NCBI RefSeq assembly: GCF_002087085.1 | Contig: NZ_MWQY01000026.1 | Coordinates: forward strand, 1 to 52,157 | Reading direction: 5' to 3' | DNA: 52,157 nt | Shown here: positions 1-52,157 of the stretch, piece after piece | Layout of the letters: each line of letters opens with the position of its first letter | Position numbering within the stretch: position 1 is the stretch's first letter | Position numbers and translations under genes: made by a program | Notes under the pieces: model-generated | What the model saw: only the letters and a program-made list of their open reading frames with translations | Told to the model about the DNA's origin: nothing | The model's database searches: none

Positions 1-110
1 CAGAAAAGCCTATCGACCGCCGCCTGTTCATGCATATCTATGTGCGTTCGCCCTGGCATCAGGCCATATTCCGGTTTTCATTACTCCCTCTGAAGCGTAT
101 ACTGACTGTC

Positions 111-917
111 ATGGAAAAACATATAGCAGTTGTTACCGGAGCGAGTTCCGGAATCGGCCGTGCCTTTGCCGAAGAGTATGCCCGCCGCGGCTATGATCTT
201 ATTCTGACCGGAAGACGTACCGGGGTGCTGGATTCCTTTTCCGCTGAGCTGAGGGAACGGTGGAATACCTCCGTGGAGACGGCGATATTCGATCTTTCCG
301 ACCCTGAGGAGCTTGAGCTTTTTGCCGGAAATATCGCTGCCAGACGCATCTCCGTGCTGGTCAACAATGCAGGTTTCGGCAGTCCCCGGGCCTTCAGTGT
401 CGATACCTACGAGAACCAGGTGCGGATGATCAAGGTGCACGTCGAGGCTGTGGTCCGACTGTGCCATGCCGTGCTTCCCGGAATGCGCGAAGAGGGAGAG
501 GGGACCATTATTAATGTATCGTCCCTGGCAAGCTTTTTTCCGGCCCCCCTGGACGCCCTTTACAGCGGTACCAAAGCCTTTCTGACCCGCTTTTCCGAGG
601 CCCTGCAGCTTGAACAGTCCGGTACCGGTATCCGTGTGCAGGCCCTCTGTCCCGGATTTATCCGTACGGAATTTCATGAGCGTCTTGGTCTTGGCAAGGA
701 GTTCAACCGAAAAAGTTCCGGAATCTTCCGCTGGATGGAACCGCAGCAGCTGGTCCGTGCCTCCCTCAAGGCCCTGAATCGCAGGAGACCCCCTGTTATT
801 GTCGTGCCGGGCCTCTTTTACCGCTTCCTCTACCTGATTCACAGACTCGTTCCCCGCAGTATTATCTACCGCAGCATGGACGGCCGCATGATGAACCGGG
901 TTGACGGAGGGGAATAG
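111..917 (+). CDS. Short-chain dehydrogenase/reductase (SDR)
   Basis: TGASSGIG Rossmann motif, NNAG, catalytic YSGTK; start moved to ATG 111 (MEKHIAVV). Confidence 0.9.
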   Translation: MEKHIAVVTGASSGIGRAFAEEYARRGYDLILTGRRTGVLDSFSAELRERWNTSVETAIFDLSDPEELELFAGNIAARRISVLVNNAGFGSPRAFSVDTYENQVRMIKVHVEAVVRLCHAVLPGMREEGEGTIINVSSLASFFPAPLDALYSGTKAFLTRFSEALQLEQSGTGIRVQALCPGFIRTEFHERLGLGKEFNRKSSGIFRWMEPQQLVRASLKALNRRRPPVIVVPGLFYRFLYLIHRLVPRSIIYRSMDGRMMNRVDGGE

Positions 918-938
918 GACCGCTGTTTCCTGCCCTCC

Positions 939-980
939 GTAACAAATGTTACTTACTGTATCAGGATTGCGCCGTACACT
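939..980 (+). promoter_or_regulatory. Crp/Fnr (HcpR-like) palindrome plus -10 box of the fprA promoter
   Basis: Perfect palindrome GTAAC-AAAT-GTTAC (939-952), 22 nt, then TACACT (975-980); class II activator geometry. Confidence 0.6.
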
Positions 981-1008
981 TGTACCTGTAGCCGGGGGCT
1001 GTGCAAGA

Positions 1009-1194
1009 CCGATGGCGACCGTACAAGAGTGAAGGGCCGGCTTTGCCGGTCCTGAACGAGGCAGAGCGGAGCTTGAGGACGATTTCGTCCGATGGCGACC
1101 GTACAGTACAAGAGTGAAGGGACGGCTTTGCCGGTCCCGAACGAGGCAGAGCGGAGCCGGAGGACGGTTTCGTCCGATGGCGACCGTACAAGAG
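1009..1194. repeat. Tandem structured repeat (80 bp + 85 bp + 21 bp partial unit) in the fprA leader
   Basis: ccgatggcgaccgtaca starts at 1009, 1089 and 1174; intervening segments nearly identical, each with two hairpins; unit 2 has a gtaca duplication. Confidence 0.9.
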
Positions 1195-1202
1195 GAGGAT
1201 GC

Positions 1203-2399
1203 ATGGAACGGAATATCAGGAACAATATTACCTGGGTGGGAAAGATCGACTGGGAGCTGACCAGATTTCATGGCGATGAGTATTCGACCCATCGCGGGAG
1301 TTCCTACAACTCCTATCTTATCCAGGAAGAGAAGACCGCGCTCATCGATACAGTCTGGGCTCCCTTTGCCCGGGAGTACGTGGACAACCTGGCAAAGGTA
1401 ATCGATCTGAACAAGATCGACTATGTAATCGCGAATCATGCCGAGGTGGACCACAGCGGAGCTCTGCCGGAGCTGATGGCAAGGATTCCGGATGTGCCGA
1501 TCTACTGTACCGCCAACGGGGTAAAGTCCCTGAAAGGGCATTACCACCAGGACTGGAACTTCGTGACCGTAAAAACCGGAGACACCCTGGATCTGGGAAA
1601 CGGCAAACAGCTCATTTTTATAGAGGCCCCCATGCTCCACTGGCCGGACAGCATGTTCTGCTATCTGACAGAAGATGCCGTACTCTTCAGCAATGACGCC
1701 TTCGGACAGCACTATGCATCGGAGTACCTGTTCAACGACCTGGTGGACCAGACGGAGCTTTATGAAGAGGCGATAAAGTATTATGCCAATATCCTGACCC
1801 CCTTCTCCGGTTTTGTTACCAAAAAGATCAACGAGGTTCTTGCTCTGAATGTTCCGGTGGAGATGATTGCCACAAGCCACGGGGTAATCTGGCGGGAGGA
1901 TCCCACCCAGATTGTAAAAAAATACCTGGAGTGGGCGGATTCCTATCAGGAAAACCGGATAGCACTTATCTACGACACCATGTGGAACGGGACCCGGCGT
2001 CTGGCCGAGGCGATTGCCGAGGGGATCCATGCCGCCGATGATACCGTGGACGTTCGTCTTTTCAATATGGCGGAGCGGGACAAGAACGATGTCATCACAG
2101 AAATATTCAAATCCAGGGCGGTGCTTCTGGGTTCCCCCACCATCAACAAGGGTATCCTTACGGCCATGGCATCCCTGATAGAAGAGGTAAAGGGCCTGAG
2201 GTTCAAAAACAAGAAGGCCGCCGCCTTCGGCTGTTACGGATGGAGCGGAGAGTCCGTGGGGATTCTGAACGAACAGCTGAAGGAAGCCGGTTTTGAGTTA
2301 ATCGGTGAGGGCGTAAAGGCTCTCTGGAATCCCGATGAGGAGAGTCTGAATGCTGCAAAGGAATACGGACGAAAGTTTGTGGCGGAGCTGGTAAGATAA
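1203..2399 (+). CDS. fprA: Flavodiiron protein (FprA/ROO family NO/O2 reductase)
   Basis: Metallo-beta-lactamase diiron motifs HAEVDH, HWPD, NDAFG, SHG plus C-terminal flavodoxin ([16 protein letters not shown]); AGGAGG at 1193-1198 before ATG 1203. Confidence 0.93.
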
Positions 2400-2411
2400 T
2401 ACAGGCACTGT

Positions 2412-2441
2412 AAAAAAGGCGGCCCGAGGGGCCGCCTTTTT
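2412..2441. terminator. Bidirectional intrinsic terminator
   Basis: aaaaaaggcggccc-gag-gggccgccttttt between convergent genes. Confidence 0.9.
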
Positions 2442-2444
2442 CGT

Positions 2445-3182
2445 TTAATCCCGGGGTACCTGGCTTTTAATTTCGCCGTTTACCCAGATTCCCGAACGTT
2501 CCTCACCGGGACGGGAGGGTATGTCCATCACCATTCCCGGGTACATCAGGTCCCAGTTGTCAGGCTGGGGCAGCTTGTTCTTGTTGGCCTCGTAGAGAGG
2601 TTTCCAGGCGGAGGTGTCCCCGTATACGAAGGGGTATCCCGCAATGCGCCAGAAGCAGTCTTCTGCACCGGGGAGTTTCCGTACCAGGTATGCAGCAGGG
2701 AGTCCCGATTTCGAGGGTTCCTCTTTCGGTTCCTGGGGCTGAACAGTTCTGGCCCCGCCGAAGGTTTCAAGCAGTGCTATGGCCTCACGGCTGCTCTCCG
2801 AACTCTGGCTGTAGGAACCGTTGTTGTAGAGTTCACCGGCGGCTTCGATGAATCCCACGGCTTTGGCAAAATCAGCCGGGTTCTCCCTGGATCTTCCCGA
2901 GCGCTCCACCTGCCCCCGAAGACCGACTGCCCTCTGCAGGAGCTGATTCGCACGGTACTGGGCAAGCATGCGGGCCACGTATTCATCCGATTTTTGCGCA
3001 TACTCCGCTGAAAGCTCGGCGTATTCCCTGGCCTTCAGGTATTCTCCGTCTTCCAGGGCTTCCTCGGAAAGCTGTTTGTAGCGCAGGGACTCGCGGTAGT
3101 CGGGGTTATCCCGCAGACTCTGGGCGGACACGGCAGAAACAGAGAGGACAAGTACCAGAATGAAGATTATTCCGTGTTTCAT
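2445..3182 (-). CDS. Secreted TmpB-like protein with C-terminal LysM-like domain
   Basis: Signal peptide, helical body, C-terminal YLVR...DCFWRIAGYPFVYGD...W..LYEAN...PDNWDLMYPGMVMDIP typical of spirochaete LysM-like/TmpB proteins. Confidence 0.7.
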   Translation of the reverse strand: MKHGIIFILVLVLSVSAVSAQSLRDNPDYRESLRYKQLSEEALEDGEYLKAREYAELSAEYAQKSDEYVARMLAQYRANQLLQRAVGLRGQVERSGRSRENPADFAKAVGFIEAAGELYNNGSYSQSSESSREAIALLETFGGARTVQPQEPKEEPSKSGLPAAYLVRKLPGAEDCFWRIAGYPFVYGDTSAWKPLYEANKNKLPQPDNWDLMYPGMVMDIPSRPGEERSGIWVNGEIKSQVPRD

Positions 3183-3598
3183 TATTCCTCCTCCTCCAGG
3201 CCTGCTTCCCTGCGGGCTTCTGCTGCGTTCTGTTCAACAGTGCTGAGGGCGCTCTGGGCCTTCTCCAGGGCTTCGATAGCCGCTTCTCTGTTGGCTTTCG
3301 CCTCTTCGAAGGCGGCACGATAGGTCTGTTCCGCTTCTTCGTATTTTTCTTTAGCCGTATCCCATTCTCTGCTCTGCTCAGCGCTCCGGGCTTCCGAGTA
3401 CAGCTCCTGTGCCTGGGCATAGGTTTCGGGGGCACCCTTTGCTGCTTTCAGGGAATCCGCCTGTGCCTTGGCGTCTTCCACCCTCTGCCTGAAAGCGCTG
3501 AGGTCGACAGTCTCCACCTGGGTCGGCTCCGGTTCCGGCGCCGAAGCACAGGCTGCCAGCAGGGACACCATCAGTAATGCTGCTATGAGCTTTTTCAT
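3182..3598 (-). CDS. Helical lipoprotein (short TmpA-like)
   Basis: MKKLIAALLMVSLLAAC lipobox, Ala/Glu-rich coiled coil; TAATG stop/start overlap with downstream gene; start moved to 3598. Confidence 0.75.
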   Translation of the reverse strand: MKKLIAALLMVSLLAACASAPEPEPTQVETVDLSAFRQRVEDAKAQADSLKAAKGAPETYAQAQELYSEARSAEQSREWDTAKEKYEEAEQTYRAAFEEAKANREAAIEALEKAQSALSTVEQNAAEARREAGLEEEE

Positions 3599-3661
3599 AA
3601 TTCCATCCTCATTTTTTCTCTTCTTATAATAGACTACCCCCTTATGAGGGGAAAATGCAAG

Positions 3662-3696
3662 AAAAAACCCGTTTCCGGGCTCACGGAAACGGGTTT
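3662..3696 (-). terminator. Intrinsic terminator of rubrerythrin
   Basis: aaacccgtttccg-ggctca-cggaaacgggttt stem with T-run on minus strand. Confidence 0.8.
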
Positions 3697-3717
3697 GTAC
3701 AGAATTTCCAGGCTCTT

Positions 3718-4239
3718 TTAGATATCGAGATTGGCCGGCTCGTAGTACTCCCTGGGGTGTTTGCAGCAGGGACATTTTGCAGGCGGCTCGGTGCCTTCGT
3801 AGATATAGCCGCATACGCCGCATTTCCAGGCAATCGGGGTCTCCCGCTTGTATACAGTGTTGTTTTTTACCATTTCCAGCAGCCGGTCGTAGCGGTCCCG
3901 GTGATGGGCTTCAACCTTTGCGATCTGGCTGAAGAGGGTTGCAGCTTCTTTATTGCCTTCTGCTTCCGCCTCTTTTGCGAAGGTCGGGTACATGTCGCTG
4001 GTTTCGTAGTCTTCTCCGTCCCGGGCGTCCTTCAGGTTGGATGCTGTGTCTCCCAGGTGCCCCGCAAGCTTGAACTGGTCCTTTGCGTGGCGCATTTCGT
4101 TGTCGGCGGTCTCTTCAAAAATCCTGGCGATATAGTGATATCCCTCCTTTCGTGCCACCTGGGCATAGAAGGTATACTTGTTTCTTGCCTGTGATTCTCC
4201 GGCAAAAGCCGCCATCAGGTTCTCTTGAGTCTTTCCCAT
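3718..4239 (-). CDS. rbr: Rubrerythrin
   Basis: AFAGESQARNKY, ExxH diiron motifs, C-terminal rubredoxin-like CGVC...CPCC. Confidence 0.93.
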   Translation of the reverse strand: MGKTQENLMAAFAGESQARNKYTFYAQVARKEGYHYIARIFEETADNEMRHAKDQFKLAGHLGDTASNLKDARDGEDYETSDMYPTFAKEAEAEGNKEAATLFSQIAKVEAHHRDRYDRLLEMVKNNTVYKRETPIAWKCGVCGYIYEGTEPPAKCPCCKHPREYYEPANLDI

Positions 4240-4268
4240 TCTCATTCTCTCCTTGAGGTATTTACCCC

Positions 4269-4297
4269 ATAATAGAATGGGTGATCTTCGCTGTCAA
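4269..4297 (-). promoter_or_regulatory. Sigma70 promoter of rubrerythrin
   Basis: TTGACA-17 nt-TATTAT on minus strand. Confidence 0.7.
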
Positions 4298-4445
4298 GAA
4301 TCGTTCCTGAATAATATGCGGGGATTAGTATACCTCTTCTTTTAGAGATCTCGCGTTTTTAGTAATGTCCGCTGCTGAAAAACCTGTGTTGATCTCGGTA
4401 CCTATCCGTTGCATAATAAGCTTTCAAGAATCAAGGAGAGGAAAT

Positions 4446-5639
4446 ATGAAGATAGCCGAACGGATCAGCAATCTTGGAACGGAAACCGCCTTCGCCGTAT
4501 CCGGAGAGGCCAGGGCTTTCGCCGCTGCGGGAAACACGGTGTATCCCTTTCACCTGGGGGACATGAATATCCGTACCCCGGATAATATTATCAACGCAGC
4601 TCATCAGGCCATGCTGGCGGGGAAGACCGGATACGCTCCCAATGCAGGGATCCCTGAACTCAGGGAAGCCCTCGCTGAAGATGTGAACAGGGCACGGGGA
4701 AGCTCCTATACTGCGGCCAATGTGGCCATTCAGCCCGGGGGAAAACCCGTCATAGGCAAATTTATCCAGGCCGTGATGAATCCCGGTGACGAGGTCCTCT
4801 ATCCGAACCCGGGATATCCCATTTACGAATCCCAGATTGAGTACTACGGCGGCAGGGCTGTTCCCTACGGATACGTTCCCGGAGATGAGAACTTCCGCCT
4901 TGATTTCGACGCCCTTGAAAAGTCAGTGACCACGAAAACACGGCTGCTTATTTTTAATGACCTTCAGAATCCCACCGGAGCGGAATCCTCCCGGGAAGAG
5001 CTGGAGGCTGTTGCCCGTTTTGCGGTAAAGCATGACCTTAAGGTTCTCTGCGACGAAGCCTACTTCGATATCCGCTACGGCGGGGAGTCCGTATCCCTGA
5101 GTTCCTTTCCGGGCATGGAGGAACGCTGCGTAATCCTCTATACCTTCTCCAAGAAATTCGCCATGACCGGCTGGCGCCTGGGTGCTGCCATCGGACCGGT
5201 GGATATTATCGACGTTATTGCCCGGATCAATCTGAACGACGAATCCTGCTCAAACCACTTTATCCAGGTTGCCGCCGTGGAAGCCCTCAAGGGGGACCAG
5301 AGCGGACCCCGGAAAATTCTTGAAGTTCTCAAGGAACGGCGGGACCTGGGGGTGGACATTTTGAACTCCATCCCGGGGATTTCCTGCTACCGGCCGAATG
5401 CTAGCTTCTATCTGTACCCCGATGTAACGGAGCTTATGGAAAAGAAGGGCTTTGATAATTATGAGACCTTTCGAAAGGATGTGCTCCACAAAACCGGTGT
5501 AAGCTTCTGTACGCGCCTCCATTTCGGCAGGGCCCTTCCGGGGGAAGAACGGAAATATATCCGCCTTGCCTATTCCGGTATAGATGCTGATCTTATACGC
5601 AAAGGACTTGGTCTCCTGAAAGAGTATTCTCAGAAGTAA
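4446..5639 (+). CDS. PLP-dependent class I/II aminotransferase (aspartate aminotransferase-like)
   Basis: NPTG, DEAY, TFSKKFAMTGWRLG PLP-lysine motif; AGGAGAGG RBS before ATG 4446. Confidence 0.9.
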   Translation: MKIAERISNLGTETAFAVSGEARAFAAAGNTVYPFHLGDMNIRTPDNIINAAHQAMLAGKTGYAPNAGIPELREALAEDVNRARGSSYTAANVAIQPGGKPVIGKFIQAVMNPGDEVLYPNPGYPIYESQIEYYGGRAVPYGYVPGDENFRLDFDALEKSVTTKTRLLIFNDLQNPTGAESSREELEAVARFAVKHDLKVLCDEAYFDIRYGGESVSLSSFPGMEERCVILYTFSKKFAMTGWRLGAAIGPVDIIDVIARINLNDESCSNHFIQVAAVEALKGDQSGPRKILEVLKERRDLGVDILNSIPGISCYRPNASFYLYPDVTELMEKKGFDNYETFRKDVLHKTGVSFCTRLHFGRALPGEERKYIRLAYSGIDADLIRKGLGLLKEYSQK

Positions 5640-5656
5640 ACGGTAGAGGAAAGCGC

Positions 5657-6571
5657 ATGAAACGGTACCGTACACCGTCAGCGGCCCGGCATGTCGCCGC
5701 TTTCGCCCTGGTTCTGGCTTTCTGGCTGGTCTTTCCCCTCGAGGCACAGCAGGGGGGCGGAGCAGGGCGGGGAGGAGCCGGAGGTCCCGGAGCAGGGGAA
5801 TCGGCCCTGATCGGCACCGCCTCGGTTGAATCCCGGGGAAGGGTAATCCAGGTCGGCGGCAGGCTGAAACCCAAAACCAGCATTGTGCATACCTCCACCT
5901 TTACCGGCGTTGTGCGGGATATCCCCGTGGAACCCGGGGATTCCGTAAGCACCGGGGAGCTCCTCTTTACCGTGGACCGCAACGAGGCGGGTCAGACCTT
6001 TCAGCTGCATACCGTGCGCTCCCGTATCGACGGTATTGTTTCAAAAGTCGATCTGCTGGCGGAGGAAGAGGTCAGCGCCAACGGTGCGGGGGTGACGGTA
6101 ATCGGCCGTCGGGAGTATATTCTGGAGGCCAAAATCAGCGACAAGGACGCCTTCAAAGTCGCCCTGGGGCAGCAGGTTTCAGGCCGCAGGGTGGACGGAG
6201 GAGATCTGACGGGTCGTCTGAGCCTTCGTTCCCCCGAACCCGACTACGATACCGGTCTCTTCGAGCTGACCTTCGAGTTTCCCGCGGGGCCGCAGACCTT
6301 TGCCGGAGCATTTGTACTTATAGATCTTCCCACCGAGCTTATCCGGGGAATATTTGTTCCCTCGGAGTCCATAGACCGGCGTTACGGTCGGAATTTCCTC
6401 TGGCTTGTGGATCCCGACACCCGTACCCTTATACGGCGTGAAGTCGAACTGGGAACCTCTCTGGGGGATGAAACCCTGATAAACGCCGGACTGGCCGAGG
6501 GCGACCGCTACCTGCGGGTCTTGAGCGGCCGGGAACAGGAAGGCGCTCCTCTTCCGGCAGGAGGACGTTAA
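5657..6571 (+). CDS. RND efflux periplasmic adaptor (hairpin-less)
   Basis: N-terminal hydrophobic segment, lipoyl halves (TFTGVV...PGDSV...GELLF; VRSRIDGIV), C-terminal IFVPSESI...REVELG...GLAEGD. Confidence 0.8.
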   Translation: MKRYRTPSAARHVAAFALVLAFWLVFPLEAQQGGGAGRGGAGGPGAGESALIGTASVESRGRVIQVGGRLKPKTSIVHTSTFTGVVRDIPVEPGDSVSTGELLFTVDRNEAGQTFQLHTVRSRIDGIVSKVDLLAEEEVSANGAGVTVIGRREYILEAKISDKDAFKVALGQQVSGRRVDGGDLTGRLSLRSPEPDYDTGLFELTFEFPAGPQTFAGAFVLIDLPTELIRGIFVPSESIDRRYGRNFLWLVDPDTRTLIRREVELGTSLGDETLINAGLAEGDRYLRVLSGREQEGAPLPAGGR

Positions 6572-6577
6572 AACACC

Positions 6578-9500
6578 GTGCTGCGGCTGATTTTCAAGCG
6601 TCAAAAGGTCCTTATACTTGGTTTTCTGCTCCTCTGTGTACTGGGAATTATCCTGGTCACCGAGCTGCCGGTACAGCTTTACCCCCAGACCCAGCGCCCC
6701 CGGGTGCGGGTACGGATAAACTACACCGGATACTCGGCGGTCGATTTTTCCCGCCAGTACGGTGAGGATGTGGAAGCCCAGTTTCTGACCGTCGAAGGGG
6801 TGAGCACCCTGGAGGCGGAGTACCGCAACGACTCGGGAGATTTTACCCTGACCTTTGACTGGAATACCGACAGCGACACCGCCAAGGCGGACGTCGAGGC
6901 GGTCATGAACACCATACGCAGCCTGCTTCCGGAGGATGTCCGGGATGACTACTGGGTACGTTTCTTTACCGGGGAGAACGCGGGTTTTCTCCTCATGGGG
7001 GTGCGGGCCCCCGGGATCTCACCAAAAGCTCTCTACGAACTGATCAAATCAAACCTTGAAAACCAGCTCTCCCAGGTGGAGGACGCGGAACTGGTGGAGA
7101 TCGTCAATATCGAGGACAAGGAGGTGGAGGTCCTGCTGAACAACGCCGCCCTTCTTGCCTACAGCCTGAGTATCAACGATGTTGATGCGGCCTTCCGGCG
7201 GGGACACCTTCCCAGGCCCCTGGGAAGCATAGAGGATACAGAGAGAGATTTCTCGGTACGGAATCTGACCGATATCAATACTATCTACGATCTTGAGAAC
7301 CTGATTATCGCCGACAGGGGTAATGTGGCCATCCGCCTCAAGGATGTGGCGGATATTCGCATCAGGTACACCCTCCCCGGGCAGGCGCTGGTTCTCGATG
7401 GCGCTCCGGCGGTGCGGATCAATGCCACCCCCAAGGACGGCGGCAATATCCGGCAGATGTCCCAGGATGTGCTGGAGATCCTGGAAACGGCCATTCAGGA
7501 CGGGGTTCTCCCGGAGGATACTGCCTTTCAGCTCTATGTAGACCCTGCGGAATACATAAACCGCTCAATCCGCAACGTCGTATCCGCGGCCCTCCTGGGA
7601 GCAGGCCTTGCCATGCTGATCGTGCTTCTGACCCTGGGGGAACTGCGGAATACCCTGCTCATCGGTATATCGATTCCCGTGACCATGATCCTTTCCTTTA
7701 TCCTGATGTACTTTTTCGACGTCAGTCTGAACCTTATCTCCCTGGGGGGAATTGCCCTGGCGGTGGGGATGGTGATAGATCCATCCATTGTGGTCCTGGA
7801 GAATATCCACCGCCACTATAGCGAAACCCCGGAGATCCGGGAGCCCCGGCACCTGATGCACATTATCATCACTGCTGTAGGAGAGGTGGCGGTTCCCGTT
7901 ACCGCCTCGACCCTGACGACCGTCCTGGTCTTTCTGCCTATCTCATTTACCGCTCCCCTGACCAACGCGATCCTGGGCGACCAGGCGAGTACGGTAATCT
8001 TTGCTTTGGCCTTTGCCCTGCTGATCTCCCTTAGTCTCATTCCCCTGGTTGCTTTCCGCCTCCACCCGCTCAAGTTATCGGGCAATACGGAGAAGCCCCG
8101 GGGACTCACCCGTTTTTCCCTGGCCTTCATGCACGGCCTGACCAGGGGCTATCGCGGACTTTTATCTTTCCTGATAAAAACCCGGGTCAGGGCAGGAGGC
8201 CTTATAGCGGGCTCCTTCGTTCTTCTTGCTCTTTCCGTTTCCCTGCTCCTGCCGCTGATTCCGAAGGAGATTATCTCCTCTCCCTTAAGCAACCGGATCA
8301 TCGTTTTCTTCCGCAGCATGGAAACTGAAGATCGGGTGGAGATTGTTGAAAATATAGTGCCGCGGCTGGAATCCATGGTCCATGAAAGCCTGGGTGATGC
8401 GGTGGACCGGACCTTTGCACAGGTTTCAGGTCGTTTTAACATTCTCTTTATCGATCTGGTGAGTTCCGGACATGCCGAAGAGTCCCTGGCAGCTCTGCAG
8501 CGGGTCTTCGTTTCCGACAACAGGTTCTACTACAATGTAAACATGTGGGACCCTGCCCAGCTGCCCCTGCCGCGGACCAATGATCTCCAGCTGAGCGTTC
8601 ACGGACCGGAAGAGGCGGTCAAGGTCAATCTTCTGGAAGAGATCCGGGACCTGGTTAATCAGTCTGAATTGTACGGAAGGGTATTCACCGACCCTGCGAC
8701 GGGAGTGAGCAATCAGCTTTCCCTTCGCCTTCGGCGGGAGATAATCGAAGGATTCGGAAACCTGACCGAGAGCTCCCTGAATACCCTTACCGGCAGGATC
8801 CTCCGGGGGACGGCCTCCATGGATTTCGAGGACGGTCAGGAGACAATTACCGTGGCGGCGGAGTTCCCTGAAGCGAGCCTGGACGGCATCGAGATGCTGG
8901 AAAACTTCCTGATTCATACCAGCGCGGGGATTGTGCCCTTAAAGCATTTCTATGACTTTTCCCGGGATACCGCCGTGGCGGGAATCGCCAGTGAGGACGG
9001 AGAGCATATATTCCGGCTCTACGGCAGAATGCTTCCCGGGACGCCGGCGGCGGAACGGGTAAAAAATGAGGAGAGCATCCGCAGCATTCTGCGGGAAAAA
9101 CTTGCTCTGCCGCCGGGCTATACGCTTGCCTTTGACAATCCCCAGGAGGAGCTGGACGAGGCGATCCGTTCTCTCTTTATCGCCCTGGCCGCCTCGGTTG
9201 CCCTTATCTACCTGGTGCTGGCTTTTCAGTTCAATTCCCTGCGCCTGCCCCTGGTCATCCTGGTTACCGTTCCCCTGGGCTTTATCGGGGTTGTGCTGAG
9301 TCTGTTTGTGTTTAAATCATCTCTGAATCTGAACTCCCTTCTGGGGACGATCCTGCTGGCCGGGGTGGTGGTAAACAACGCGATTATCATGATCGATTTT
9401 TATCTGCGCATATCTTCCCATCATGAATCAAAGACAGACGCCATAACCATTGCTGCGGGGCTGCGTTTCCCGCCCATAATCATTACCATGCTGACCACCA

Positions 9501-9664
9501 TACTGGGGATGCTTCCCCTGGCAATCGGTCTTGGGGAAGGGTCGAATATTGTTCAGCCCCTGGGAATCGCCGTGTCCGGAGGGCTCTTTATCTCAACCCT
9601 CTTTACTCTTTTTGTCGTTCCTGCGATTTTGAGTTTTATTCCGAAGGAGCAAAAAGAGACATGA
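6578..9664 (+). CDS. RND efflux transporter permease (AcrB/AcrD/AcrF family)
   Basis: 1028 aa; SLNLISLGGIALAVGMVIDPSIVVLENI, GVVVNNAI, RFPPIIITMLTTILGMLPLA. Confidence 0.92.
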   Translation: MLRLIFKRQKVLILGFLLLCVLGIILVTELPVQLYPQTQRPRVRVRINYTGYSAVDFSRQYGEDVEAQFLTVEGVSTLEAEYRNDSGDFTLTFDWNTDSDTAKADVEAVMNTIRSLLPEDVRDDYWVRFFTGENAGFLLMGVRAPGISPKALYELIKSNLENQLSQVEDAELVEIVNIEDKEVEVLLNNAALLAYSLSINDVDAAFRRGHLPRPLGSIEDTERDFSVRNLTDINTIYDLENLIIADRGNVAIRLKDVADIRIRYTLPGQALVLDGAPAVRINATPKDGGNIRQMSQDVLEILETAIQDGVLPEDTAFQLYVDPAEYINRSIRNVVSAALLGAGLAMLIVLLTLGELRNTLLIGISIPVTMILSFILMYFFDVSLNLISLGGIALAVGMVIDPSIVVLENIHRHYSETPEIREPRHLMHIIITAVGEVAVPVTASTLTTVLVFLPISFTAPLTNAILGDQASTVIFALAFALLISLSLIPLVAFRLHPLKLSGNTEKPRGLTRFSLAFMHGLTRGYRGLLSFLIKTRVRAGGLIAGSFVLLALSVSLLLPLIPKEIISSPLSNRIIVFFRSMETEDRVEIVENIVPRLESMVHESLGDAVDRTFAQVSGRFNILFIDLVSSGHAEESLAALQRVFVSDNRFYYNVNMWDPAQLPLPRTNDLQLSVHGPEEAVKVNLLEEIRDLVNQSELYGRVFTDPATGVSNQLSLRLRREIIEGFGNLTESSLNTLTGRILRGTASMDFEDGQETITVAAEFPEASLDGIEMLENFLIHTSAGIVPLKHFYDFSRDTAVAGIASEDGEHIFRLYGRMLPGTPAAERVKNEESIRSILREKLALPPGYTLAFDNPQEELDEAIRSLFIALAASVALIYLVLAFQFNSLRLPLVILVTVPLGFIGVVLSLFVFKSSLNLNSLLGTILLAGVVVNNAIIMIDFYLRISSHHESKTDAITIAAGLRFPPIIITMLTTILGMLPLAIGLGEGSNIVQPLGIAVSGGLFISTLFTLFVVPAILSFIPKEQKET

Positions 9665-10503
9665 TCTTCCTTCTCTCCCTATCCGCTGCCCTGCTTTTTG
9701 GAGTAGGCGATTTCTCCGGTGGTTTTGCCTCCCGGCGCCAGCCCGTGGGGGCGGTGCTGTTTACCTCCCAGCTCTTCGGGCTGTTGCTGGTGAGTCTTGT
9801 ATCGCCCCTCCTGCTCGAGGGAGTACCCAGGGCCGCAGACCTGCTGTGGGGAGCCGCCGCGGGTATCGGCGGGGCCGTTGGTATTCTGTTTCTCTATCAC
9901 GCCCTGGCCCACACCGTGGTTGCCATCGTCTCTCCCACCGCTGCCCTCGTGGGAGCCCTGCTTCCCCTGGTGTTCGGCCTCCTGATCGGGGATGCCGTCT
10001 CGCCGATCGGATGGATCGGTATCGGTCTCATCCTGCCGGCGGTTGTTCTGTTAAGCTATGAACACCTGGAAGCCGGTACCACTGTGGAGGAACGACGGCG
10101 GGCCTTCCTTTACGGGATCGGTGCGGGGGCCGGTTTCGGTCTCTTCTTTATTCTGATTGCCCAGACCAGTCCGGCGGCGGGCTTATGGCCCCTGGCGGGA
10201 GCAAGGATCACCTCCCTGGCCATGGTTGCCTGCTACAGCATCCTGAGGGGACGCTCGCTGATTGTGCGGGGACAGGGAATCGGTGCGACAATCATGGCCG
10301 GTACCTTCGATATGGCCGCCAACATCGCCTTTATGCTGGCGGTCCAGAGCGGGCGGATCATTCTGGTTACCGCTGTAACCTCGGTCTATCCGGCCCCGAC
10401 GGTGCTGCTTGCCCGGCTTATCAACGGCGAGAAGGTCCACCCCCTGCGCTGGGCCGGGCTTGCCGCGGCGGCCGCGGGGGTAGCCTGCATGGGAATCGGC
10501 TAA
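9661..10503 (+). CDS. DMT/EamA family transporter
   Basis: About 10 TM helices in two repeats, GVGDFSGG start motif; ATGA overlap with RND gene. Confidence 0.8.
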   Translation: MIFLLSLSAALLFGVGDFSGGFASRRQPVGAVLFTSQLFGLLLVSLVSPLLLEGVPRAADLLWGAAAGIGGAVGILFLYHALAHTVVAIVSPTAALVGALLPLVFGLLIGDAVSPIGWIGIGLILPAVVLLSYEHLEAGTTVEERRRAFLYGIGAGAGFGLFFILIAQTSPAAGLWPLAGARITSLAMVACYSILRGRSLIVRGQGIGATIMAGTFDMAANIAFMLAVQSGRIILVTAVTSVYPAPTVLLARLINGEKVHPLRWAGLAAAAAGVACMGIG

Positions 10504-10512
10504 GCGGTGATT

Positions 10513-11046
10513 TTACGGGACTTCCTTATCCAGGCGGATAAGAGTGTCCCGTTCCGCCTCGGTGGGAAAAAGATAGTACATCGACATCAGCGAGAGAAGC
10601 ACCAGGAAGTAGACATCCAGCCTGCTGCCCCCGGAAAGAATAAAAAGGACGAAGCCCAGAACCGCACACATTTCGCACATGGCCGAAGGGGGAATCAGCA
10701 GGGCAACGGCGGAAGACCGCCGGGCACGGTGATGATTCTGGTAGATAAGCCATTTTAAAAAAGAAAGCATGATCCCGGGCTCGGGTTTCCTGATTGTTTT
10801 TTTCCACAAAAAGGCCAGCACAATCAGCCCTGCGGACAAAAGATAGACCACGGACCGGAATATCGAATAATTTGCGGCAGTCAAAAGAGGTGTAAGCGCG
10901 ACCCGGATCAGTCCCGACAGCAGCAATTCAGCCACCAGGAGGAAAATAATCGCCGTCACCGGCTGGATTGAAGCCACAAGGCGGCTGATTTTGTATTCAC
11001 CCTCGTAATCCCGGTTTTCGTAACTCATGCTGCTCCTCTTGATCAA
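10513..11046 (-). CDS. Hypothetical membrane protein (about 4 TM)
   Basis: Hydrophobic ORF filling the gap; start 11046 or 11028. Confidence 0.6.
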   Translation of the reverse strand: MIKRSSMSYENRDYEGEYKISRLVASIQPVTAIIFLLVAELLLSGLIRVALTPLLTAANYSIFRSVVYLLSAGLIVLAFLWKKTIRKPEPGIMLSFLKWLIYQNHHRARRSSAVALLIPPSAMCEMCAVLGFVLFILSGGSRLDVYFLVLLSLMSMYYLFPTEAERDTLIRLDKEVP

Positions 11047-11073
11047 TCCTGATATCAGTCCATACTATGGTGT

Positions 11074-11107
11074 ATCCCGGTCTTTCTGCAACAGCAGAGA
11101 CCGGGAT
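11074..11107. terminator. Stem-loop after the Cys-rich mini-gene (possible terminator or RNA stabiliser)
   Basis: atcccggtc...tctgc-aaca-gcaga-gaccgggat; no clear U-tract. Confidence 0.45.
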
Positions 11108-11111
11108 GTTG

Positions 11112-11354
11112 TCAGTACCCGACCCCTGCGTTCATAACGCTCTCCGGGTCAAAGGCGTGGCAGGGGGTTACTCCGTGGACCGAGCCGCATTGGGTGCAGC
11201 TGGCCTCGAAGGTCTCCATTTCAAACTCCTTACCGCACTGTCCGCATTTTACCTGCAGCGGTACCGGCATGAACTGGGAGGAGAATCCCATCATGCGTAC
11301 CTTGTCTACTATCTGCCGTCCTGTTTCAAAGCTTCCGGAACATCCTTCGTGCAT
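11112..11354 (-). CDS. Small Cys/His-rich metal-binding protein (zinc-ribbon-like)
   Basis: 80 aa; MHEGC, CGQC, CTQC, TPCH; last gene of the operon. Confidence 0.8.
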   Translation of the reverse strand: MHEGCSGSFETGRQIVDKVRMMGFSSQFMPVPLQVKCGQCGKEFEMETFEASCTQCGSVHGVTPCHAFDPESVMNAGVGY

Positions 11355-11365
11355 TGCTCTTTCCT

Positions 11366-12388
11366 TTATATGGTAATCTGGTCCAGGCGTTTACCCGCCC
11401 GGAGTTCGCCCCGGAGGGTTTGAATCCTCCTGTCCAGGGCCTCTATCTCGTGCAGTATTCCCCGTTCGCCATCGCTGGTTTCGATGATCGAGGCGATACC
11501 GCCGTTCCTGATGATGATCCTCTTGTCGGCCATCAGGGCCAGGATGGGGTCGTGGGTCGCCATCAGGACGATCTTCTCCTCCGACAGCAGCAGCTCCAGG
11601 GCCTTTTTCCGGTCGATCCCGGCGTTTTCGATCTCGTCGATCAATACGATGGGAGACTTGCTCAGGATCGCGGTATCGGCGATCATCAGGGCCCGGGACT
11701 GTCCGCCGGAGAGGGAGGTGATGGGGGTCTCAGGGCTGAACTGTTCCCCCGCCAGCTCGTTTGCCCTGGCGATGATCTTCTCCGTTACCTCGTCGGTGTT
11801 CTCTATGAGTCTGCTCTCCGCGTGGAGGGTAACGAACTCCCGGACCGTCAGGTCCATTACAAAGTTCATGTTCTGACTGAGCTGTGCCACCAGCTTGTCG
11901 GAGGTGGAAAAACGCCACTTTTTATCCGGCTCAGTACCGTTGACCAGGACCTGTCTGCCCGTCGGCGTGTCCCGCTGGGCCATCCACTCGATGTCCGCCA
12001 GAAGACGGCTTTTTCCCGAGCCCGTGGGGCCGACTATGGAGACAATCTCTCCCGGCCGTATTTCCAGGGCCTCGAAACCCTCGGGTTCTCCGCTCTTGGT
12101 GGTCCCCGGCAGAATGCTTACGCTCCGGACACGGGTCCCGCTGTTCAGGCCCAGGAACTCCAGCATCTGTTCTATGTAGGCCCTGGCGCCGGATACGGTT
12201 TCATCGACGTCGATGGCCTTGTCTTCCCTGAACTCATCTTCCAGGGAGTGGAGGTACTCCTTTAAGGGGAGCTGTTCCCTGGGAGAGTACTCCAGCCCCG
12301 CGGAGGAAAAGTAGGAGTCTATAAAGGGGTATTCTTCGAGAAGTGCCGCTACCGGCAGGGTCTCGATGTCGCGCTTAATTTTGCTCAT
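11366..12388 (-). CDS. Soluble ABC-type ATPase with extra N-terminal domain
   Basis: Walker A GPTGSGKS, LSGGQ, Walker B IVLIDE, ATHD; about 80-aa N-terminal extension; start moved to 12388. Confidence 0.88.
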   Translation of the reverse strand: MSKIKRDIETLPVAALLEEYPFIDSYFSSAGLEYSPREQLPLKEYLHSLEDEFREDKAIDVDETVSGARAYIEQMLEFLGLNSGTRVRSVSILPGTTKSGEPEGFEALEIRPGEIVSIVGPTGSGKSRLLADIEWMAQRDTPTGRQVLVNGTEPDKKWRFSTSDKLVAQLSQNMNFVMDLTVREFVTLHAESRLIENTDEVTEKIIARANELAGEQFSPETPITSLSGGQSRALMIADTAILSKSPIVLIDEIENAGIDRKKALELLLSEEKIVLMATHDPILALMADKRIIIRNGGIASIIETSDGERGILHEIEALDRRIQTLRGELRAGKRLDQITI

Positions 12389-13082
12389 GCTGGTTCTCCA
12401 GTTTGATTTTCCGTACGTTTCCCATCTGGAACTGTTCGCCAATGCGCGTCTCTCCCAGGCAGTAGGAACAGAGGGCCGAGGGCATGGGAAAGCGCAATTC
12501 CTTCCCCTTGACGGAATCGATCTCGTTGTCGCTGTCGTGCATAAGGGTGCTCAGTTCGAAGGCCCCCTGTCCGGTGAGGCCGTTTACATGGATAATCGTC
12601 GCCCGGGGATTCACCATGCCCACGCGGCTGGCGAAGACCTCCCGCTCGGCCTGGGAGACGATATCCCCCTTGGTAATGACCACGATGTCTGCGCTCTTGA
12701 GCATGGGACCGATCTTTTTGGGGGTGTTGATGCCGCTCAGGTTGTCGATCACGCAGATCGCCCGGATCTCCTTGATGTAGGGGGAACAGCGGTTGCAGAG
12801 CCCGGCTGATTCGCTGATCAGGATGTCCAGACCCTCACGGATTCCCCACTGGGTAACCTCTTCGATGTTACTGACGAAGTAGTGGTCCGGACAGAGGCTG
12901 CCGGATAACCCCTTTTGCACGGGAATTCCCGCCTTCGCGTAGAGCTGATCATCCTCGGTTGAGAGGCAGTCGAATTTGGCAACGCCGATCTTGAAGCCCT
13001 TCCGCCTGAGGGATTCGGCGGTCTTGAGGATGACCGCTGTTTTTCCCGATGACGGGGGGCCGGAAACGGTTATCAGGTTCAT
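12375..13082 (-). CDS. Cys-rich G3E-type GTPase (HypB/UreG/CobW-like)
   Basis: SGPPSSGKT, LCPDH, ESAGLCNRC, TKGD, C-terminal CSYC; start moved to 13082. Confidence 0.85.
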   Translation of the reverse strand: MNLITVSGPPSSGKTAVILKTAESLRRKGFKIGVAKFDCLSTEDDQLYAKAGIPVQKGLSGSLCPDHYFVSNIEEVTQWGIREGLDILISESAGLCNRCSPYIKEIRAICVIDNLSGINTPKKIGPMLKSADIVVITKGDIVSQAEREVFASRVGMVNPRATIIHVNGLTGQGAFELSTLMHDSDNEIDSVKGKELRFPMPSALCSYCLGETRIGEQFQMGNVRKIKLENQHEQN

Positions 13083-14332
13083 GCGCTCTCCTCCGTCATG
13101 GCAGCCAGGCTGCTGGTCCGGTTGAAGATTTCTTCGCTTACAGCGATCTCCCGGCTCAGGTCGTGGGATTTGATGTAGTCCCAGCCCAGCCACATGAAGG
13201 GGGTTCCCTCAGCCAGCCGGTTGTCGACATCCGGGTTCAGGGAGGGGAAGAGTCCCTGGTGGGCCAGGACCTCGCCGATCTTTTGGGATCCGAAGAAGTC
13301 GACCACCGGTTTGAGATCCTTCTCCTTGCCCCGTTTGCTGAGCATGAAGATGGGGCTTACAATGGCTCCGTCCTCGGGCCAGACCGCCTGCATGGGCCCG
13401 CCTTCCCGCACGGTTTTGGTAAAGAAGTAAGGCATGATGGTGACCGCGGGCCGGGCGTTCTTCATGCGGTCGCTCTTGACCATCTGGGAGGGGTGCAGGG
13501 CCTGGAGCATGACACGGCCGAGCTCCTCCACCCCGGCATCGCCGTAGCGGCTGCGGAGGGTGAGCAGAATGGCGTTAAAGAGGTCGAAATCTCCCACCGG
13601 CAGGGAGACGGACTGACCGAAGTCGCCGCTCAGGAGTTCCTTCCAGCTCCGCGGTACAGGACGTCCCGCAAGCTCCTGGGTGTTTACCAGGAATACCGCC
13701 GGGACCGCGGCGATTATGGAGTAGACACCTGCGGGATCCTTAAGGTCGAGGCCGGCGAAGGCGGGATTCTCGCCCTTCCAGTCCAGCAGGTCCGTAAAGG
13801 CGTTCTGCTCCCGGAGGCGTCCGATGCGCTGGCGGTCGAAGAAGAGGTCGAAGCCGGCGGAGATAAAGATATCCGGCAGGGACTCGATGGAGGTGGAACT
13901 GTCGATGTGTTCCTCCACCCACTGGGTGCCCACGCTGGCGGCCTTCAGTTCCGCCTCGATTGCCCTGCCATGCTGCCTCCGGTAGGCGCTGCTGAAGTTG
14001 TTGAACTCCTCGAGGATGGGAATCCGCACCGGGCAGGGGAGGAGTCCGGTCATGCTGACCGACTCTTCCTGCCCGTTCTGCGGCGTCCCGCTCAGGCTAA
14101 GGTCAGCTCCGTCACGGTGCTCAGCGATCGCCTCGTTCAGGAGACTAACGAAGAGCTCTGAATTGATTTTCCGTATCTCCAGGGCCGTTTTCAGGGAGAC
14201 CAGCTTGCCGTATCCGGCGCGCTGAGAATATTCGGCCATCCGGGGAAAGCCCCGGGCAACGAAGATATCCACGGTTTCGGGATATTTTTCCGTGATGGTG
14301 TAGATGGTATCGTTTATATCAATGTAGTTCAT
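13079..14332 (-). CDS. Cytoplasmic solute-binding-fold protein with N-terminal DUF1858-like domain
   Basis: N-term IYTITEKYPETVDIFVARGF...SLKTAL; LLPCPVRIP; PRSWKELL and VWPEDGAIVSPIF (Fe/polyamine SBP-like); no signal peptide. Confidence 0.75.
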   Translation of the reverse strand: MNYIDINDTIYTITEKYPETVDIFVARGFPRMAEYSQRAGYGKLVSLKTALEIRKINSELFVSLLNEAIAEHRDGADLSLSGTPQNGQEESVSMTGLLPCPVRIPILEEFNNFSSAYRRQHGRAIEAELKAASVGTQWVEEHIDSSTSIESLPDIFISAGFDLFFDRQRIGRLREQNAFTDLLDWKGENPAFAGLDLKDPAGVYSIIAAVPAVFLVNTQELAGRPVPRSWKELLSGDFGQSVSLPVGDFDLFNAILLTLRSRYGDAGVEELGRVMLQALHPSQMVKSDRMKNARPAVTIMPYFFTKTVREGGPMQAVWPEDGAIVSPIFMLSKRGKEKDLKPVVDFFGSQKIGEVLAHQGLFPSLNPDVDNRLAEGTPFMWLGWDYIKSHDLSREIAVSEEIFNRTSSLAAMTEESA

Positions 14333-14358
14333 GCTGGAACCTCGCTTTCATGATCAAT

Positions 14359-14400
14359 ACAGTAATATAATACAGAAGAGACTTCGGTAACATAGGATAC
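14359..14400 (-). promoter_or_regulatory. Second HcpR-like palindrome plus -10 box
   Basis: Minus strand GTATC-CTAT-GTTAC (14400-14387), 22 nt, TACTGT (14364-14359). Confidence 0.55.
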
Positions 14401-14502
14401 GAAAAAGGATCATTATATGAAGTTGCTGGTAAAAACCTTGACCTCGAGTTAAAGTGCCGGTACTCTGGTTCTGCGATATTCCTCGCATTAAAGGCGGCAG
14501 TC

Positions 14503-14841
14503 ATGAAACTGATGGTTTTTGTCTTGAACCGCGAAGAACTCCTGGAACAGGTGCTGGAGGCTTATGCCGAGGTGGGAATACCCGGGGGAACGATCCTGGA
14601 TTCCGAAGGGATGGGACGCTTTCTTACCTACGAGGTCCCCCTGTTTGCCGGCTTCAAGGAGTTCATGAAGGGGAACAAGCCCTACAATAAAACGATTTTT
14701 TCCGTCATCCGGGACGAAAGCCTGATTCCCAGGTTTCACAAGCTGCTGACGGAGGTCTGCGGGGATCTGCGTGATCCCGGCACCGGTATTCTGTTTACTG
14801 TCCCGGTCGACTGGGCCGCAGGACTGGCGGAGGAGGAGTAA
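14503..14841 (+). CDS. PII/GlnB-like regulatory protein
   Basis: 112 aa; GIPGGTILDSEGMG, C-terminal PGTGILFTVPV. Confidence 0.7.
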   Translation: MKLMVFVLNREELLEQVLEAYAEVGIPGGTILDSEGMGRFLTYEVPLFAGFKEFMKGNKPYNKTIFSVIRDESLIPRFHKLLTEVCGDLRDPGTGILFTVPVDWAAGLAEEE

Positions 14842-15305
14842 TGGCAATAAATATTAGCGAACTGCTGAATCCGGCCTGTATCGAACTGGATCTCTCGGCG
14901 AAAAAGAAACCCGATATCCTGCGGGAGCTCAGCTCCGTGCTGGCCCGCTGCGGGGACGTGGGGAACCAGGACAAGCTCTACAAGGAGCTTCTAAAGCGGG
15001 AAAAGATGACCAGTACCGGAATCGGGAGCGGCATCGCCATTCCCCACTGCCTCTCGTCCCAGGTAAAGGAGATGCACGTCGCCTTCGGGCGCAAACTCGA
15101 AGGCGCCAAATTCGACGCTGTGGACAATCAGCCGGTCAGCCTCTTTTTTCTGCTTGCAGGTCCGGAGGGCGCCCATTCCAGGCATCTCCAGATACTGAGC
15201 AGACTGGCCCGCTACCTTCACGATCCGGCCTTCTGTCAGGAGCTTCATACCGCCTCGTCCCCTGAGGAGGTCATTGCCGCTTTCAGGCGCAAGGAATCGG
15301 AATGA
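14841..15305 (+). CDS. PTS EIIA domain protein (Ntr/fructose type)
   Basis: REKMTSTGIGSGIAIPH phospho-His motif, HLQILSRLAR; TAATG overlap with upstream gene. Confidence 0.9.
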   Translation: MAINISELLNPACIELDLSAKKKPDILRELSSVLARCGDVGNQDKLYKELLKREKMTSTGIGSGIAIPHCLSSQVKEMHVAFGRKLEGAKFDAVDNQPVSLFFLLAGPEGAHSRHLQILSRLARYLHDPAFCQELHTASSPEEVIAAFRRKESE

Positions 15306-15814
15306 GACTCGAGACCCGCTGGGCCCTTGTCAGGTTTCTCATTACCTTTCTGTCCCTTTTCCCGGGCTGGATGCTGTTTACCTGGTCTCTGGATCCCGGT
15401 TCTCTCGTGGCGGGAATTGTATCCAGCCTGGTGGTGGCCTGGTTTACCTATTCCATCTTCGTGGACGAGTCCGAAGCCGCCCGCAGGGCCCATCTTCCGC
15501 GGCCGCACTACTTTATCGTCTACCTGGTTGTCCTGGTTTTCAACATGTATGTGGCAAGCTTCCAGGTCCTCTGGCAGATCCTCCGGGGAAAGATCAACCC
15601 CGGGATCGTACATTTCCGGACAAGGCTGAAAACCGACATAGCCAGAGTCGCCCTGACCAGCTCCATTACCCTGACCCCGGGCACCATAACCCTGGATCTG
15701 ACGGACGACCACCTGGTCGTGCACTGGCTCGATGCACGGACAACCCACTCCCGCTATGCCGGTGAGCTGATCAAGGGCATCTACGAAAAACTCCTGAGAC
15801 GCATATGGCTCTGA
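15302..15814 (+). CDS. mnhE: Mrp/Mnh antiporter subunit E
   Basis: INPGIV...SITLTPGTITLD. Confidence 0.9.
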   Translation: MRLETRWALVRFLITFLSLFPGWMLFTWSLDPGSLVAGIVSSLVVAWFTYSIFVDESEAARRAHLPRPHYFIVYLVVLVFNMYVASFQVLWQILRGKINPGIVHFRTRLKTDIARVALTSSITLTPGTITLDLTDDHLVVHWLDARTTHSRYAGELIKGIYEKLLRRIWL

Positions 15815-16071
15815 TGCTGGAAATTACAATCTACTTTCTCGTCGCCTCCAGCGTAATCAGTCTGGTCCGGGTTGTAATCGGCCCCACCGTGGCGGACCGC
15901 ATGATCGGACTGAACCTGGTGGCTTCCCAGATCCTTACCCTGCTGGTTCTCGTTTCGGTGGCCCTGGAGCGCTCCATTTACCTGGATGTCGCTCTGGTCT
16001 ACGATATCTTCGGCTTTATCGGCATCCTGCTCATGACCCGTTACTTTTCCGGGAAAAAGGGGGAGATATGA
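15805..16071 (+). CDS. mnhF: Mrp/Mnh antiporter subunit F
   Basis: RVVIGPTVADR, YLDVALVY. Confidence 0.9.
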   Translation: MALMLEITIYFLVASSVISLVRVVIGPTVADRMIGLNLVASQILTLLVLVSVALERSIYLDVALVYDIFGFIGILLMTRYFSGKKGEI

Positions 16072-16397
16072 CCATTGCGGCGGCGATCTTTTTCGGACTG
16101 GGGATCATTTTCAATCTCATGGGAAACATCGGCGTACTGGTTTTTCCCGATGTCTATACCCGCCTGCAGGCCTCGTCGACCTGCGCCACCACCTCGGTAC
16201 TCTCCTTTTTTATCGGCTGCATGTTCATTGCCGGCTGGGGGCCCATGACAGGGCGGCTTATTGTAATAACCATCTTCTTCTTTGTTACCAACCCCATCTC
16301 CGCCCACATAATAGCCCGTTTCGCCTGGCAGAACGGGATCGTTCCCTGGCGTCAGAGTTACACAAAACGGCGGGAACTGGGAGGAGATGATGATTGA
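16068..16397 (+). CDS. mnhG: Mrp/Mnh antiporter subunit G
   Basis: FPDVYTRLQA, TNPISAHIIAR. Confidence 0.9.
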   Translation: MTIAAAIFFGLGIIFNLMGNIGVLVFPDVYTRLQASSTCATTSVLSFFIGCMFIAGWGPMTGRLIVITIFFFVTNPISAHIIARFAWQNGIVPWRQSYTKRRELGGDDD

Positions 16398-16623
16398 GGT
16401 TCTGCTGGCGTTAATGCTGATTACCGCGGTAATCTCCCTCCAGGTACGGGACATGCTGGCGGCGGTCCTTACCTTGAGCGTCTTGAGCCTCCTCAGCTGC
16501 CTGGTTTTTTTTCTCTTCCATGCGCCGGACGTCGCTCTTACGGAGGCTGCCGTGGGAACCGGGGTAGGGACGGTGGTGATGATCTGGATCGTCTACAAGA
16601 CCGAGAGGCGGGATGAGACATGA
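16387..16623 (+). CDS. DUF4040/MbhD-like subunit
   Basis: APDVALTEAAVGTG motif. Confidence 0.85.
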   Translation: MMIEVLLALMLITAVISLQVRDMLAAVLTLSVLSLLSCLVFFLFHAPDVALTEAAVGTGVGTVVMIWIVYKTERRDET

Positions 16624-16922
16624 AGAGGAAGCACTGGCTCATGTTCGCTGAAATACTTGTTCTTTCCCTGACCGCACTTTTTCTTTTTACTGCCCTTAAG
16701 GGGGAGCACCCGGTATCTTCCGGAATCCGGGACTATATCGTCGCGAACGGAAGCCGGGAGACCGGGGCTCTGAACCTGGTGACCGCTATTTACCTGGGCT
16801 ACCGGGCCTTCGACACCCTGGGTGAGACAATCGTCCTGCTCCTGGCAGTTTCGGGGGTAATCTACTTTACCGATTTTTCCGCCGAAGGAGGGAGAGAAAG
16901 TGAAGAAGACGACCATACTTGA
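16620..16922 (+). CDS. MbhE-like subunit
   Basis: ETGALNLVTAIYLGYRAFDTLGE. Confidence 0.85.
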   Translation: MKRKHWLMFAEILVLSLTALFLFTALKGEHPVSSGIRDYIVANGSRETGALNLVTAIYLGYRAFDTLGETIVLLLAVSGVIYFTDFSAEGGRESEEDDHT

Positions 16923-17316
16923 CCTGGTGGCCCGCAAGCTTGCTCCCTTCATGCTGCTCTTCGGGTTCTATCTGCTGACCTACGGACACCTCTCCCCGGG
17001 CGGGGGGTTTCAGGGAGGCGTTGTTATCGCCTCCGGTGTTATCCTGCTGGCCATCAGCCGTGGGGTGGAAGCCGCGGAGTCCCTCTTTCCGGTTCTTGCC
17101 CTCACCAAGGCTGAAGCTTTTGCTTTTTTTCTCCTCCTGGCCGCGGGACTTGCCGGGGTGGTCGCAGGTATCGGCTTTCTCGGGAATCCCGTTGTCCGGG
17201 CGGATGTGCAGGCCGTTCCCCGGGCTGGAATGATCCTGCTTTTCAATGTGCTGATCGGCATCAAGGTCGGCGCCGGAGTCAGCCTGATCTGCATGCACCT
17301 GTTCAGGGAGGAGTAA
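16900..17316 (+). CDS. mnhB: Mrp/Mnh antiporter subunit B (MbhF-like)
   Basis: GHLSPGGGFQGG, GIKVG. Confidence 0.9.
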   Translation: MKKTTILDLVARKLAPFMLLFGFYLLTYGHLSPGGGFQGGVVIASGVILLAISRGVEAAESLFPVLALTKAEAFAFFLLLAAGLAGVVAGIGFLGNPVVRADVQAVPRAGMILLFNVLIGIKVGAGVSLICMHLFREE

Positions 17317-17654
17317 TGGTCTGGTTTCTTATCGGCGCAATCTTTCTCGTCGGTCTCTGGGGCATCATGAACAAGGCGAACATGATCAAAAAGGTAATGG
17401 CCCTGAGTATTGCCAACAGTGCTGTCATTCTGCTCTTTATCTATTACGGCTCCTTTTCCGGTGATACAGCGCCCATCGAGGGAACTTCGGCCCGGATGGT
17501 GGACCCCCTGCCGCAGGCTCTGATGCTGACGGCAATAGTGGTCGGAATCTGCGTGGTAGCCCTGGCCCTGGTCCTGGTCTACCGCTTATATCTTAAGTTC
17601 GGGACTCTGGATATGCGGCGAATAGAAAAGAAGGCCTGGGAACTGCATGACTGA
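17316..17654 (+). CDS. mnhC: Mrp/Mnh antiporter subunit C
   Basis: APIE...DPLPQALMLTAIVV. Confidence 0.9.
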   Translation: MVWFLIGAIFLVGLWGIMNKANMIKKVMALSIANSAVILLFIYYGSFSGDTAPIEGTSARMVDPLPQALMLTAIVVGICVVALALVLVYRLYLKFGTLDMRRIEKKAWELHD

Positions 17655-19314
17655 AAACCTGATAATCTGGATCCTTGTTTCTCCCCTTTTCGGCGGGGCC
17701 CTGGCTCTTTTCGGAAAGATCTTCAAAAGAGCGGAAGGATTTTTCTGTCTGCTTTCTGTTCTCAGTTTTGCGGGACCGATCTTTTCTCTGCTGCATCTGC
17801 TGGAACCGGTGGCCGGAGGGGCCGCTCTGTTCTACCCCCTGGGGGGCTGGGCGGAGCCCTATGGTATCAGTCTGGTGCTGGACGGTTTTGCCTGGATTTC
17901 CGCGGCCCTTATCAGCCTGATTACACCCCTGATCGCCCTCTTTGCCCTGGGAAACAGAAAATACGGAGCCCGTTTCTTCTTCTTTTTAATGCTTCTTTCC
18001 GGCGGTATGTACGGGGTCGCCCTGACGGGGGACCTCTTTACCATGTTCGTGGGCTTCGAGATCATCGCTATTTCCGCCTATGTGCTGATAGCCTGGGAGG
18101 GTACCCCAACGGGTCTGGTGGCGAGTTTCAAGTACCTGATGCTCAGTACCACGGGGATCCTCTTTTTTCTGTTCGGCATATTCCTGATCTACCGGGACCT
18201 GGGGGTCCTCTCCATAGACAGAATCTCGACCCTGCTCCAGAGCGCCGGCGGGGTTCGGAACACCCCTACCATGCACCTTGCCCTGGCCTCCCTTTGTGTG
18301 GGAATCGGGGTGCGAACTGCCTTTATCCCTTTTCATACCTGGCTTCCCGAGGCCCATGCCTATGCGCCCCATCCGGTATCGGCCCTGCTTTCCGGGGTGC
18401 TTATAAAGGTCTCCTTTTTCGCCATGGTTCGGATCCTTCTGGAATTCGGCGGTTCCTATATGTGGGAGCTGCTTCTCTGGATCGGGGCTGTTACCGCCAT
18501 CAGCGCCGTTGTTAGTGCGCTGGCCCAGAGCGATGCCAAGCGCCTTCTGGCTTACCACTCCATATCCCAGATGGGATACATCCTGGCTGTCTTCGGTGCG
18601 GGATCCTCCTTTGCCCTCAGCGCCTCGTTTTTCCATGCCCTGAACCATGCTCTTTTCAAGAGCCTTCTTTTTCTTACCGTCGGGACCGCGGTGGGCTTAA
18701 GGGGGGTACGGAACCTCTATAAAATTTCGGCCCTGGGCCGCAGGATTCCCCTTTTCGGGCTGGCCTTTTTTGTGGGGGCTCTTTCGATATCAGGAATTCC
18801 CCCTTTTAACGGCTTCGCCAGCAAAGCCTATATATCCTCCGGAATGAGCGGGTCACCGGCTTATGTGCTTCTATGGATAACCAGTTTTCTTACCATCGCA
18901 AGCTTTGTCAAACTCAGCAGGATCTACTTTCCCGGACCAAAGGAGCCGTTCCCCGCGGTCCAGCCGGATACGGTACTGGTTCGGGATTATCTTCCCGGCA
19001 AACTGGAGCATCTGGTGGTCATTGTGCTGGCCCTTCTCTGTCTGGGAAGCGGGGTCTTTGGCGTCCAGGTGGCCGGTTTCCTGAATGTTATGCTCTATCA
19101 TGAGGAGTTGAGTTACACAGTATCCCTCTTCGGCTGGAAAAAGATGCTCTCCCTGCTGCCGGCGGTAATTCTGGGTTTCGCGGCCTTTCGTCTGGTGACA
19201 ACTTCATGGGGAAAAGGCCTCTCCGCCCGGCTCAAGGCGCTTGCCCCGGACCTGCATACGGTGCTGATTTTCTTTTTTATCGGTCTTCTTGCCTTTGCGG
19301 CGGTGGCTTACTGA
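17647..19314 (+). CDS. mnhD: Mrp/Mnh antiporter subunit D (proton-conducting membrane subunit)
   Basis: GGWAEPYGI, DLFTMFVGFE, WLPEAHAYAP, KRLLAYHSISQMG, NHALFKSLLFL, GIPPFNGFASK. Confidence 0.88.
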   Translation: MTENLIIWILVSPLFGGALALFGKIFKRAEGFFCLLSVLSFAGPIFSLLHLLEPVAGGAALFYPLGGWAEPYGISLVLDGFAWISAALISLITPLIALFALGNRKYGARFFFFLMLLSGGMYGVALTGDLFTMFVGFEIIAISAYVLIAWEGTPTGLVASFKYLMLSTTGILFFLFGIFLIYRDLGVLSIDRISTLLQSAGGVRNTPTMHLALASLCVGIGVRTAFIPFHTWLPEAHAYAPHPVSALLSGVLIKVSFFAMVRILLEFGGSYMWELLLWIGAVTAISAVVSALAQSDAKRLLAYHSISQMGYILAVFGAGSSFALSASFFHALNHALFKSLLFLTVGTAVGLRGVRNLYKISALGRRIPLFGLAFFVGALSISGIPPFNGFASKAYISSGMSGSPAYVLLWITSFLTIASFVKLSRIYFPGPKEPFPAVQPDTVLVRDYLPGKLEHLVVIVLALLCLGSGVFGVQVAGFLNVMLYHEELSYTVSLFGWKKMLSLLPAVILGFAAFRLVTTSWGKGLSARLKALAPDLHTVLIFFFIGLLAFAAVAY

Positions 19315-19360
19315 TGAAAAAAATGGATTTTCTGATATTTGTGAGTATACTAGAGAAAGT

Positions 19361-20464
19361 ATGCATCATGGGTTTCCGCATCCAGGAGTACGATCTTTAT
19401 TAACTCTTCTCATTTCTATCTCCTGGATACTGCTGTTCTCTCCGCAGCTGAATGGGGAGACCATGGTGCTCCACCGCTTTTATTCGGAACAGCGGGAGAC
19501 GGAAATAGAAGAACTTCTCTATCTCGCCGCCGGAGTGGAGCTTACCGGCGCGGGTCTTTCCAGCAGCCGGAGTGCCGAGAATCCCGACTATATCCTGCAT
19601 ACCCGTTATCGGCGTGACGGGGAGAATCTTATCCTCCAGTATAAGCTCTCCCGGAAGGGATTCAGGAGAGGATCAGAGGAAAGTCTTGCAGAAACCGGGA
19701 TCAATCTGCGGATAAATCACTATTTTGATCAGATAATCGCTTCTACCGTCAACTATCTGCTCAACACTGCCGAAATAGAACGCCACAGTTCTCCGGAAGC
19801 CAGGATTGAAGGAATTCTTCCGGAAAACCCTGAATCCGGGGGTACGGAAACAGTTCTCCGGGAGAAACCATCAGAAAAGGATATCGACAGTAAAGCGGAG
19901 CAAAGAACAGAGAAAGCCGCAGGAAACAGGGCTTCCCCGGAAGGCTCAACAGTAACGGGAAATCCCGCTTCAGAAAAAAGCTCTGGTCCCGGAATCTACG
20001 GCAGCGCCGGAACCGGAGCTCTTATGCTCCTGGGCGAGATCACCGAATATTTTCATTACGGCCTGGCGGGAACAGTTTCCGCCGGACTGGAGTGGCCGAG
20101 TCCGAAAAGAACAGTACAACTGGGAGCCCGGGTCAACCTGATCAGGGTCTTCAATGATCAGCAGACCAACGGAGCACCCCTCTACTTTACTACCGCCGGG
20201 GTCAACCTTGTTCTTGGAAGCAGTCCGGAGCAGTCAAACCTTTTTTTTGCCGGGATCACCGGCGGCGCCGCCCTCATCAGCGTTGCTGATTTAGATGGCA
20301 TCATGACCAAGACAGTGCCTTATGCCGAGGGAAACCTGGCAATGAGGGTGCCCCTGGGCGCACGGCTCTACCTGAAGCCCGACCTGGCTCTGCTCTGTAT
20401 CTTTGACGATGACCTTCTGATAAGCGGGATTCTGCCGTCCCTCGCTGCAGGGCTGGAGTTTTAA
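19361..20464 (+). CDS. Hypothetical exported protein, candidate outer-membrane beta-barrel
   Basis: Signal-like N-terminus, low-complexity linker, alternating beta-strand C-terminal half ending ...AAGLEF; start uncertain. Confidence 0.55.
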   Translation: MHHGFPHPGVRSLLTLLISISWILLFSPQLNGETMVLHRFYSEQRETEIEELLYLAAGVELTGAGLSSSRSAENPDYILHTRYRRDGENLILQYKLSRKGFRRGSEESLAETGINLRINHYFDQIIASTVNYLLNTAEIERHSSPEARIEGILPENPESGGTETVLREKPSEKDIDSKAEQRTEKAAGNRASPEGSTVTGNPASEKSSGPGIYGSAGTGALMLLGEITEYFHYGLAGTVSAGLEWPSPKRTVQLGARVNLIRVFNDQQTNGAPLYFTTAGVNLVLGSSPEQSNLFFAGITGGAALISVADLDGIMTKTVPYAEGNLAMRVPLGARLYLKPDLALLCIFDDDLLISGILPSLAAGLEF

Positions 20465-20465
20465 C

Positions 20466-20867
20466 ATGCTGAAGAGATTATTCCTTCTGATCATGATGTC
20501 GTTCTTCTTTTTTCTTGGAGGCTGCGACGAGTACGCCCTGCTGGAACAGTATCAGCTCGATGTGGAAGTAGCAGACTGGATTCCTGTTCCGGAGAATTTT
20601 TCTGTCAGCAGTAGTGGCAGCAGAAATATTTCCATAAACTGGTCATATCCCGATACCTCCCTGATCGACGGTTTCCGGATCGCACGTATGGATACTGCCG
20701 GGGGATCAACAATTATCGCGGATGAAGGTCAGCTTGGTAGCAATGAGACCTCGTATGTGGATACTGGTCTGGCGCCAAATGTCTGGTATATTTACTATAT
20801 GTATGCCGTATCCGGAACGTATCGCTCCTATGCAACTGAACCTAAAAGTGGTTTTTCAAATCCTTGA
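20466..20867 (+). CDS. Lipoprotein with fibronectin type III-like domain
   Basis: Lipobox FLGGC; PENFSV...ISINWS...GFRIAR...SYVDTGLAPNVWYIYYMYA. Confidence 0.75.
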   Translation: MLKRLFLLIMMSFFFFLGGCDEYALLEQYQLDVEVADWIPVPENFSVSSSGSRNISINWSYPDTSLIDGFRIARMDTAGGSTIIADEGQLGSNETSYVDTGLAPNVWYIYYMYAVSGTYRSYATEPKSGFSNP

Positions 20868-20879
20868 TTATCTCTCGAC

Positions 20880-21677
20880 TCAGTCTTCAACGATCTGTTC
20901 CAGAATTCTCTCCATCTCAGTGTACGCCTCCCGGCGTCCTGAAAGACGTTCCTGCAGGCCATAGTTGGAAAAGAAGCGGTCCGCCGAGTCCAGCAGGCCC
21001 GGGTATTCGGAGCGTACCCGGGGAGAGGCAATCAGGGCCCGCAGCAGCGCCCTGGTACTCAGGTCCTCCATTCTGAGGGCCCTGCTGTTCGCTGCAAGCT
21101 GCTCTTTCTCCCGTATCTGCCGCAGCGCGGCAGCCAGGTTGTTCCGGAGCTGCCGTTGATCCAGCTCCAATTGAAGATTTTCCTGCTCCAGGCTCTTGAT
21201 TTGTCGTATCAGTGTACTGTTTTGCGAGGGGGGGGCTTGTTCCCGAGCGTCCGGCACTGTTTCCGAGTCCAGTATTGGAGCGGAGGCGGGAGCGGACATA
21301 TCCTCCATTCGCCGGGATATAATCTCTTCCCGCTCGGCTTCCGCGGATTTAAGAAGTTTTTCCAGTTCCTTCAGCTCTTCGCCGGATTGGCCGCTGCTTT
21401 TCAGTTCTTCGTACTGCTTTCGCAGGGCGATAATCTCCTCTTCCTTTTCCCGGAGCTGCCGATCCGTCTGGGCTTTGAGGGTCTTGAGGAGCTGCCACTC
21501 ACTGGTCAGAAAGCGGTTCTCCCGCAGGGTCACCGCCCGTATCTGGTTCTCCGCCTCGCTGTGCATGATCCAGATGAATCCTGCAGTCAGGGCAATCAGA
21601 AGGCTGTTTACAATTAAGGGCAAGAAGAGCTGGTTCCGCCGGATTTTCGGCTTCATGTTTTGATGATTATCCTGCAT
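20880..21677 (-). CDS. Membrane-anchored coiled-coil hypothetical protein
   Basis: One N-terminal TM then long heptad-rich helices. Confidence 0.7.
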   Translation of the reverse strand: MQDNHQNMKPKIRRNQLFLPLIVNSLLIALTAGFIWIMHSEAENQIRAVTLRENRFLTSEWQLLKTLKAQTDRQLREKEEEIIALRKQYEELKSSGQSGEELKELEKLLKSAEAEREEIISRRMEDMSAPASAPILDSETVPDAREQAPPSQNSTLIRQIKSLEQENLQLELDQRQLRNNLAAALRQIREKEQLAANSRALRMEDLSTRALLRALIASPRVRSEYPGLLDSADRFFSNYGLQERLSGRREAYTEMERILEQIVED

Positions 21678-21734
21678 ATGCCTTACTGTGTATTCAGTCT
21701 ATCATTTAGCATCGGCAAATGCTATGGTACTGCC

Positions 21735-23144
21735 ATGCTGAACAGGAACCGCCTGCGCATTCGCCTGATTGTCCTGATTATCCCCCTGGTTGTGGCTGTA
21801 ATCCTTGGCAGCGGCATCTTCGCTTCCCTGGAGGCCCGAAAGGCCCTCGTCCGTGTCGTTAATCGTCACATGGTCTATAAAGCAGAACAGCTCAGGGATT
21901 ATGTTACCAGCGAATGGGGTATCCTCAACGAGCTGGACCTCGATGCACAGCAGGAATACCGGATCATCGCCGAAGAGTCCCTCAAATCCTATGCTGTATC
22001 TCTGCTGCGGGGAAAGACGGAAAACATTATCGCCTTCGATGGAGACGGCAATGTCCAGATGAGGATCGGGTACGGTGATTTTCCTGACCCCGAGCCATGG
22101 AGCGGTGCTCAGAATTATGAATCTTTACACCAGGGCTGGTTTTCCGGAACGCTCCACGGAGAAAAGCGGGTGGGGGTTGCCTTCGATCTGGAGGCCTTCG
22201 GCTGGACCGTGCTGATCAGCGAGGGGGAGGAGGCCTATTTTACGGAAATTCAGGAGATCCGCTATACCTATTTCTGGATTCTGGCTTCCACTATTGTTCT
22301 TATCAGTATTCTTATCGCCGTCTACCTGGGATACATCATTCGTCCGGTGGAGCATCTTACTCAGACGATGCAGCATATAAGCAGCTCCCAGGATCTGTCC
22401 ATGCGGGCACAGATCGAGTCCACCGACGAGATAGGTTTTCTGGCTGACCGATTCAACTCCATGATTTCCTCCATGCAGAGGAGCTATATGGATCTGCAGC
22501 ATGCCCGGGATGCGGAGGAGTCATCAAGAAAGACAGCAGTCCAGCGTGAACTGGAGACCCTCAATCTGCTGGGAAGGGTCTCGGATTTTCGGGACGAGGA
22601 TACCGGGGAGCACCTGAGGCGTATTGGTTCTTTTTCCGCTCTTTTTTCCCGCCTCCTGGGGCAGACCGGGAGGGAGCAGGATCTCATTTTTTACAGCGCT
22701 CCCCTTCACGATATCGGGAAAATCGGGATTCCCGATTCAATCCTGCTGAAACCCGGACGGCTTACCGACGAAGAGTTTGAACAGATGAAGCTTCATACTC
22801 TTTTCGGCTACAACATACTCAAGGATGCCGAGAGTGAGTATCTCTCCCTGGGGGCCCGGATAGCCCTTACCCATCATGAAAAATGGAACGGCAGCGGGTA
22901 TCCTGAAGGTCTTGCCGGGGAGGACATTCCCCTTCCCGGACGGATCGTCGCCCTGGTGGATGTGTTCGACGCCCTCATCTCCGAACGGCCCTATAAAAGG
23001 GCCTGGCCCCCGGAGGATGCCTTTGCGCTGATTCTGGAGCAGCGGGGAAAACACTTTGATCCGGCGCTTGTGGATCTTTTTGAAAAGAACTTCCCGGCCT
23101 TTCGTACCATGCTGGGCCTGCCTGATTTTTCCCTTGAGTCCTGA
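21735..23144 (+). CDS. Membrane HAMP + HD-GYP cyclic-dinucleotide phosphodiesterase
   Basis: 2 TM, HAMP (DEIGFLADRFN), RDEDTGEH, HDIGK, HHEKWNGSGYP, RPYK. Confidence 0.9.
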   Translation: MLNRNRLRIRLIVLIIPLVVAVILGSGIFASLEARKALVRVVNRHMVYKAEQLRDYVTSEWGILNELDLDAQQEYRIIAEESLKSYAVSLLRGKTENIIAFDGDGNVQMRIGYGDFPDPEPWSGAQNYESLHQGWFSGTLHGEKRVGVAFDLEAFGWTVLISEGEEAYFTEIQEIRYTYFWILASTIVLISILIAVYLGYIIRPVEHLTQTMQHISSSQDLSMRAQIESTDEIGFLADRFNSMISSMQRSYMDLQHARDAEESSRKTAVQRELETLNLLGRVSDFRDEDTGEHLRRIGSFSALFSRLLGQTGREQDLIFYSAPLHDIGKIGIPDSILLKPGRLTDEEFEQMKLHTLFGYNILKDAESEYLSLGARIALTHHEKWNGSGYPEGLAGEDIPLPGRIVALVDVFDALISERPYKRAWPPEDAFALILEQRGKHFDPALVDLFEKNFPAFRTMLGLPDFSLES

Positions 23145-23273
23145 GGCAGATCTCTAAATAATCTCTTATCAACAAAAAATTATTTATCTGCAATTTTCTT
23201 GTCAGGTATGCAGTTTTGGTACTATACTTCAGGTTGAAAGTTGTGTGTCGGATTTCACACCCCTTTCAGGAGC

Positions 23274-26200
23274 ATGATCGTGAGGTCCAGAGCCCTTGTT
23301 TCTCTATGTTCAGTTCTCGTTTTCTCCCTGTTTTTCAGCTTCTCACCCTTGAGGGCTGTTCCCATACCGGAGCATTTCCGCTTCGACTCCTTTACAACGG
23401 AGGACGGCCTCGCTAATTCTTCGGTATCCAGGATCATTCAGGACCGGGATGGAATAATCTGGATAGCCACCCAGGCGGGACTGAACAAGTTTGACGGATA
23501 TACCTTTACCCATTACGAACATGACCCTTTCAATGAGAACTCCCTTTCCCATAACCTGGTGCAGACCATGTATCTCGACGGCGACGGCAGCTTATGGGTG
23601 GGAACCTACGGCGGTCTGAACCATTTCGATCCAGTCAGCGACACCTTTACGCGCTATATCAACGTGCCAGGGGATGACACCTCCCTGAGCAATAACATTG
23701 TTACCGCTGTATCCCGCGACACCAGGGGGACGCTCTGGGTCGGAACCCTTGGTGGGCTCAACCGCTTCAATGAAGAGGCTGAACTCTTTATCAGGTATCT
23801 GCCGGGTCAGGACCGGGAGAAATCCCTGGCGAACGGGGTGGTCCGGGATTTTATGCTGGACCTCGAGGGCAATTTATGGATAGGAACGAACGGCGGGTTA
23901 TGCCTCTACAGCTACGATTCAGATGACTTTACCGTGTATCGCCACGACCCGGATAATCCGGATTCTCTGCCCTCTCCCTATGTAATGACGATGATTCAGA
24001 ATCCTGAAGATCCGGAACGCTTCTGGGTTGGGACCTGGGGGGGCGGGGTTTCGGAGTTTCACATACCTTCAGGTTCGGTACGGGACTTTGATCTTCCAAA
24101 GAAGGAGGTCTACCGGATTCTCTACGATTCCAGGGGAAGACTCTGGATCGGTACCTGGGGCGGCGGCCTGATTGTGCTGAATCCCCGGAACGAAAACCTG
24201 GTTCATGTGACGGCCTCGAGTCAGAAGAGCAGTCACGGCCTTCTACACAATGTAGTCTACTCCCTTATGGAGGACTCTTCCGGAATGATCTGGATCGGGA
24301 CCAATGGAGGGGGAATCAATACCTATGAGGACTGGAAGAACCAGTATGCTTCCATAATCCCTGATGCTGAATCTCCTTCGTCTCTGGCACCGGGCAAAGT
24401 GGAGGCTCTTCTCCAGGATCCGGACGGAACCCTCTGGAGCGGCATCTACTCCGGCGGCCTTAACCGAAGGTACCCGGAAAGCGGAAAGATCCGGCGCTAT
24501 ACACACGATCCTGAAGACCCTTTCAGCTTGAGCAATGACATTGTAAACGCCCTGCTGAGGGATTCCCGGGGAACCCTCTGGGTAGGAACCAACGAGGGAC
24601 TGAACATATACATTCCCGAAGATGATAATTTCAAACGGGTCCTGGCCGACGGCACCGCTTTGACACCTCCGGAGGATACGATCTTCGAACTCTACGAAGA
24701 CAGCAGCGGGGGTATCTGGCTCGGTACGAATATTGCGGGAGCGGTCCGGATGGATCCTGCCAGTGGGCTGTATCGTCACTACACCCATGATCCGGACGAC
24801 CCCGGCAGTCTCAGCGACAATCTGGTACGTACCATTCTCGAAGATCCTGACGGTACCGTATGGATCGGGACGAATAACGGACTTAACCGGCTTGATCCGT
24901 CAGGCGGGCAGTTCAAACGCTATCTGTATAATCCCGATGATCCCGCGGGCCTGAGCAACAGCAATATCCGTGCCCTGGTTCGGGATACCTCGGGAATTCT
25001 CTGGATTGCGACCTCCGGGGGCGGTTTGAACCGCTACCATCCTGAAACTGACAGTTTTTCCTATGTCTCCCGCAGGGACGGGCTCTTAAGCAATCATATT
25101 CTCAATATGGTTGAGGGCCGCCCGGGAGAACTCTGGATGAACACGACCCGCGGCGTTTCGGTATATGATATCAGCTCCGAAAGCTTTAGGACCATCGATG
25201 CATCCACCGGGTTGCTCTCGGACGAGCTTGCCAACGGGCTGCATGTGGGACCCGGCGGAAAAATCTACATAGGCAGCATCAACGGCATTACCAGTATCCA
25301 GGAAACCCCGGATGAATCGGAAATGTTTATTCCTCCCATTTCGCTGGTCCGTTTTGAAGTCCTGGGAGAAGAGCGATCCCTGGAAAACGGTGATGACGGC
25401 GTATTCACCGAATGTACCCTGGAGGCCTCGGACAGCCTTATTTCCTTCCAGTTTTCCGCTCTGGACTACTCGGCCCCTGAGCGGAACCAGTATGCCTACA
25501 AGCTCGAGGGCTTCGACTCCGACTGGATCCGGGCAGGCTCCCGTAACTACGTATCCTATACAAATCTGGATCCGGGCCGCTATACCCTGCGCGTTATCGG
25601 AGCGGGGAGCAGGGGTAACTGGAACCATCAGGGGATTTCGATCCCCTTGAGGGTCCTGCCTCCCTGGTATCTGAGTGTCTGGGCAAAGATGCTCTATGCT
25701 TTGACCTTTCTGCTCTTAGTCCTTTCTCTGCTGCATTTCAACCAGATCAAACAGAGAAAGGCGGAGGAACGTTACCTGGAACAGGCGCGGCTGAACCGCG
25801 AACTGGATCGCAAGGTCAGGGAGAGGACCGCAGAGATCGAAAGGGCGAAGCAGGTCGCAGAGGAAGCCACCCGGGCCAAGAGTCTATTTCTGGCGAATAT
25901 GAGCCATGAGATCCGGACCCCCCTGAACGGAATTTTCGGGATGCTCTCTCTTCTCTCGAGAACGAAGCTGAATTCGGACCAGCAGGAGTACCTGGAAAAC
26001 TCCAAAAGCGCGGTGGGGAACCTCAATTCCCTGATCAACGATCTTCTCGATATCGAAAGAATTGAATCGGGAAAGATCCGCATCGAAAACGCCCCGTTCT
26101 CCGTCGCCCAGGCTGCCGAATATGTCAGGACCCTTTTTGAACAGGGTGCTGCAGAAAAAGGGATCGATCTGACACTGAAGCTTGATCTTCCCTCGGATCT

Positions 26201-27008
26201 GGACGTTGTTATGGGAGACCGGAACAGATTTATCCAGATTGTCAGCAACCTGGTGGGAAACGCCGTCAAATATACGGAGCAGGGGTCCATCCTCTTCGTT
26301 GTGGCCACAGAAAAGAAAAACGATCAGGAAATCCGCTGCGAAGTTACAGTGCAGGATACGGGTATCGGTATGCCCGATGACCAGCTCCATCGAATTTTTG
26401 ACAGCTTTTCCCAGCTGGATATGGGCTATGGCAAGGCTTCCAAGGGAGCCGGACTGGGGCTGGCAATTGTGAAGCAACTGGCGGAAGCCATGGGGGGGAC
26501 TGTGTCTGTGAGCAGTCAGCTGGGGAGAGGATCGACCTTCCTGGCAACCCTCCTGTTCTCGCCGGCTCCCGAGGGATCCGGGTATCAGGAGGAAAAACCG
26601 GATCAGGGAGAACAGTTTTCGCTGGCCAAGGATGGACAACTGCGTGTACTTGTCTGCGAAGACGAGGCCATTAACCGTATCTATATCAGCAAGTTCCTTC
26701 AGTCCAAAGGCTATGAGGTCGATCTGGCGACCAACGGGAATGAGGCCCTGGACCGGGCCCGGGAAGGGGCCTACTCCCTTATTCTGATGGATATCGGCAT
26801 GCCCGGCATCAACGGACTGGAGGCCGCAGGTCAGCTGCGGGCCCTTGGAATGAACACCCCCATTCTCGCCCTGACAGCCCATACCTTTTCCGAGGATATC
26901 CAGCGCTGCCTGGAGGCCGGTATGAACGATTTTGTGGCCAAACCGATAAACGAACAGACCCTGCTCAGCAAAATCAGGACGTGGATAAAAAATCCGGTGC
27001 AGACCTGA
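23274..27008 (+). CDS. Hybrid sensor kinase: beta-propeller (Reg_prop) + Y_Y_Y + HisKA + HATPase + REC
   Basis: Repeated LWVGT.GGLN/SLSNN blades, YAYKLEGFD...YTNLDPGRY, FLANMSHEIRTPLN, DTGIG, GAGLGL, LMDIGMP; start 23274 or GTG 23280. Confidence 0.92.
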   Translation: MIVRSRALVSLCSVLVFSLFFSFSPLRAVPIPEHFRFDSFTTEDGLANSSVSRIIQDRDGIIWIATQAGLNKFDGYTFTHYEHDPFNENSLSHNLVQTMYLDGDGSLWVGTYGGLNHFDPVSDTFTRYINVPGDDTSLSNNIVTAVSRDTRGTLWVGTLGGLNRFNEEAELFIRYLPGQDREKSLANGVVRDFMLDLEGNLWIGTNGGLCLYSYDSDDFTVYRHDPDNPDSLPSPYVMTMIQNPEDPERFWVGTWGGGVSEFHIPSGSVRDFDLPKKEVYRILYDSRGRLWIGTWGGGLIVLNPRNENLVHVTASSQKSSHGLLHNVVYSLMEDSSGMIWIGTNGGGINTYEDWKNQYASIIPDAESPSSLAPGKVEALLQDPDGTLWSGIYSGGLNRRYPESGKIRRYTHDPEDPFSLSNDIVNALLRDSRGTLWVGTNEGLNIYIPEDDNFKRVLADGTALTPPEDTIFELYEDSSGGIWLGTNIAGAVRMDPASGLYRHYTHDPDDPGSLSDNLVRTILEDPDGTVWIGTNNGLNRLDPSGGQFKRYLYNPDDPAGLSNSNIRALVRDTSGILWIATSGGGLNRYHPETDSFSYVSRRDGLLSNHILNMVEGRPGELWMNTTRGVSVYDISSESFRTIDASTGLLSDELANGLHVGPGGKIYIGSINGITSIQETPDESEMFIPPISLVRFEVLGEERSLENGDDGVFTECTLEASDSLISFQFSALDYSAPERNQYAYKLEGFDSDWIRAGSRNYVSYTNLDPGRYTLRVIGAGSRGNWNHQGISIPLRVLPPWYLSVWAKMLYALTFLLLVLSLLHFNQIKQRKAEERYLEQARLNRELDRKVRERTAEIERAKQVAEEATRAKSLFLANMSHEIRTPLNGIFGMLSLLSRTKLNSDQQEYLENSKSAVGNLNSLINDLLDIERIESGKIRIENAPFSVAQAAEYVRTLFEQGAAEKGIDLTLKLDLPSDLDVVMGDRNRFIQIVSNLVGNAVKYTEQGSILFVVATEKKNDQEIRCEVTVQDTGIGMPDDQLHRIFDSFSQLDMGYGKASKGAGLGLAIVKQLAEAMGGTVSVSSQLGRGSTFLATLLFSPAPEGSGYQEEKPDQGEQFSLAKDGQLRVLVCEDEAINRIYISKFLQSKGYEVDLATNGNEALDRAREGAYSLILMDIGMPGINGLEAAGQLRALGMNTPILALTAHTFSEDIQRCLEAGMNDFVAKPINEQTLLSKIRTWIKNPVQT

Positions 27009-27010
27009 GT

Positions 27011-27059
27011 TCCGTTCATCTACGAATACCCCCGTTCAGCTCCCCATACAGCGATTCAC
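27011..27059 (+). promoter_or_regulatory. Three direct repeats, LytTR-type operator
   Basis: tccgttcat, cccgttcag, gcgattcac at 20-bp period upstream of TTGAAC-16-GATACT. Confidence 0.65.
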
Positions 27060-27124
27060 ACGGTTTTTCTTGAACCTCCCTTGTCTCCTGCGATACTGGA
27101 GGTAAATCAACAAGGAGGATTGTT

Positions 27125-28123
27125 ATGAGAAAAACAATCGTTGCTGTTCTGTGTGTCCTGTTACTGACTGCCGGGCTATTCGCCGAAGGCAGGCAGGAGG
27201 GGGCAGCGGAAACCTACAAAATTACCGCTGGTCTTGGTTTGAATGACAAGTCGGCAGCCTATGAAGCCATGGTGTATTTTAAAGAACTTGTGGAAGAAGG
27301 CAGCGACGGACGTATCGTAATGGAAATTTACCATTCAAGTCAGCTTGGAGACGACCGGGAGATGATGGAAGCCCTGCAGCGGGGAGAACAGGAGATGACT
27401 GTCCCTTCAACCGCTCCGATTGTCCCCTTTGTTCCGGAGTTCGGTGTCTTTGATCTCCCCTTTTTGTTTCCTAAACACGAAGATGCAGACCGGGTTCTAG
27501 ATGGCGAAATTGGACAGAGGATTCTGGACAAACTATCTGATGTCGGACTTAAAGGACTGGTTTATTGGGAGAATGGGTACCGAAATCTCACTAATAGTGT
27601 ACGTGAGGTGAGAACTCCCGCAGATGTTAAGGGTATGAAAGTCCGTACAATGGAAAACCCAATGCACCTGGATGCCTGGAGAACCATGGGGGCTAATCCT
27701 ACGCCCATGGCTTTCGGCGAGCTTTTCTCCGCCATGCAGCAGGGGGTTGTGGACGGCCAGGAAAATCCCTGGGGTACCATTTATCTTCAGAACTTTCATG
27801 AAGTCCAGACATTTGCGTCCGATACAGGTCATGTTTATTCACCCTTCGTTTTGATGATCAGCCAGAAGTACTGGGACAATCTTCCTGCCGATCTGCAGAA
27901 GGTTGTTATGGATGCAGCTGTTAAATCCCGGGATAAGAACCGTGAGCTTAATCGTAAATATAACAAAGAATATATGTCAAAACTAAAGGAAGTTATGACT
28001 GTTTCAGAACTGACTTTAGAAGAAAAAGCTCAGTTTCAAACTGCTGTTCAATCTGTTTATGACCAATATGCTGATGCAATCGGAAGGGGTTTGATCAACG
28101 AAGTGATGGAAGAACTTAAGTAA
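27125..28123 (+). CDS. dctP: TRAP transporter substrate-binding protein
   Basis: SQLGDDREMME, ENGYR, KGMKVRTM, GANPTPM, VDGQENP. Confidence 0.93.
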   Translation: MRKTIVAVLCVLLLTAGLFAEGRQEGAAETYKITAGLGLNDKSAAYEAMVYFKELVEEGSDGRIVMEIYHSSQLGDDREMMEALQRGEQEMTVPSTAPIVPFVPEFGVFDLPFLFPKHEDADRVLDGEIGQRILDKLSDVGLKGLVYWENGYRNLTNSVREVRTPADVKGMKVRTMENPMHLDAWRTMGANPTPMAFGELFSAMQQGVVDGQENPWGTIYLQNFHEVQTFASDTGHVYSPFVLMISQKYWDNLPADLQKVVMDAAVKSRDKNRELNRKYNKEYMSKLKEVMTVSELTLEEKAQFQTAVQSVYDQYADAIGRGLINEVMEELK

Positions 28124-28151
28124 GGGGCATTCTTAAAATAATGTAATTGGT

Positions 28152-28192
28152 CACCGGATCAAGGGCACATAATGTCAAGATCCGGTGGTTTT
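28152..28192 (+). terminator. Stem-loop between dctP and dctQ
   Basis: caccggatc...gatccggtg followed by gtttt. Confidence 0.5.
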
Positions 28193-28214
28193 AATCTATC
28201 AGAGGAGACATAAG

Positions 28215-28718
28215 ATGTTTTTCGGACGTTTCCAGGCAGCCCTTGAAAAGGCATATTCCATGTTTCTCATACTGTTAACATTAACAATGTTTATAATTGT
28301 TGCATTCAATGTTTTCATGCGCTTTGTGATGAATCAGTCCCTAGGCTGGGCGGATGAACTGGCGCGTTTCATTTTCATCTGGATAGGTTTTCTTGGGGCT
28401 GTACTAGCATATAAAAACGATGAACATGTTGGGCTTAGTTTTTTGATTGATGCCATACAGTCCTCCAGGGGGAAGCGCATCATTAGCGTTATACAGCAGA
28501 TCCTTAGCCTCGTAGTGCTGTTGTTTATTACCTATTTCGGGTACCAGGCTTCAACCACTGTCATGAATGTATCTCCAGCATTATCCATCCCCATGTCCTT
28601 AATGTATCTCATTGTACCTTTTTGTGGAGGTATGATGTGTTTGCTTGGAATTGGAAAGCTCATCGCGATTTTCCGGGGGGCGGAAATACAGACTAATATC
28701 AGGAATTCGGTGGAGTAA
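28215..28718 (+). CDS. dctQ: TRAP small permease
   Basis: WADELARFIFIW, EHVGL, SPALSIPM; start moved to 28215. Confidence 0.9.
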   Translation: MFFGRFQAALEKAYSMFLILLTLTMFIIVAFNVFMRFVMNQSLGWADELARFIFIWIGFLGAVLAYKNDEHVGLSFLIDAIQSSRGKRIISVIQQILSLVVLLFITYFGYQASTTVMNVSPALSIPMSLMYLIVPFCGGMMCLLGIGKLIAIFRGAEIQTNIRNSVE

Positions 28719-28721
28719 TGT

Positions 28722-30002
28722 ATGTTGTGGATTTTCCTCTTTTTTCTATTTTCCTCAGTTATTCTTGGACTTCCTATTGTTTTTGCACTCGGTATAGCCA
28801 ACATAGTCATGTTGCAATTGTTAGATCTTCCATTCACTATTATTGCAAGTAAGATGATATCGGGAATGAACAGTTTTCCACTCCTCGCGATCCCATTTTT
28901 TATGTTCGTTGGGGAGGTAATGAGTCGTGGTGGTATAGCTCGCAGACTTGTCAAACTGGCAGATGCTTTTGTTGGACACATTACAGGGGGGCTTGGTCAT
29001 GTAAATATTCTTGCCAGCATGTTCTTTGGCGGTATAAGTGGATCAGCAATTGCTGATACGGCTGCTATTGGAGGCTTGATGGTTCCGCCTATGGTACAAC
29101 AGAAATACACACCATCATATTCCGCTGCAGTTACCGCAAGTTCTGCGGTAATTGGCATAATAATTCCCCCCAGTATTCCTTTTATTTTATACGGAATAGT
29201 AACAAGTACATCAATAGCAAGGCTTTTTCTGGGTGGTATAGTTCCAGGTCTTATCGTCGGTTTTGCTCTGATGGTAACTACCTATATTACAAGCAGTCGT
29301 TATGGTTATGGGAAAAGAGAGAAAGGCAAGTCTTTTTCCCTAAAGGAGGTCTGGTCTGCATTTCAGGCAGTTTGGCCGGCTCTGACTCTACCGGTGATCA
29401 TTGTAGGCGGTATTCTCGGTGGAATATTTACTGCAACCGAAGCTGGGGCAGTAGCAGCTTTTGTTGCACTTCTTCTTAGTCTCTTCTATTACCGTGAAAT
29501 TCAGATTAAAGATCTTCCCGGAATATTTCTATCTACTGCCAAGACAACTGCAATTGTTCTGTTTCTCAGTGCAATGGCCATGGTTTCTGCCTGGCTGTTG
29601 ACAAGGGCAAGAGTCCCGGTTGCTTTATCAAATCTTCTGACAGCTATTACAGAATCTAAACTGCTTATTCTTCTATTTTGTAACATGCTTTTATTCCTTG
29701 TTGGCTTTGTCATGGATTTGACACCTGCAATTCTTATCCTTGCACCCATACTCACACCTTTAATGATGAATATCGGAATCGATCCGGTTTACTTTGGGGT
29801 AATAATGTGTATTAACCTTGGGATTGGGTTAGTTACACCACCAGTGGGAACTGTTTTGTATGTGGCATGCGGTGTTGCAGATGTGAGAATGGAGGGTTTG
29901 GTAAAGTCTCTTCTTCCGTTTTTGTTTACTCTGCTTGTAGTTCTGTTATTACTTATTCTTTTTCCAGAATTGGTCATGTTCATTCCCAACTATTTCAGCT
30001 AA
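28722..30002 (+). CDS. dctM: TRAP large permease
   Basis: LLAIPFF, FGGISGSAIAD, IIPPSI, FTATEAG, GLVTPPVG. Confidence 0.93.
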   Translation: MLWIFLFFLFSSVILGLPIVFALGIANIVMLQLLDLPFTIIASKMISGMNSFPLLAIPFFMFVGEVMSRGGIARRLVKLADAFVGHITGGLGHVNILASMFFGGISGSAIADTAAIGGLMVPPMVQQKYTPSYSAAVTASSAVIGIIIPPSIPFILYGIVTSTSIARLFLGGIVPGLIVGFALMVTTYITSSRYGYGKREKGKSFSLKEVWSAFQAVWPALTLPVIIVGGILGGIFTATEAGAVAAFVALLLSLFYYREIQIKDLPGIFLSTAKTTAIVLFLSAMAMVSAWLLTRARVPVALSNLLTAITESKLLILLFCNMLLFLVGFVMDLTPAILILAPILTPLMMNIGIDPVYFGVIMCINLGIGLVTPPVGTVLYVACGVADVRMEGLVKSLLPFLFTLLVVLLLLILFPELVMFIPNYFS

Positions 30003-30054
30003 ATCAGTAATGGATCTGAAAAAAAATCATATATATTGAAGGAAAGGTGAAAAT

Positions 30055-31122
30055 ATGACATCTCGTGAACGATTTCTTGCTGCAGCCCGGGGACTGTATA
30101 CTGATTGCATTCCGGCAGCACCATATAATGGTAATTTTGGAGCGGCTCTGGCCGGTATACCGATATCAGTTTATAACACTGATGGAAAACAGATGGCAGA
30201 TGCCCAGACTCTTGCTTGGGAAAAGATTGGGCAGGATGTAATCGTTGCGCAGTCTGATAATTACTATATTGCTGAAGGATTCGGATGTGTAATTGAACAG
30301 CCGTACGATACAACCCCAAATTTGGTTAAACCAGCCGTTGCGACACTTGATGAAGTTGAAAAACTCAAGGTGCCGGATCCGTACAGAGACGGACGGATGC
30401 CTGTATATCTCGAAGCAATTTCTTTGTTGCGCGAAAGGTTTGGTAATGAAGTTGCAATACGTGGTCCGGGAACAGGACCATTTTCACTAGCCAGCTATTT
30501 GATGGGTGGGACTACCGAGTTCCTGATGCAGATTGCATATTGTGAAGCCGACAATGATTCTGTAAAAGAGTCACAATTATTCGAATTGATGGATGTTTCT
30601 TCGGATGCTCTTATAGTCTTTTTAAAAGCTCAGCTATCTGCAGGTTCTGATACTGCAATGGTTGGAGATTCTCTTGCTTCATTGAGTATGATCTCACCAA
30701 AGATTTATGAGAAATATGTCTTCCCTTACGAATGCAAGGTTTTCCAGAGCATCAGGGCGGATGTAAAAAAGCGTGATGCAGTAACTATTTTACATATTTG
30801 CGGCGATACCCGGGATATTCTTCCCAACATGGCCCAAACAGGTGCTGATATTCTTGAAATTGACGCAAAGGTTACTCTTGCTGATGCTCGGATTCTTGTT
30901 GGGGATAAAATTGCACTTATGGGAAATCTTGAACCCACAACAGTTTTGTTTGCTGGGACACCAGAACATGTGCAAAATGAATCTTTGAAATGCATTCGGG
31001 CAATGGAAGGCTCTCAAGGTGGGTTCATCCTTGGGTCAGGTTGTGAGGTGGTGCCAAAGAGTCCTGAGGTAAACTTGAAAATGATGGTAGAAACTGCTCA
31101 TAATGCATCAGGGAATATGTAA
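30055..31122 (+). CDS. UroD/MtaA-family protein (methylcobamide methyltransferase-like)
   Basis: MTSRER start, DGRMPVYLEA, GPFS, LHICG and GSGCEV (HxC...C Zn ligands). Confidence 0.85.
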   Translation: MTSRERFLAAARGLYTDCIPAAPYNGNFGAALAGIPISVYNTDGKQMADAQTLAWEKIGQDVIVAQSDNYYIAEGFGCVIEQPYDTTPNLVKPAVATLDEVEKLKVPDPYRDGRMPVYLEAISLLRERFGNEVAIRGPGTGPFSLASYLMGGTTEFLMQIAYCEADNDSVKESQLFELMDVSSDALIVFLKAQLSAGSDTAMVGDSLASLSMISPKIYEKYVFPYECKVFQSIRADVKKRDAVTILHICGDTRDILPNMAQTGADILEIDAKVTLADARILVGDKIALMGNLEPTTVLFAGTPEHVQNESLKCIRAMEGSQGGFILGSGCEVVPKSPEVNLKMMVETAHNASGNM

Positions 31123-31178
31123 AAGTATATTTATTCGACAGTGAGTTTGCGTTACTTTATCCAGGGGGATCAGGGTTC

Positions 31179-33227
31179 TTGATGAGCATCCGAGTTCGTA
31201 TTTTTCGTTCTTATATGATATTGATTCTCCTGGTTCTTCTGTACTTATGCTGTTCATTCCTTTTAGGTTCTTTTCGTTTGCAGCTTGAAAAGGATAAAAT
31301 TTCTATTCTTGAAGTAAAAACAACTTGGGAAGAGTTGCGTGTCCTGGTGAATGAGACAACAGCCGATTGGAACGACGGTAAAACATATGAAGAGTTTATA
31401 AAGAAGAGTATACAGTTTGAGGCAAGAATAAACAAACTGGTAGAATCAGATAACCGCAATGTATGGTATTGGCGACAGGTCAATCGGTACATCGATAACT
31501 TATACTCTGTGTGGCTGATGGCGCGGGTAAATGTTGACAGCCTGATAGAGACACGAGAAAGTCTTGAATTCCATAAGATGGAGAAGTCGCTTGTTCAAAT
31601 CCCCGGTCCTCAAAGGCTTTATCATTTTTTTATTAGGCTTATGGAAAATGCCGATAATGAGAACGATCCACATATAATTATTCTAAAGAAATATACTGAT
31701 GCAGTTGAGTTTTTTCCTATCTACAGTAATGCTGTCGACTATGGATTTTCAATTGCACTGCAAAAAATGGGGATTCAATATAATCATATAATAGTCATTC
31801 AGAATTATTTGAGTGCTATTTTCTTTATTCTTTTCCTCTTGAGCTTTGTGACAATCTCTCATCATTTTACTAACTCCATTTCTTCACCTATTATGCAAGT
31901 AAGCGATAAATTAAACACCTTTATTGGTAGAAATGTGGAAAGCGAATATAATGGTCAAAATGACGAGGTGGCCATGCTGGAGGCGAGTGTGGATGACCTG
32001 ATCGAGCATTATACTCACCTGGCAAGACTGGCCGGCCGGCTCTCCCGGGGTCATATAGAGACTTCCCTCCTTTCGCTCCCCCGGCAGGGAGTGGTCGGAA
32101 AGGCCCTCAAGGAGGTCGCCTCCTATCTTAAAGGGCTGGCAAAGACCGCAGACTGGATCCGGGACGGAAAATACGGCGCCCAGGTCAAGGAGAAGTCGGA
32201 ACAGGATGTACTTGCCCGGAGTTTCAATATTATGTCCAGGGAGATTGCCGAGAAGATCAGCACCCTGCGGAGCATGTTTGAGGCTATAGATGAGGGGATT
32301 ATTCTGGCCGACTGCGAGGGCCGGATCCTGGAGGCAAACCAGAAGTTCCTCTCCCTCATGGAGGTGGGAGATCCGGGAGAACTCGATTCTATCGACATCT
32401 TTACTCTGATTATTCCCGAGGAGGAAATCCAGGGGCAGATCAGAAAGGGACTGCCCGTGTATGATTTGTATTGCACCATCTTCAATCGTAAGAATGAGCG
32501 GATTCCCGTCAAAGTGAACGTGCGTCCCCTGAATACGGCTTCCGACGGGGGTAATAGCGTAATGATGCTGATTTCAAATGAATCCCTGCGGGTACGAATG
32601 AAGCGCGAACAGGAAACCCTGGCAGCCCAGGCCCTGGAGGCTGAATTAAGGGCTTTGCGGGCCCAGATCAATCCCCATTTTTTCTTCAATACCCTGAACA
32701 CCATAGCCCATCTTATCGAAACGGATTCCCCCACAGCGGTGGGGGTTGTGGAAAAACTTGCCGGGATGTTCCGTTACACCCTGCTGTCCACAAAGCATAA
32801 AACTGTACGACTGCACGAAGAGCTCCTGCATGTGCGGGAGTTCCTCGCCATAGAGAAAATCCGCCACGGCTCCCGGTTGGAAGTCGATTTCAGAATTGAG
32901 CGGTCTGTTGAAGAATCCGGTATTCCTCCCATGCTGTTGCAGCCGATTGTGGAAAACAGTATAAAACACGGAGCGGATAAAAACGGAATAATCCGCATCA
33001 TGCTGAAAGCCTGCAGGGAACAGGATGATCTCTGTATAGACATTTCGGACGCCGGCGATTCGGAAGTCGATATTGCAGGTCTGCTGGACAACAGCCGCAC
33101 GGGCCTGCAGAATGTAAACCGGCGTTTGATGACCCTGTACAGAAAGCATCTCGAGTTCATCAGGAGGAATACAGGTGGTCTCATGGTCAGGATCAGGGTT
33201 CCCCTGGACGGGGAGGGAACAGGATGA
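31179..33227 (+). CDS. LytS/YehU-type sensor histidine kinase with HAMP and PAS
   Basis: LRAQINPHFFFNTLN, IPPMLLQPIVENSIKHG, GLQNV; two TM. Confidence 0.9.
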   Translation: MMSIRVRIFRSYMILILLVLLYLCCSFLLGSFRLQLEKDKISILEVKTTWEELRVLVNETTADWNDGKTYEEFIKKSIQFEARINKLVESDNRNVWYWRQVNRYIDNLYSVWLMARVNVDSLIETRESLEFHKMEKSLVQIPGPQRLYHFFIRLMENADNENDPHIIILKKYTDAVEFFPIYSNAVDYGFSIALQKMGIQYNHIIVIQNYLSAIFFILFLLSFVTISHHFTNSISSPIMQVSDKLNTFIGRNVESEYNGQNDEVAMLEASVDDLIEHYTHLARLAGRLSRGHIETSLLSLPRQGVVGKALKEVASYLKGLAKTADWIRDGKYGAQVKEKSEQDVLARSFNIMSREIAEKISTLRSMFEAIDEGIILADCEGRILEANQKFLSLMEVGDPGELDSIDIFTLIIPEEEIQGQIRKGLPVYDLYCTIFNRKNERIPVKVNVRPLNTASDGGNSVMMLISNESLRVRMKREQETLAAQALEAELRALRAQINPHFFFNTLNTIAHLIETDSPTAVGVVEKLAGMFRYTLLSTKHKTVRLHEELLHVREFLAIEKIRHGSRLEVDFRIERSVEESGIPPMLLQPIVENSIKHGADKNGIIRIMLKACREQDDLCIDISDAGDSEVDIAGLLDNSRTGLQNVNRRLMTLYRKHLEFIRRNTGGLMVRIRVPLDGEGTG

Positions 33228-33976
33228 TACGTGTACTTATTGCGGATGATGAAAAACCTGCCAGGGGACGTTTAGTCTCTTTTATCTCCGAGTATCCGGA
33301 ATTCCTGATTCTCGGAGAGGCTTCCGACGGACAGGAGACTGTTGCCCAGGTGAACCGGTTTGAGCCTGATGTACTGTTTCTCGATATCCAGATGCCGAAG
33401 AATAACGGATTCGAAGTCCTCCAGCAGCTGACCTGCGACCCTGTAATAATATTCACCACGGCCTATGATGAGTACGCCATTGCGGCTTTCGATGTCCATG
33501 CCCTGGATTATCTTCTCAAGCCCTTCAGCAAGGAGCGGTTCAGCAGTACTGCCGCTCTGATCAGGAAAATTCTGCTGGACCCCATGGACTACAAGGAGCG
33601 GGTACGCAGCGCTGTCGGACAGATCGCTTCAGGGGATGCATATCTTGAACGGGTCACGGTGAAGGACAGACATGTATACTCCATTATCCCTGTGCAGAAT
33701 ATTCAGTGTATAAAAACCGCCGGCGGGCTGGTATATATTCAGACAAAGGAGCGGGAGTTTCAGACGGATACGACCCTGAACCAGTTTGAGCAGCGCCTCG
33801 ATCCTTCCATGTTCATGCGCATACATCGAACGGCGATAGTCAACCTGGAAAGGATCGAGAAGATTCTACCCTGGGGGCAGGGACGTTTTGCCCTTGTGCT
33901 GGAAAATGGGAATTCCCTCCATATCTCCCGGGACCGGCTGCAGGAGTTCAAGTCCCGGGTCGGTCTGAAAGTCTGA
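33224..33976 (+). CDS. LytTR-family response regulator
   Basis: ADDE, FLDIQMP, TAYDEYA, DYLLKP, FMRIHRTAIVN, ISR. Confidence 0.93.
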   Translation: MIRVLIADDEKPARGRLVSFISEYPEFLILGEASDGQETVAQVNRFEPDVLFLDIQMPKNNGFEVLQQLTCDPVIIFTTAYDEYAIAAFDVHALDYLLKPFSKERFSSTAALIRKILLDPMDYKERVRSAVGQIASGDAYLERVTVKDRHVYSIIPVQNIQCIKTAGGLVYIQTKEREFQTDTTLNQFEQRLDPSMFMRIHRTAIVNLERIEKILPWGQGRFALVLENGNSLHISRDRLQEFKSRVGLKV

Positions 33977-33992
33977 TTCAGTTTCGCAGGTT

Positions 33993-34988
33993 CTACAGAT
34001 AGTATCCCAGCACAACGAAGAGGGGCAGGGTAACCGCGGCTCCCAGGTAGCTTAAAATAATGCCGCTGCCAGAGTAGGGCAGCTGCTCCGGTCGGCCGTA
34101 GTTCTGGATGGCGATCATGATGTTGGTGGCCGGCGGTACGGCGGCCTCGATTACCAGGAAGAGCTGCATCCATCGCCAGGTATCTGCCATGGTCATAGGT
34201 TCTCCCGGAAGCAGGGAGGGGCCGCCGAAAAGCAGGCGCAGTGACAGCATGGCCAGGAGTACGACCAGGGGATAGAGTACCTGCCTCACCAGCAGAAAGG
34301 GACCGAACTCCCTGTGACGGGTCAGGCTCTCATGGGGTACCCCGGCCAGGATTCCTCCCAGCACGATCATGATTCCGTCCATGGCAAAGCGGGAGTACTG
34401 TTCCACCGGAGAAGCGATAATCCTGGGAATATGGTCGTAGAGCCCGGTGGCGGCCAGGACTATCCCCGAGGCGATGCCCACAAAGGGGATGGTCAGCCTG
34501 AAGCGCATCTGCAGGGGTTCCCCCGGAACCCTCTTGATGATGTTGACCGCGAAGCTCCAGAAGATCAGCTGGTAGGCCATTACGTAGGTGAAGAGAAATA
34601 TCAGAATCGGCTCCGGGGCAATGGCCTCCAGGATGGGGAGGGGTACATACCCAACATTGTGGATGGCGAACAGCAGAATGAACTCGCTCTTGTTTTCCTC
34701 CTGCAGGCTGGAGAATATCCTGGTGTGCTTGAGCAGCCAGAGGACCAGAAGGTACTGCAGATAGATGGTAACGACGCACATGACAAAGAAGAGGGGCATC
34801 CAGTGGGCACCCCTGGAGAAGGCGTCATCCCAGGAGATTCCGTAGCGGGAGATATAGTAGAGGGGAAACAGGACATTCACAATAGCCGCGGAAAGCCAGG
34901 GCAGCAGCTTTCTGCGCATCCACCGGGGGTGAAAGATGATATATCCTGATACAACAAGCCCGATCAACCGTAAAAACGCTGCTGCCAT
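33993..34988 (-). CDS. AEC (auxin efflux carrier-like) family transporter
   Basis: About 10 TM; NVGYVPLP, EAAVPPATN. Confidence 0.75.
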   Translation of the reverse strand: MAAAFLRLIGLVVSGYIIFHPRWMRRKLLPWLSAAIVNVLFPLYYISRYGISWDDAFSRGAHWMPLFFVMCVVTIYLQYLLVLWLLKHTRIFSSLQEENKSEFILLFAIHNVGYVPLPILEAIAPEPILIFLFTYVMAYQLIFWSFAVNIIKRVPGEPLQMRFRLTIPFVGIASGIVLAATGLYDHIPRIIASPVEQYSRFAMDGIMIVLGGILAGVPHESLTRHREFGPFLLVRQVLYPLVVLLAMLSLRLLFGGPSLLPGEPMTMADTWRWMQLFLVIEAAVPPATNIMIAIQNYGRPEQLPYSGSGIILSYLGAAVTLPLFVVLGYYL

Positions 34989-35081
34989 TGAGTCCTCTGT
35001 ATTCTTCTGGTATTCATTTTTCTGCTCTTCAGTGTAGACTAATTACTGATAAAAGCCAATCCGGAGTTACGCCGGAAACCT

Positions 35082-35849
35082 TTGAGGGGGAAGATTTTTC
35101 GGATGGATAAAGGACTTATTCGGACCGGCAGCGGTTCCAGCTCTGAAGTTTTTAAAGCCTCCGATACGGAAGCCTTCAAGCTCTATTATCCCGGCTACAG
35201 TCTGCTCGAGGTTGTCCGGGAGTACGAGAATACCAGTTTTGTCCGCCGGGTATATGAAAAGGCTCCCTGGGTACAGGAGCCGGGACAGCGGGAGGGCAGA
35301 ATTACCCTGCCCCTCGAACTGATTCAAGGACAGGGGCTGGCGAAAATCCTGCGTTTCGGGGATGCCCGGGAAGTCGGGATGAGTCTCGGTATAATGCATC
35401 GGGACCTGCATGTACGGCCCTCCGAGGGTTTGCCCCCGGCGAAGAGTGTTTTTGAACCGGTAATCCTGGATTCCCCGGGTATTCCCGAAGGCAAACGGAA
35501 AAACTGCCTCTCCTTTCTACGGGAGCGGCGGGATGACCGACTCTGTCATGGCTGTTTTCATCCGGGAAACATAGTCCAGACAAACTCCGGCTGGCGCCTG
35601 ATCAACTGGAAATATGCATTTTCCGGGGACCCCCTGGCTGATGTGGCGGCCACCGTCTATCATCTGCGTTCCTCCTCCCGGGCCGGGCGTCGCTCTCCCG
35701 TTCTGGAGCCTCTGTTGCGGGACAGGCTGATTCGCTGGTATCTGAAGGGGTATTTCGGAAAAGAGGAAATTCCCCGGCAAGATATCACAATCTGGATGGA
35801 AATAACGGCCATCAGGTTCCGCGGATTTGCCAAGGAGAGACTAAGTTAG
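35082..35849 (+). CDS. APH/choline-kinase-like fold protein with degenerate catalytic motifs
   Basis: GSGSSSEVF, AFKLY, LCHGCFHPGN, LINW, GDPLADVA; start may be ATG 35103. Confidence 0.7.
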   Translation: MRGKIFRMDKGLIRTGSGSSSEVFKASDTEAFKLYYPGYSLLEVVREYENTSFVRRVYEKAPWVQEPGQREGRITLPLELIQGQGLAKILRFGDAREVGMSLGIMHRDLHVRPSEGLPPAKSVFEPVILDSPGIPEGKRKNCLSFLRERRDDRLCHGCFHPGNIVQTNSGWRLINWKYAFSGDPLADVAATVYHLRSSSRAGRRSPVLEPLLRDRLIRWYLKGYFGKEEIPRQDITIWMEITAIRFRGFAKERLS

Positions 35850-35884
35850 TATCCTGTTATATACGAATACATAGATAAGGAGTC

Positions 35885-36901
35885 ATGTATATGTTGAAAC
35901 GACCATTAGGAAATTCCGGAATAGAGGCCTCTGTTGTCGCCTTCGGTGCCTGGGCCATAGGCGGCTGGAAGTGGGGCGGGACTGATGACGATGTCGCGGT
36001 ACGGGCGATCCACGCGGCCATTGACCGGGGTATGGACTTTGTTGATACCGCGCCTATTTACGGGTTCGGCCATTCCGAAGAGGTAGTCGGCCGGGCAATC
36101 CAGGATCGCCGTGACAAGGTTGTTCTGGCAACGAAGTGCGGTATGCGCTGGGACGAAAAAGTGGGACGCTACTTCTTCTCCCACCAGATGGATACCCCCC
36201 AGGGCCCTCAGCCGGTGGACATTCACATCTACCTTGATCCCGAATCGGTTCGCAACGAGGTGGAACAGAGCCTTAAGCGTCTGAAGACCGATTACATTGA
36301 CCTGATGCAGACACACTGGCAGGAACGGGTCTCCACTCCCATCGAGGACACCATGGAGATGCTGATCAAACTGAAGGATCAGGGAAAGATCCGGGCCATC
36401 GGGGTCTGTAATGCCGACCCGGAGGAGATGAAACAGTACCAGTCCGTGGGTCCCCTGGCTTCCGACCAGGAGAAGTTCTCCATGCTCGACCAGGAGCACG
36501 CCGCTAAGCAGAGGCAGTTCGCCGCCGAAGAGGGGCTGGCGTACCTGGCCTATTCTCCCATCGGACAGGGGCTTCTCACCGGTAAGGTTGGTCCTGACCG
36601 GCAGTTCAACCCGGGCGACCAGCGCCTGGACAACCCCCGCTTCAGTGTTGAGAACCGCAAAAAGGTTATGGCCATGCTGGATGAGTTCCGGCCTGTCGCC
36701 GATGCCCATAGGATCAACCTGGCCCAGCTCGCCATCGCCTGGACTTTTCATCAGCACGGCTGTACCCATGTGCTCGCGGGGGCCAGAAACGAAGAGCAGG
36801 TTACCGAAAACGCCGCCGCCGGAGATGTAAGCCTGAGTAAGGAAGAGTTGAGCCTTATGAAGCAGGTTCTGGATAAACACCTGCCGGGTCTGAAGCTCTA
36901 A
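35885..36901 (+). CDS. Aldo/keto reductase
   Basis: GAWAIGG, DTAPIYG, LATKCG, SLKRLKTDYIDL, YSPIGQGLL; start 35885 or 35891. Confidence 0.92.
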   Translation: MYMLKRPLGNSGIEASVVAFGAWAIGGWKWGGTDDDVAVRAIHAAIDRGMDFVDTAPIYGFGHSEEVVGRAIQDRRDKVVLATKCGMRWDEKVGRYFFSHQMDTPQGPQPVDIHIYLDPESVRNEVEQSLKRLKTDYIDLMQTHWQERVSTPIEDTMEMLIKLKDQGKIRAIGVCNADPEEMKQYQSVGPLASDQEKFSMLDQEHAAKQRQFAAEEGLAYLAYSPIGQGLLTGKVGPDRQFNPGDQRLDNPRFSVENRKKVMAMLDEFRPVADAHRINLAQLAIAWTFHQHGCTHVLAGARNEEQVTENAAAGDVSLSKEELSLMKQVLDKHLPGLKL

Positions 36902-36922
36902 ACAGATGAATGAGGGCAGTAC

Positions 36923-38530
36923 ATGAAGCTGACTCTGGAAGGACTTACAAAGGATATCCCGCAATGGAAGGCCGGCGGGTATCAGCTGCCGAAATACGAT
37001 ATCGAGAAGGTCAGGGCTGCAACCCTGGCCTCTCCGGTCTGGGTTCACTTCGGTTCCGGTAATATCGCCAGGGGGTATCTGGCGATGCTGCAGCAGAGGC
37101 TGCTGGATGCCGGCCACTCGGACCGGGGTATGATCATCTGTTCATCCTGGGACGAAGAGGTGGTGGACAGGGTCTTCCGGCCCCATGACAACCTGAATGT
37201 GGCTGTAAGCCTGCATGCCGACGGGAGTGTGGACAAGCAGGTTCTGGCAAGCGTGGCGGCCTATATTAAAACGAATTCCGAACTGCCTGAACTGCTGAGG
37301 ATTTTCGAGAACCCCTCACTGCAGATGGCCAGCCTGGCCGCTACGGAGAAGGCCTACTCCCTGAGGGATGCTTCCGGAGGCTATGCCCCCGAGCTCGCTT
37401 CCGCTCTGGAAGCCCCCCCTCGACAACCCGGGCACCTGATGGTACTGATCGCGTTCCTTCTGTACCGCCGCTACCTGGCGGGGGCTGCTCCCCTCGCTCT
37501 GGTGAGCATGGATAACTTTTCCCATAACGGCCTGAAGCTTTTCAGTTCCGTTCACGAAATAGCAGAAAGCTGGGTAAAGACGGGGAGTGTGGAAAAGGCT
37601 TTTCTGGAATATATCGGTGACCCGGCAAGGGTCTCCTTTCCCTGGTCAATGATAGACAGGATTGTGCCGAAGCCTTCGGAACAGGTCAGGGAGATGCTGA
37701 TTGATGACGGCTACGAGAGCGGCGATATCATCACCACGGCCAGGGGCTCAAAGGCCACCACCTTCGTCAATCTCGAGGAGGCTGAGTACCTGGTCATCGA
37801 GGACTCTTTTCCCAACGGCAGACCCGCCCTGGATAAGGCGGGGGTTATCTTTACCGACCGGGATACCGTGGACAAGGTGGAGACCATGAAGGTCTGCACC
37901 GGTCTGAATCCCCTGCATACTACCCTGGCCATATTCGGCTGCCTGCTGGGCTACGACAGAATCTATGAAGAGATGAAGAATCCCCTCCTGCGGCGTTTTG
38001 TCACCCGCCTGGCCTATGATGAGGGACTGCCGGTGGCGGCCCATCCGGGGATAATCGATCCGGAAGAGTTTGTTCACGAGGTTTTGACAAAGCGCTTTCC
38101 CAATCCCTTTGTCCCGGATATGCCCCAGCGTATCGCCTGGGACACCTCCCAGAAGGTTCCGGTGCGCTTCGGGGTCACTTTGAAGGCCTACGCAGCACGG
38201 GGCGCCGATGCCCTTGGGGGGCTGGTCTACATTCCCCTCTTCATTGCCGGCTGGCTGCGCTATCTGCTGGGGGTCAATGATGAGGGAAAACCCTTCGAGA
38301 TCAGTCCCGACCCCCTGGGGCCGGTGCTGCAGGAGAAGCTTGCCGGAATTTCCCTGGGGAATTCAGGTCCCTATACGGAAAACCTCAAGCCGATTCTGTC
38401 GGATGAAAAGCTCTTCGGCATCGACCTGGTTGAAAGCGGTCTGGCCGAGAAGATCTCTGTAATGTTCGGGGAGATGGTAAAAGGCCCGGGGGCTGTGACC
38501 CGGACCCTTGAAAAGTATTGCAGGGAATAA
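36923..38530 (+). CDS. uxuB: Mannitol dehydrogenase family protein (D-mannonate oxidoreductase-like)
   Basis: WVHFGSGNI, TEKAY, SMDNFSHNG, FPWSMIDRIVP, MKVCTGLNPLHT, DTSQK. Confidence 0.8.
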   Translation: MKLTLEGLTKDIPQWKAGGYQLPKYDIEKVRAATLASPVWVHFGSGNIARGYLAMLQQRLLDAGHSDRGMIICSSWDEEVVDRVFRPHDNLNVAVSLHADGSVDKQVLASVAAYIKTNSELPELLRIFENPSLQMASLAATEKAYSLRDASGGYAPELASALEAPPRQPGHLMVLIAFLLYRRYLAGAAPLALVSMDNFSHNGLKLFSSVHEIAESWVKTGSVEKAFLEYIGDPARVSFPWSMIDRIVPKPSEQVREMLIDDGYESGDIITTARGSKATTFVNLEEAEYLVIEDSFPNGRPALDKAGVIFTDRDTVDKVETMKVCTGLNPLHTTLAIFGCLLGYDRIYEEMKNPLLRRFVTRLAYDEGLPVAAHPGIIDPEEFVHEVLTKRFPNPFVPDMPQRIAWDTSQKVPVRFGVTLKAYAARGADALGGLVYIPLFIAGWLRYLLGVNDEGKPFEISPDPLGPVLQEKLAGISLGNSGPYTENLKPILSDEKLFGIDLVESGLAEKISVMFGEMVKGPGAVTRTLEKYCRE

Positions 38531-38563
38531 AAAAGCCGGCGTCGCGAAGACGCCGGCTTTTTT
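38529..38563. terminator. Bidirectional intrinsic terminator
   Basis: aaaaaagccggcgtc-gcgaa-gacgccggctttttt between convergent genes. Confidence 0.92.
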
Positions 38564-39349
38564 CTAAACAGTCACCTTCATGGCTCCGGTGGTAAGCCCG
38601 CCGTCCACCATCATAAGCTGTCCTGTCACATATTCCGAGGCCTCGGAGGCCAGGAAGACCGCCATACCCGCAAGGTCTTCGGGTTTTCCCACCCGCTTTT
38701 TGGGGATGCGGTCCACGATGTAGTCCACCCAGGCCTGGTTTTCGTAGAGGACCCTGGTCTGCTCCGTTTTGAACCAGCCGGGACCCAGGGTGTTGACGTT
38801 AATACCGTCGTTGCCCCACTCATCCGCAAGGCTCTGGGTCAGCTGGCGGATTCCGCCCCGGCTCGCGCAGTAAGGTCCGATGCCGCCGGACCCGAACTTG
38901 CTGGTTCCGGAACCGATGTTGATGATGCGTCCGTACTTCTGCTTCAGCATCGATTTTTTTGCCACCGCGGCGCACATGAAGAAAGCGCCCTTGAGGTTGG
39001 TGTCCAGCACCATGTCCCACTCTTCGCCGCTCATCTCGATGGTGGGCTTCCGTACGTTGCAGCCCGCGTTGTTCACCAGGATGTCGATGCGTCCGTATTC
39101 CGCCATCACTTTGTCGGTGGCCTTGTCGATGCTGTCCAGGTCCCGGACATCCAGAGCCACCGGCAATGCGCGTCTTCCCAGGGCTTCTATCTCTCTGCAG
39201 GTACCTTCCAGGGAGGATTCCTTCCGGCTGGTAACCGCCAGGTCCGCTCCGGCTTCTGCCAGGGCTTTCGCAATCGCCAGGCCAAGTCCCCGGCTGGCGC
39301 CGGTTACCAGGGCTATTTTTCCGCTTAAATCAAACATGGATGTTGTCAT
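38564..39349 (-). CDS. SDR, gluconate 5-dehydrogenase/KduD-like
   Basis: FDLSGKIALVTGASRGLG, NNAG, YCASR, GPGWFKT, VDGG. Confidence 0.85.
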   Translation of the reverse strand: MTTSMFDLSGKIALVTGASRGLGLAIAKALAEAGADLAVTSRKESSLEGTCREIEALGRRALPVALDVRDLDSIDKATDKVMAEYGRIDILVNNAGCNVRKPTIEMSGEEWDMVLDTNLKGAFFMCAAVAKKSMLKQKYGRIINIGSGTSKFGSGGIGPYCASRGGIRQLTQSLADEWGNDGINVNTLGPGWFKTEQTRVLYENQAWVDYIVDRIPKKRVGKPEDLAGMAVFLASEASEYVTGQLMMVDGGLTTGAMKVTV

Positions 39350-39377
39350 AAACCGCGTTCTCCTTGTTGTGTTTGGT

Positions 39378-40409
39378 TCAGGGTTCCAGAATAACCTTCA
39401 TGAGTCCGGCTTCCCGATTGTAGAGCCGTGTGAAATAGTCGGCCCCTTCTTCCAGAGGTGCTACCTTGGAAATCAGCGAATCCACATCTACGCGTCCGCT
39501 CTGGATCAGCTGGAGAGACGAGGCAAACTCCCCGGAAGAGGCGTTGGAACCCCTCAGGGTAATCTGGTGGGAGACTATATGCTGCAGGGGCAGCTTGATC
39601 TCAGGCGCCAGGTTTCCGATGGCCGTAACGTTGCCGCCCTTACGGACGCTGTAGAGACAGGCATGCACGGTACTCTCCATACCCACCGCGTCCAGGGCAA
39701 TCTGGGCGCCCAGGCCGCCGGTCAGTTTTTTCATTTCTGCGGGTATGTCGTCTTTTTTTGGATTGAAGGTGCCGGTGGCGCCGAAATCCATGGCCTGCTT
39801 CAGGCGCCCCTCATCCACGTCGGCCACGTATATGCGTCCGCAGCCCGCGGTGCGCAGGACCTGCAGGGTCAGAAGCCCGATAATACCTGCGCCCATCAGA
39901 AGGGCAGTGTCACCGATGGTTATGGGGGTTATGCTGACCCCGTGGACAGCCACCGCCAGGGGTTCGATCATGGCGGCCTGGACGAAACTTACCTCATCGG
40001 GCATTGGATACAGCACGATGGCGGGAACCACCACATATTCGGCAAAGGCTCCATCCCGGTGATACTCGTCGCAGGCGACCCCCAGGACCTGGCGGTTTTC
40101 GCAGAAGTTGAAGTTTCCTTCCCGACAGTAGCGGCACTCTCCGCAGAAGAGGGTGGAGTCAAAGGTCACCCGGTCGCCTTTGGCATACCCTTTTACCCCG
40201 GGGCCGAGCTCTTCGATTACACCTGAGGCCTCGTGCCCCATGATCAGCGGGGGAATCCGCCGTCCGGTGCTGCCGTCAAGGCCGTGGATGTCGCTTCCGC
40301 AAATACCGCAGGCCTTTACCTTTATAAGGACCTCTCCCGCCTTGGGGGAGGGTTTCGGCGCATCGATTATTTCCTGATGATTGTACTCTTTCAATTGCAG
40401 GGCTTTCAT
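39378..40409 (-). CDS. Zn-dependent polyol/sugar dehydrogenase (MDR family)
   Basis: CGICGSD, GHEASG, CGECRYC...C structural Zn, GAGIIG. Confidence 0.9.
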   Translation of the reverse strand: MKALQLKEYNHQEIIDAPKPSPKAGEVLIKVKACGICGSDIHGLDGSTGRRIPPLIMGHEASGVIEELGPGVKGYAKGDRVTFDSTLFCGECRYCREGNFNFCENRQVLGVACDEYHRDGAFAEYVVVPAIVLYPMPDEVSFVQAAMIEPLAVAVHGVSITPITIGDTALLMGAGIIGLLTLQVLRTAGCGRIYVADVDEGRLKQAMDFGATGTFNPKKDDIPAEMKKLTGGLGAQIALDAVGMESTVHACLYSVRKGGNVTAIGNLAPEIKLPLQHIVSHQITLRGSNASSGEFASSLQLIQSGRVDVDSLISKVAPLEEGADYFTRLYNREAGLMKVILEP

Positions 40410-40454
40410 TCTGTGCTCCTTTTATATCCTGATATTACCTATGAACTGTTGATC

Positions 40455-40493
40455 TTGCATACAAAGATACGATCATATGTATGATACCATACA
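40455..40493. promoter_or_regulatory. Candidate GntR/FadR-family operators
   Basis: TTGCATACAA (40455-40464) and TGTATG-ATAC-CATACA palindrome (40478-40493) upstream of the dehydrogenase genes. Confidence 0.5.
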
Positions 40494-40654
40494 AGTTTAA
40501 TGGATGCAGCATACAATCTCAATATCGGGAAAAAATAAATTCCGGTATTGACAGAGCAGGGATAATTCGCTAAAAATATATCGAATGCTGAGATCGGACC
40601 CAGGTCCTTCAAGGCTTCCAATCTTTCCATTCCTGATCCGGAGGTACTAATCTG

Positions 40655-40936
40655 ATGGAAAAGCGTTTGGGCGTCGTTTCTATTCTGCTTGAATCCAGAG
40701 ATTCCGTGCGGACCATGAACACGATCCTCTCCGACTTTGGCGAGTTAATCCTGGCTCGTCAGGGGCTTCCCCTGCGGCACAAGGGTATTCACGTCATATC
40801 TCTGGTTGTGGAAGGCACAACCGACGAGATAGGTGCGCTGACGGGAAAGCTTGGGCGTCTGGAAAAAGTCCAGGTAAAATCCGTTCTCACCAGGTATCGG
40901 GAGGACGATAGTGACGAAACTGAAGACAAAGCCTGA
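40655..40936 (+). CDS. TM1266-family putative [FeFe]-hydrogenase system regulator
   Basis: RLGVVSI...ILARQGLP...ISLVVEGTTDEIGALTGKLGRL..VQVKS; first gene of hyd operon. Confidence 0.88.
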   Translation: MEKRLGVVSILLESRDSVRTMNTILSDFGELILARQGLPLRHKGIHVISLVVEGTTDEIGALTGKLGRLEKVQVKSVLTRYREDDSDETEDKA

Positions 40937-42320
40937 TTTTATCGACAGGAAAAAGCTTGAACATCTGGGCTCTCTCAATGAGCCTGACGAGGGTAGGCGG
41001 CAGGAAATCATCTCAAAAGCCAGGGAGCTCAAGGGACTCGATCTGGATGAAGCCGCAGAACTGCTTGCCTGCTCCAGCCCGGAAGCGGTACAGGACCTGC
41101 TTTCTGCGGCAGCCTTTGTAAAGCAGGAGATCTACGGTCCAAGGATGGTGTTGTTCGCCCCCCTCTATGCGGGCAACAAGTGCTGCAACGACTGCCTCTA
41201 CTGCGGTTTTCGCAGAAGCAATACAGAATTGACCCGTGTGACCCTTACGCGGGAGGCGATTGCGGCAGAGACCCTGGAACTCCTGCGACAGGGTCACAAG
41301 CGGCTCCTTCTTCTGACCGGCGAGGCCGCCGAGTACACCATGGACTATACCCTCATGGCCCTGGAGACCATGTACTCGGTCAGGGACAGAAAGGGTTCCT
41401 CCATCAGGCGCATAAACGTCGAACTCGCCCCCATGTCGGTGGACAATTTCCGGCGCCTCAAGGAAGGAAAAATCGGGACCTATACCTGTTTCCAGGAGAC
41501 CTATGATCCGGACCTGTACCGGCAGTACCATCCTGCGGGGCCCAAGGCAGACTACCACTGGCGCCTCGAGGTAATGGACCGGGCCATGGAGGCGGGGATA
41601 GACGATGTGGGCCTTGGAGTCCTCTTCGGGCTTGCGGATTACCGGAAGGAAGTTCTCTCCATGCTGATGCACGCCGCCCATCTGGAGGAACGCTTCGGCT
41701 GCGGACCCCATACCGTGAGCGTACCCCGCCTTGAACCGGCTTTGGGCGCCCCGGTGAGCGAATCCGTTCCGTATCCCGTTTCCGACCTGGATTTCAAAAA
41801 GCTCGTCGCGGTTTTGCGGCTCACCCTGCCCTATACGGGGATTATTCTCTCCACCCGGGAATCGGCACAGCTGCGAAGTGAACTCTTCCGCTATGGTGTA
41901 AGCCAGGTTTCTGCCGGGTCCCGGACCAACCCAGGCGGCTACGGCGAAGAACAGACCCGGGAAGAGGAGTTCAGCCACAGCCAGTTCTCCCTGGGGGACC
42001 ACCGCAGCCTGGCGGAGGTGGTGGACAACCTGGCGGATTACGGGCTGGTTCCATCCTTCTGTACCGGCTGTTACCGGATGGGGCGTACGGGAAGCGATTT
42101 TATGGACCTGGCAAAGCCGGGGCTCATCAGGCAGTTCTGCCTGCCCAACGGACTTGCCACCTTCGCGGAGTATCTGGAGGACTATGCTCCGGAAGAGCTG
42201 AAAAAGAAGGGCCTCACCCTTATCGAGAGAATAGCCGCGGACCAGCAGGAATCCATAGCCTCCATGATCAGGGAGAACAGCGCCCGGGTTGCTGGCGGAG
42301 AGAGGGATATCTATGTCTGA
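40911..42320 (+). CDS. hydG: [FeFe]-hydrogenase H-cluster radical SAM maturase HydG
   Basis: FAPLY, CCNDCLYC, FQETY, GPHTVSVPR, C-terminal PSFCTGCYR...FCLPN. Confidence 0.93.
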   Translation: MTKLKTKPDFIDRKKLEHLGSLNEPDEGRRQEIISKARELKGLDLDEAAELLACSSPEAVQDLLSAAAFVKQEIYGPRMVLFAPLYAGNKCCNDCLYCGFRRSNTELTRVTLTREAIAAETLELLRQGHKRLLLLTGEAAEYTMDYTLMALETMYSVRDRKGSSIRRINVELAPMSVDNFRRLKEGKIGTYTCFQETYDPDLYRQYHPAGPKADYHWRLEVMDRAMEAGIDDVGLGVLFGLADYRKEVLSMLMHAAHLEERFGCGPHTVSVPRLEPALGAPVSESVPYPVSDLDFKKLVAVLRLTLPYTGIILSTRESAQLRSELFRYGVSQVSAGSRTNPGGYGEEQTREEEFSHSQFSLGDHRSLAEVVDNLADYGLVPSFCTGCYRMGRTGSDFMDLAKPGLIRQFCLPNGLATFAEYLEDYAPEELKKKGLTLIERIAADQQESIASMIRENSARVAGGERDIYV

Positions 42321-43344
42321 TATCTCCCGCTGGGAGGAACTGTTCCTGCAGGGCAGGCTCGATGAGCTCAGTGCGGCAGCTATGGACTTGACCCGGACGC
42401 ACTTCGGCGATTCAGTATTTCTGCGGGGACTCCTGGAATACAGCAACCACTGCAGCAGCAACTGCCTCTACTGCGGAATCCGCAGGGACAATTCCCGGGT
42501 TGAACGCTACCGTCTGGATGACCGGATGATCTACGCCGCCGTCGATTCAGGATTTTCGCGCGGACTGCGCACCTTCGTACTTCAGGGCGGGGAGGACCCC
42601 GAGTTCGGTACCGATCGGATGTGTCGCATTGTCCGGGAAATAAAAAAGCGGACCGGCGGGATGGCGGCTGTAACCCTGAGCTGCGGCATCCTCTCCCGGG
42701 AGGACTATGCGGCCCTCAAATCCGCCGGGGCGGACAGGTACCTGCTGCGCTTCGAAACCTCGGATCCGGAACTGCATCGTAACTTAAGGGATGGCGTCAG
42801 TCTGGAGCGGAGGCTGAAGGCTCTTGATGACCTTCGCAACCTCGGGTTTCAGACGGGTTCCGGCTTTATGGTGGGACTCCCCGGAGAAGACGACGAGCTT
42901 GTCCTGCGGAATATCCGCCTTGCCCGGGAACTCGAGCTGGACATGATCGGTATCGGGCCCTTCATCCCTCACCCCCAGACACCCCTGGCCGAGTCTCCCC
43001 AGGTTCCCCTGGAGAAGACCCTCCTTGCCACGGCGATGCTGCGCATAACCTGCCCCAAAGCCCACATTCCGGCCACCACCGCAGCCGGAAGCCTGGAACC
43101 CGACGGCAGGGAAAGAATGCTCCGCTGCGGCGCCAACGTGCTCATGCCGAACATCAGCCCCGTGGAGGTAAAGCCCCATTATATGCTCTATCCGGGGAAG
43201 ATCTGTCTGGATGAGGACGGCCTGCACTGCATCGGCTGTCTGGCAGGACGAGTGGCCTTGGTGGGACGGAAGCTGGATTTTGACCGGGCGGACGGACGTG
43301 TTATCCATGAGCGTGCCGGAGCAAAGGAATCTGCATCCGTATGA
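42313..43344 (+). CDS. hydE: [FeFe]-hydrogenase radical SAM maturase HydE
   Basis: RGLLEYSNHCSSNCLYC, VLQGGED, RYLLRFET, GIGPFIPHPQTP, PATTA, GANVLMPN, YMLYPGK. Confidence 0.92.
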   Translation: MSDISRWEELFLQGRLDELSAAAMDLTRTHFGDSVFLRGLLEYSNHCSSNCLYCGIRRDNSRVERYRLDDRMIYAAVDSGFSRGLRTFVLQGGEDPEFGTDRMCRIVREIKKRTGGMAAVTLSCGILSREDYAALKSAGADRYLLRFETSDPELHRNLRDGVSLERRLKALDDLRNLGFQTGSGFMVGLPGEDDELVLRNIRLARELELDMIGIGPFIPHPQTPLAESPQVPLEKTLLATAMLRITCPKAHIPATTAAGSLEPDGRERMLRCGANVLMPNISPVEVKPHYMLYPGKICLDEDGLHCIGCLAGRVALVGRKLDFDRADGRVIHERAGAKESASV

Positions 43345-44663
43345 GCAGGCTGTGGAAACAGGAAACTGCGAAGGCCCTGGAGAACTTCGGACCCGGCGGG
43401 CTTCCCCGGCAGCTGATCCGGGCCTATGGCGAAGTCAAGCGGGCTGCACTGGCGGCGGTACACCGCCATGATCCTGAACTCTGGACGGAAGAGGCCGCCG
43501 CAGCCATTGCCGGAGCCTGTACCGCGATTATAAGGGGAGACCACGATGACGCCTTTCCCATCTCCCTGTCCCAGGGCGGGGCGGGGACCAGTATTCACCT
43601 TAACGTGAATGAGGTTATCTCCTCCCTGGTGGAACAGTCCTGCGGCTGCAGTCTTGATCCCCTGGAGGATCTGGCCAGGTTTCAATCCACCAACGATACC
43701 TTTGCGACAGCCGTCAATGTGGCCCTGCTCCGGGGACTGGCGGAGATAGAAAAGCAGGTGATCGCTCTGCAGGAAAAGCTCGTCCGGATGGAGACAGAAT
43801 ATGACGCAGTTCTGATGACGGGCCGTACGGAGATGCAGGATGCCCTGCCCCTCGGTCTGGGACAGCTCTTCGGTTCCTGGGCAGGAATGGCGGAACGGGA
43901 CCGCTGGCGCCTCTCCAAGCTTGCAGAAAGGATACGGGAAGTCCCCCTGGGGGGAACGGCCATCGGGACCTGCTTCAATGCTCCCCGGGATTACATGAAC
44001 GATGCCCTCCGGACCCTGCGGTCCATTACCGGGCTTCCCCTGGCGCGGAGTCAGAACCTTCCCGACGCGGTGGCCCACAAGGATTCCCTGGGGGAGTTGG
44101 CTTCAGGTTACGCTCTGGCCGCCGGAAATCTGCTGAAGATTGCCGGAGACCTTCTCTATTACACCAGCAGCCCTGTGGGGGAGTTTCAGCATCCGGATCT
44201 TCAGTGGGGTTCCAGCATAATGCCGGTAAAGGTGAACCCGGTGCTCCTGGAGTTTGTCCAGGGACTTGCACTGCGGGTAGAAGGGGATGGGAGGACCTCA
44301 TGTGTCTATGCCCGGGAATCCCGGCTTCAGCTGAACTCCATGCTTCCCTTTCTTGCAGAGAGCATCTTCCGCCAGGAGTCAGCCCTTTCCGCCGCCCTGA
44401 AAGCCCTCTGTCGCTTTCTGGACGAGGTGAAGATCAACACCCAACGCATGGAAGCCAATCTCGCCTCCTCCCCGGCACTTCTTAACGCCCTTCTGCCGAA
44501 GCTGGGCTATCACCGGCTGAAACCCCTGATCAATGAGTTTGCGGCTCAGCCGCCCCGGGACTTTGAGGAATTCCGGCGTCGGGCGGCTGCAGTATTGGAC
44601 CTGGATCCGGCTCTTCTGGACGGGTGGCTCAGTCCGGAAGAGCTTATCGGCCAATCCTTTTAA
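43341..44663 (+). CDS. aspA: Aspartate ammonia-lyase-like protein (fumarase/aspartase superfamily)
   Basis: QGGAGTS, QSTND, GRTEMQDA, GGTAIGT, GSSIMPVKVNP. Confidence 0.82.
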   Translation: MSRLWKQETAKALENFGPGGLPRQLIRAYGEVKRAALAAVHRHDPELWTEEAAAAIAGACTAIIRGDHDDAFPISLSQGGAGTSIHLNVNEVISSLVEQSCGCSLDPLEDLARFQSTNDTFATAVNVALLRGLAEIEKQVIALQEKLVRMETEYDAVLMTGRTEMQDALPLGLGQLFGSWAGMAERDRWRLSKLAERIREVPLGGTAIGTCFNAPRDYMNDALRTLRSITGLPLARSQNLPDAVAHKDSLGELASGYALAAGNLLKIAGDLLYYTSSPVGEFQHPDLQWGSSIMPVKVNPVLLEFVQGLALRVEGDGRTSCVYARESRLQLNSMLPFLAESIFRQESALSAALKALCRFLDEVKINTQRMEANLASSPALLNALLPKLGYHRLKPLINEFAAQPPRDFEEFRRRAAAVLDLDPALLDGWLSPEELIGQSF

Positions 44664-44679
44664 AGAACGAGGCAGGAAT

Positions 44680-45879
44680 ATGAAATCAACACCCCTGGCG
44701 GAACAGTCCCGGATCGTACTTCTTGGAATCCGAAACGCCGGCAAAAGCTCACTGATGAACGCCCTTTTCGGAAAGAAGGTCGCCATCGTTTCCGGGCAGC
44801 CCGGCACCACCACCGACCCGGTGACCCGAAGCTTCGAGATTCCCGGCCTTGGCCCCGCGGCGATAGTGGATACCGCAGGTATCGACGACGAAGGAGAGCT
44901 GGGGACTTTGCGTATAAAGGCTGCCATGGAACGGACCAGAAGCGCCGACATGGTGATCATGGTAAGTCCGGGCCACCTGAGCCCTACGGAAGCAGAAGAG
45001 CAGCTCTACTCCCGGCTCTTCGGCCGGGCAGCTGAAAATGGGAAGGCCCCGGCCCTGCTCGTGCTGACCCATGGCAGGGAAAACCTTGACAAAAAGAAAC
45101 GAGGCTGGCTTGAAAGCACCGGTGGCTTTTGCGTGGAGAACCCCGAAGCTAAGGGAATTGCCGAACTGATTGCGGCCATCGGAAAAATCGCCCCGGCGGC
45201 CGAACCGACACCCCTGGAGGGGCTTGTCAGCGAGGGCGACCTGATACTCCTGGTAACCCCCATCGATCTGGCGGCCCCCAAAGGGCGCCTCATCCTGCCC
45301 CAGGTGGAGACCCTCAGAGATGCCCTGGACCGGGACTGCGCTTCCCTGGTGGTAAAGGAACGGGAGCTTTTCCGTTTTTATCAGGCTCTTAAGGAGCCTC
45401 CAAAGCTGGTGATTACCGACAGCCAGGCCTTCCATAAAGTAGCCGCGGACATTCCCGAGGACCAGCCCCTTACCAGTTTCAGCATCCTCTTCGCCCGTAA
45501 AAAGGGGGAACTGGACAGGTACAATCCGGGACTTGCGGCTCTCGAGAAGATGAAGCCGGCGCCCAGAATTCTCATGCTGGAAAGCTGTTCACACCACCGG
45601 CAGGCGGATGATATCGGAACGGTTAAAATTCCGCGTCTCTTTCGCCAGATGGTCCGCCGGGATGCGGAGTTCATCTTCAGCCGCCGGATGCCGGAGAAAG
45701 ATGAACTGAAGGATCTGGATCTCGTAATAATGTGCGCCTCCTGTATGCTCACCCGTACGAAGGTCATGACACGCCTCGACGCCTTCAGGGATGCCGGAGT
45801 TCCGGTGCTGAATTACGGTCTGTTTCTGGCCTGGGCAAACGGGCTTTTCCCCCGGGCTCTGGAGCCCCTGGAGCAATAA
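44680..45879 (+). CDS. hydF: [FeFe]-hydrogenase maturation GTPase HydF
   Basis: GIRNAGKSS, GTTTDPV, DTAG, APKGRLILPQV, TDSQ, TSFSILFAR, CSHH...DDIGTVKIP, NYG. Confidence 0.93.
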   Translation: MKSTPLAEQSRIVLLGIRNAGKSSLMNALFGKKVAIVSGQPGTTTDPVTRSFEIPGLGPAAIVDTAGIDDEGELGTLRIKAAMERTRSADMVIMVSPGHLSPTEAEEQLYSRLFGRAAENGKAPALLVLTHGRENLDKKKRGWLESTGGFCVENPEAKGIAELIAAIGKIAPAAEPTPLEGLVSEGDLILLVTPIDLAAPKGRLILPQVETLRDALDRDCASLVVKERELFRFYQALKEPPKLVITDSQAFHKVAADIPEDQPLTSFSILFARKKGELDRYNPGLAALEKMKPAPRILMLESCSHHRQADDIGTVKIPRLFRQMVRRDAEFIFSRRMPEKDELKDLDLVIMCASCMLTRTKVMTRLDAFRDAGVPVLNYGLFLAWANGLFPRALEPLEQ

Positions 45880-45945
45880 GGCCGGGTATCTGTAAAGATT
45901 GACCCCGCATATCCCATGGAGTATGGTTTACCGGAGGAGTATGCC

Positions 45946-46578
45946 ATGGCTCGTATTCTCTGTTTCGGCGATTCAAATACCTGGGGGTGGAATCCTCACG
46001 ACAAATCCCGCTACGGAAAGGAGACCCGCTGGACCGGGAGACTGCAGGAGATGTTCGGAACCCTGCATGAGATTATCGAGGAGGGCCTCAACGGACGGAC
46101 CACCACCTTCGATGATCACGTCTCCGGAGGCGGTAAAAAAGGATTGAGCTATCTGATCCCCTGCCTGGAAACCCACAGACCCATCGACCTTGTAATCATG
46201 ATGCTGGGCACAAACGATCTGAAGCTGCGCTTTTCCCTGTCCGCCTATGATATCGCACGGGCAATGGACAGGCTTGTCGCAACCGTACTTGGCAGCACTG
46301 CAGGGCCTGCAGGAGAAAGCCCCCAGGTGCTCCTTGTGAGTCCGGCAAGGGTGGGCCCTTTATCGGACTTTAAAGAGATGTTTGCCGGGGCCCGGGAGAA
46401 GTCATTGCTGCTGGGCAGGCATTATCGTCAGGTGTCGCTTGAACGGGGGTGTCATTTTCTGGATGCCGCGGAGCTGATCGAATCGAGCCCTGTCGACGGA
46501 ATCCATCTGGAAAAGGAGTCCCATGGGATTCTGGCTGAGGCCTTTGTACAGAAGATCGGGCAGATCCTTCAGTCCTGA
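45946..46578 (+). CDS. SGNH/GDSL hydrolase
   Basis: GDSNTWG, EGLNGRT, GTND, DGIH. Confidence 0.9.
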   Translation: MARILCFGDSNTWGWNPHDKSRYGKETRWTGRLQEMFGTLHEIIEEGLNGRTTTFDDHVSGGGKKGLSYLIPCLETHRPIDLVIMMLGTNDLKLRFSLSAYDIARAMDRLVATVLGSTAGPAGESPQVLLVSPARVGPLSDFKEMFAGAREKSLLLGRHYRQVSLERGCHFLDAAELIESSPVDGIHLEKESHGILAEAFVQKIGQILQS

Positions 46579-46681
46579 ATCCTTCCGGAAGGATAAAGAA
46601 GTTTTTTGACGATGCCCTGAAACGGTGATACTCTGAAAAGAAGCTGCACACAGTCAGCCAGTTTAACTTTGAGAGTGTCAT

Positions 46682-47800
46682 ATGTCAGACGGAAAGAGGC
46701 GTATTCAGAAGGTCTTCAGCGGAGATCTTCCCGACAGAGTCCCCCTTGATATCGGCGGTATAAACAATTCCACAATGCACTGGAAGATTGAAAAAAAATT
46801 GTGCGAAGCCCTGGGGTTCCCCTGCGCCGGGAACAACATAATAGCCGTTGATCAGCAGGTAGTCGTGCCTGATGAACGTATTCTGGAATATTTCGGCGCT
46901 GACACGCGTACAATCTATATCCGGGAATCCGGTCCGTGGAAGGAGGGCGGCGACGGTCTCTTCTACGATCAGTGGGGAATCGGCAGGGTTTTCGACGGAC
47001 AATACTACACCATGAAGACCCATCCTCTCCGGGTTGATAATCCCCGGGAGGCTTTGTCCCTGTATCAGTGGCCTGACCCCCGTTCCGAATACAGGGTGGC
47101 GGGACTGGAAGAGCGTATCAGCAGCTATGCCGGCAGGTACACCCTGGTTCTGGAAGGACTGAGGGAGGTATGTTTCGGCCTGCCGTCGTGGATACGGGGA
47201 ATCACGGACTTCTACATGGACCTGGTTACCGATCCGGTATTCTCTCACGAATTTCTCGACCGCGTGCTGGAATGGAACCTGGAGGTTCTGCGTTTTGTGA
47301 TGGACCGGATAGGCGACTCCATCGATGTCGTCAAATTCGCGGACGATCTGGGCACCCAGGAGTCCCTGCTGATATCTCCGGATACCTACCGGGAATTCAT
47401 AAAACCCCGTCATGCCAGATATGTGGAAGAGATAAAGAAATACGGATGCAGGGTACTCCTTCATTCCTGCGGTGCAGTCCGACCGCTTATTGAGGATTTT
47501 ATTGAGATCGGCATCGACGCGCTGAATCCTGTTCAGATCTCCGCCGCAGGGATGGATCCCGGGGAGCTGAAGGAAGAGTACGGCGGCAGGATCGTTTTCT
47601 GGGGCGGCGGAATCGATACCCAGGCTGTACTCCCCGCCGTTACTCCAGACAAGGTTAGGGAAGAGGTCCGGCGCAATATGGAAATCTTCAAGAAGGGGGG
47701 AGGATACATTTTCGCCCAGGTTCATAATATTCAGCCGGATGTGCCGGTGGAGAATGTTATCGCCATGTATGAAGCATATCGTGAACATTCACAGTACTGA
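46682..47800 (+). CDS. UroD/MtaA-family protein
   Basis: PDRVP, DQWG, WPDP, ADDLGTQ, LHSCG, LNPVQ, WGGGIDTQ, VHNIQ. Confidence 0.88.
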   Translation: MSDGKRRIQKVFSGDLPDRVPLDIGGINNSTMHWKIEKKLCEALGFPCAGNNIIAVDQQVVVPDERILEYFGADTRTIYIRESGPWKEGGDGLFYDQWGIGRVFDGQYYTMKTHPLRVDNPREALSLYQWPDPRSEYRVAGLEERISSYAGRYTLVLEGLREVCFGLPSWIRGITDFYMDLVTDPVFSHEFLDRVLEWNLEVLRFVMDRIGDSIDVVKFADDLGTQESLLISPDTYREFIKPRHARYVEEIKKYGCRVLLHSCGAVRPLIEDFIEIGIDALNPVQISAAGMDPGELKEEYGGRIVFWGGGIDTQAVLPAVTPDKVREEVRRNMEIFKKGGGYIFAQVHNIQPDVPVENVIAMYEAYREHSQY

Positions 47801-47854
47801 TCAACAATATTCCCTATTGTTATATACAATATGCTGTATCGAAGGAACTATTTC

Positions 47855-47883
47855 TTGACACCTGATATTAGCGATAGTACAAT
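47855..47883 (+). promoter_or_regulatory. Sigma70 promoter of second TRAP operon
   Basis: TTGACA-17 nt-TACAAT; palindrome ATTGT-TATAT-ACAAT at 47816-47830 just upstream. Confidence 0.7.
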
Positions 47884-47927
47884 TTTTTGAAGTGCAAGAT
47901 TGTACTGTAGTATCGAGGGAGGAAAAG

Positions 47928-48926
47928 ATGTTAAAGAAACTGTTATTGCTGTGTGTGATTGTGGCTTTTCTCGCCGCCGTTCCGGTTCTGGCGGAAGGGG
48001 CCAAGGAAGGTTCAGCGAAGACTCAAATCGTCAACGTTGCGTCGACCTTTCCGGATGATTCACCCCAGGATAAGGGACTCGATCTTTTCAAGAAGATCGT
48101 GGAAGAGAAAAGCAACGGCCGCTTTGAGGTTATTATACACACCGGCGGGGCAATGGGTAATGAACGCGAGACCTTCGAACAGCTGATCGACGGCTCCGTC
48201 GAGTTCGGCGCCAACGGCTCCGGCGATATCGGACAGTTCTATCCTGAATATTTCTGCTCCGAGGTTCCCTATATCTTCAAGAATGTTGATCAGTTCTGGG
48301 CTTACTGGAACGGCCCTCTTGGAAAAGAGATCTCCGATCTTATCGAAAAGGAACGGGGTGTCAAGACTGTAGGTGTCGTTCTGCGGGGTGCACGCTATCT
48401 GACCGCCAACAAACCCATCCGCAGGGTCTCCGATGTTCAGGGCCTGAAGATCCGTCTTCCCCAGCTCGAGTCCTGGATGATGGCCTGGGAAGAACTCGGT
48501 GCACTTCCTACACCCATCAATTTTTCCGAGGTATACCTGGCACTTCAGACCGGTACGGTGGAAGCACAGGAGAATCCCCCCGAGACCATTCTCAATTACA
48601 AATTTTACGAAGTTCAGAAATATCTGGTTAAAACAGAGCATATCTTCTCTGCAGCCCGTTTTCTGATGTCCAATATCTGGTTCGACCGGCAGTCTGCGGA
48701 AGACCAGAAGATGTTCCTGGATGCCATGAAGGAAGCCACCGACTATGCCAACGATCTTACCCGCGATGGCGATGCCCAGTATGTCAAACAGCTTGTAAAC
48801 GATCTCGGCATGGAACTGATCGAAGTCGACAAGGATGCTTTCCAGAAAGCTGTTCAGCCGGTACTGGAAAAACTTGGCCGCGAAGAGTGGAAACCGGGAC
48901 TTTACGAGCAGCTGCAGAAACTGTAG
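47928..48926 (+). CDS. dctP: TRAP transporter substrate-binding protein
   Basis: Signal peptide, GLKIRL, GALPTPI, VEAQENP; start moved to 47928. Confidence 0.92.
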   Translation: MLKKLLLLCVIVAFLAAVPVLAEGAKEGSAKTQIVNVASTFPDDSPQDKGLDLFKKIVEEKSNGRFEVIIHTGGAMGNERETFEQLIDGSVEFGANGSGDIGQFYPEYFCSEVPYIFKNVDQFWAYWNGPLGKEISDLIEKERGVKTVGVVLRGARYLTANKPIRRVSDVQGLKIRLPQLESWMMAWEELGALPTPINFSEVYLALQTGTVEAQENPPETILNYKFYEVQKYLVKTEHIFSAARFLMSNIWFDRQSAEDQKMFLDAMKEATDYANDLTRDGDAQYVKQLVNDLGMELIEVDKDAFQKAVQPVLEKLGREEWKPGLYEQLQKL

Positions 48927-48976
48927 GGCCGTCTTTATCGTCCGGTTCCATTCAGTAATGTTGTGAACCTTTTCTG

Positions 48977-49012
48977 GTACGCCACGGTTTTTGGCTGTGG
49001 CGTACTTTTTTT
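48977..49012 (+). terminator. Intra-operon intrinsic terminator/attenuator after dctP
   Basis: gtacgccacgg-7 nt loop-ctgtggcgtac followed by T7. Confidence 0.75.
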
Positions 49013-49053
49013 GATGTTGCCGCTTAAGGCAATGTCCAAAGAGGAGCTGAAAA

Positions 49054-49566
49054 ATGAAGAAGGTGCTTGAACTGGTTAACGCTCTCGTCCTGCTGATAAT
49101 GTTTTTGCTTGTAATGACCACCATAATCTTCAGAAATATTCTGGAGATTCCATCTTCGTGGTCGCAGGAACTGTCTGAGTACATTTTCGTATTTATTGTT
49201 TTCATTGGATCCGCAGCTGTTATGAAGGACGAGGAGCACATCGGAATCGATACGGTAACCATCCTGCTGCCGAAAAAGGCACAGCGCATTGTAAGGATAA
49301 TCGGTCGTCTTTTGATTGCACCTTTTCTGTATGTCCTGGTTGCAGGCAGTTTCCCCAATATCGGGGCGACCTGGAACAACTATCTTCCCACTGTTCCATG
49401 GTTCAGGATGGGTGTGATTTATCTTATTGTACTGATTTCCGGAATAATTATGTCCTATTACCTGCTGCACAATCTGATACTGGATATTCGCGGTTTGTAC
49501 AAACCCATAACTCGTATTGATGAGCTTACACATCACGATTCTGCGGGTGAGGAGGATGCAGAATGA
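49054..49566 (+). CDS. dctQ: TRAP small permease
   Basis: WSQELSEY, EHIGID. Confidence 0.88.
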   Translation: MKKVLELVNALVLLIMFLLVMTTIIFRNILEIPSSWSQELSEYIFVFIVFIGSAAVMKDEEHIGIDTVTILLPKKAQRIVRIIGRLLIAPFLYVLVAGSFPNIGATWNNYLPTVPWFRMGVIYLIVLISGIIMSYYLLHNLILDIRGLYKPITRIDELTHHDSAGEEDAE

Positions 49567-50852
49567 TCTTTTTTATTACCTTCGGATTGATCGGCCTGCT
49601 TGCGTTGGGGGTGCCCGTTGCTTTTGCCCTGGGAGGTTCAGCTCTTTTCGGATATTTATACAACGCTGGGCCCAACGCGGTTCTGTCGGTAATATCCCGC
49701 AGAATGATGTTCGGCCTGAATAATTTTCTGCTTTTGGCTATTCCGTTGTTTATTCTCTCTGCGAAAATAATGAACAGCTCAAAGATAACCTCCAAGATTT
49801 TCGGGTTCGCCCATTCTGTCGTCGGCTTTCTCCCCGGCGGACTTGGACACGCCAATGTCGTGGCCAGTCTTATCTTTGCCGGAATGTCCGGTGCCGCCGT
49901 TGTCGACGCCGCCGGGCTTGGCCAGATCGAACTTGAGGCCATGGAGGACGGCGGGTACGACAAGGATTTCAGCGTTGCCATTACAGCCGCTTCTTCAACG
50001 ATCGGGCCTATTTTTCCCCCCAGTCTGCCCATGGTTGTATTCGGTTTTATGTCCGGGGTATCGGTGGGCCGTCTTTTTCTTGGAGGTGTCGTTCCGGGCC
50101 TGATAATGACGGCGATACTCATGCTGCTGGTAAGCTGGTATGCCCACCGGAGAGGCTACCCCCGTCTGGGACTGCTGTCCGTCAAGGGGCTGGCAAAGAG
50201 CCTCATGGATGCGATTCTCCCCCTTCTGACGCCGGTTATTCTTTTAGGCGGAATCTGGTCGGGTGCCTTTACTCCAACTGAAGCTGCGGCCATCGCCGTC
50301 CTCTACGCCCTGGTAATCGGTAAGATCGCCCTGAAGGAGCTCGGGTTCAAGGAGATAAAGCAGGTATTTATCGATACGGCCCGGGAGACGGCAGTTATCG
50401 GTATCATCGTAGCTGCTTCCGGGTTCTACGGCTGGATACTTATGCGCTCCGGGCTTACGGTTCGTATAGCAAACTCCTTAATGACCCTGAGCGATAATCC
50501 CCTGATTATCTTTCTGGTGGTGAATCTCTTCCTTCTCGTTATAGGATGCTTTCTGGATCCCACCGTAGCGATATTGATCCTTACGCCGATCCTGATGCCC
50601 GTTATCCAGCGAGTCGGAATAGATCCGGTTCATTTCGGGGTCGTGATGGTCCTGAACCTGATGATCGGCCTTCTGACGCCGCCCTTCGGGATTGTCCTTT
50701 TCGTCATGCAGCAGGTTTCAGGGCTCTCCTACGGACGGGTTGTGAAGGCGACAGCACCCTTTCTGCTGCCGCTTTTTATAGTCCTTGTTCTTATCGTGAT
50801 TTTTCCGGATCTGGTAATCGGGCTTCCCAACCTGCTTTATGCGGGCAGATAG
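49563..50852 (+). CDS. dctM: TRAP large permease
   Basis: LLAIPLF, FAGMSGAAVVD, PIFPPS, FTPTEAA, GLLTPPFG. Confidence 0.93.
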   Translation: MIFFITFGLIGLLALGVPVAFALGGSALFGYLYNAGPNAVLSVISRRMMFGLNNFLLLAIPLFILSAKIMNSSKITSKIFGFAHSVVGFLPGGLGHANVVASLIFAGMSGAAVVDAAGLGQIELEAMEDGGYDKDFSVAITAASSTIGPIFPPSLPMVVFGFMSGVSVGRLFLGGVVPGLIMTAILMLLVSWYAHRRGYPRLGLLSVKGLAKSLMDAILPLLTPVILLGGIWSGAFTPTEAAAIAVLYALVIGKIALKELGFKEIKQVFIDTARETAVIGIIVAASGFYGWILMRSGLTVRIANSLMTLSDNPLIIFLVVNLFLLVIGCFLDPTVAILILTPILMPVIQRVGIDPVHFGVVMVLNLMIGLLTPPFGIVLFVMQQVSGLSYGRVVKATAPFLLPLFIVLVLIVIFPDLVIGLPNLLYAGR

Positions 50853-50874
50853 CTGCTGCTCAGGGAACCTGTAT

Positions 50875-52005
50875 ATGAAGCCCAAAGAACGGGTGCGTGC
50901 AGCCATAGCGCATATCGAAACTGAGCAGCTCCCCACCTTCTCCTCCTTCACTCCCAGGCTGGCACAGAAATTGCGAGGGGAGTTGAGTATCCGGGAGGAG
51001 GATGTGGGGATTTATTTCGGAAATGATATGGTCCAGGTCGGTATCGGTATAGAAAAAAGCAATAACTATTCCACCGACCCCGAATATGTGTGTCCCTGGG
51101 GGATAACCTGGCGCAACATCAAAAACAATTTCGGATACTATACAACTATCATCGAGAACCCGCTTGCCGGTGACGAAGCAAAGCTCGATACATGGAGTGT
51201 CCCTGATCCGTCGGAGAAAAAACTCTACGGCGAAATGGAGCGGATTCTGGACCTGTACGGAGATGAGTACTGGATTGCAGGCTCCTGCCGCTGCAGCCTG
51301 TTCGAAACCGCCTGGTACCTGCGCGGACTGGATCAGTTCATGCTCGACATGCTGCTGAACGAAGAATACGTCAACACACTTCTGGACAAGATCATGGAAT
51401 TCCCCCGGGCGGTGCTGCTCGAATACATCCGCATGGGCGTCGATATGGTGTGGATGGGAGACGATGTGGCGTCCCAGCAGGGGATGATGATATCTCCCGA
51501 ACTGTGGAGAAAGTATCTGAAACCGCGCTATGCCAGCCTGTTCAGGGATTTCAAGGACGCCAATCCCGAAATAAAGATTGCCTATCACAGCTGCGGGAAC
51601 TGCGGCGCCATCGTGGAGGAGATGATAGAAATAGGTCTGGATGTGCTTCATCCTGTCCAGCCCCAGGCTATCGATCCGATTGAGACGAAGCAGCGTTTCG
51701 GCGACCGTCTGACCCTGATGGGGGGGCTGGATATCCAGCTCCTGATGCCGAAGGGGAATCCGAAGGATGTTGAAGACGAGGTCCTGCGGCTCATGCGCGG
51801 ATGCGGGAAAGACGGCGGATTTATCCTGGGCGGGGCCCATCACTTCCAGGAGGATACCCCTACGGGGAATATTCAGGCTCTTTACAGGACCATTCAGGAA
51901 CACGCCCTCACATCGGATAGTTTTCGTAAGCCTGTTGAATCAACCAGGGAAGTTTTTTCCCGGCTGAAGGAAAAACTGAACCGCGATTCAAAGATCGTAC
52001 CTTAG
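50875..52005 (+). CDS. UroD/MtaA-family protein
   Basis: MKPKERV start, PWG, LFETAWYLRG, GDDVASQ, YHSCG, PVQP, GGLDIQ, AHHFQ. Confidence 0.88.
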   Translation: MKPKERVRAAIAHIETEQLPTFSSFTPRLAQKLRGELSIREEDVGIYFGNDMVQVGIGIEKSNNYSTDPEYVCPWGITWRNIKNNFGYYTTIIENPLAGDEAKLDTWSVPDPSEKKLYGEMERILDLYGDEYWIAGSCRCSLFETAWYLRGLDQFMLDMLLNEEYVNTLLDKIMEFPRAVLLEYIRMGVDMVWMGDDVASQQGMMISPELWRKYLKPRYASLFRDFKDANPEIKIAYHSCGNCGAIVEEMIEIGLDVLHPVQPQAIDPIETKQRFGDRLTLMGGLDIQLLMPKGNPKDVEDEVLRLMRGCGKDGGFILGGAHHFQEDTPTGNIQALYRTIQEHALTSDSFRKPVESTREVFSRLKEKLNRDSKIVP

Positions 52006-52059
52006 TTCAGGAAAGCCTTCCTTCGCGCTTCATAATTTGTTAATAAAAGGAGACAGTAC

Positions 52060-52157
52060 GTGAAAAACACTTATACCCCGGAAGAAAAACGCAGCCTCCT
52101 CAGGGATACCTGGCTCATGAAGGAGACGGGTGTCGTCCCGTTCATGATAGAGCTCGG
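52060..52157 (+). CDS. N-terminus of next gene, truncated by window edge
   Basis: AAGGAG RBS then GTG, open to the end (MKNTYTPEEKRSLLRDTWLM...). Confidence 0.55.
   Translation, partial: MKNTYTPEEKRSLLRDTWLMKETGVVPFMIEL

Follow-up and report, generated by a model that had tools for sequence, protein, structure and literature searches.

A conserved, permease-less cassette of an SBP-fold protein, a G3E GTPase, an ABC ATPase and a zinc ribbon, probably a cytoplasmic metal-centre module of the nitrosative-stress response

A cassette of four genes, encoding an SBP-fold protein, a G3E GTPase, an ABC ATPase and a zinc-ribbon mini-protein, most probably specifies a soluble cytoplasmic module, driven by GTP and ATP, for the hand-off or repair of metal centres (iron or Fe-S). 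It would belong to a nitrosative-stress regulon and probably work with Hcp; we give this reading a probability of about 0.6. An earlier note on this DNA had proposed GTP- and ATP-driven loading or repair of metal centres under NO stress. The tie to NO stress and Hcp has since gained support from neighbouring genes, regulatory sites and co-occurrence, whereas the metal, the choice between assembly and repair, the cargo, the client and the direction of transfer are parts that we infer, with metal binding read from motifs. A literature search found no published description of the cassette.

The cassette occupies positions 11112..14332 on the minus strand of the 52,157-nt stretch of DNA analysed here, which we call the window (Table 1). 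All four ORFs were found where the earlier note had placed them, overlapping or abutting. By our reading of the start codons, the real start of the GTPase is the ATG at 13082, which gives 235 aa and overlaps the SBP stop codon as ATGA. The ABC start is likely the ATG at 12388, in a 14-nt overlap with the GTPase stop and giving a product of 340 aa, the length of its homologues; a TTG at 12442 is the alternative. The zinc-ribbon ATG falls 11 nt past the ABC stop and is preceded by the ribosome-binding-like stretch AGGAAAGAG. An inverted repeat without a T-run, missing from the output of the consensus terminator scan, begins 6 nt past the zinc-ribbon stop codon and could mark the end of the operon. 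All four genes are represented by near-identical pieces in contigs of the metatranscriptomic libraries X18 and X20; because such libraries can hold DNA, these pieces indicate presence only.

Table 1. Features of the cassette and its flanks (window coordinates)
Feature	Coordinates	Strand	Basis
SBP-fold protein gene, 417 aa	13079..14332	-	Pfam, AF2 model, Foldseek, conservation
G3E (HypB/UreG-like) GTPase gene, 235 aa	12375..13082	-	profile matches, alignment, start-codon reading
Soluble ABC ATPase gene, 340 aa	11366..12388	-	profile matches, motifs, predicted fold
Zinc-ribbon protein gene, 80 aa	11112..11354	-	Pfam, alignment of 66 sequences
HcpR2-type palindromic site GTAACATAGGATAC, one mismatch to GTAACnnnnGTTAC	14387..14400	.	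site scan
Inverted repeat CCCGGTCT(14 nt)AGACCGGG	11076..11105	-	read directly from sequence

The product of the first gene had been described as an SBP-fold protein with no signal peptide, a DUF1858-like N-terminus and a CPVRIP cysteine, and Pfam, hydropathy and an AF2 model all agree with this. Pfam places DUF1858 at residues 4-62 (40.3 bits; cut-off 32.2) and SBP_bac_6 (PF13343) at residues 151-390 (245.8 bits, model positions 2-245 of 245). In the AF2 model (pLDDT 83.6) the N-terminus is folded as the helical DUF1858 domain, followed by a long linker helix and a two-lobe domain like those of FbpA, AfuA and PotD, so that a full-length family match and a two-lobe structure together assign the SBP_bac_6 fold. 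Neither a signal peptide nor a lipobox, as expected of an exported binding protein, was found; in Kyte-Doolittle analysis the protein lacked TM-like segments and its N-terminus was without a hydrophobic stretch, the 12-residue mean peaking at 0.64 within the first 45 residues. Foldseek against the PDB returned FbpA, AfuA, P5PA and PotD with probability 1.00, the nearest structures showing 9-16% identity and a TM-score of 0.56-0.71 normalised to the target. No PDB sequence matched the family profiles at E<=0.01, and no NCBIfam model matched the protein. The class II two-lobe fold is thus held in common with FbpA/FutA, AfuA, P5PA and PotD, but those proteins are periplasmic, whereas the cassette protein, with its N-terminal DUF1858 and no signal peptide, is predicted to be cytoplasmic and, unlike FbpA-type binding proteins, has no permease partner. 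Its single cysteine, C100 in LLPCPVRIP, is invariant in 51 sequences, as are H280 and Y302 of the two-lobe domain; C100 follows the first strand, which we take to be where FbpA places an iron ligand.

The ligands of the nearest structures are very different (PLP, sugar phosphates, Fe3+ and polyamines), which counts against the metal-centre reading. Conceivably, the cassette is instead a cytoplasmic module for binding or sensing a small molecule, with no metal centre involved: the SBP-fold protein would capture a phosphorylated sugar, PLP, a polyamine or nitrite/hydroxylamine, and the NTPases would control its release or signal its presence. P5PA (PLP), AfuA (sugar phosphate) and PotD (polyamine) do stand beside the ferric-binding proteins among the closest structures, and the conserved residues lining the cleft are chiefly acidic and aromatic. 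We hold this to be very unlikely, however, as it leaves unexplained the invariant Cys and His sets of the GTPase and mini-protein, the G3E ancestry and the linkage to Hcp and an Fe-S-type Rrf2 regulator, and none of the four proteins has an output domain (DNA-binding, kinase or cyclase).

The third gene encodes, as previously noted, a complete ABC ATPase with an extra N-terminal domain. PF00005 (ABC_tran) matches with 63.6 bits, the Walker A, LSGGQ and Walker B motifs and the H-loop His of the nucleotide-binding domain are invariant, and ~85 additional residues, helical in the predicted fold and with a weak likeness to DUF1858, precede that domain. Natural fusions of the GTPase to the ABC ATPase occur in Clostridium species, the GTPase taking the place of this N-domain. 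Both cobW and ABC_tran domains are present in 86 of the 91 longer GTPase homologues; in the homologue P0137, for example, the GTPase spans residues 1-233 and is followed by residues 239-498, which correspond to ABC residues 69-336. The ABC fold itself is of a generic kind that transport and non-transport ATPases share, a point against the metal-centre reading; its matches include the nucleotide-binding domains of importers and exporters and also, as an equally generic match, entry 9h78 of the archaeal SMS complex. That complex and SufC, in SufBCD, resemble the cassette in using an ABC ATPase without a membrane domain for cytoplasmic metal-cofactor work. Unlike SufBCD, the cassette has no SufB/SufD-like scaffold, the partners being the SBP-fold protein and the G3E GTPase, and unlike SufC, its ABC ATPase bears a DUF1858-like N-domain or a fused GTPase.

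The order SBP-GTPase-ABC-zinc ribbon was strictly syntenic, as far as the contigs reach, in the 80 loci fetched from at least seven phyla (labelled Desulfobacterota, Spirochaetota, Cloacimonadota, Fermentibacterota, Bacteroidota, Acidobacteriota/Aminicenantes and Clostridia), an arrangement far beyond chance. The zinc ribbon was matched in 69 of the 80, with none in 4 loci that had room for it, and tblastn confirmed 452 genome loci in total. Across 79 homologous loci, no permease such as an ABC importer would have as its cognate partner was present inside the cassette or consistently beside it. Proteins with at least four TM segments did occur within three genes in 19 of the 79, and these belong to many unrelated clusters, each seen in no more than ~5 loci. 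In the window, ORF 10513-11046 (177 aa, 4 TM) lies 66 nt downstream of the cassette and is not conserved, with one weak, displaced hit among the 80 loci. The survey therefore upholds the earlier claim that the operon contains no permease. The in silico findings that the earlier note had named as fatal to its proposal, namely a linked permease, 10513-11046 acting as a permease, or a signal peptide on the SBP-fold protein, did not materialise.

These data bear directly on whether the cassette is a genuine ABC transporter with its permease encoded elsewhere and the SBP-fold protein at the membrane. SBP_bac_6 and ABC_tran are transporter families, and both the importer and exporter fold matches and the 4-TM ORF would suit such a system. 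It is nonetheless highly improbable, given a binding protein that begins with a folded, cytoplasmic-type DUF1858 in place of a signal peptide or lipobox, the lack of a conserved permease, and long homologues that fuse the ABC ATPase to the GTPase and not to a membrane domain.

The second protein proved to be a G3E GTPase with CPDH, CNRC and CSYC cysteine sets, as had been proposed. Pfam cobW (PF02492) matches with 47.5 bits (cut-off 20.7), and the motifs are GPPSSGKT, CPDH, ESAGLCNRC, TKGD and a C-terminal CSYC. Among 30 sequences, GPPSSGKT, CPDH, ESAG and TKGD are all invariant, as are C64-P-D-H67, C96-N-R-C99, C110 and C205-S-Y-C208; with C39, kept in 90%, this makes seven conserved Cys, six of them invariant, and one His. 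Together with those of the ABC ATPase, the motifs that GTP and ATP hydrolysis require are all invariant. Identity between phyla is 72-83%. HypB and UreG are the best family matches, and the G3E P-loop, the Cys-Pro-(Asp)-His motif, the ExxG Walker B and [NT]KxD are shared with them (in the UreG alignment, CPDH falls on the CPH motif, ESAG on Walker B and TKGD on NKxD), but the invariant CNRC and CSYC motifs are additional. Orthology to either was rejected, as the scores are far under the NCBIfam equivalog cut-offs (TIGR00073, HypB, 48.8 vs 121.2; TIGR00101, UreG, 33.5 vs 204.2).

The fourth protein, reported earlier as an 80-aa CxxC/CxxC/CH protein, carries an N-terminal MHEGC, C37xxC40, C53xxC56 and TPC65H66. 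The alignment of 66 sequences bears this out, with MH[DE]GC, CxxC, CPxC and TPCH conserved and, in total, six Cys and two His; H2, G4 and C5 are retained in at least 95% of them, position 3 is D or E, and the first Cys pair is shortened in some homologues. HypA, whose MHE is an N-terminal nickel-binding motif, is likewise a small zinc ribbon that starts MH(D/E) and is paired with a G3E GTPase, and the mini-protein has the HypA pattern of MHE with CxxC...CxxC. It differs from HypA in its length and in forming a family of its own (~74 representatives), scoring under the cut-offs of Pfam PF01155 (24.7 vs 28.9, zinc-ribbon part only) and TIGR00100 (16.1 vs 88.1).

HypA/HypB insert nickel into [NiFe]-hydrogenase, and UreG/UreE serve urease. 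By analogy, the cassette might be a classical Ni, Co or Zn metallochaperone set (a HypA/HypB or COG0523 analogue) with a client unrelated to NO defence, the proximity of hcp being a regulatory coincidence or a result of shared anaerobic expression. The family matches of the GTPase, the sub-threshold HypA match and MHE start of the mini-protein, and the 16 of 42 loci without hcp, Rrf2 or Crp neighbours (see below) would favour this, but we consider it decidedly unlikely. Neither of the client enzymes of HypB and UreG, represented by the [NiFe]-hydrogenase large subunit (PF00374) and urease alpha (PF00449), nor a second Prismane/CODH gene was found in the 97%-complete source genome, in a search confined to these nickel enzymes; nickel delivery to [NiFe]-hydrogenase, CODH or urease is therefore unlikely. 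The HypB, UreG and HypA equivalog scores are all far under their cut-offs, HcpR2-type sites are enriched at operon heads, and no alternative client gene is conserved beside the cassette. Moreover, unlike HypA/HypB and UreG/UreE, the cassette pair comes with an ABC ATPase and an SBP-fold protein and is linked to hcp and NO regulators.

The additional cysteines raise another alternative, which we regard as unlikely: a nucleotide-gated Fe-S electron-transfer or reductive-activation system that reactivates an over-oxidised or nitrosylated Hcp hybrid cluster. A GTPase dimer would hold a bridging Fe-S cluster on its CxxC, like NifH-type or Mrp/NBP35-type P-loop NTPases, and low-potential electrons or the whole cluster would go into Hcp, with the ABC ATPase and SBP-fold protein serving as clamp and adaptor. 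The seven conserved Cys, with CNRC straight after Walker B and CSYC, do outnumber the one Cys/His site that aligns with UreG; the linkage to hcp and NO regulators fits this alternative and the metal-centre reading equally; and 9h78, one of many generic domains among the ABC fold matches, is an Fe-S-loaded SufC-like complex. However, the GTPase matches HypB/UreG and has no sequence or profile match to the NifH, Mrp/NBP35 or activase families, the operon has no conserved ferredoxin or reductase, and the role of the HypA-like mini-protein would be left unexplained.

According to the earlier note, DUF1858 proteins are associated with hybrid-cluster-protein loci. Genes beside the cassette encode Prismane/Hcp, a Cys-cluster Rrf2 regulator, a cupin and, in Clostridia, a Crp/Fnr regulator; the Prismane family was confirmed for the neighbouring Hcp. 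Of the 42 loci with at least 2.5 kb of flank on each side, 18 had hcp within 4 kb and 23 had Rrf2; 26 had at least one gene among hcp, Rrf2 and Crp within that distance. The 16 loci with none of these genes count against the metal-centre reading, and so does the source genome, where hcp lies on a contig other than that of the cassette, divergent from a Crp/Fnr gene. In a 401-genome sample of the phylum, 19 of the 23 carriers of the GTPase (E<=1e-40) also had Hcp, versus 147 of the 378 non-carriers, a comparison among relatives that are not independent, 8 of the 23 carriers being of one genus. The two genes are no more than 4 kb apart in 9 of the 19 genomes that have both. Since no Hcp was found in 4 of the 23 carriers, one of them a 99% complete genome, the module cannot be strictly dedicated to Hcp. 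It also counts against the metal-centre reading that E. coli, which is not known to carry such a cassette, produces active Hcp.

Regulatory sites were predicted with the HcpR2 consensus GTAACnnnnGTTAC as given in PMC1274295. On that consensus, putative sites precede the cassette, hcp and fprA in the source genome. In 4.2 Mb, the sole perfect site stands before the flavodiiron gene fprA (window 939-952), and one-mismatch sites precede hcp and the cassette, where the predicted site GTAACATAGGATAC ends 55 nt upstream of the SBP start codon. The estimated chance of such a site per 170-nt region is ~0.004, from 87 sites in 4.2 Mb. Besides the mismatch in the cassette site, two results count against the metal-centre reading: the pattern so defined, at one mismatch or fewer, is not enriched genome-wide (87 sites vs 131 for the reversed control), and the remaining intergenic sites precede unrelated genes. 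In 8 of 72 related loci, perfect sites of this form were found no further than 250 nt from the operon head, at a density of 0.436 per kb at operon heads vs 0.044 per kb elsewhere in the same loci, a ten-fold difference, and the perfect form GTAACATAGGTTAC occupies the same place in three related loci.

Two known systems offer a comparison for the possible client. RIC/YtfE/ScdA are NO-induced repair proteins of iron centres, and the SBP-fold protein would resemble them as an NO-regulon protein with a small helical N-domain joined to a proposed metal-binding domain and with NO-damaged Fe-S centres as its proposed target; ScdA_N and DUF1858 are presumably akin. Unlike these proteins, the cassette has an SBP fold instead of a hemerythrin domain, plus two NTPases and a zinc ribbon; DUF1858 and SBP_bac_6 are the only matches in the SBP-fold protein, ScdA_N and hemerythrin domains being absent from it. 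No ScdA_N/RIC was found in the source genome, so that a RIC-like repair role would be unfilled there. The second comparison is with CooC/CooT/CooJ, which mature Ni-CODH, an enzyme of a family homologous to Hcp; here too a P-loop NTPase and small metal-binding proteins stand beside a Prismane/CODH-family enzyme. CooC is, however, a MinD-type ATPase and the cassette NTPase a G3E GTPase, the proposed client of the cassette is a Ni-free hybrid cluster, and we know of no ABC or SBP components in the CooC/CooT/CooJ system.

The multimer modelling suggested in the earlier note was done for three of the four chains. With the SBP-fold protein as the scored partner of ABC and GTPase, the predicted complexes gave ipSAE values of 0.53, 0.55 and 0.54, at least 45% of contacts agreeing between runs and partner pLDDT being at least 76. 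The best of three controls scored 0.00; in one control, which also scored 0.00, the SBP-fold protein and GTPase were kept and the ABC chain was replaced. In calibration, with counts that are only rough for a three-chain job with its own alignments, 116 of 157 solved complexes passed the mark, as did 2 of 215 mismatched pairs, and at scores of 0.60 or below only 18 of the 157 did, along with both passing mismatches. The models thus weakly support docking of the SBP-fold protein in an ABC-dependent way, at a score that is weak by this calibration.

Under the metal-centre reading, the GTPase, dimeric as HypB and UreG are, and the HypA-like zinc ribbon would bind and pass on a metal ion or small Fe-S unit, whose release GTP hydrolysis would gate. 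The ABC ATPase, physically coupled to the GTPase as in the Clostridium fusion, would supply ATP-driven clamp motions, and the SBP-fold protein, docked on it in substitution for a permease, would hold the client or else the cargo, which could be iron or a ligand that is anionic or contains iron. The most likely client would be the hybrid cluster of Hcp, either nascent or damaged by NO, with other Fe centres, e.g. that of the flavodiiron protein, as further possibilities. Expression may be controlled by an HcpR2-type Crp/Fnr regulator here and by an Fe-S-type Rrf2 regulator elsewhere. In its most specific form, which we put forward tentatively and consider possible though doubtful, the cassette would be a machine dedicated to both assembling and repairing the hybrid [4Fe-2S-2O] cluster of Hcp, and perhaps other iron centres damaged by NO, with the SBP-fold protein seated on a GTPase-wired ABC ATPase. 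If this is true, no earlier case would exist of an SBP fold that docks directly onto a soluble ABC ATPase with a G3E metallochaperone GTPase hard-wired to it, and ATP and GTP hydrolysis would together drive cytoplasmic iron or Fe-S transfer rather than membrane transport.

The cassette consists of four minus-strand ORFs running in one direction, which encode an SBP-fold protein, a G3E GTPase, an ABC ATPase and a zinc-ribbon mini-protein (see the table). Every item of the description in the earlier note proved right when the ORFs, motifs, Pfam matches and N-terminus were checked. By reading of the sequence, an ATGA is common to the stop codon of the SBP gene and the start codon of the GTPase gene. 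For the ABC ATPase, the ATG at 12388, 14 nt ahead of the GTPase stop, is the most likely start; it gives 340 aa, as in the homologues. The mini-protein gene starts 11 nt past the ABC stop and is preceded by AGGAAAGAG. A scan of the minus strand for consensus promoters and terminators gave no useful output.

Features of the window, in forward-strand coordinates
Feature	Position	Strand	Remarks
Spurious or over-extended long ORF	81-2030	-	overlaps real genes and intergenic regulatory sites
HcpR2-type site	939-952		perfect GTAACnnnnGTTAC, ahead of fprA
Flavodiiron protein gene fprA	1092-2399		ODP/metallo-beta-lactamase and flavodoxin domains
Membrane ORF	10513-11046	-	177 aa, four TM-like segments, 66 nt downstream of the cassette
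Inverted repeat	11076-11105		8 bp, 3' of the mini-protein stop codon
Mini-protein gene	11112-11354	-	80 aa
ABC ATPase gene	11366-12388	-	340 aa from the most likely start
GTPase gene	12375-13082	-	235 aa
Shared ATGA	13079-13082	-	SBP stop and GTPase start
SBP-fold protein gene	13079-14332	-	417 aa
Candidate HcpR2 site	14387-14400		GTAACATAGGATAC, one mismatch, 55 nt ahead of the SBP start codon
P-II-like ORF and EIIA gene	14503-15305	+	divergent from the cassette; one-base overlap between the two
MNHE	15302-15814		antiporter operon
Proton_antipo_M	17647-19314		antiporter operon
Low-G+C stretch	28001-32000		G+C 0.40-0.41 vs ~0.55 elsewhere
TRAP transporter DctM	28722-30002		in the low-G+C stretch
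URO-D-family gene	30055-31122		in the low-G+C stretch
Radical-SAM pair and Lyase_1-family gene	40911-44663		469 aa with BATS domain; 351 aa; then Lyase_1

Pfam finds DUF1858 (40.3 bits) and SBP_bac_6 (245.8 bits) in the SBP protein, cobW/HypB/UreG (47.5 bits) in the GTPase and ABC_tran (63.6 bits) in the ATPase; the mini-protein has a sub-threshold match to the HypA zinc ribbon (24.7 bits vs 28.9). Among NCBIfam models, HypB, UreG and HypA matched far below threshold, and the SBP protein had no match at all. TM-like segments were not detected in any of the four products, nor was a hydrophobic stretch found at the N-terminus of the SBP protein, where structure prediction places a folded helical domain.

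Homologues of the SBP protein number more than 2,500 at E<=1e-3, and all among the matches listed combine DUF1858 with SBP_bac_6. A scan with one genome per species gave 452 cassette loci confirmed by tblastn, the best 80 of which were compared. These carry the labels Desulfobacterota, Spirochaetota, Cloacimonadota, Fermentibacterota, Bacteroidota, Acidobacteriota/Aminicenantes and Clostridia, and in all 80 the gene order SBP, GTPase, ABC, mini-protein is the same as far as the contigs extend. Identity to the window proteins is 47-57% for the SBP protein, 72-83% across phyla for the GTPase, 55-66% for the ABC ATPase (full-length matches) and 54-76% for the mini-protein. These ranges exclude L001, a 1320-base contig under another phylum label that is 99-100% identical to window positions 12640-13960 and may have been mis-binned, as a fragment of the window's own organism or of one very close to it.

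The GTPase alignment has a mean column identity of 84%, which is unusually high for sequences originating from different phyla. Its invariant positions include GPPSSGKT, C64-P-D-H67, ESAGLC96NRC99, C110, TKGD and C205SYC208; when it is aligned by phmmer to UreG structures, its CPDH lines up with the CPH motif, its ESAG with Walker B and its TKGD with NKxD. Also invariant are the Walker A, LSGGQ, Walker B and H-loop motifs of the ABC ATPase, and the sole cysteine (C100) and H280 of the SBP protein. The mini-protein keeps MH[DE]GC, KVRxMGF, two Cys pairs and TPCH.

Two of the source names, 'iron ABC transporter substrate-binding protein' and 'macrolide export ATP-binding/permease protein MacB', would make the cassette a transporter. 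Proteins with at least four TM-like segments do lie within three genes of it in 19 of 79 loci; these fall in many unrelated clusters, none of which is common to more than ~5 loci. As a candidate for the missing permease, the membrane ORF of the window was rejected: it has no Pfam or NCBIfam match and is not conserved near the cassette, with one weak match in the 80 loci, on the opposite strand and 7 kb off. The claim of a permease-less operon therefore stands, none being consistently linked across the 79 loci. A transporter is very unlikely, and the source names are probably misleading for these proteins.

Gene fusions bear on how the products work together. A search for longer proteins among GTPase homologues at E<=1e-20 returned 91, of which 86 join cobW to ABC_tran. 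Most are 505-532 aa long and some ~600-640 aa, with source names including Clostridium beijerinckii, C. saccharoperbutylacetonicum, C. puniceum, Anaerocolumna, Lachnospiraceae and Puniceicoccales. In the homologue P0137, residues 1-233 correspond to the GTPase (65% identity) and residues 239-498 to ABC residues 69-336 (57% identity); from the extents of these alignments, the GTPase replaces the N-terminal helical domain of the ABC ATPase in the fusion. The fusions are Rosetta-stone evidence for a single complex in which GTPase and ABC ATPase act together. Two apparent SBP-GTPase fusions, P0013 (652 aa) and P0182 (572 aa), were rejected as frameshift read-throughs in which out-of-frame residues replace the SBP C-terminus. 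P0182 belongs to a divergent cassette of a high-G+C organism, in which the SBP-fold protein (25% identity) lacks DUF1858 and keeps the IPCPV motif, and the next gene encodes a GTPase that is 62% identical.

In a three-chain prediction of ABC, GTPase and SBP, with the SBP protein as the scored partner, ipSAE was 0.53, 0.55 and 0.54, and the best of three controls reached 0.00, as did a control in which the ABC chain was swapped and the GTPase kept. Contact agreement between runs was at least 45% and partner pLDDT at least 76. In calibration, the mark was reached by 116/157 solved complexes and 2/215 mismatches; at values of 0.60 or less, only 18 of the 157 solved complexes reached it, as did both passing mismatches, and these counts hold only roughly for a three-chain job of this kind. 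The prediction is a weak hint that the SBP fold docks on the ABC ATPase.

The SBP model (pLDDT 83.6) matches P5PA, AfuA, FbpA/FutA/HitA and PotD with target-normalised TM of 0.56-0.71 and 9-16% identity, a fold that does not specify the ligand; the family profile had no match among PDB sequences at E<=0.01. In the N-lobe, the invariant Cys100 lies where the first strand ends and the first helix begins, which would correspond to the position of an iron ligand in FbpA. Foldseek matched the ABC model (pLDDT 86.6) to generic nucleotide-binding domains only, with no indication of function. The N-terminal helices of this model (13-19, 23-29, 42-48, 51-56 and 61-79) follow a pattern like that of the SBP protein (10-16, 20-26, 30-44, 47-53 and 58-78). 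An hhalign comparison of the ABC N-domain with DUF1858 gave E=0.12 and a probability of 0.5%, on the expected 25 residues, and one of six ABC N-domains matched DUF1858, below the cut-off, at E=5e-4; the sequence case for homology between the two domains is weak.

The genomic neighbourhood points towards Hcp and NO regulators. Clustering of ORFs around the 80 loci gave as recurrent neighbours an Rrf2 regulator that carries a Cys cluster (38 loci), a Prismane/hybrid cluster protein ~550 aa long (27 loci, mostly directly 3' of the mini-protein gene), a cupin (22 loci) and a Crp/Fnr regulator (5 loci, in Clostridia). Where at least 2.5 kb was available on each side (42 loci), hcp lay within 4 kb of the cassette in 18 and Rrf2 in 23; 26 of the 42 had any of hcp, Rrf2 or Crp, and 16 had none. 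Among 401 sampled genomes of the window's phylum, 23 encode the GTPase (E<=1e-40) and 166 a Prismane protein (E<=1e-30). Prismane was found in 19/23 GTPase-positive vs 147/378 GTPase-negative genomes, the 23 including relatives that are not independent (8 from one genus). The two genes are within 4 kb of each other in 9 of the 19 genomes with both. Four GTPase-positive genomes have no Prismane gene: G152 (99% complete), G397 (91%) and a further two, G139 and G186, that have the more distant GTPase matches.

The window's own genome (4.2 Mb, 97% complete) has one Prismane-family gene, on a different contig and divergently transcribed from a Crp/Fnr regulator gene, the real start of which is probably an internal Met (MAEIPERAY...). 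The HcpR2 consensus GTAACnnnnGTTAC is that given by Rodionov et al. 2005 (PMC1274295). Its sole perfect occurrence in the genome is ahead of fprA, and a one-mismatch candidate, GTAACATATATTAC, lies ahead of hcp; both were located by reading the sequence. A second one-mismatch candidate heads the cassette. Genome-wide, the pattern with up to one mismatch is not enriched (87 sites vs 131 for the reversed control), and ~13-15 of the 87 sites are intergenic. Ten further intergenic sites lie ahead of unrelated genes (for transketolase, a lectin-like protein, Ldh_2, ADH, LuxR, PfkB, a copper ATPase and others), and we attach meaning only to those of fprA, hcp and the cassette. For any one region of 170 nt, the estimated probability of such a site is ~0.004. 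Related loci provide independent support: 8 of 72 have a site in the 250 nt ahead of the operon head, perfect in all eight; three of the eight are GTAACATAGGTTAC, one letter from the window's GTAACATAGGATAC. Site density at operon heads is 0.436 per kb vs 0.044 per kb elsewhere in the same loci. From the sites here and in related loci, the cassette is probably co-regulated with hcp and fprA, though hcp is not adjacent, and the three probably form a small HcpR-type NO regulon. A spurious or over-extended long ORF like that in the window, likewise overlapping real genes and intergenic regulatory sites, is also present at L081 (3019-3909, plus strand).

Near-identical contigs from the metatranscriptomic library X18 cover 12374-12569, 12777-13013, 13088-13315 and 13929-14316 (0-8 letters differ per piece), and contigs from X20 cover 11011-11217 and 11428-11647 (one letter differs in each). 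They provide weak evidence that the cassette is transcribed, as such libraries may hold DNA and the contigs give no strand, transcript ends or induction. The membrane ORF is also partly covered by RNA-library contigs.

Other features of the window can be mentioned here. On the plus strand, the gene of a protein of 112 aa whose P-II-like match is weak (E=0.0017, below cut-off) overlaps a PTS EIIA(Ntr)/fructose-type EIIA gene, and a multi-subunit Mrp/Mnh-type cation/proton antiporter operon comes after the two. The low-G+C stretch may be foreign DNA, and the two adjoining radical-SAM proteins may be HydG/HydE-type maturases, which they resemble.

We could not find a [NiFe]-hydrogenase large subunit, a urease alpha subunit or a second Prismane/CODH gene in the window's genome, which therefore lacks the clients that HypAB- and UreG-type chaperones usually supply with nickel. 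A search of it for ScdA_N (RIC/YtfE) domains was likewise negative. Together with the context of Hcp and Fe-S-type Rrf2 regulators, these absences point to iron or an Fe-S fragment as a candidate cargo. The best-supported reading is that the cassette is a cytoplasmic GTP- and ATP-driven module for metal-centre hand-off or repair in a nitrosative-stress regulon, functionally tied to Hcp and not strictly dedicated to it. Such a module would work like a metallochaperone of the HypA/HypB type to which a soluble ABC ATPase and an intracellular SBP fold have been added. The cassette proteins fall outside the HypB, UreG and HypA orthologous groups.

In the accessible part of PMC1274295, on HcpR regulons, the words ABC and ATPase are absent. 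The accessible part of PMC6344411 describes a different ABC system, NitT/TauT transporters that include a permease and lie beside clade B CODH, and in that of PMC8469502 the relevant terms occur in the reference list only. No description of the cassette was found in full-text literature outside subscription journals. We know of no account of how Hcp acquires its hybrid cluster and keeps it active under nitrosative stress, or of how NO-damaged iron centres are repaired in strict anaerobes without RIC/YtfE. By its wide spread, extreme conservation and wiring to Hcp and NO regulators, the cassette is a concrete, testable candidate for both tasks. If this is true, it would show that G3E metallochaperones work with an ABC ATPase, and that SBP folds can be intracellular partners of a permease-less ABC protein.
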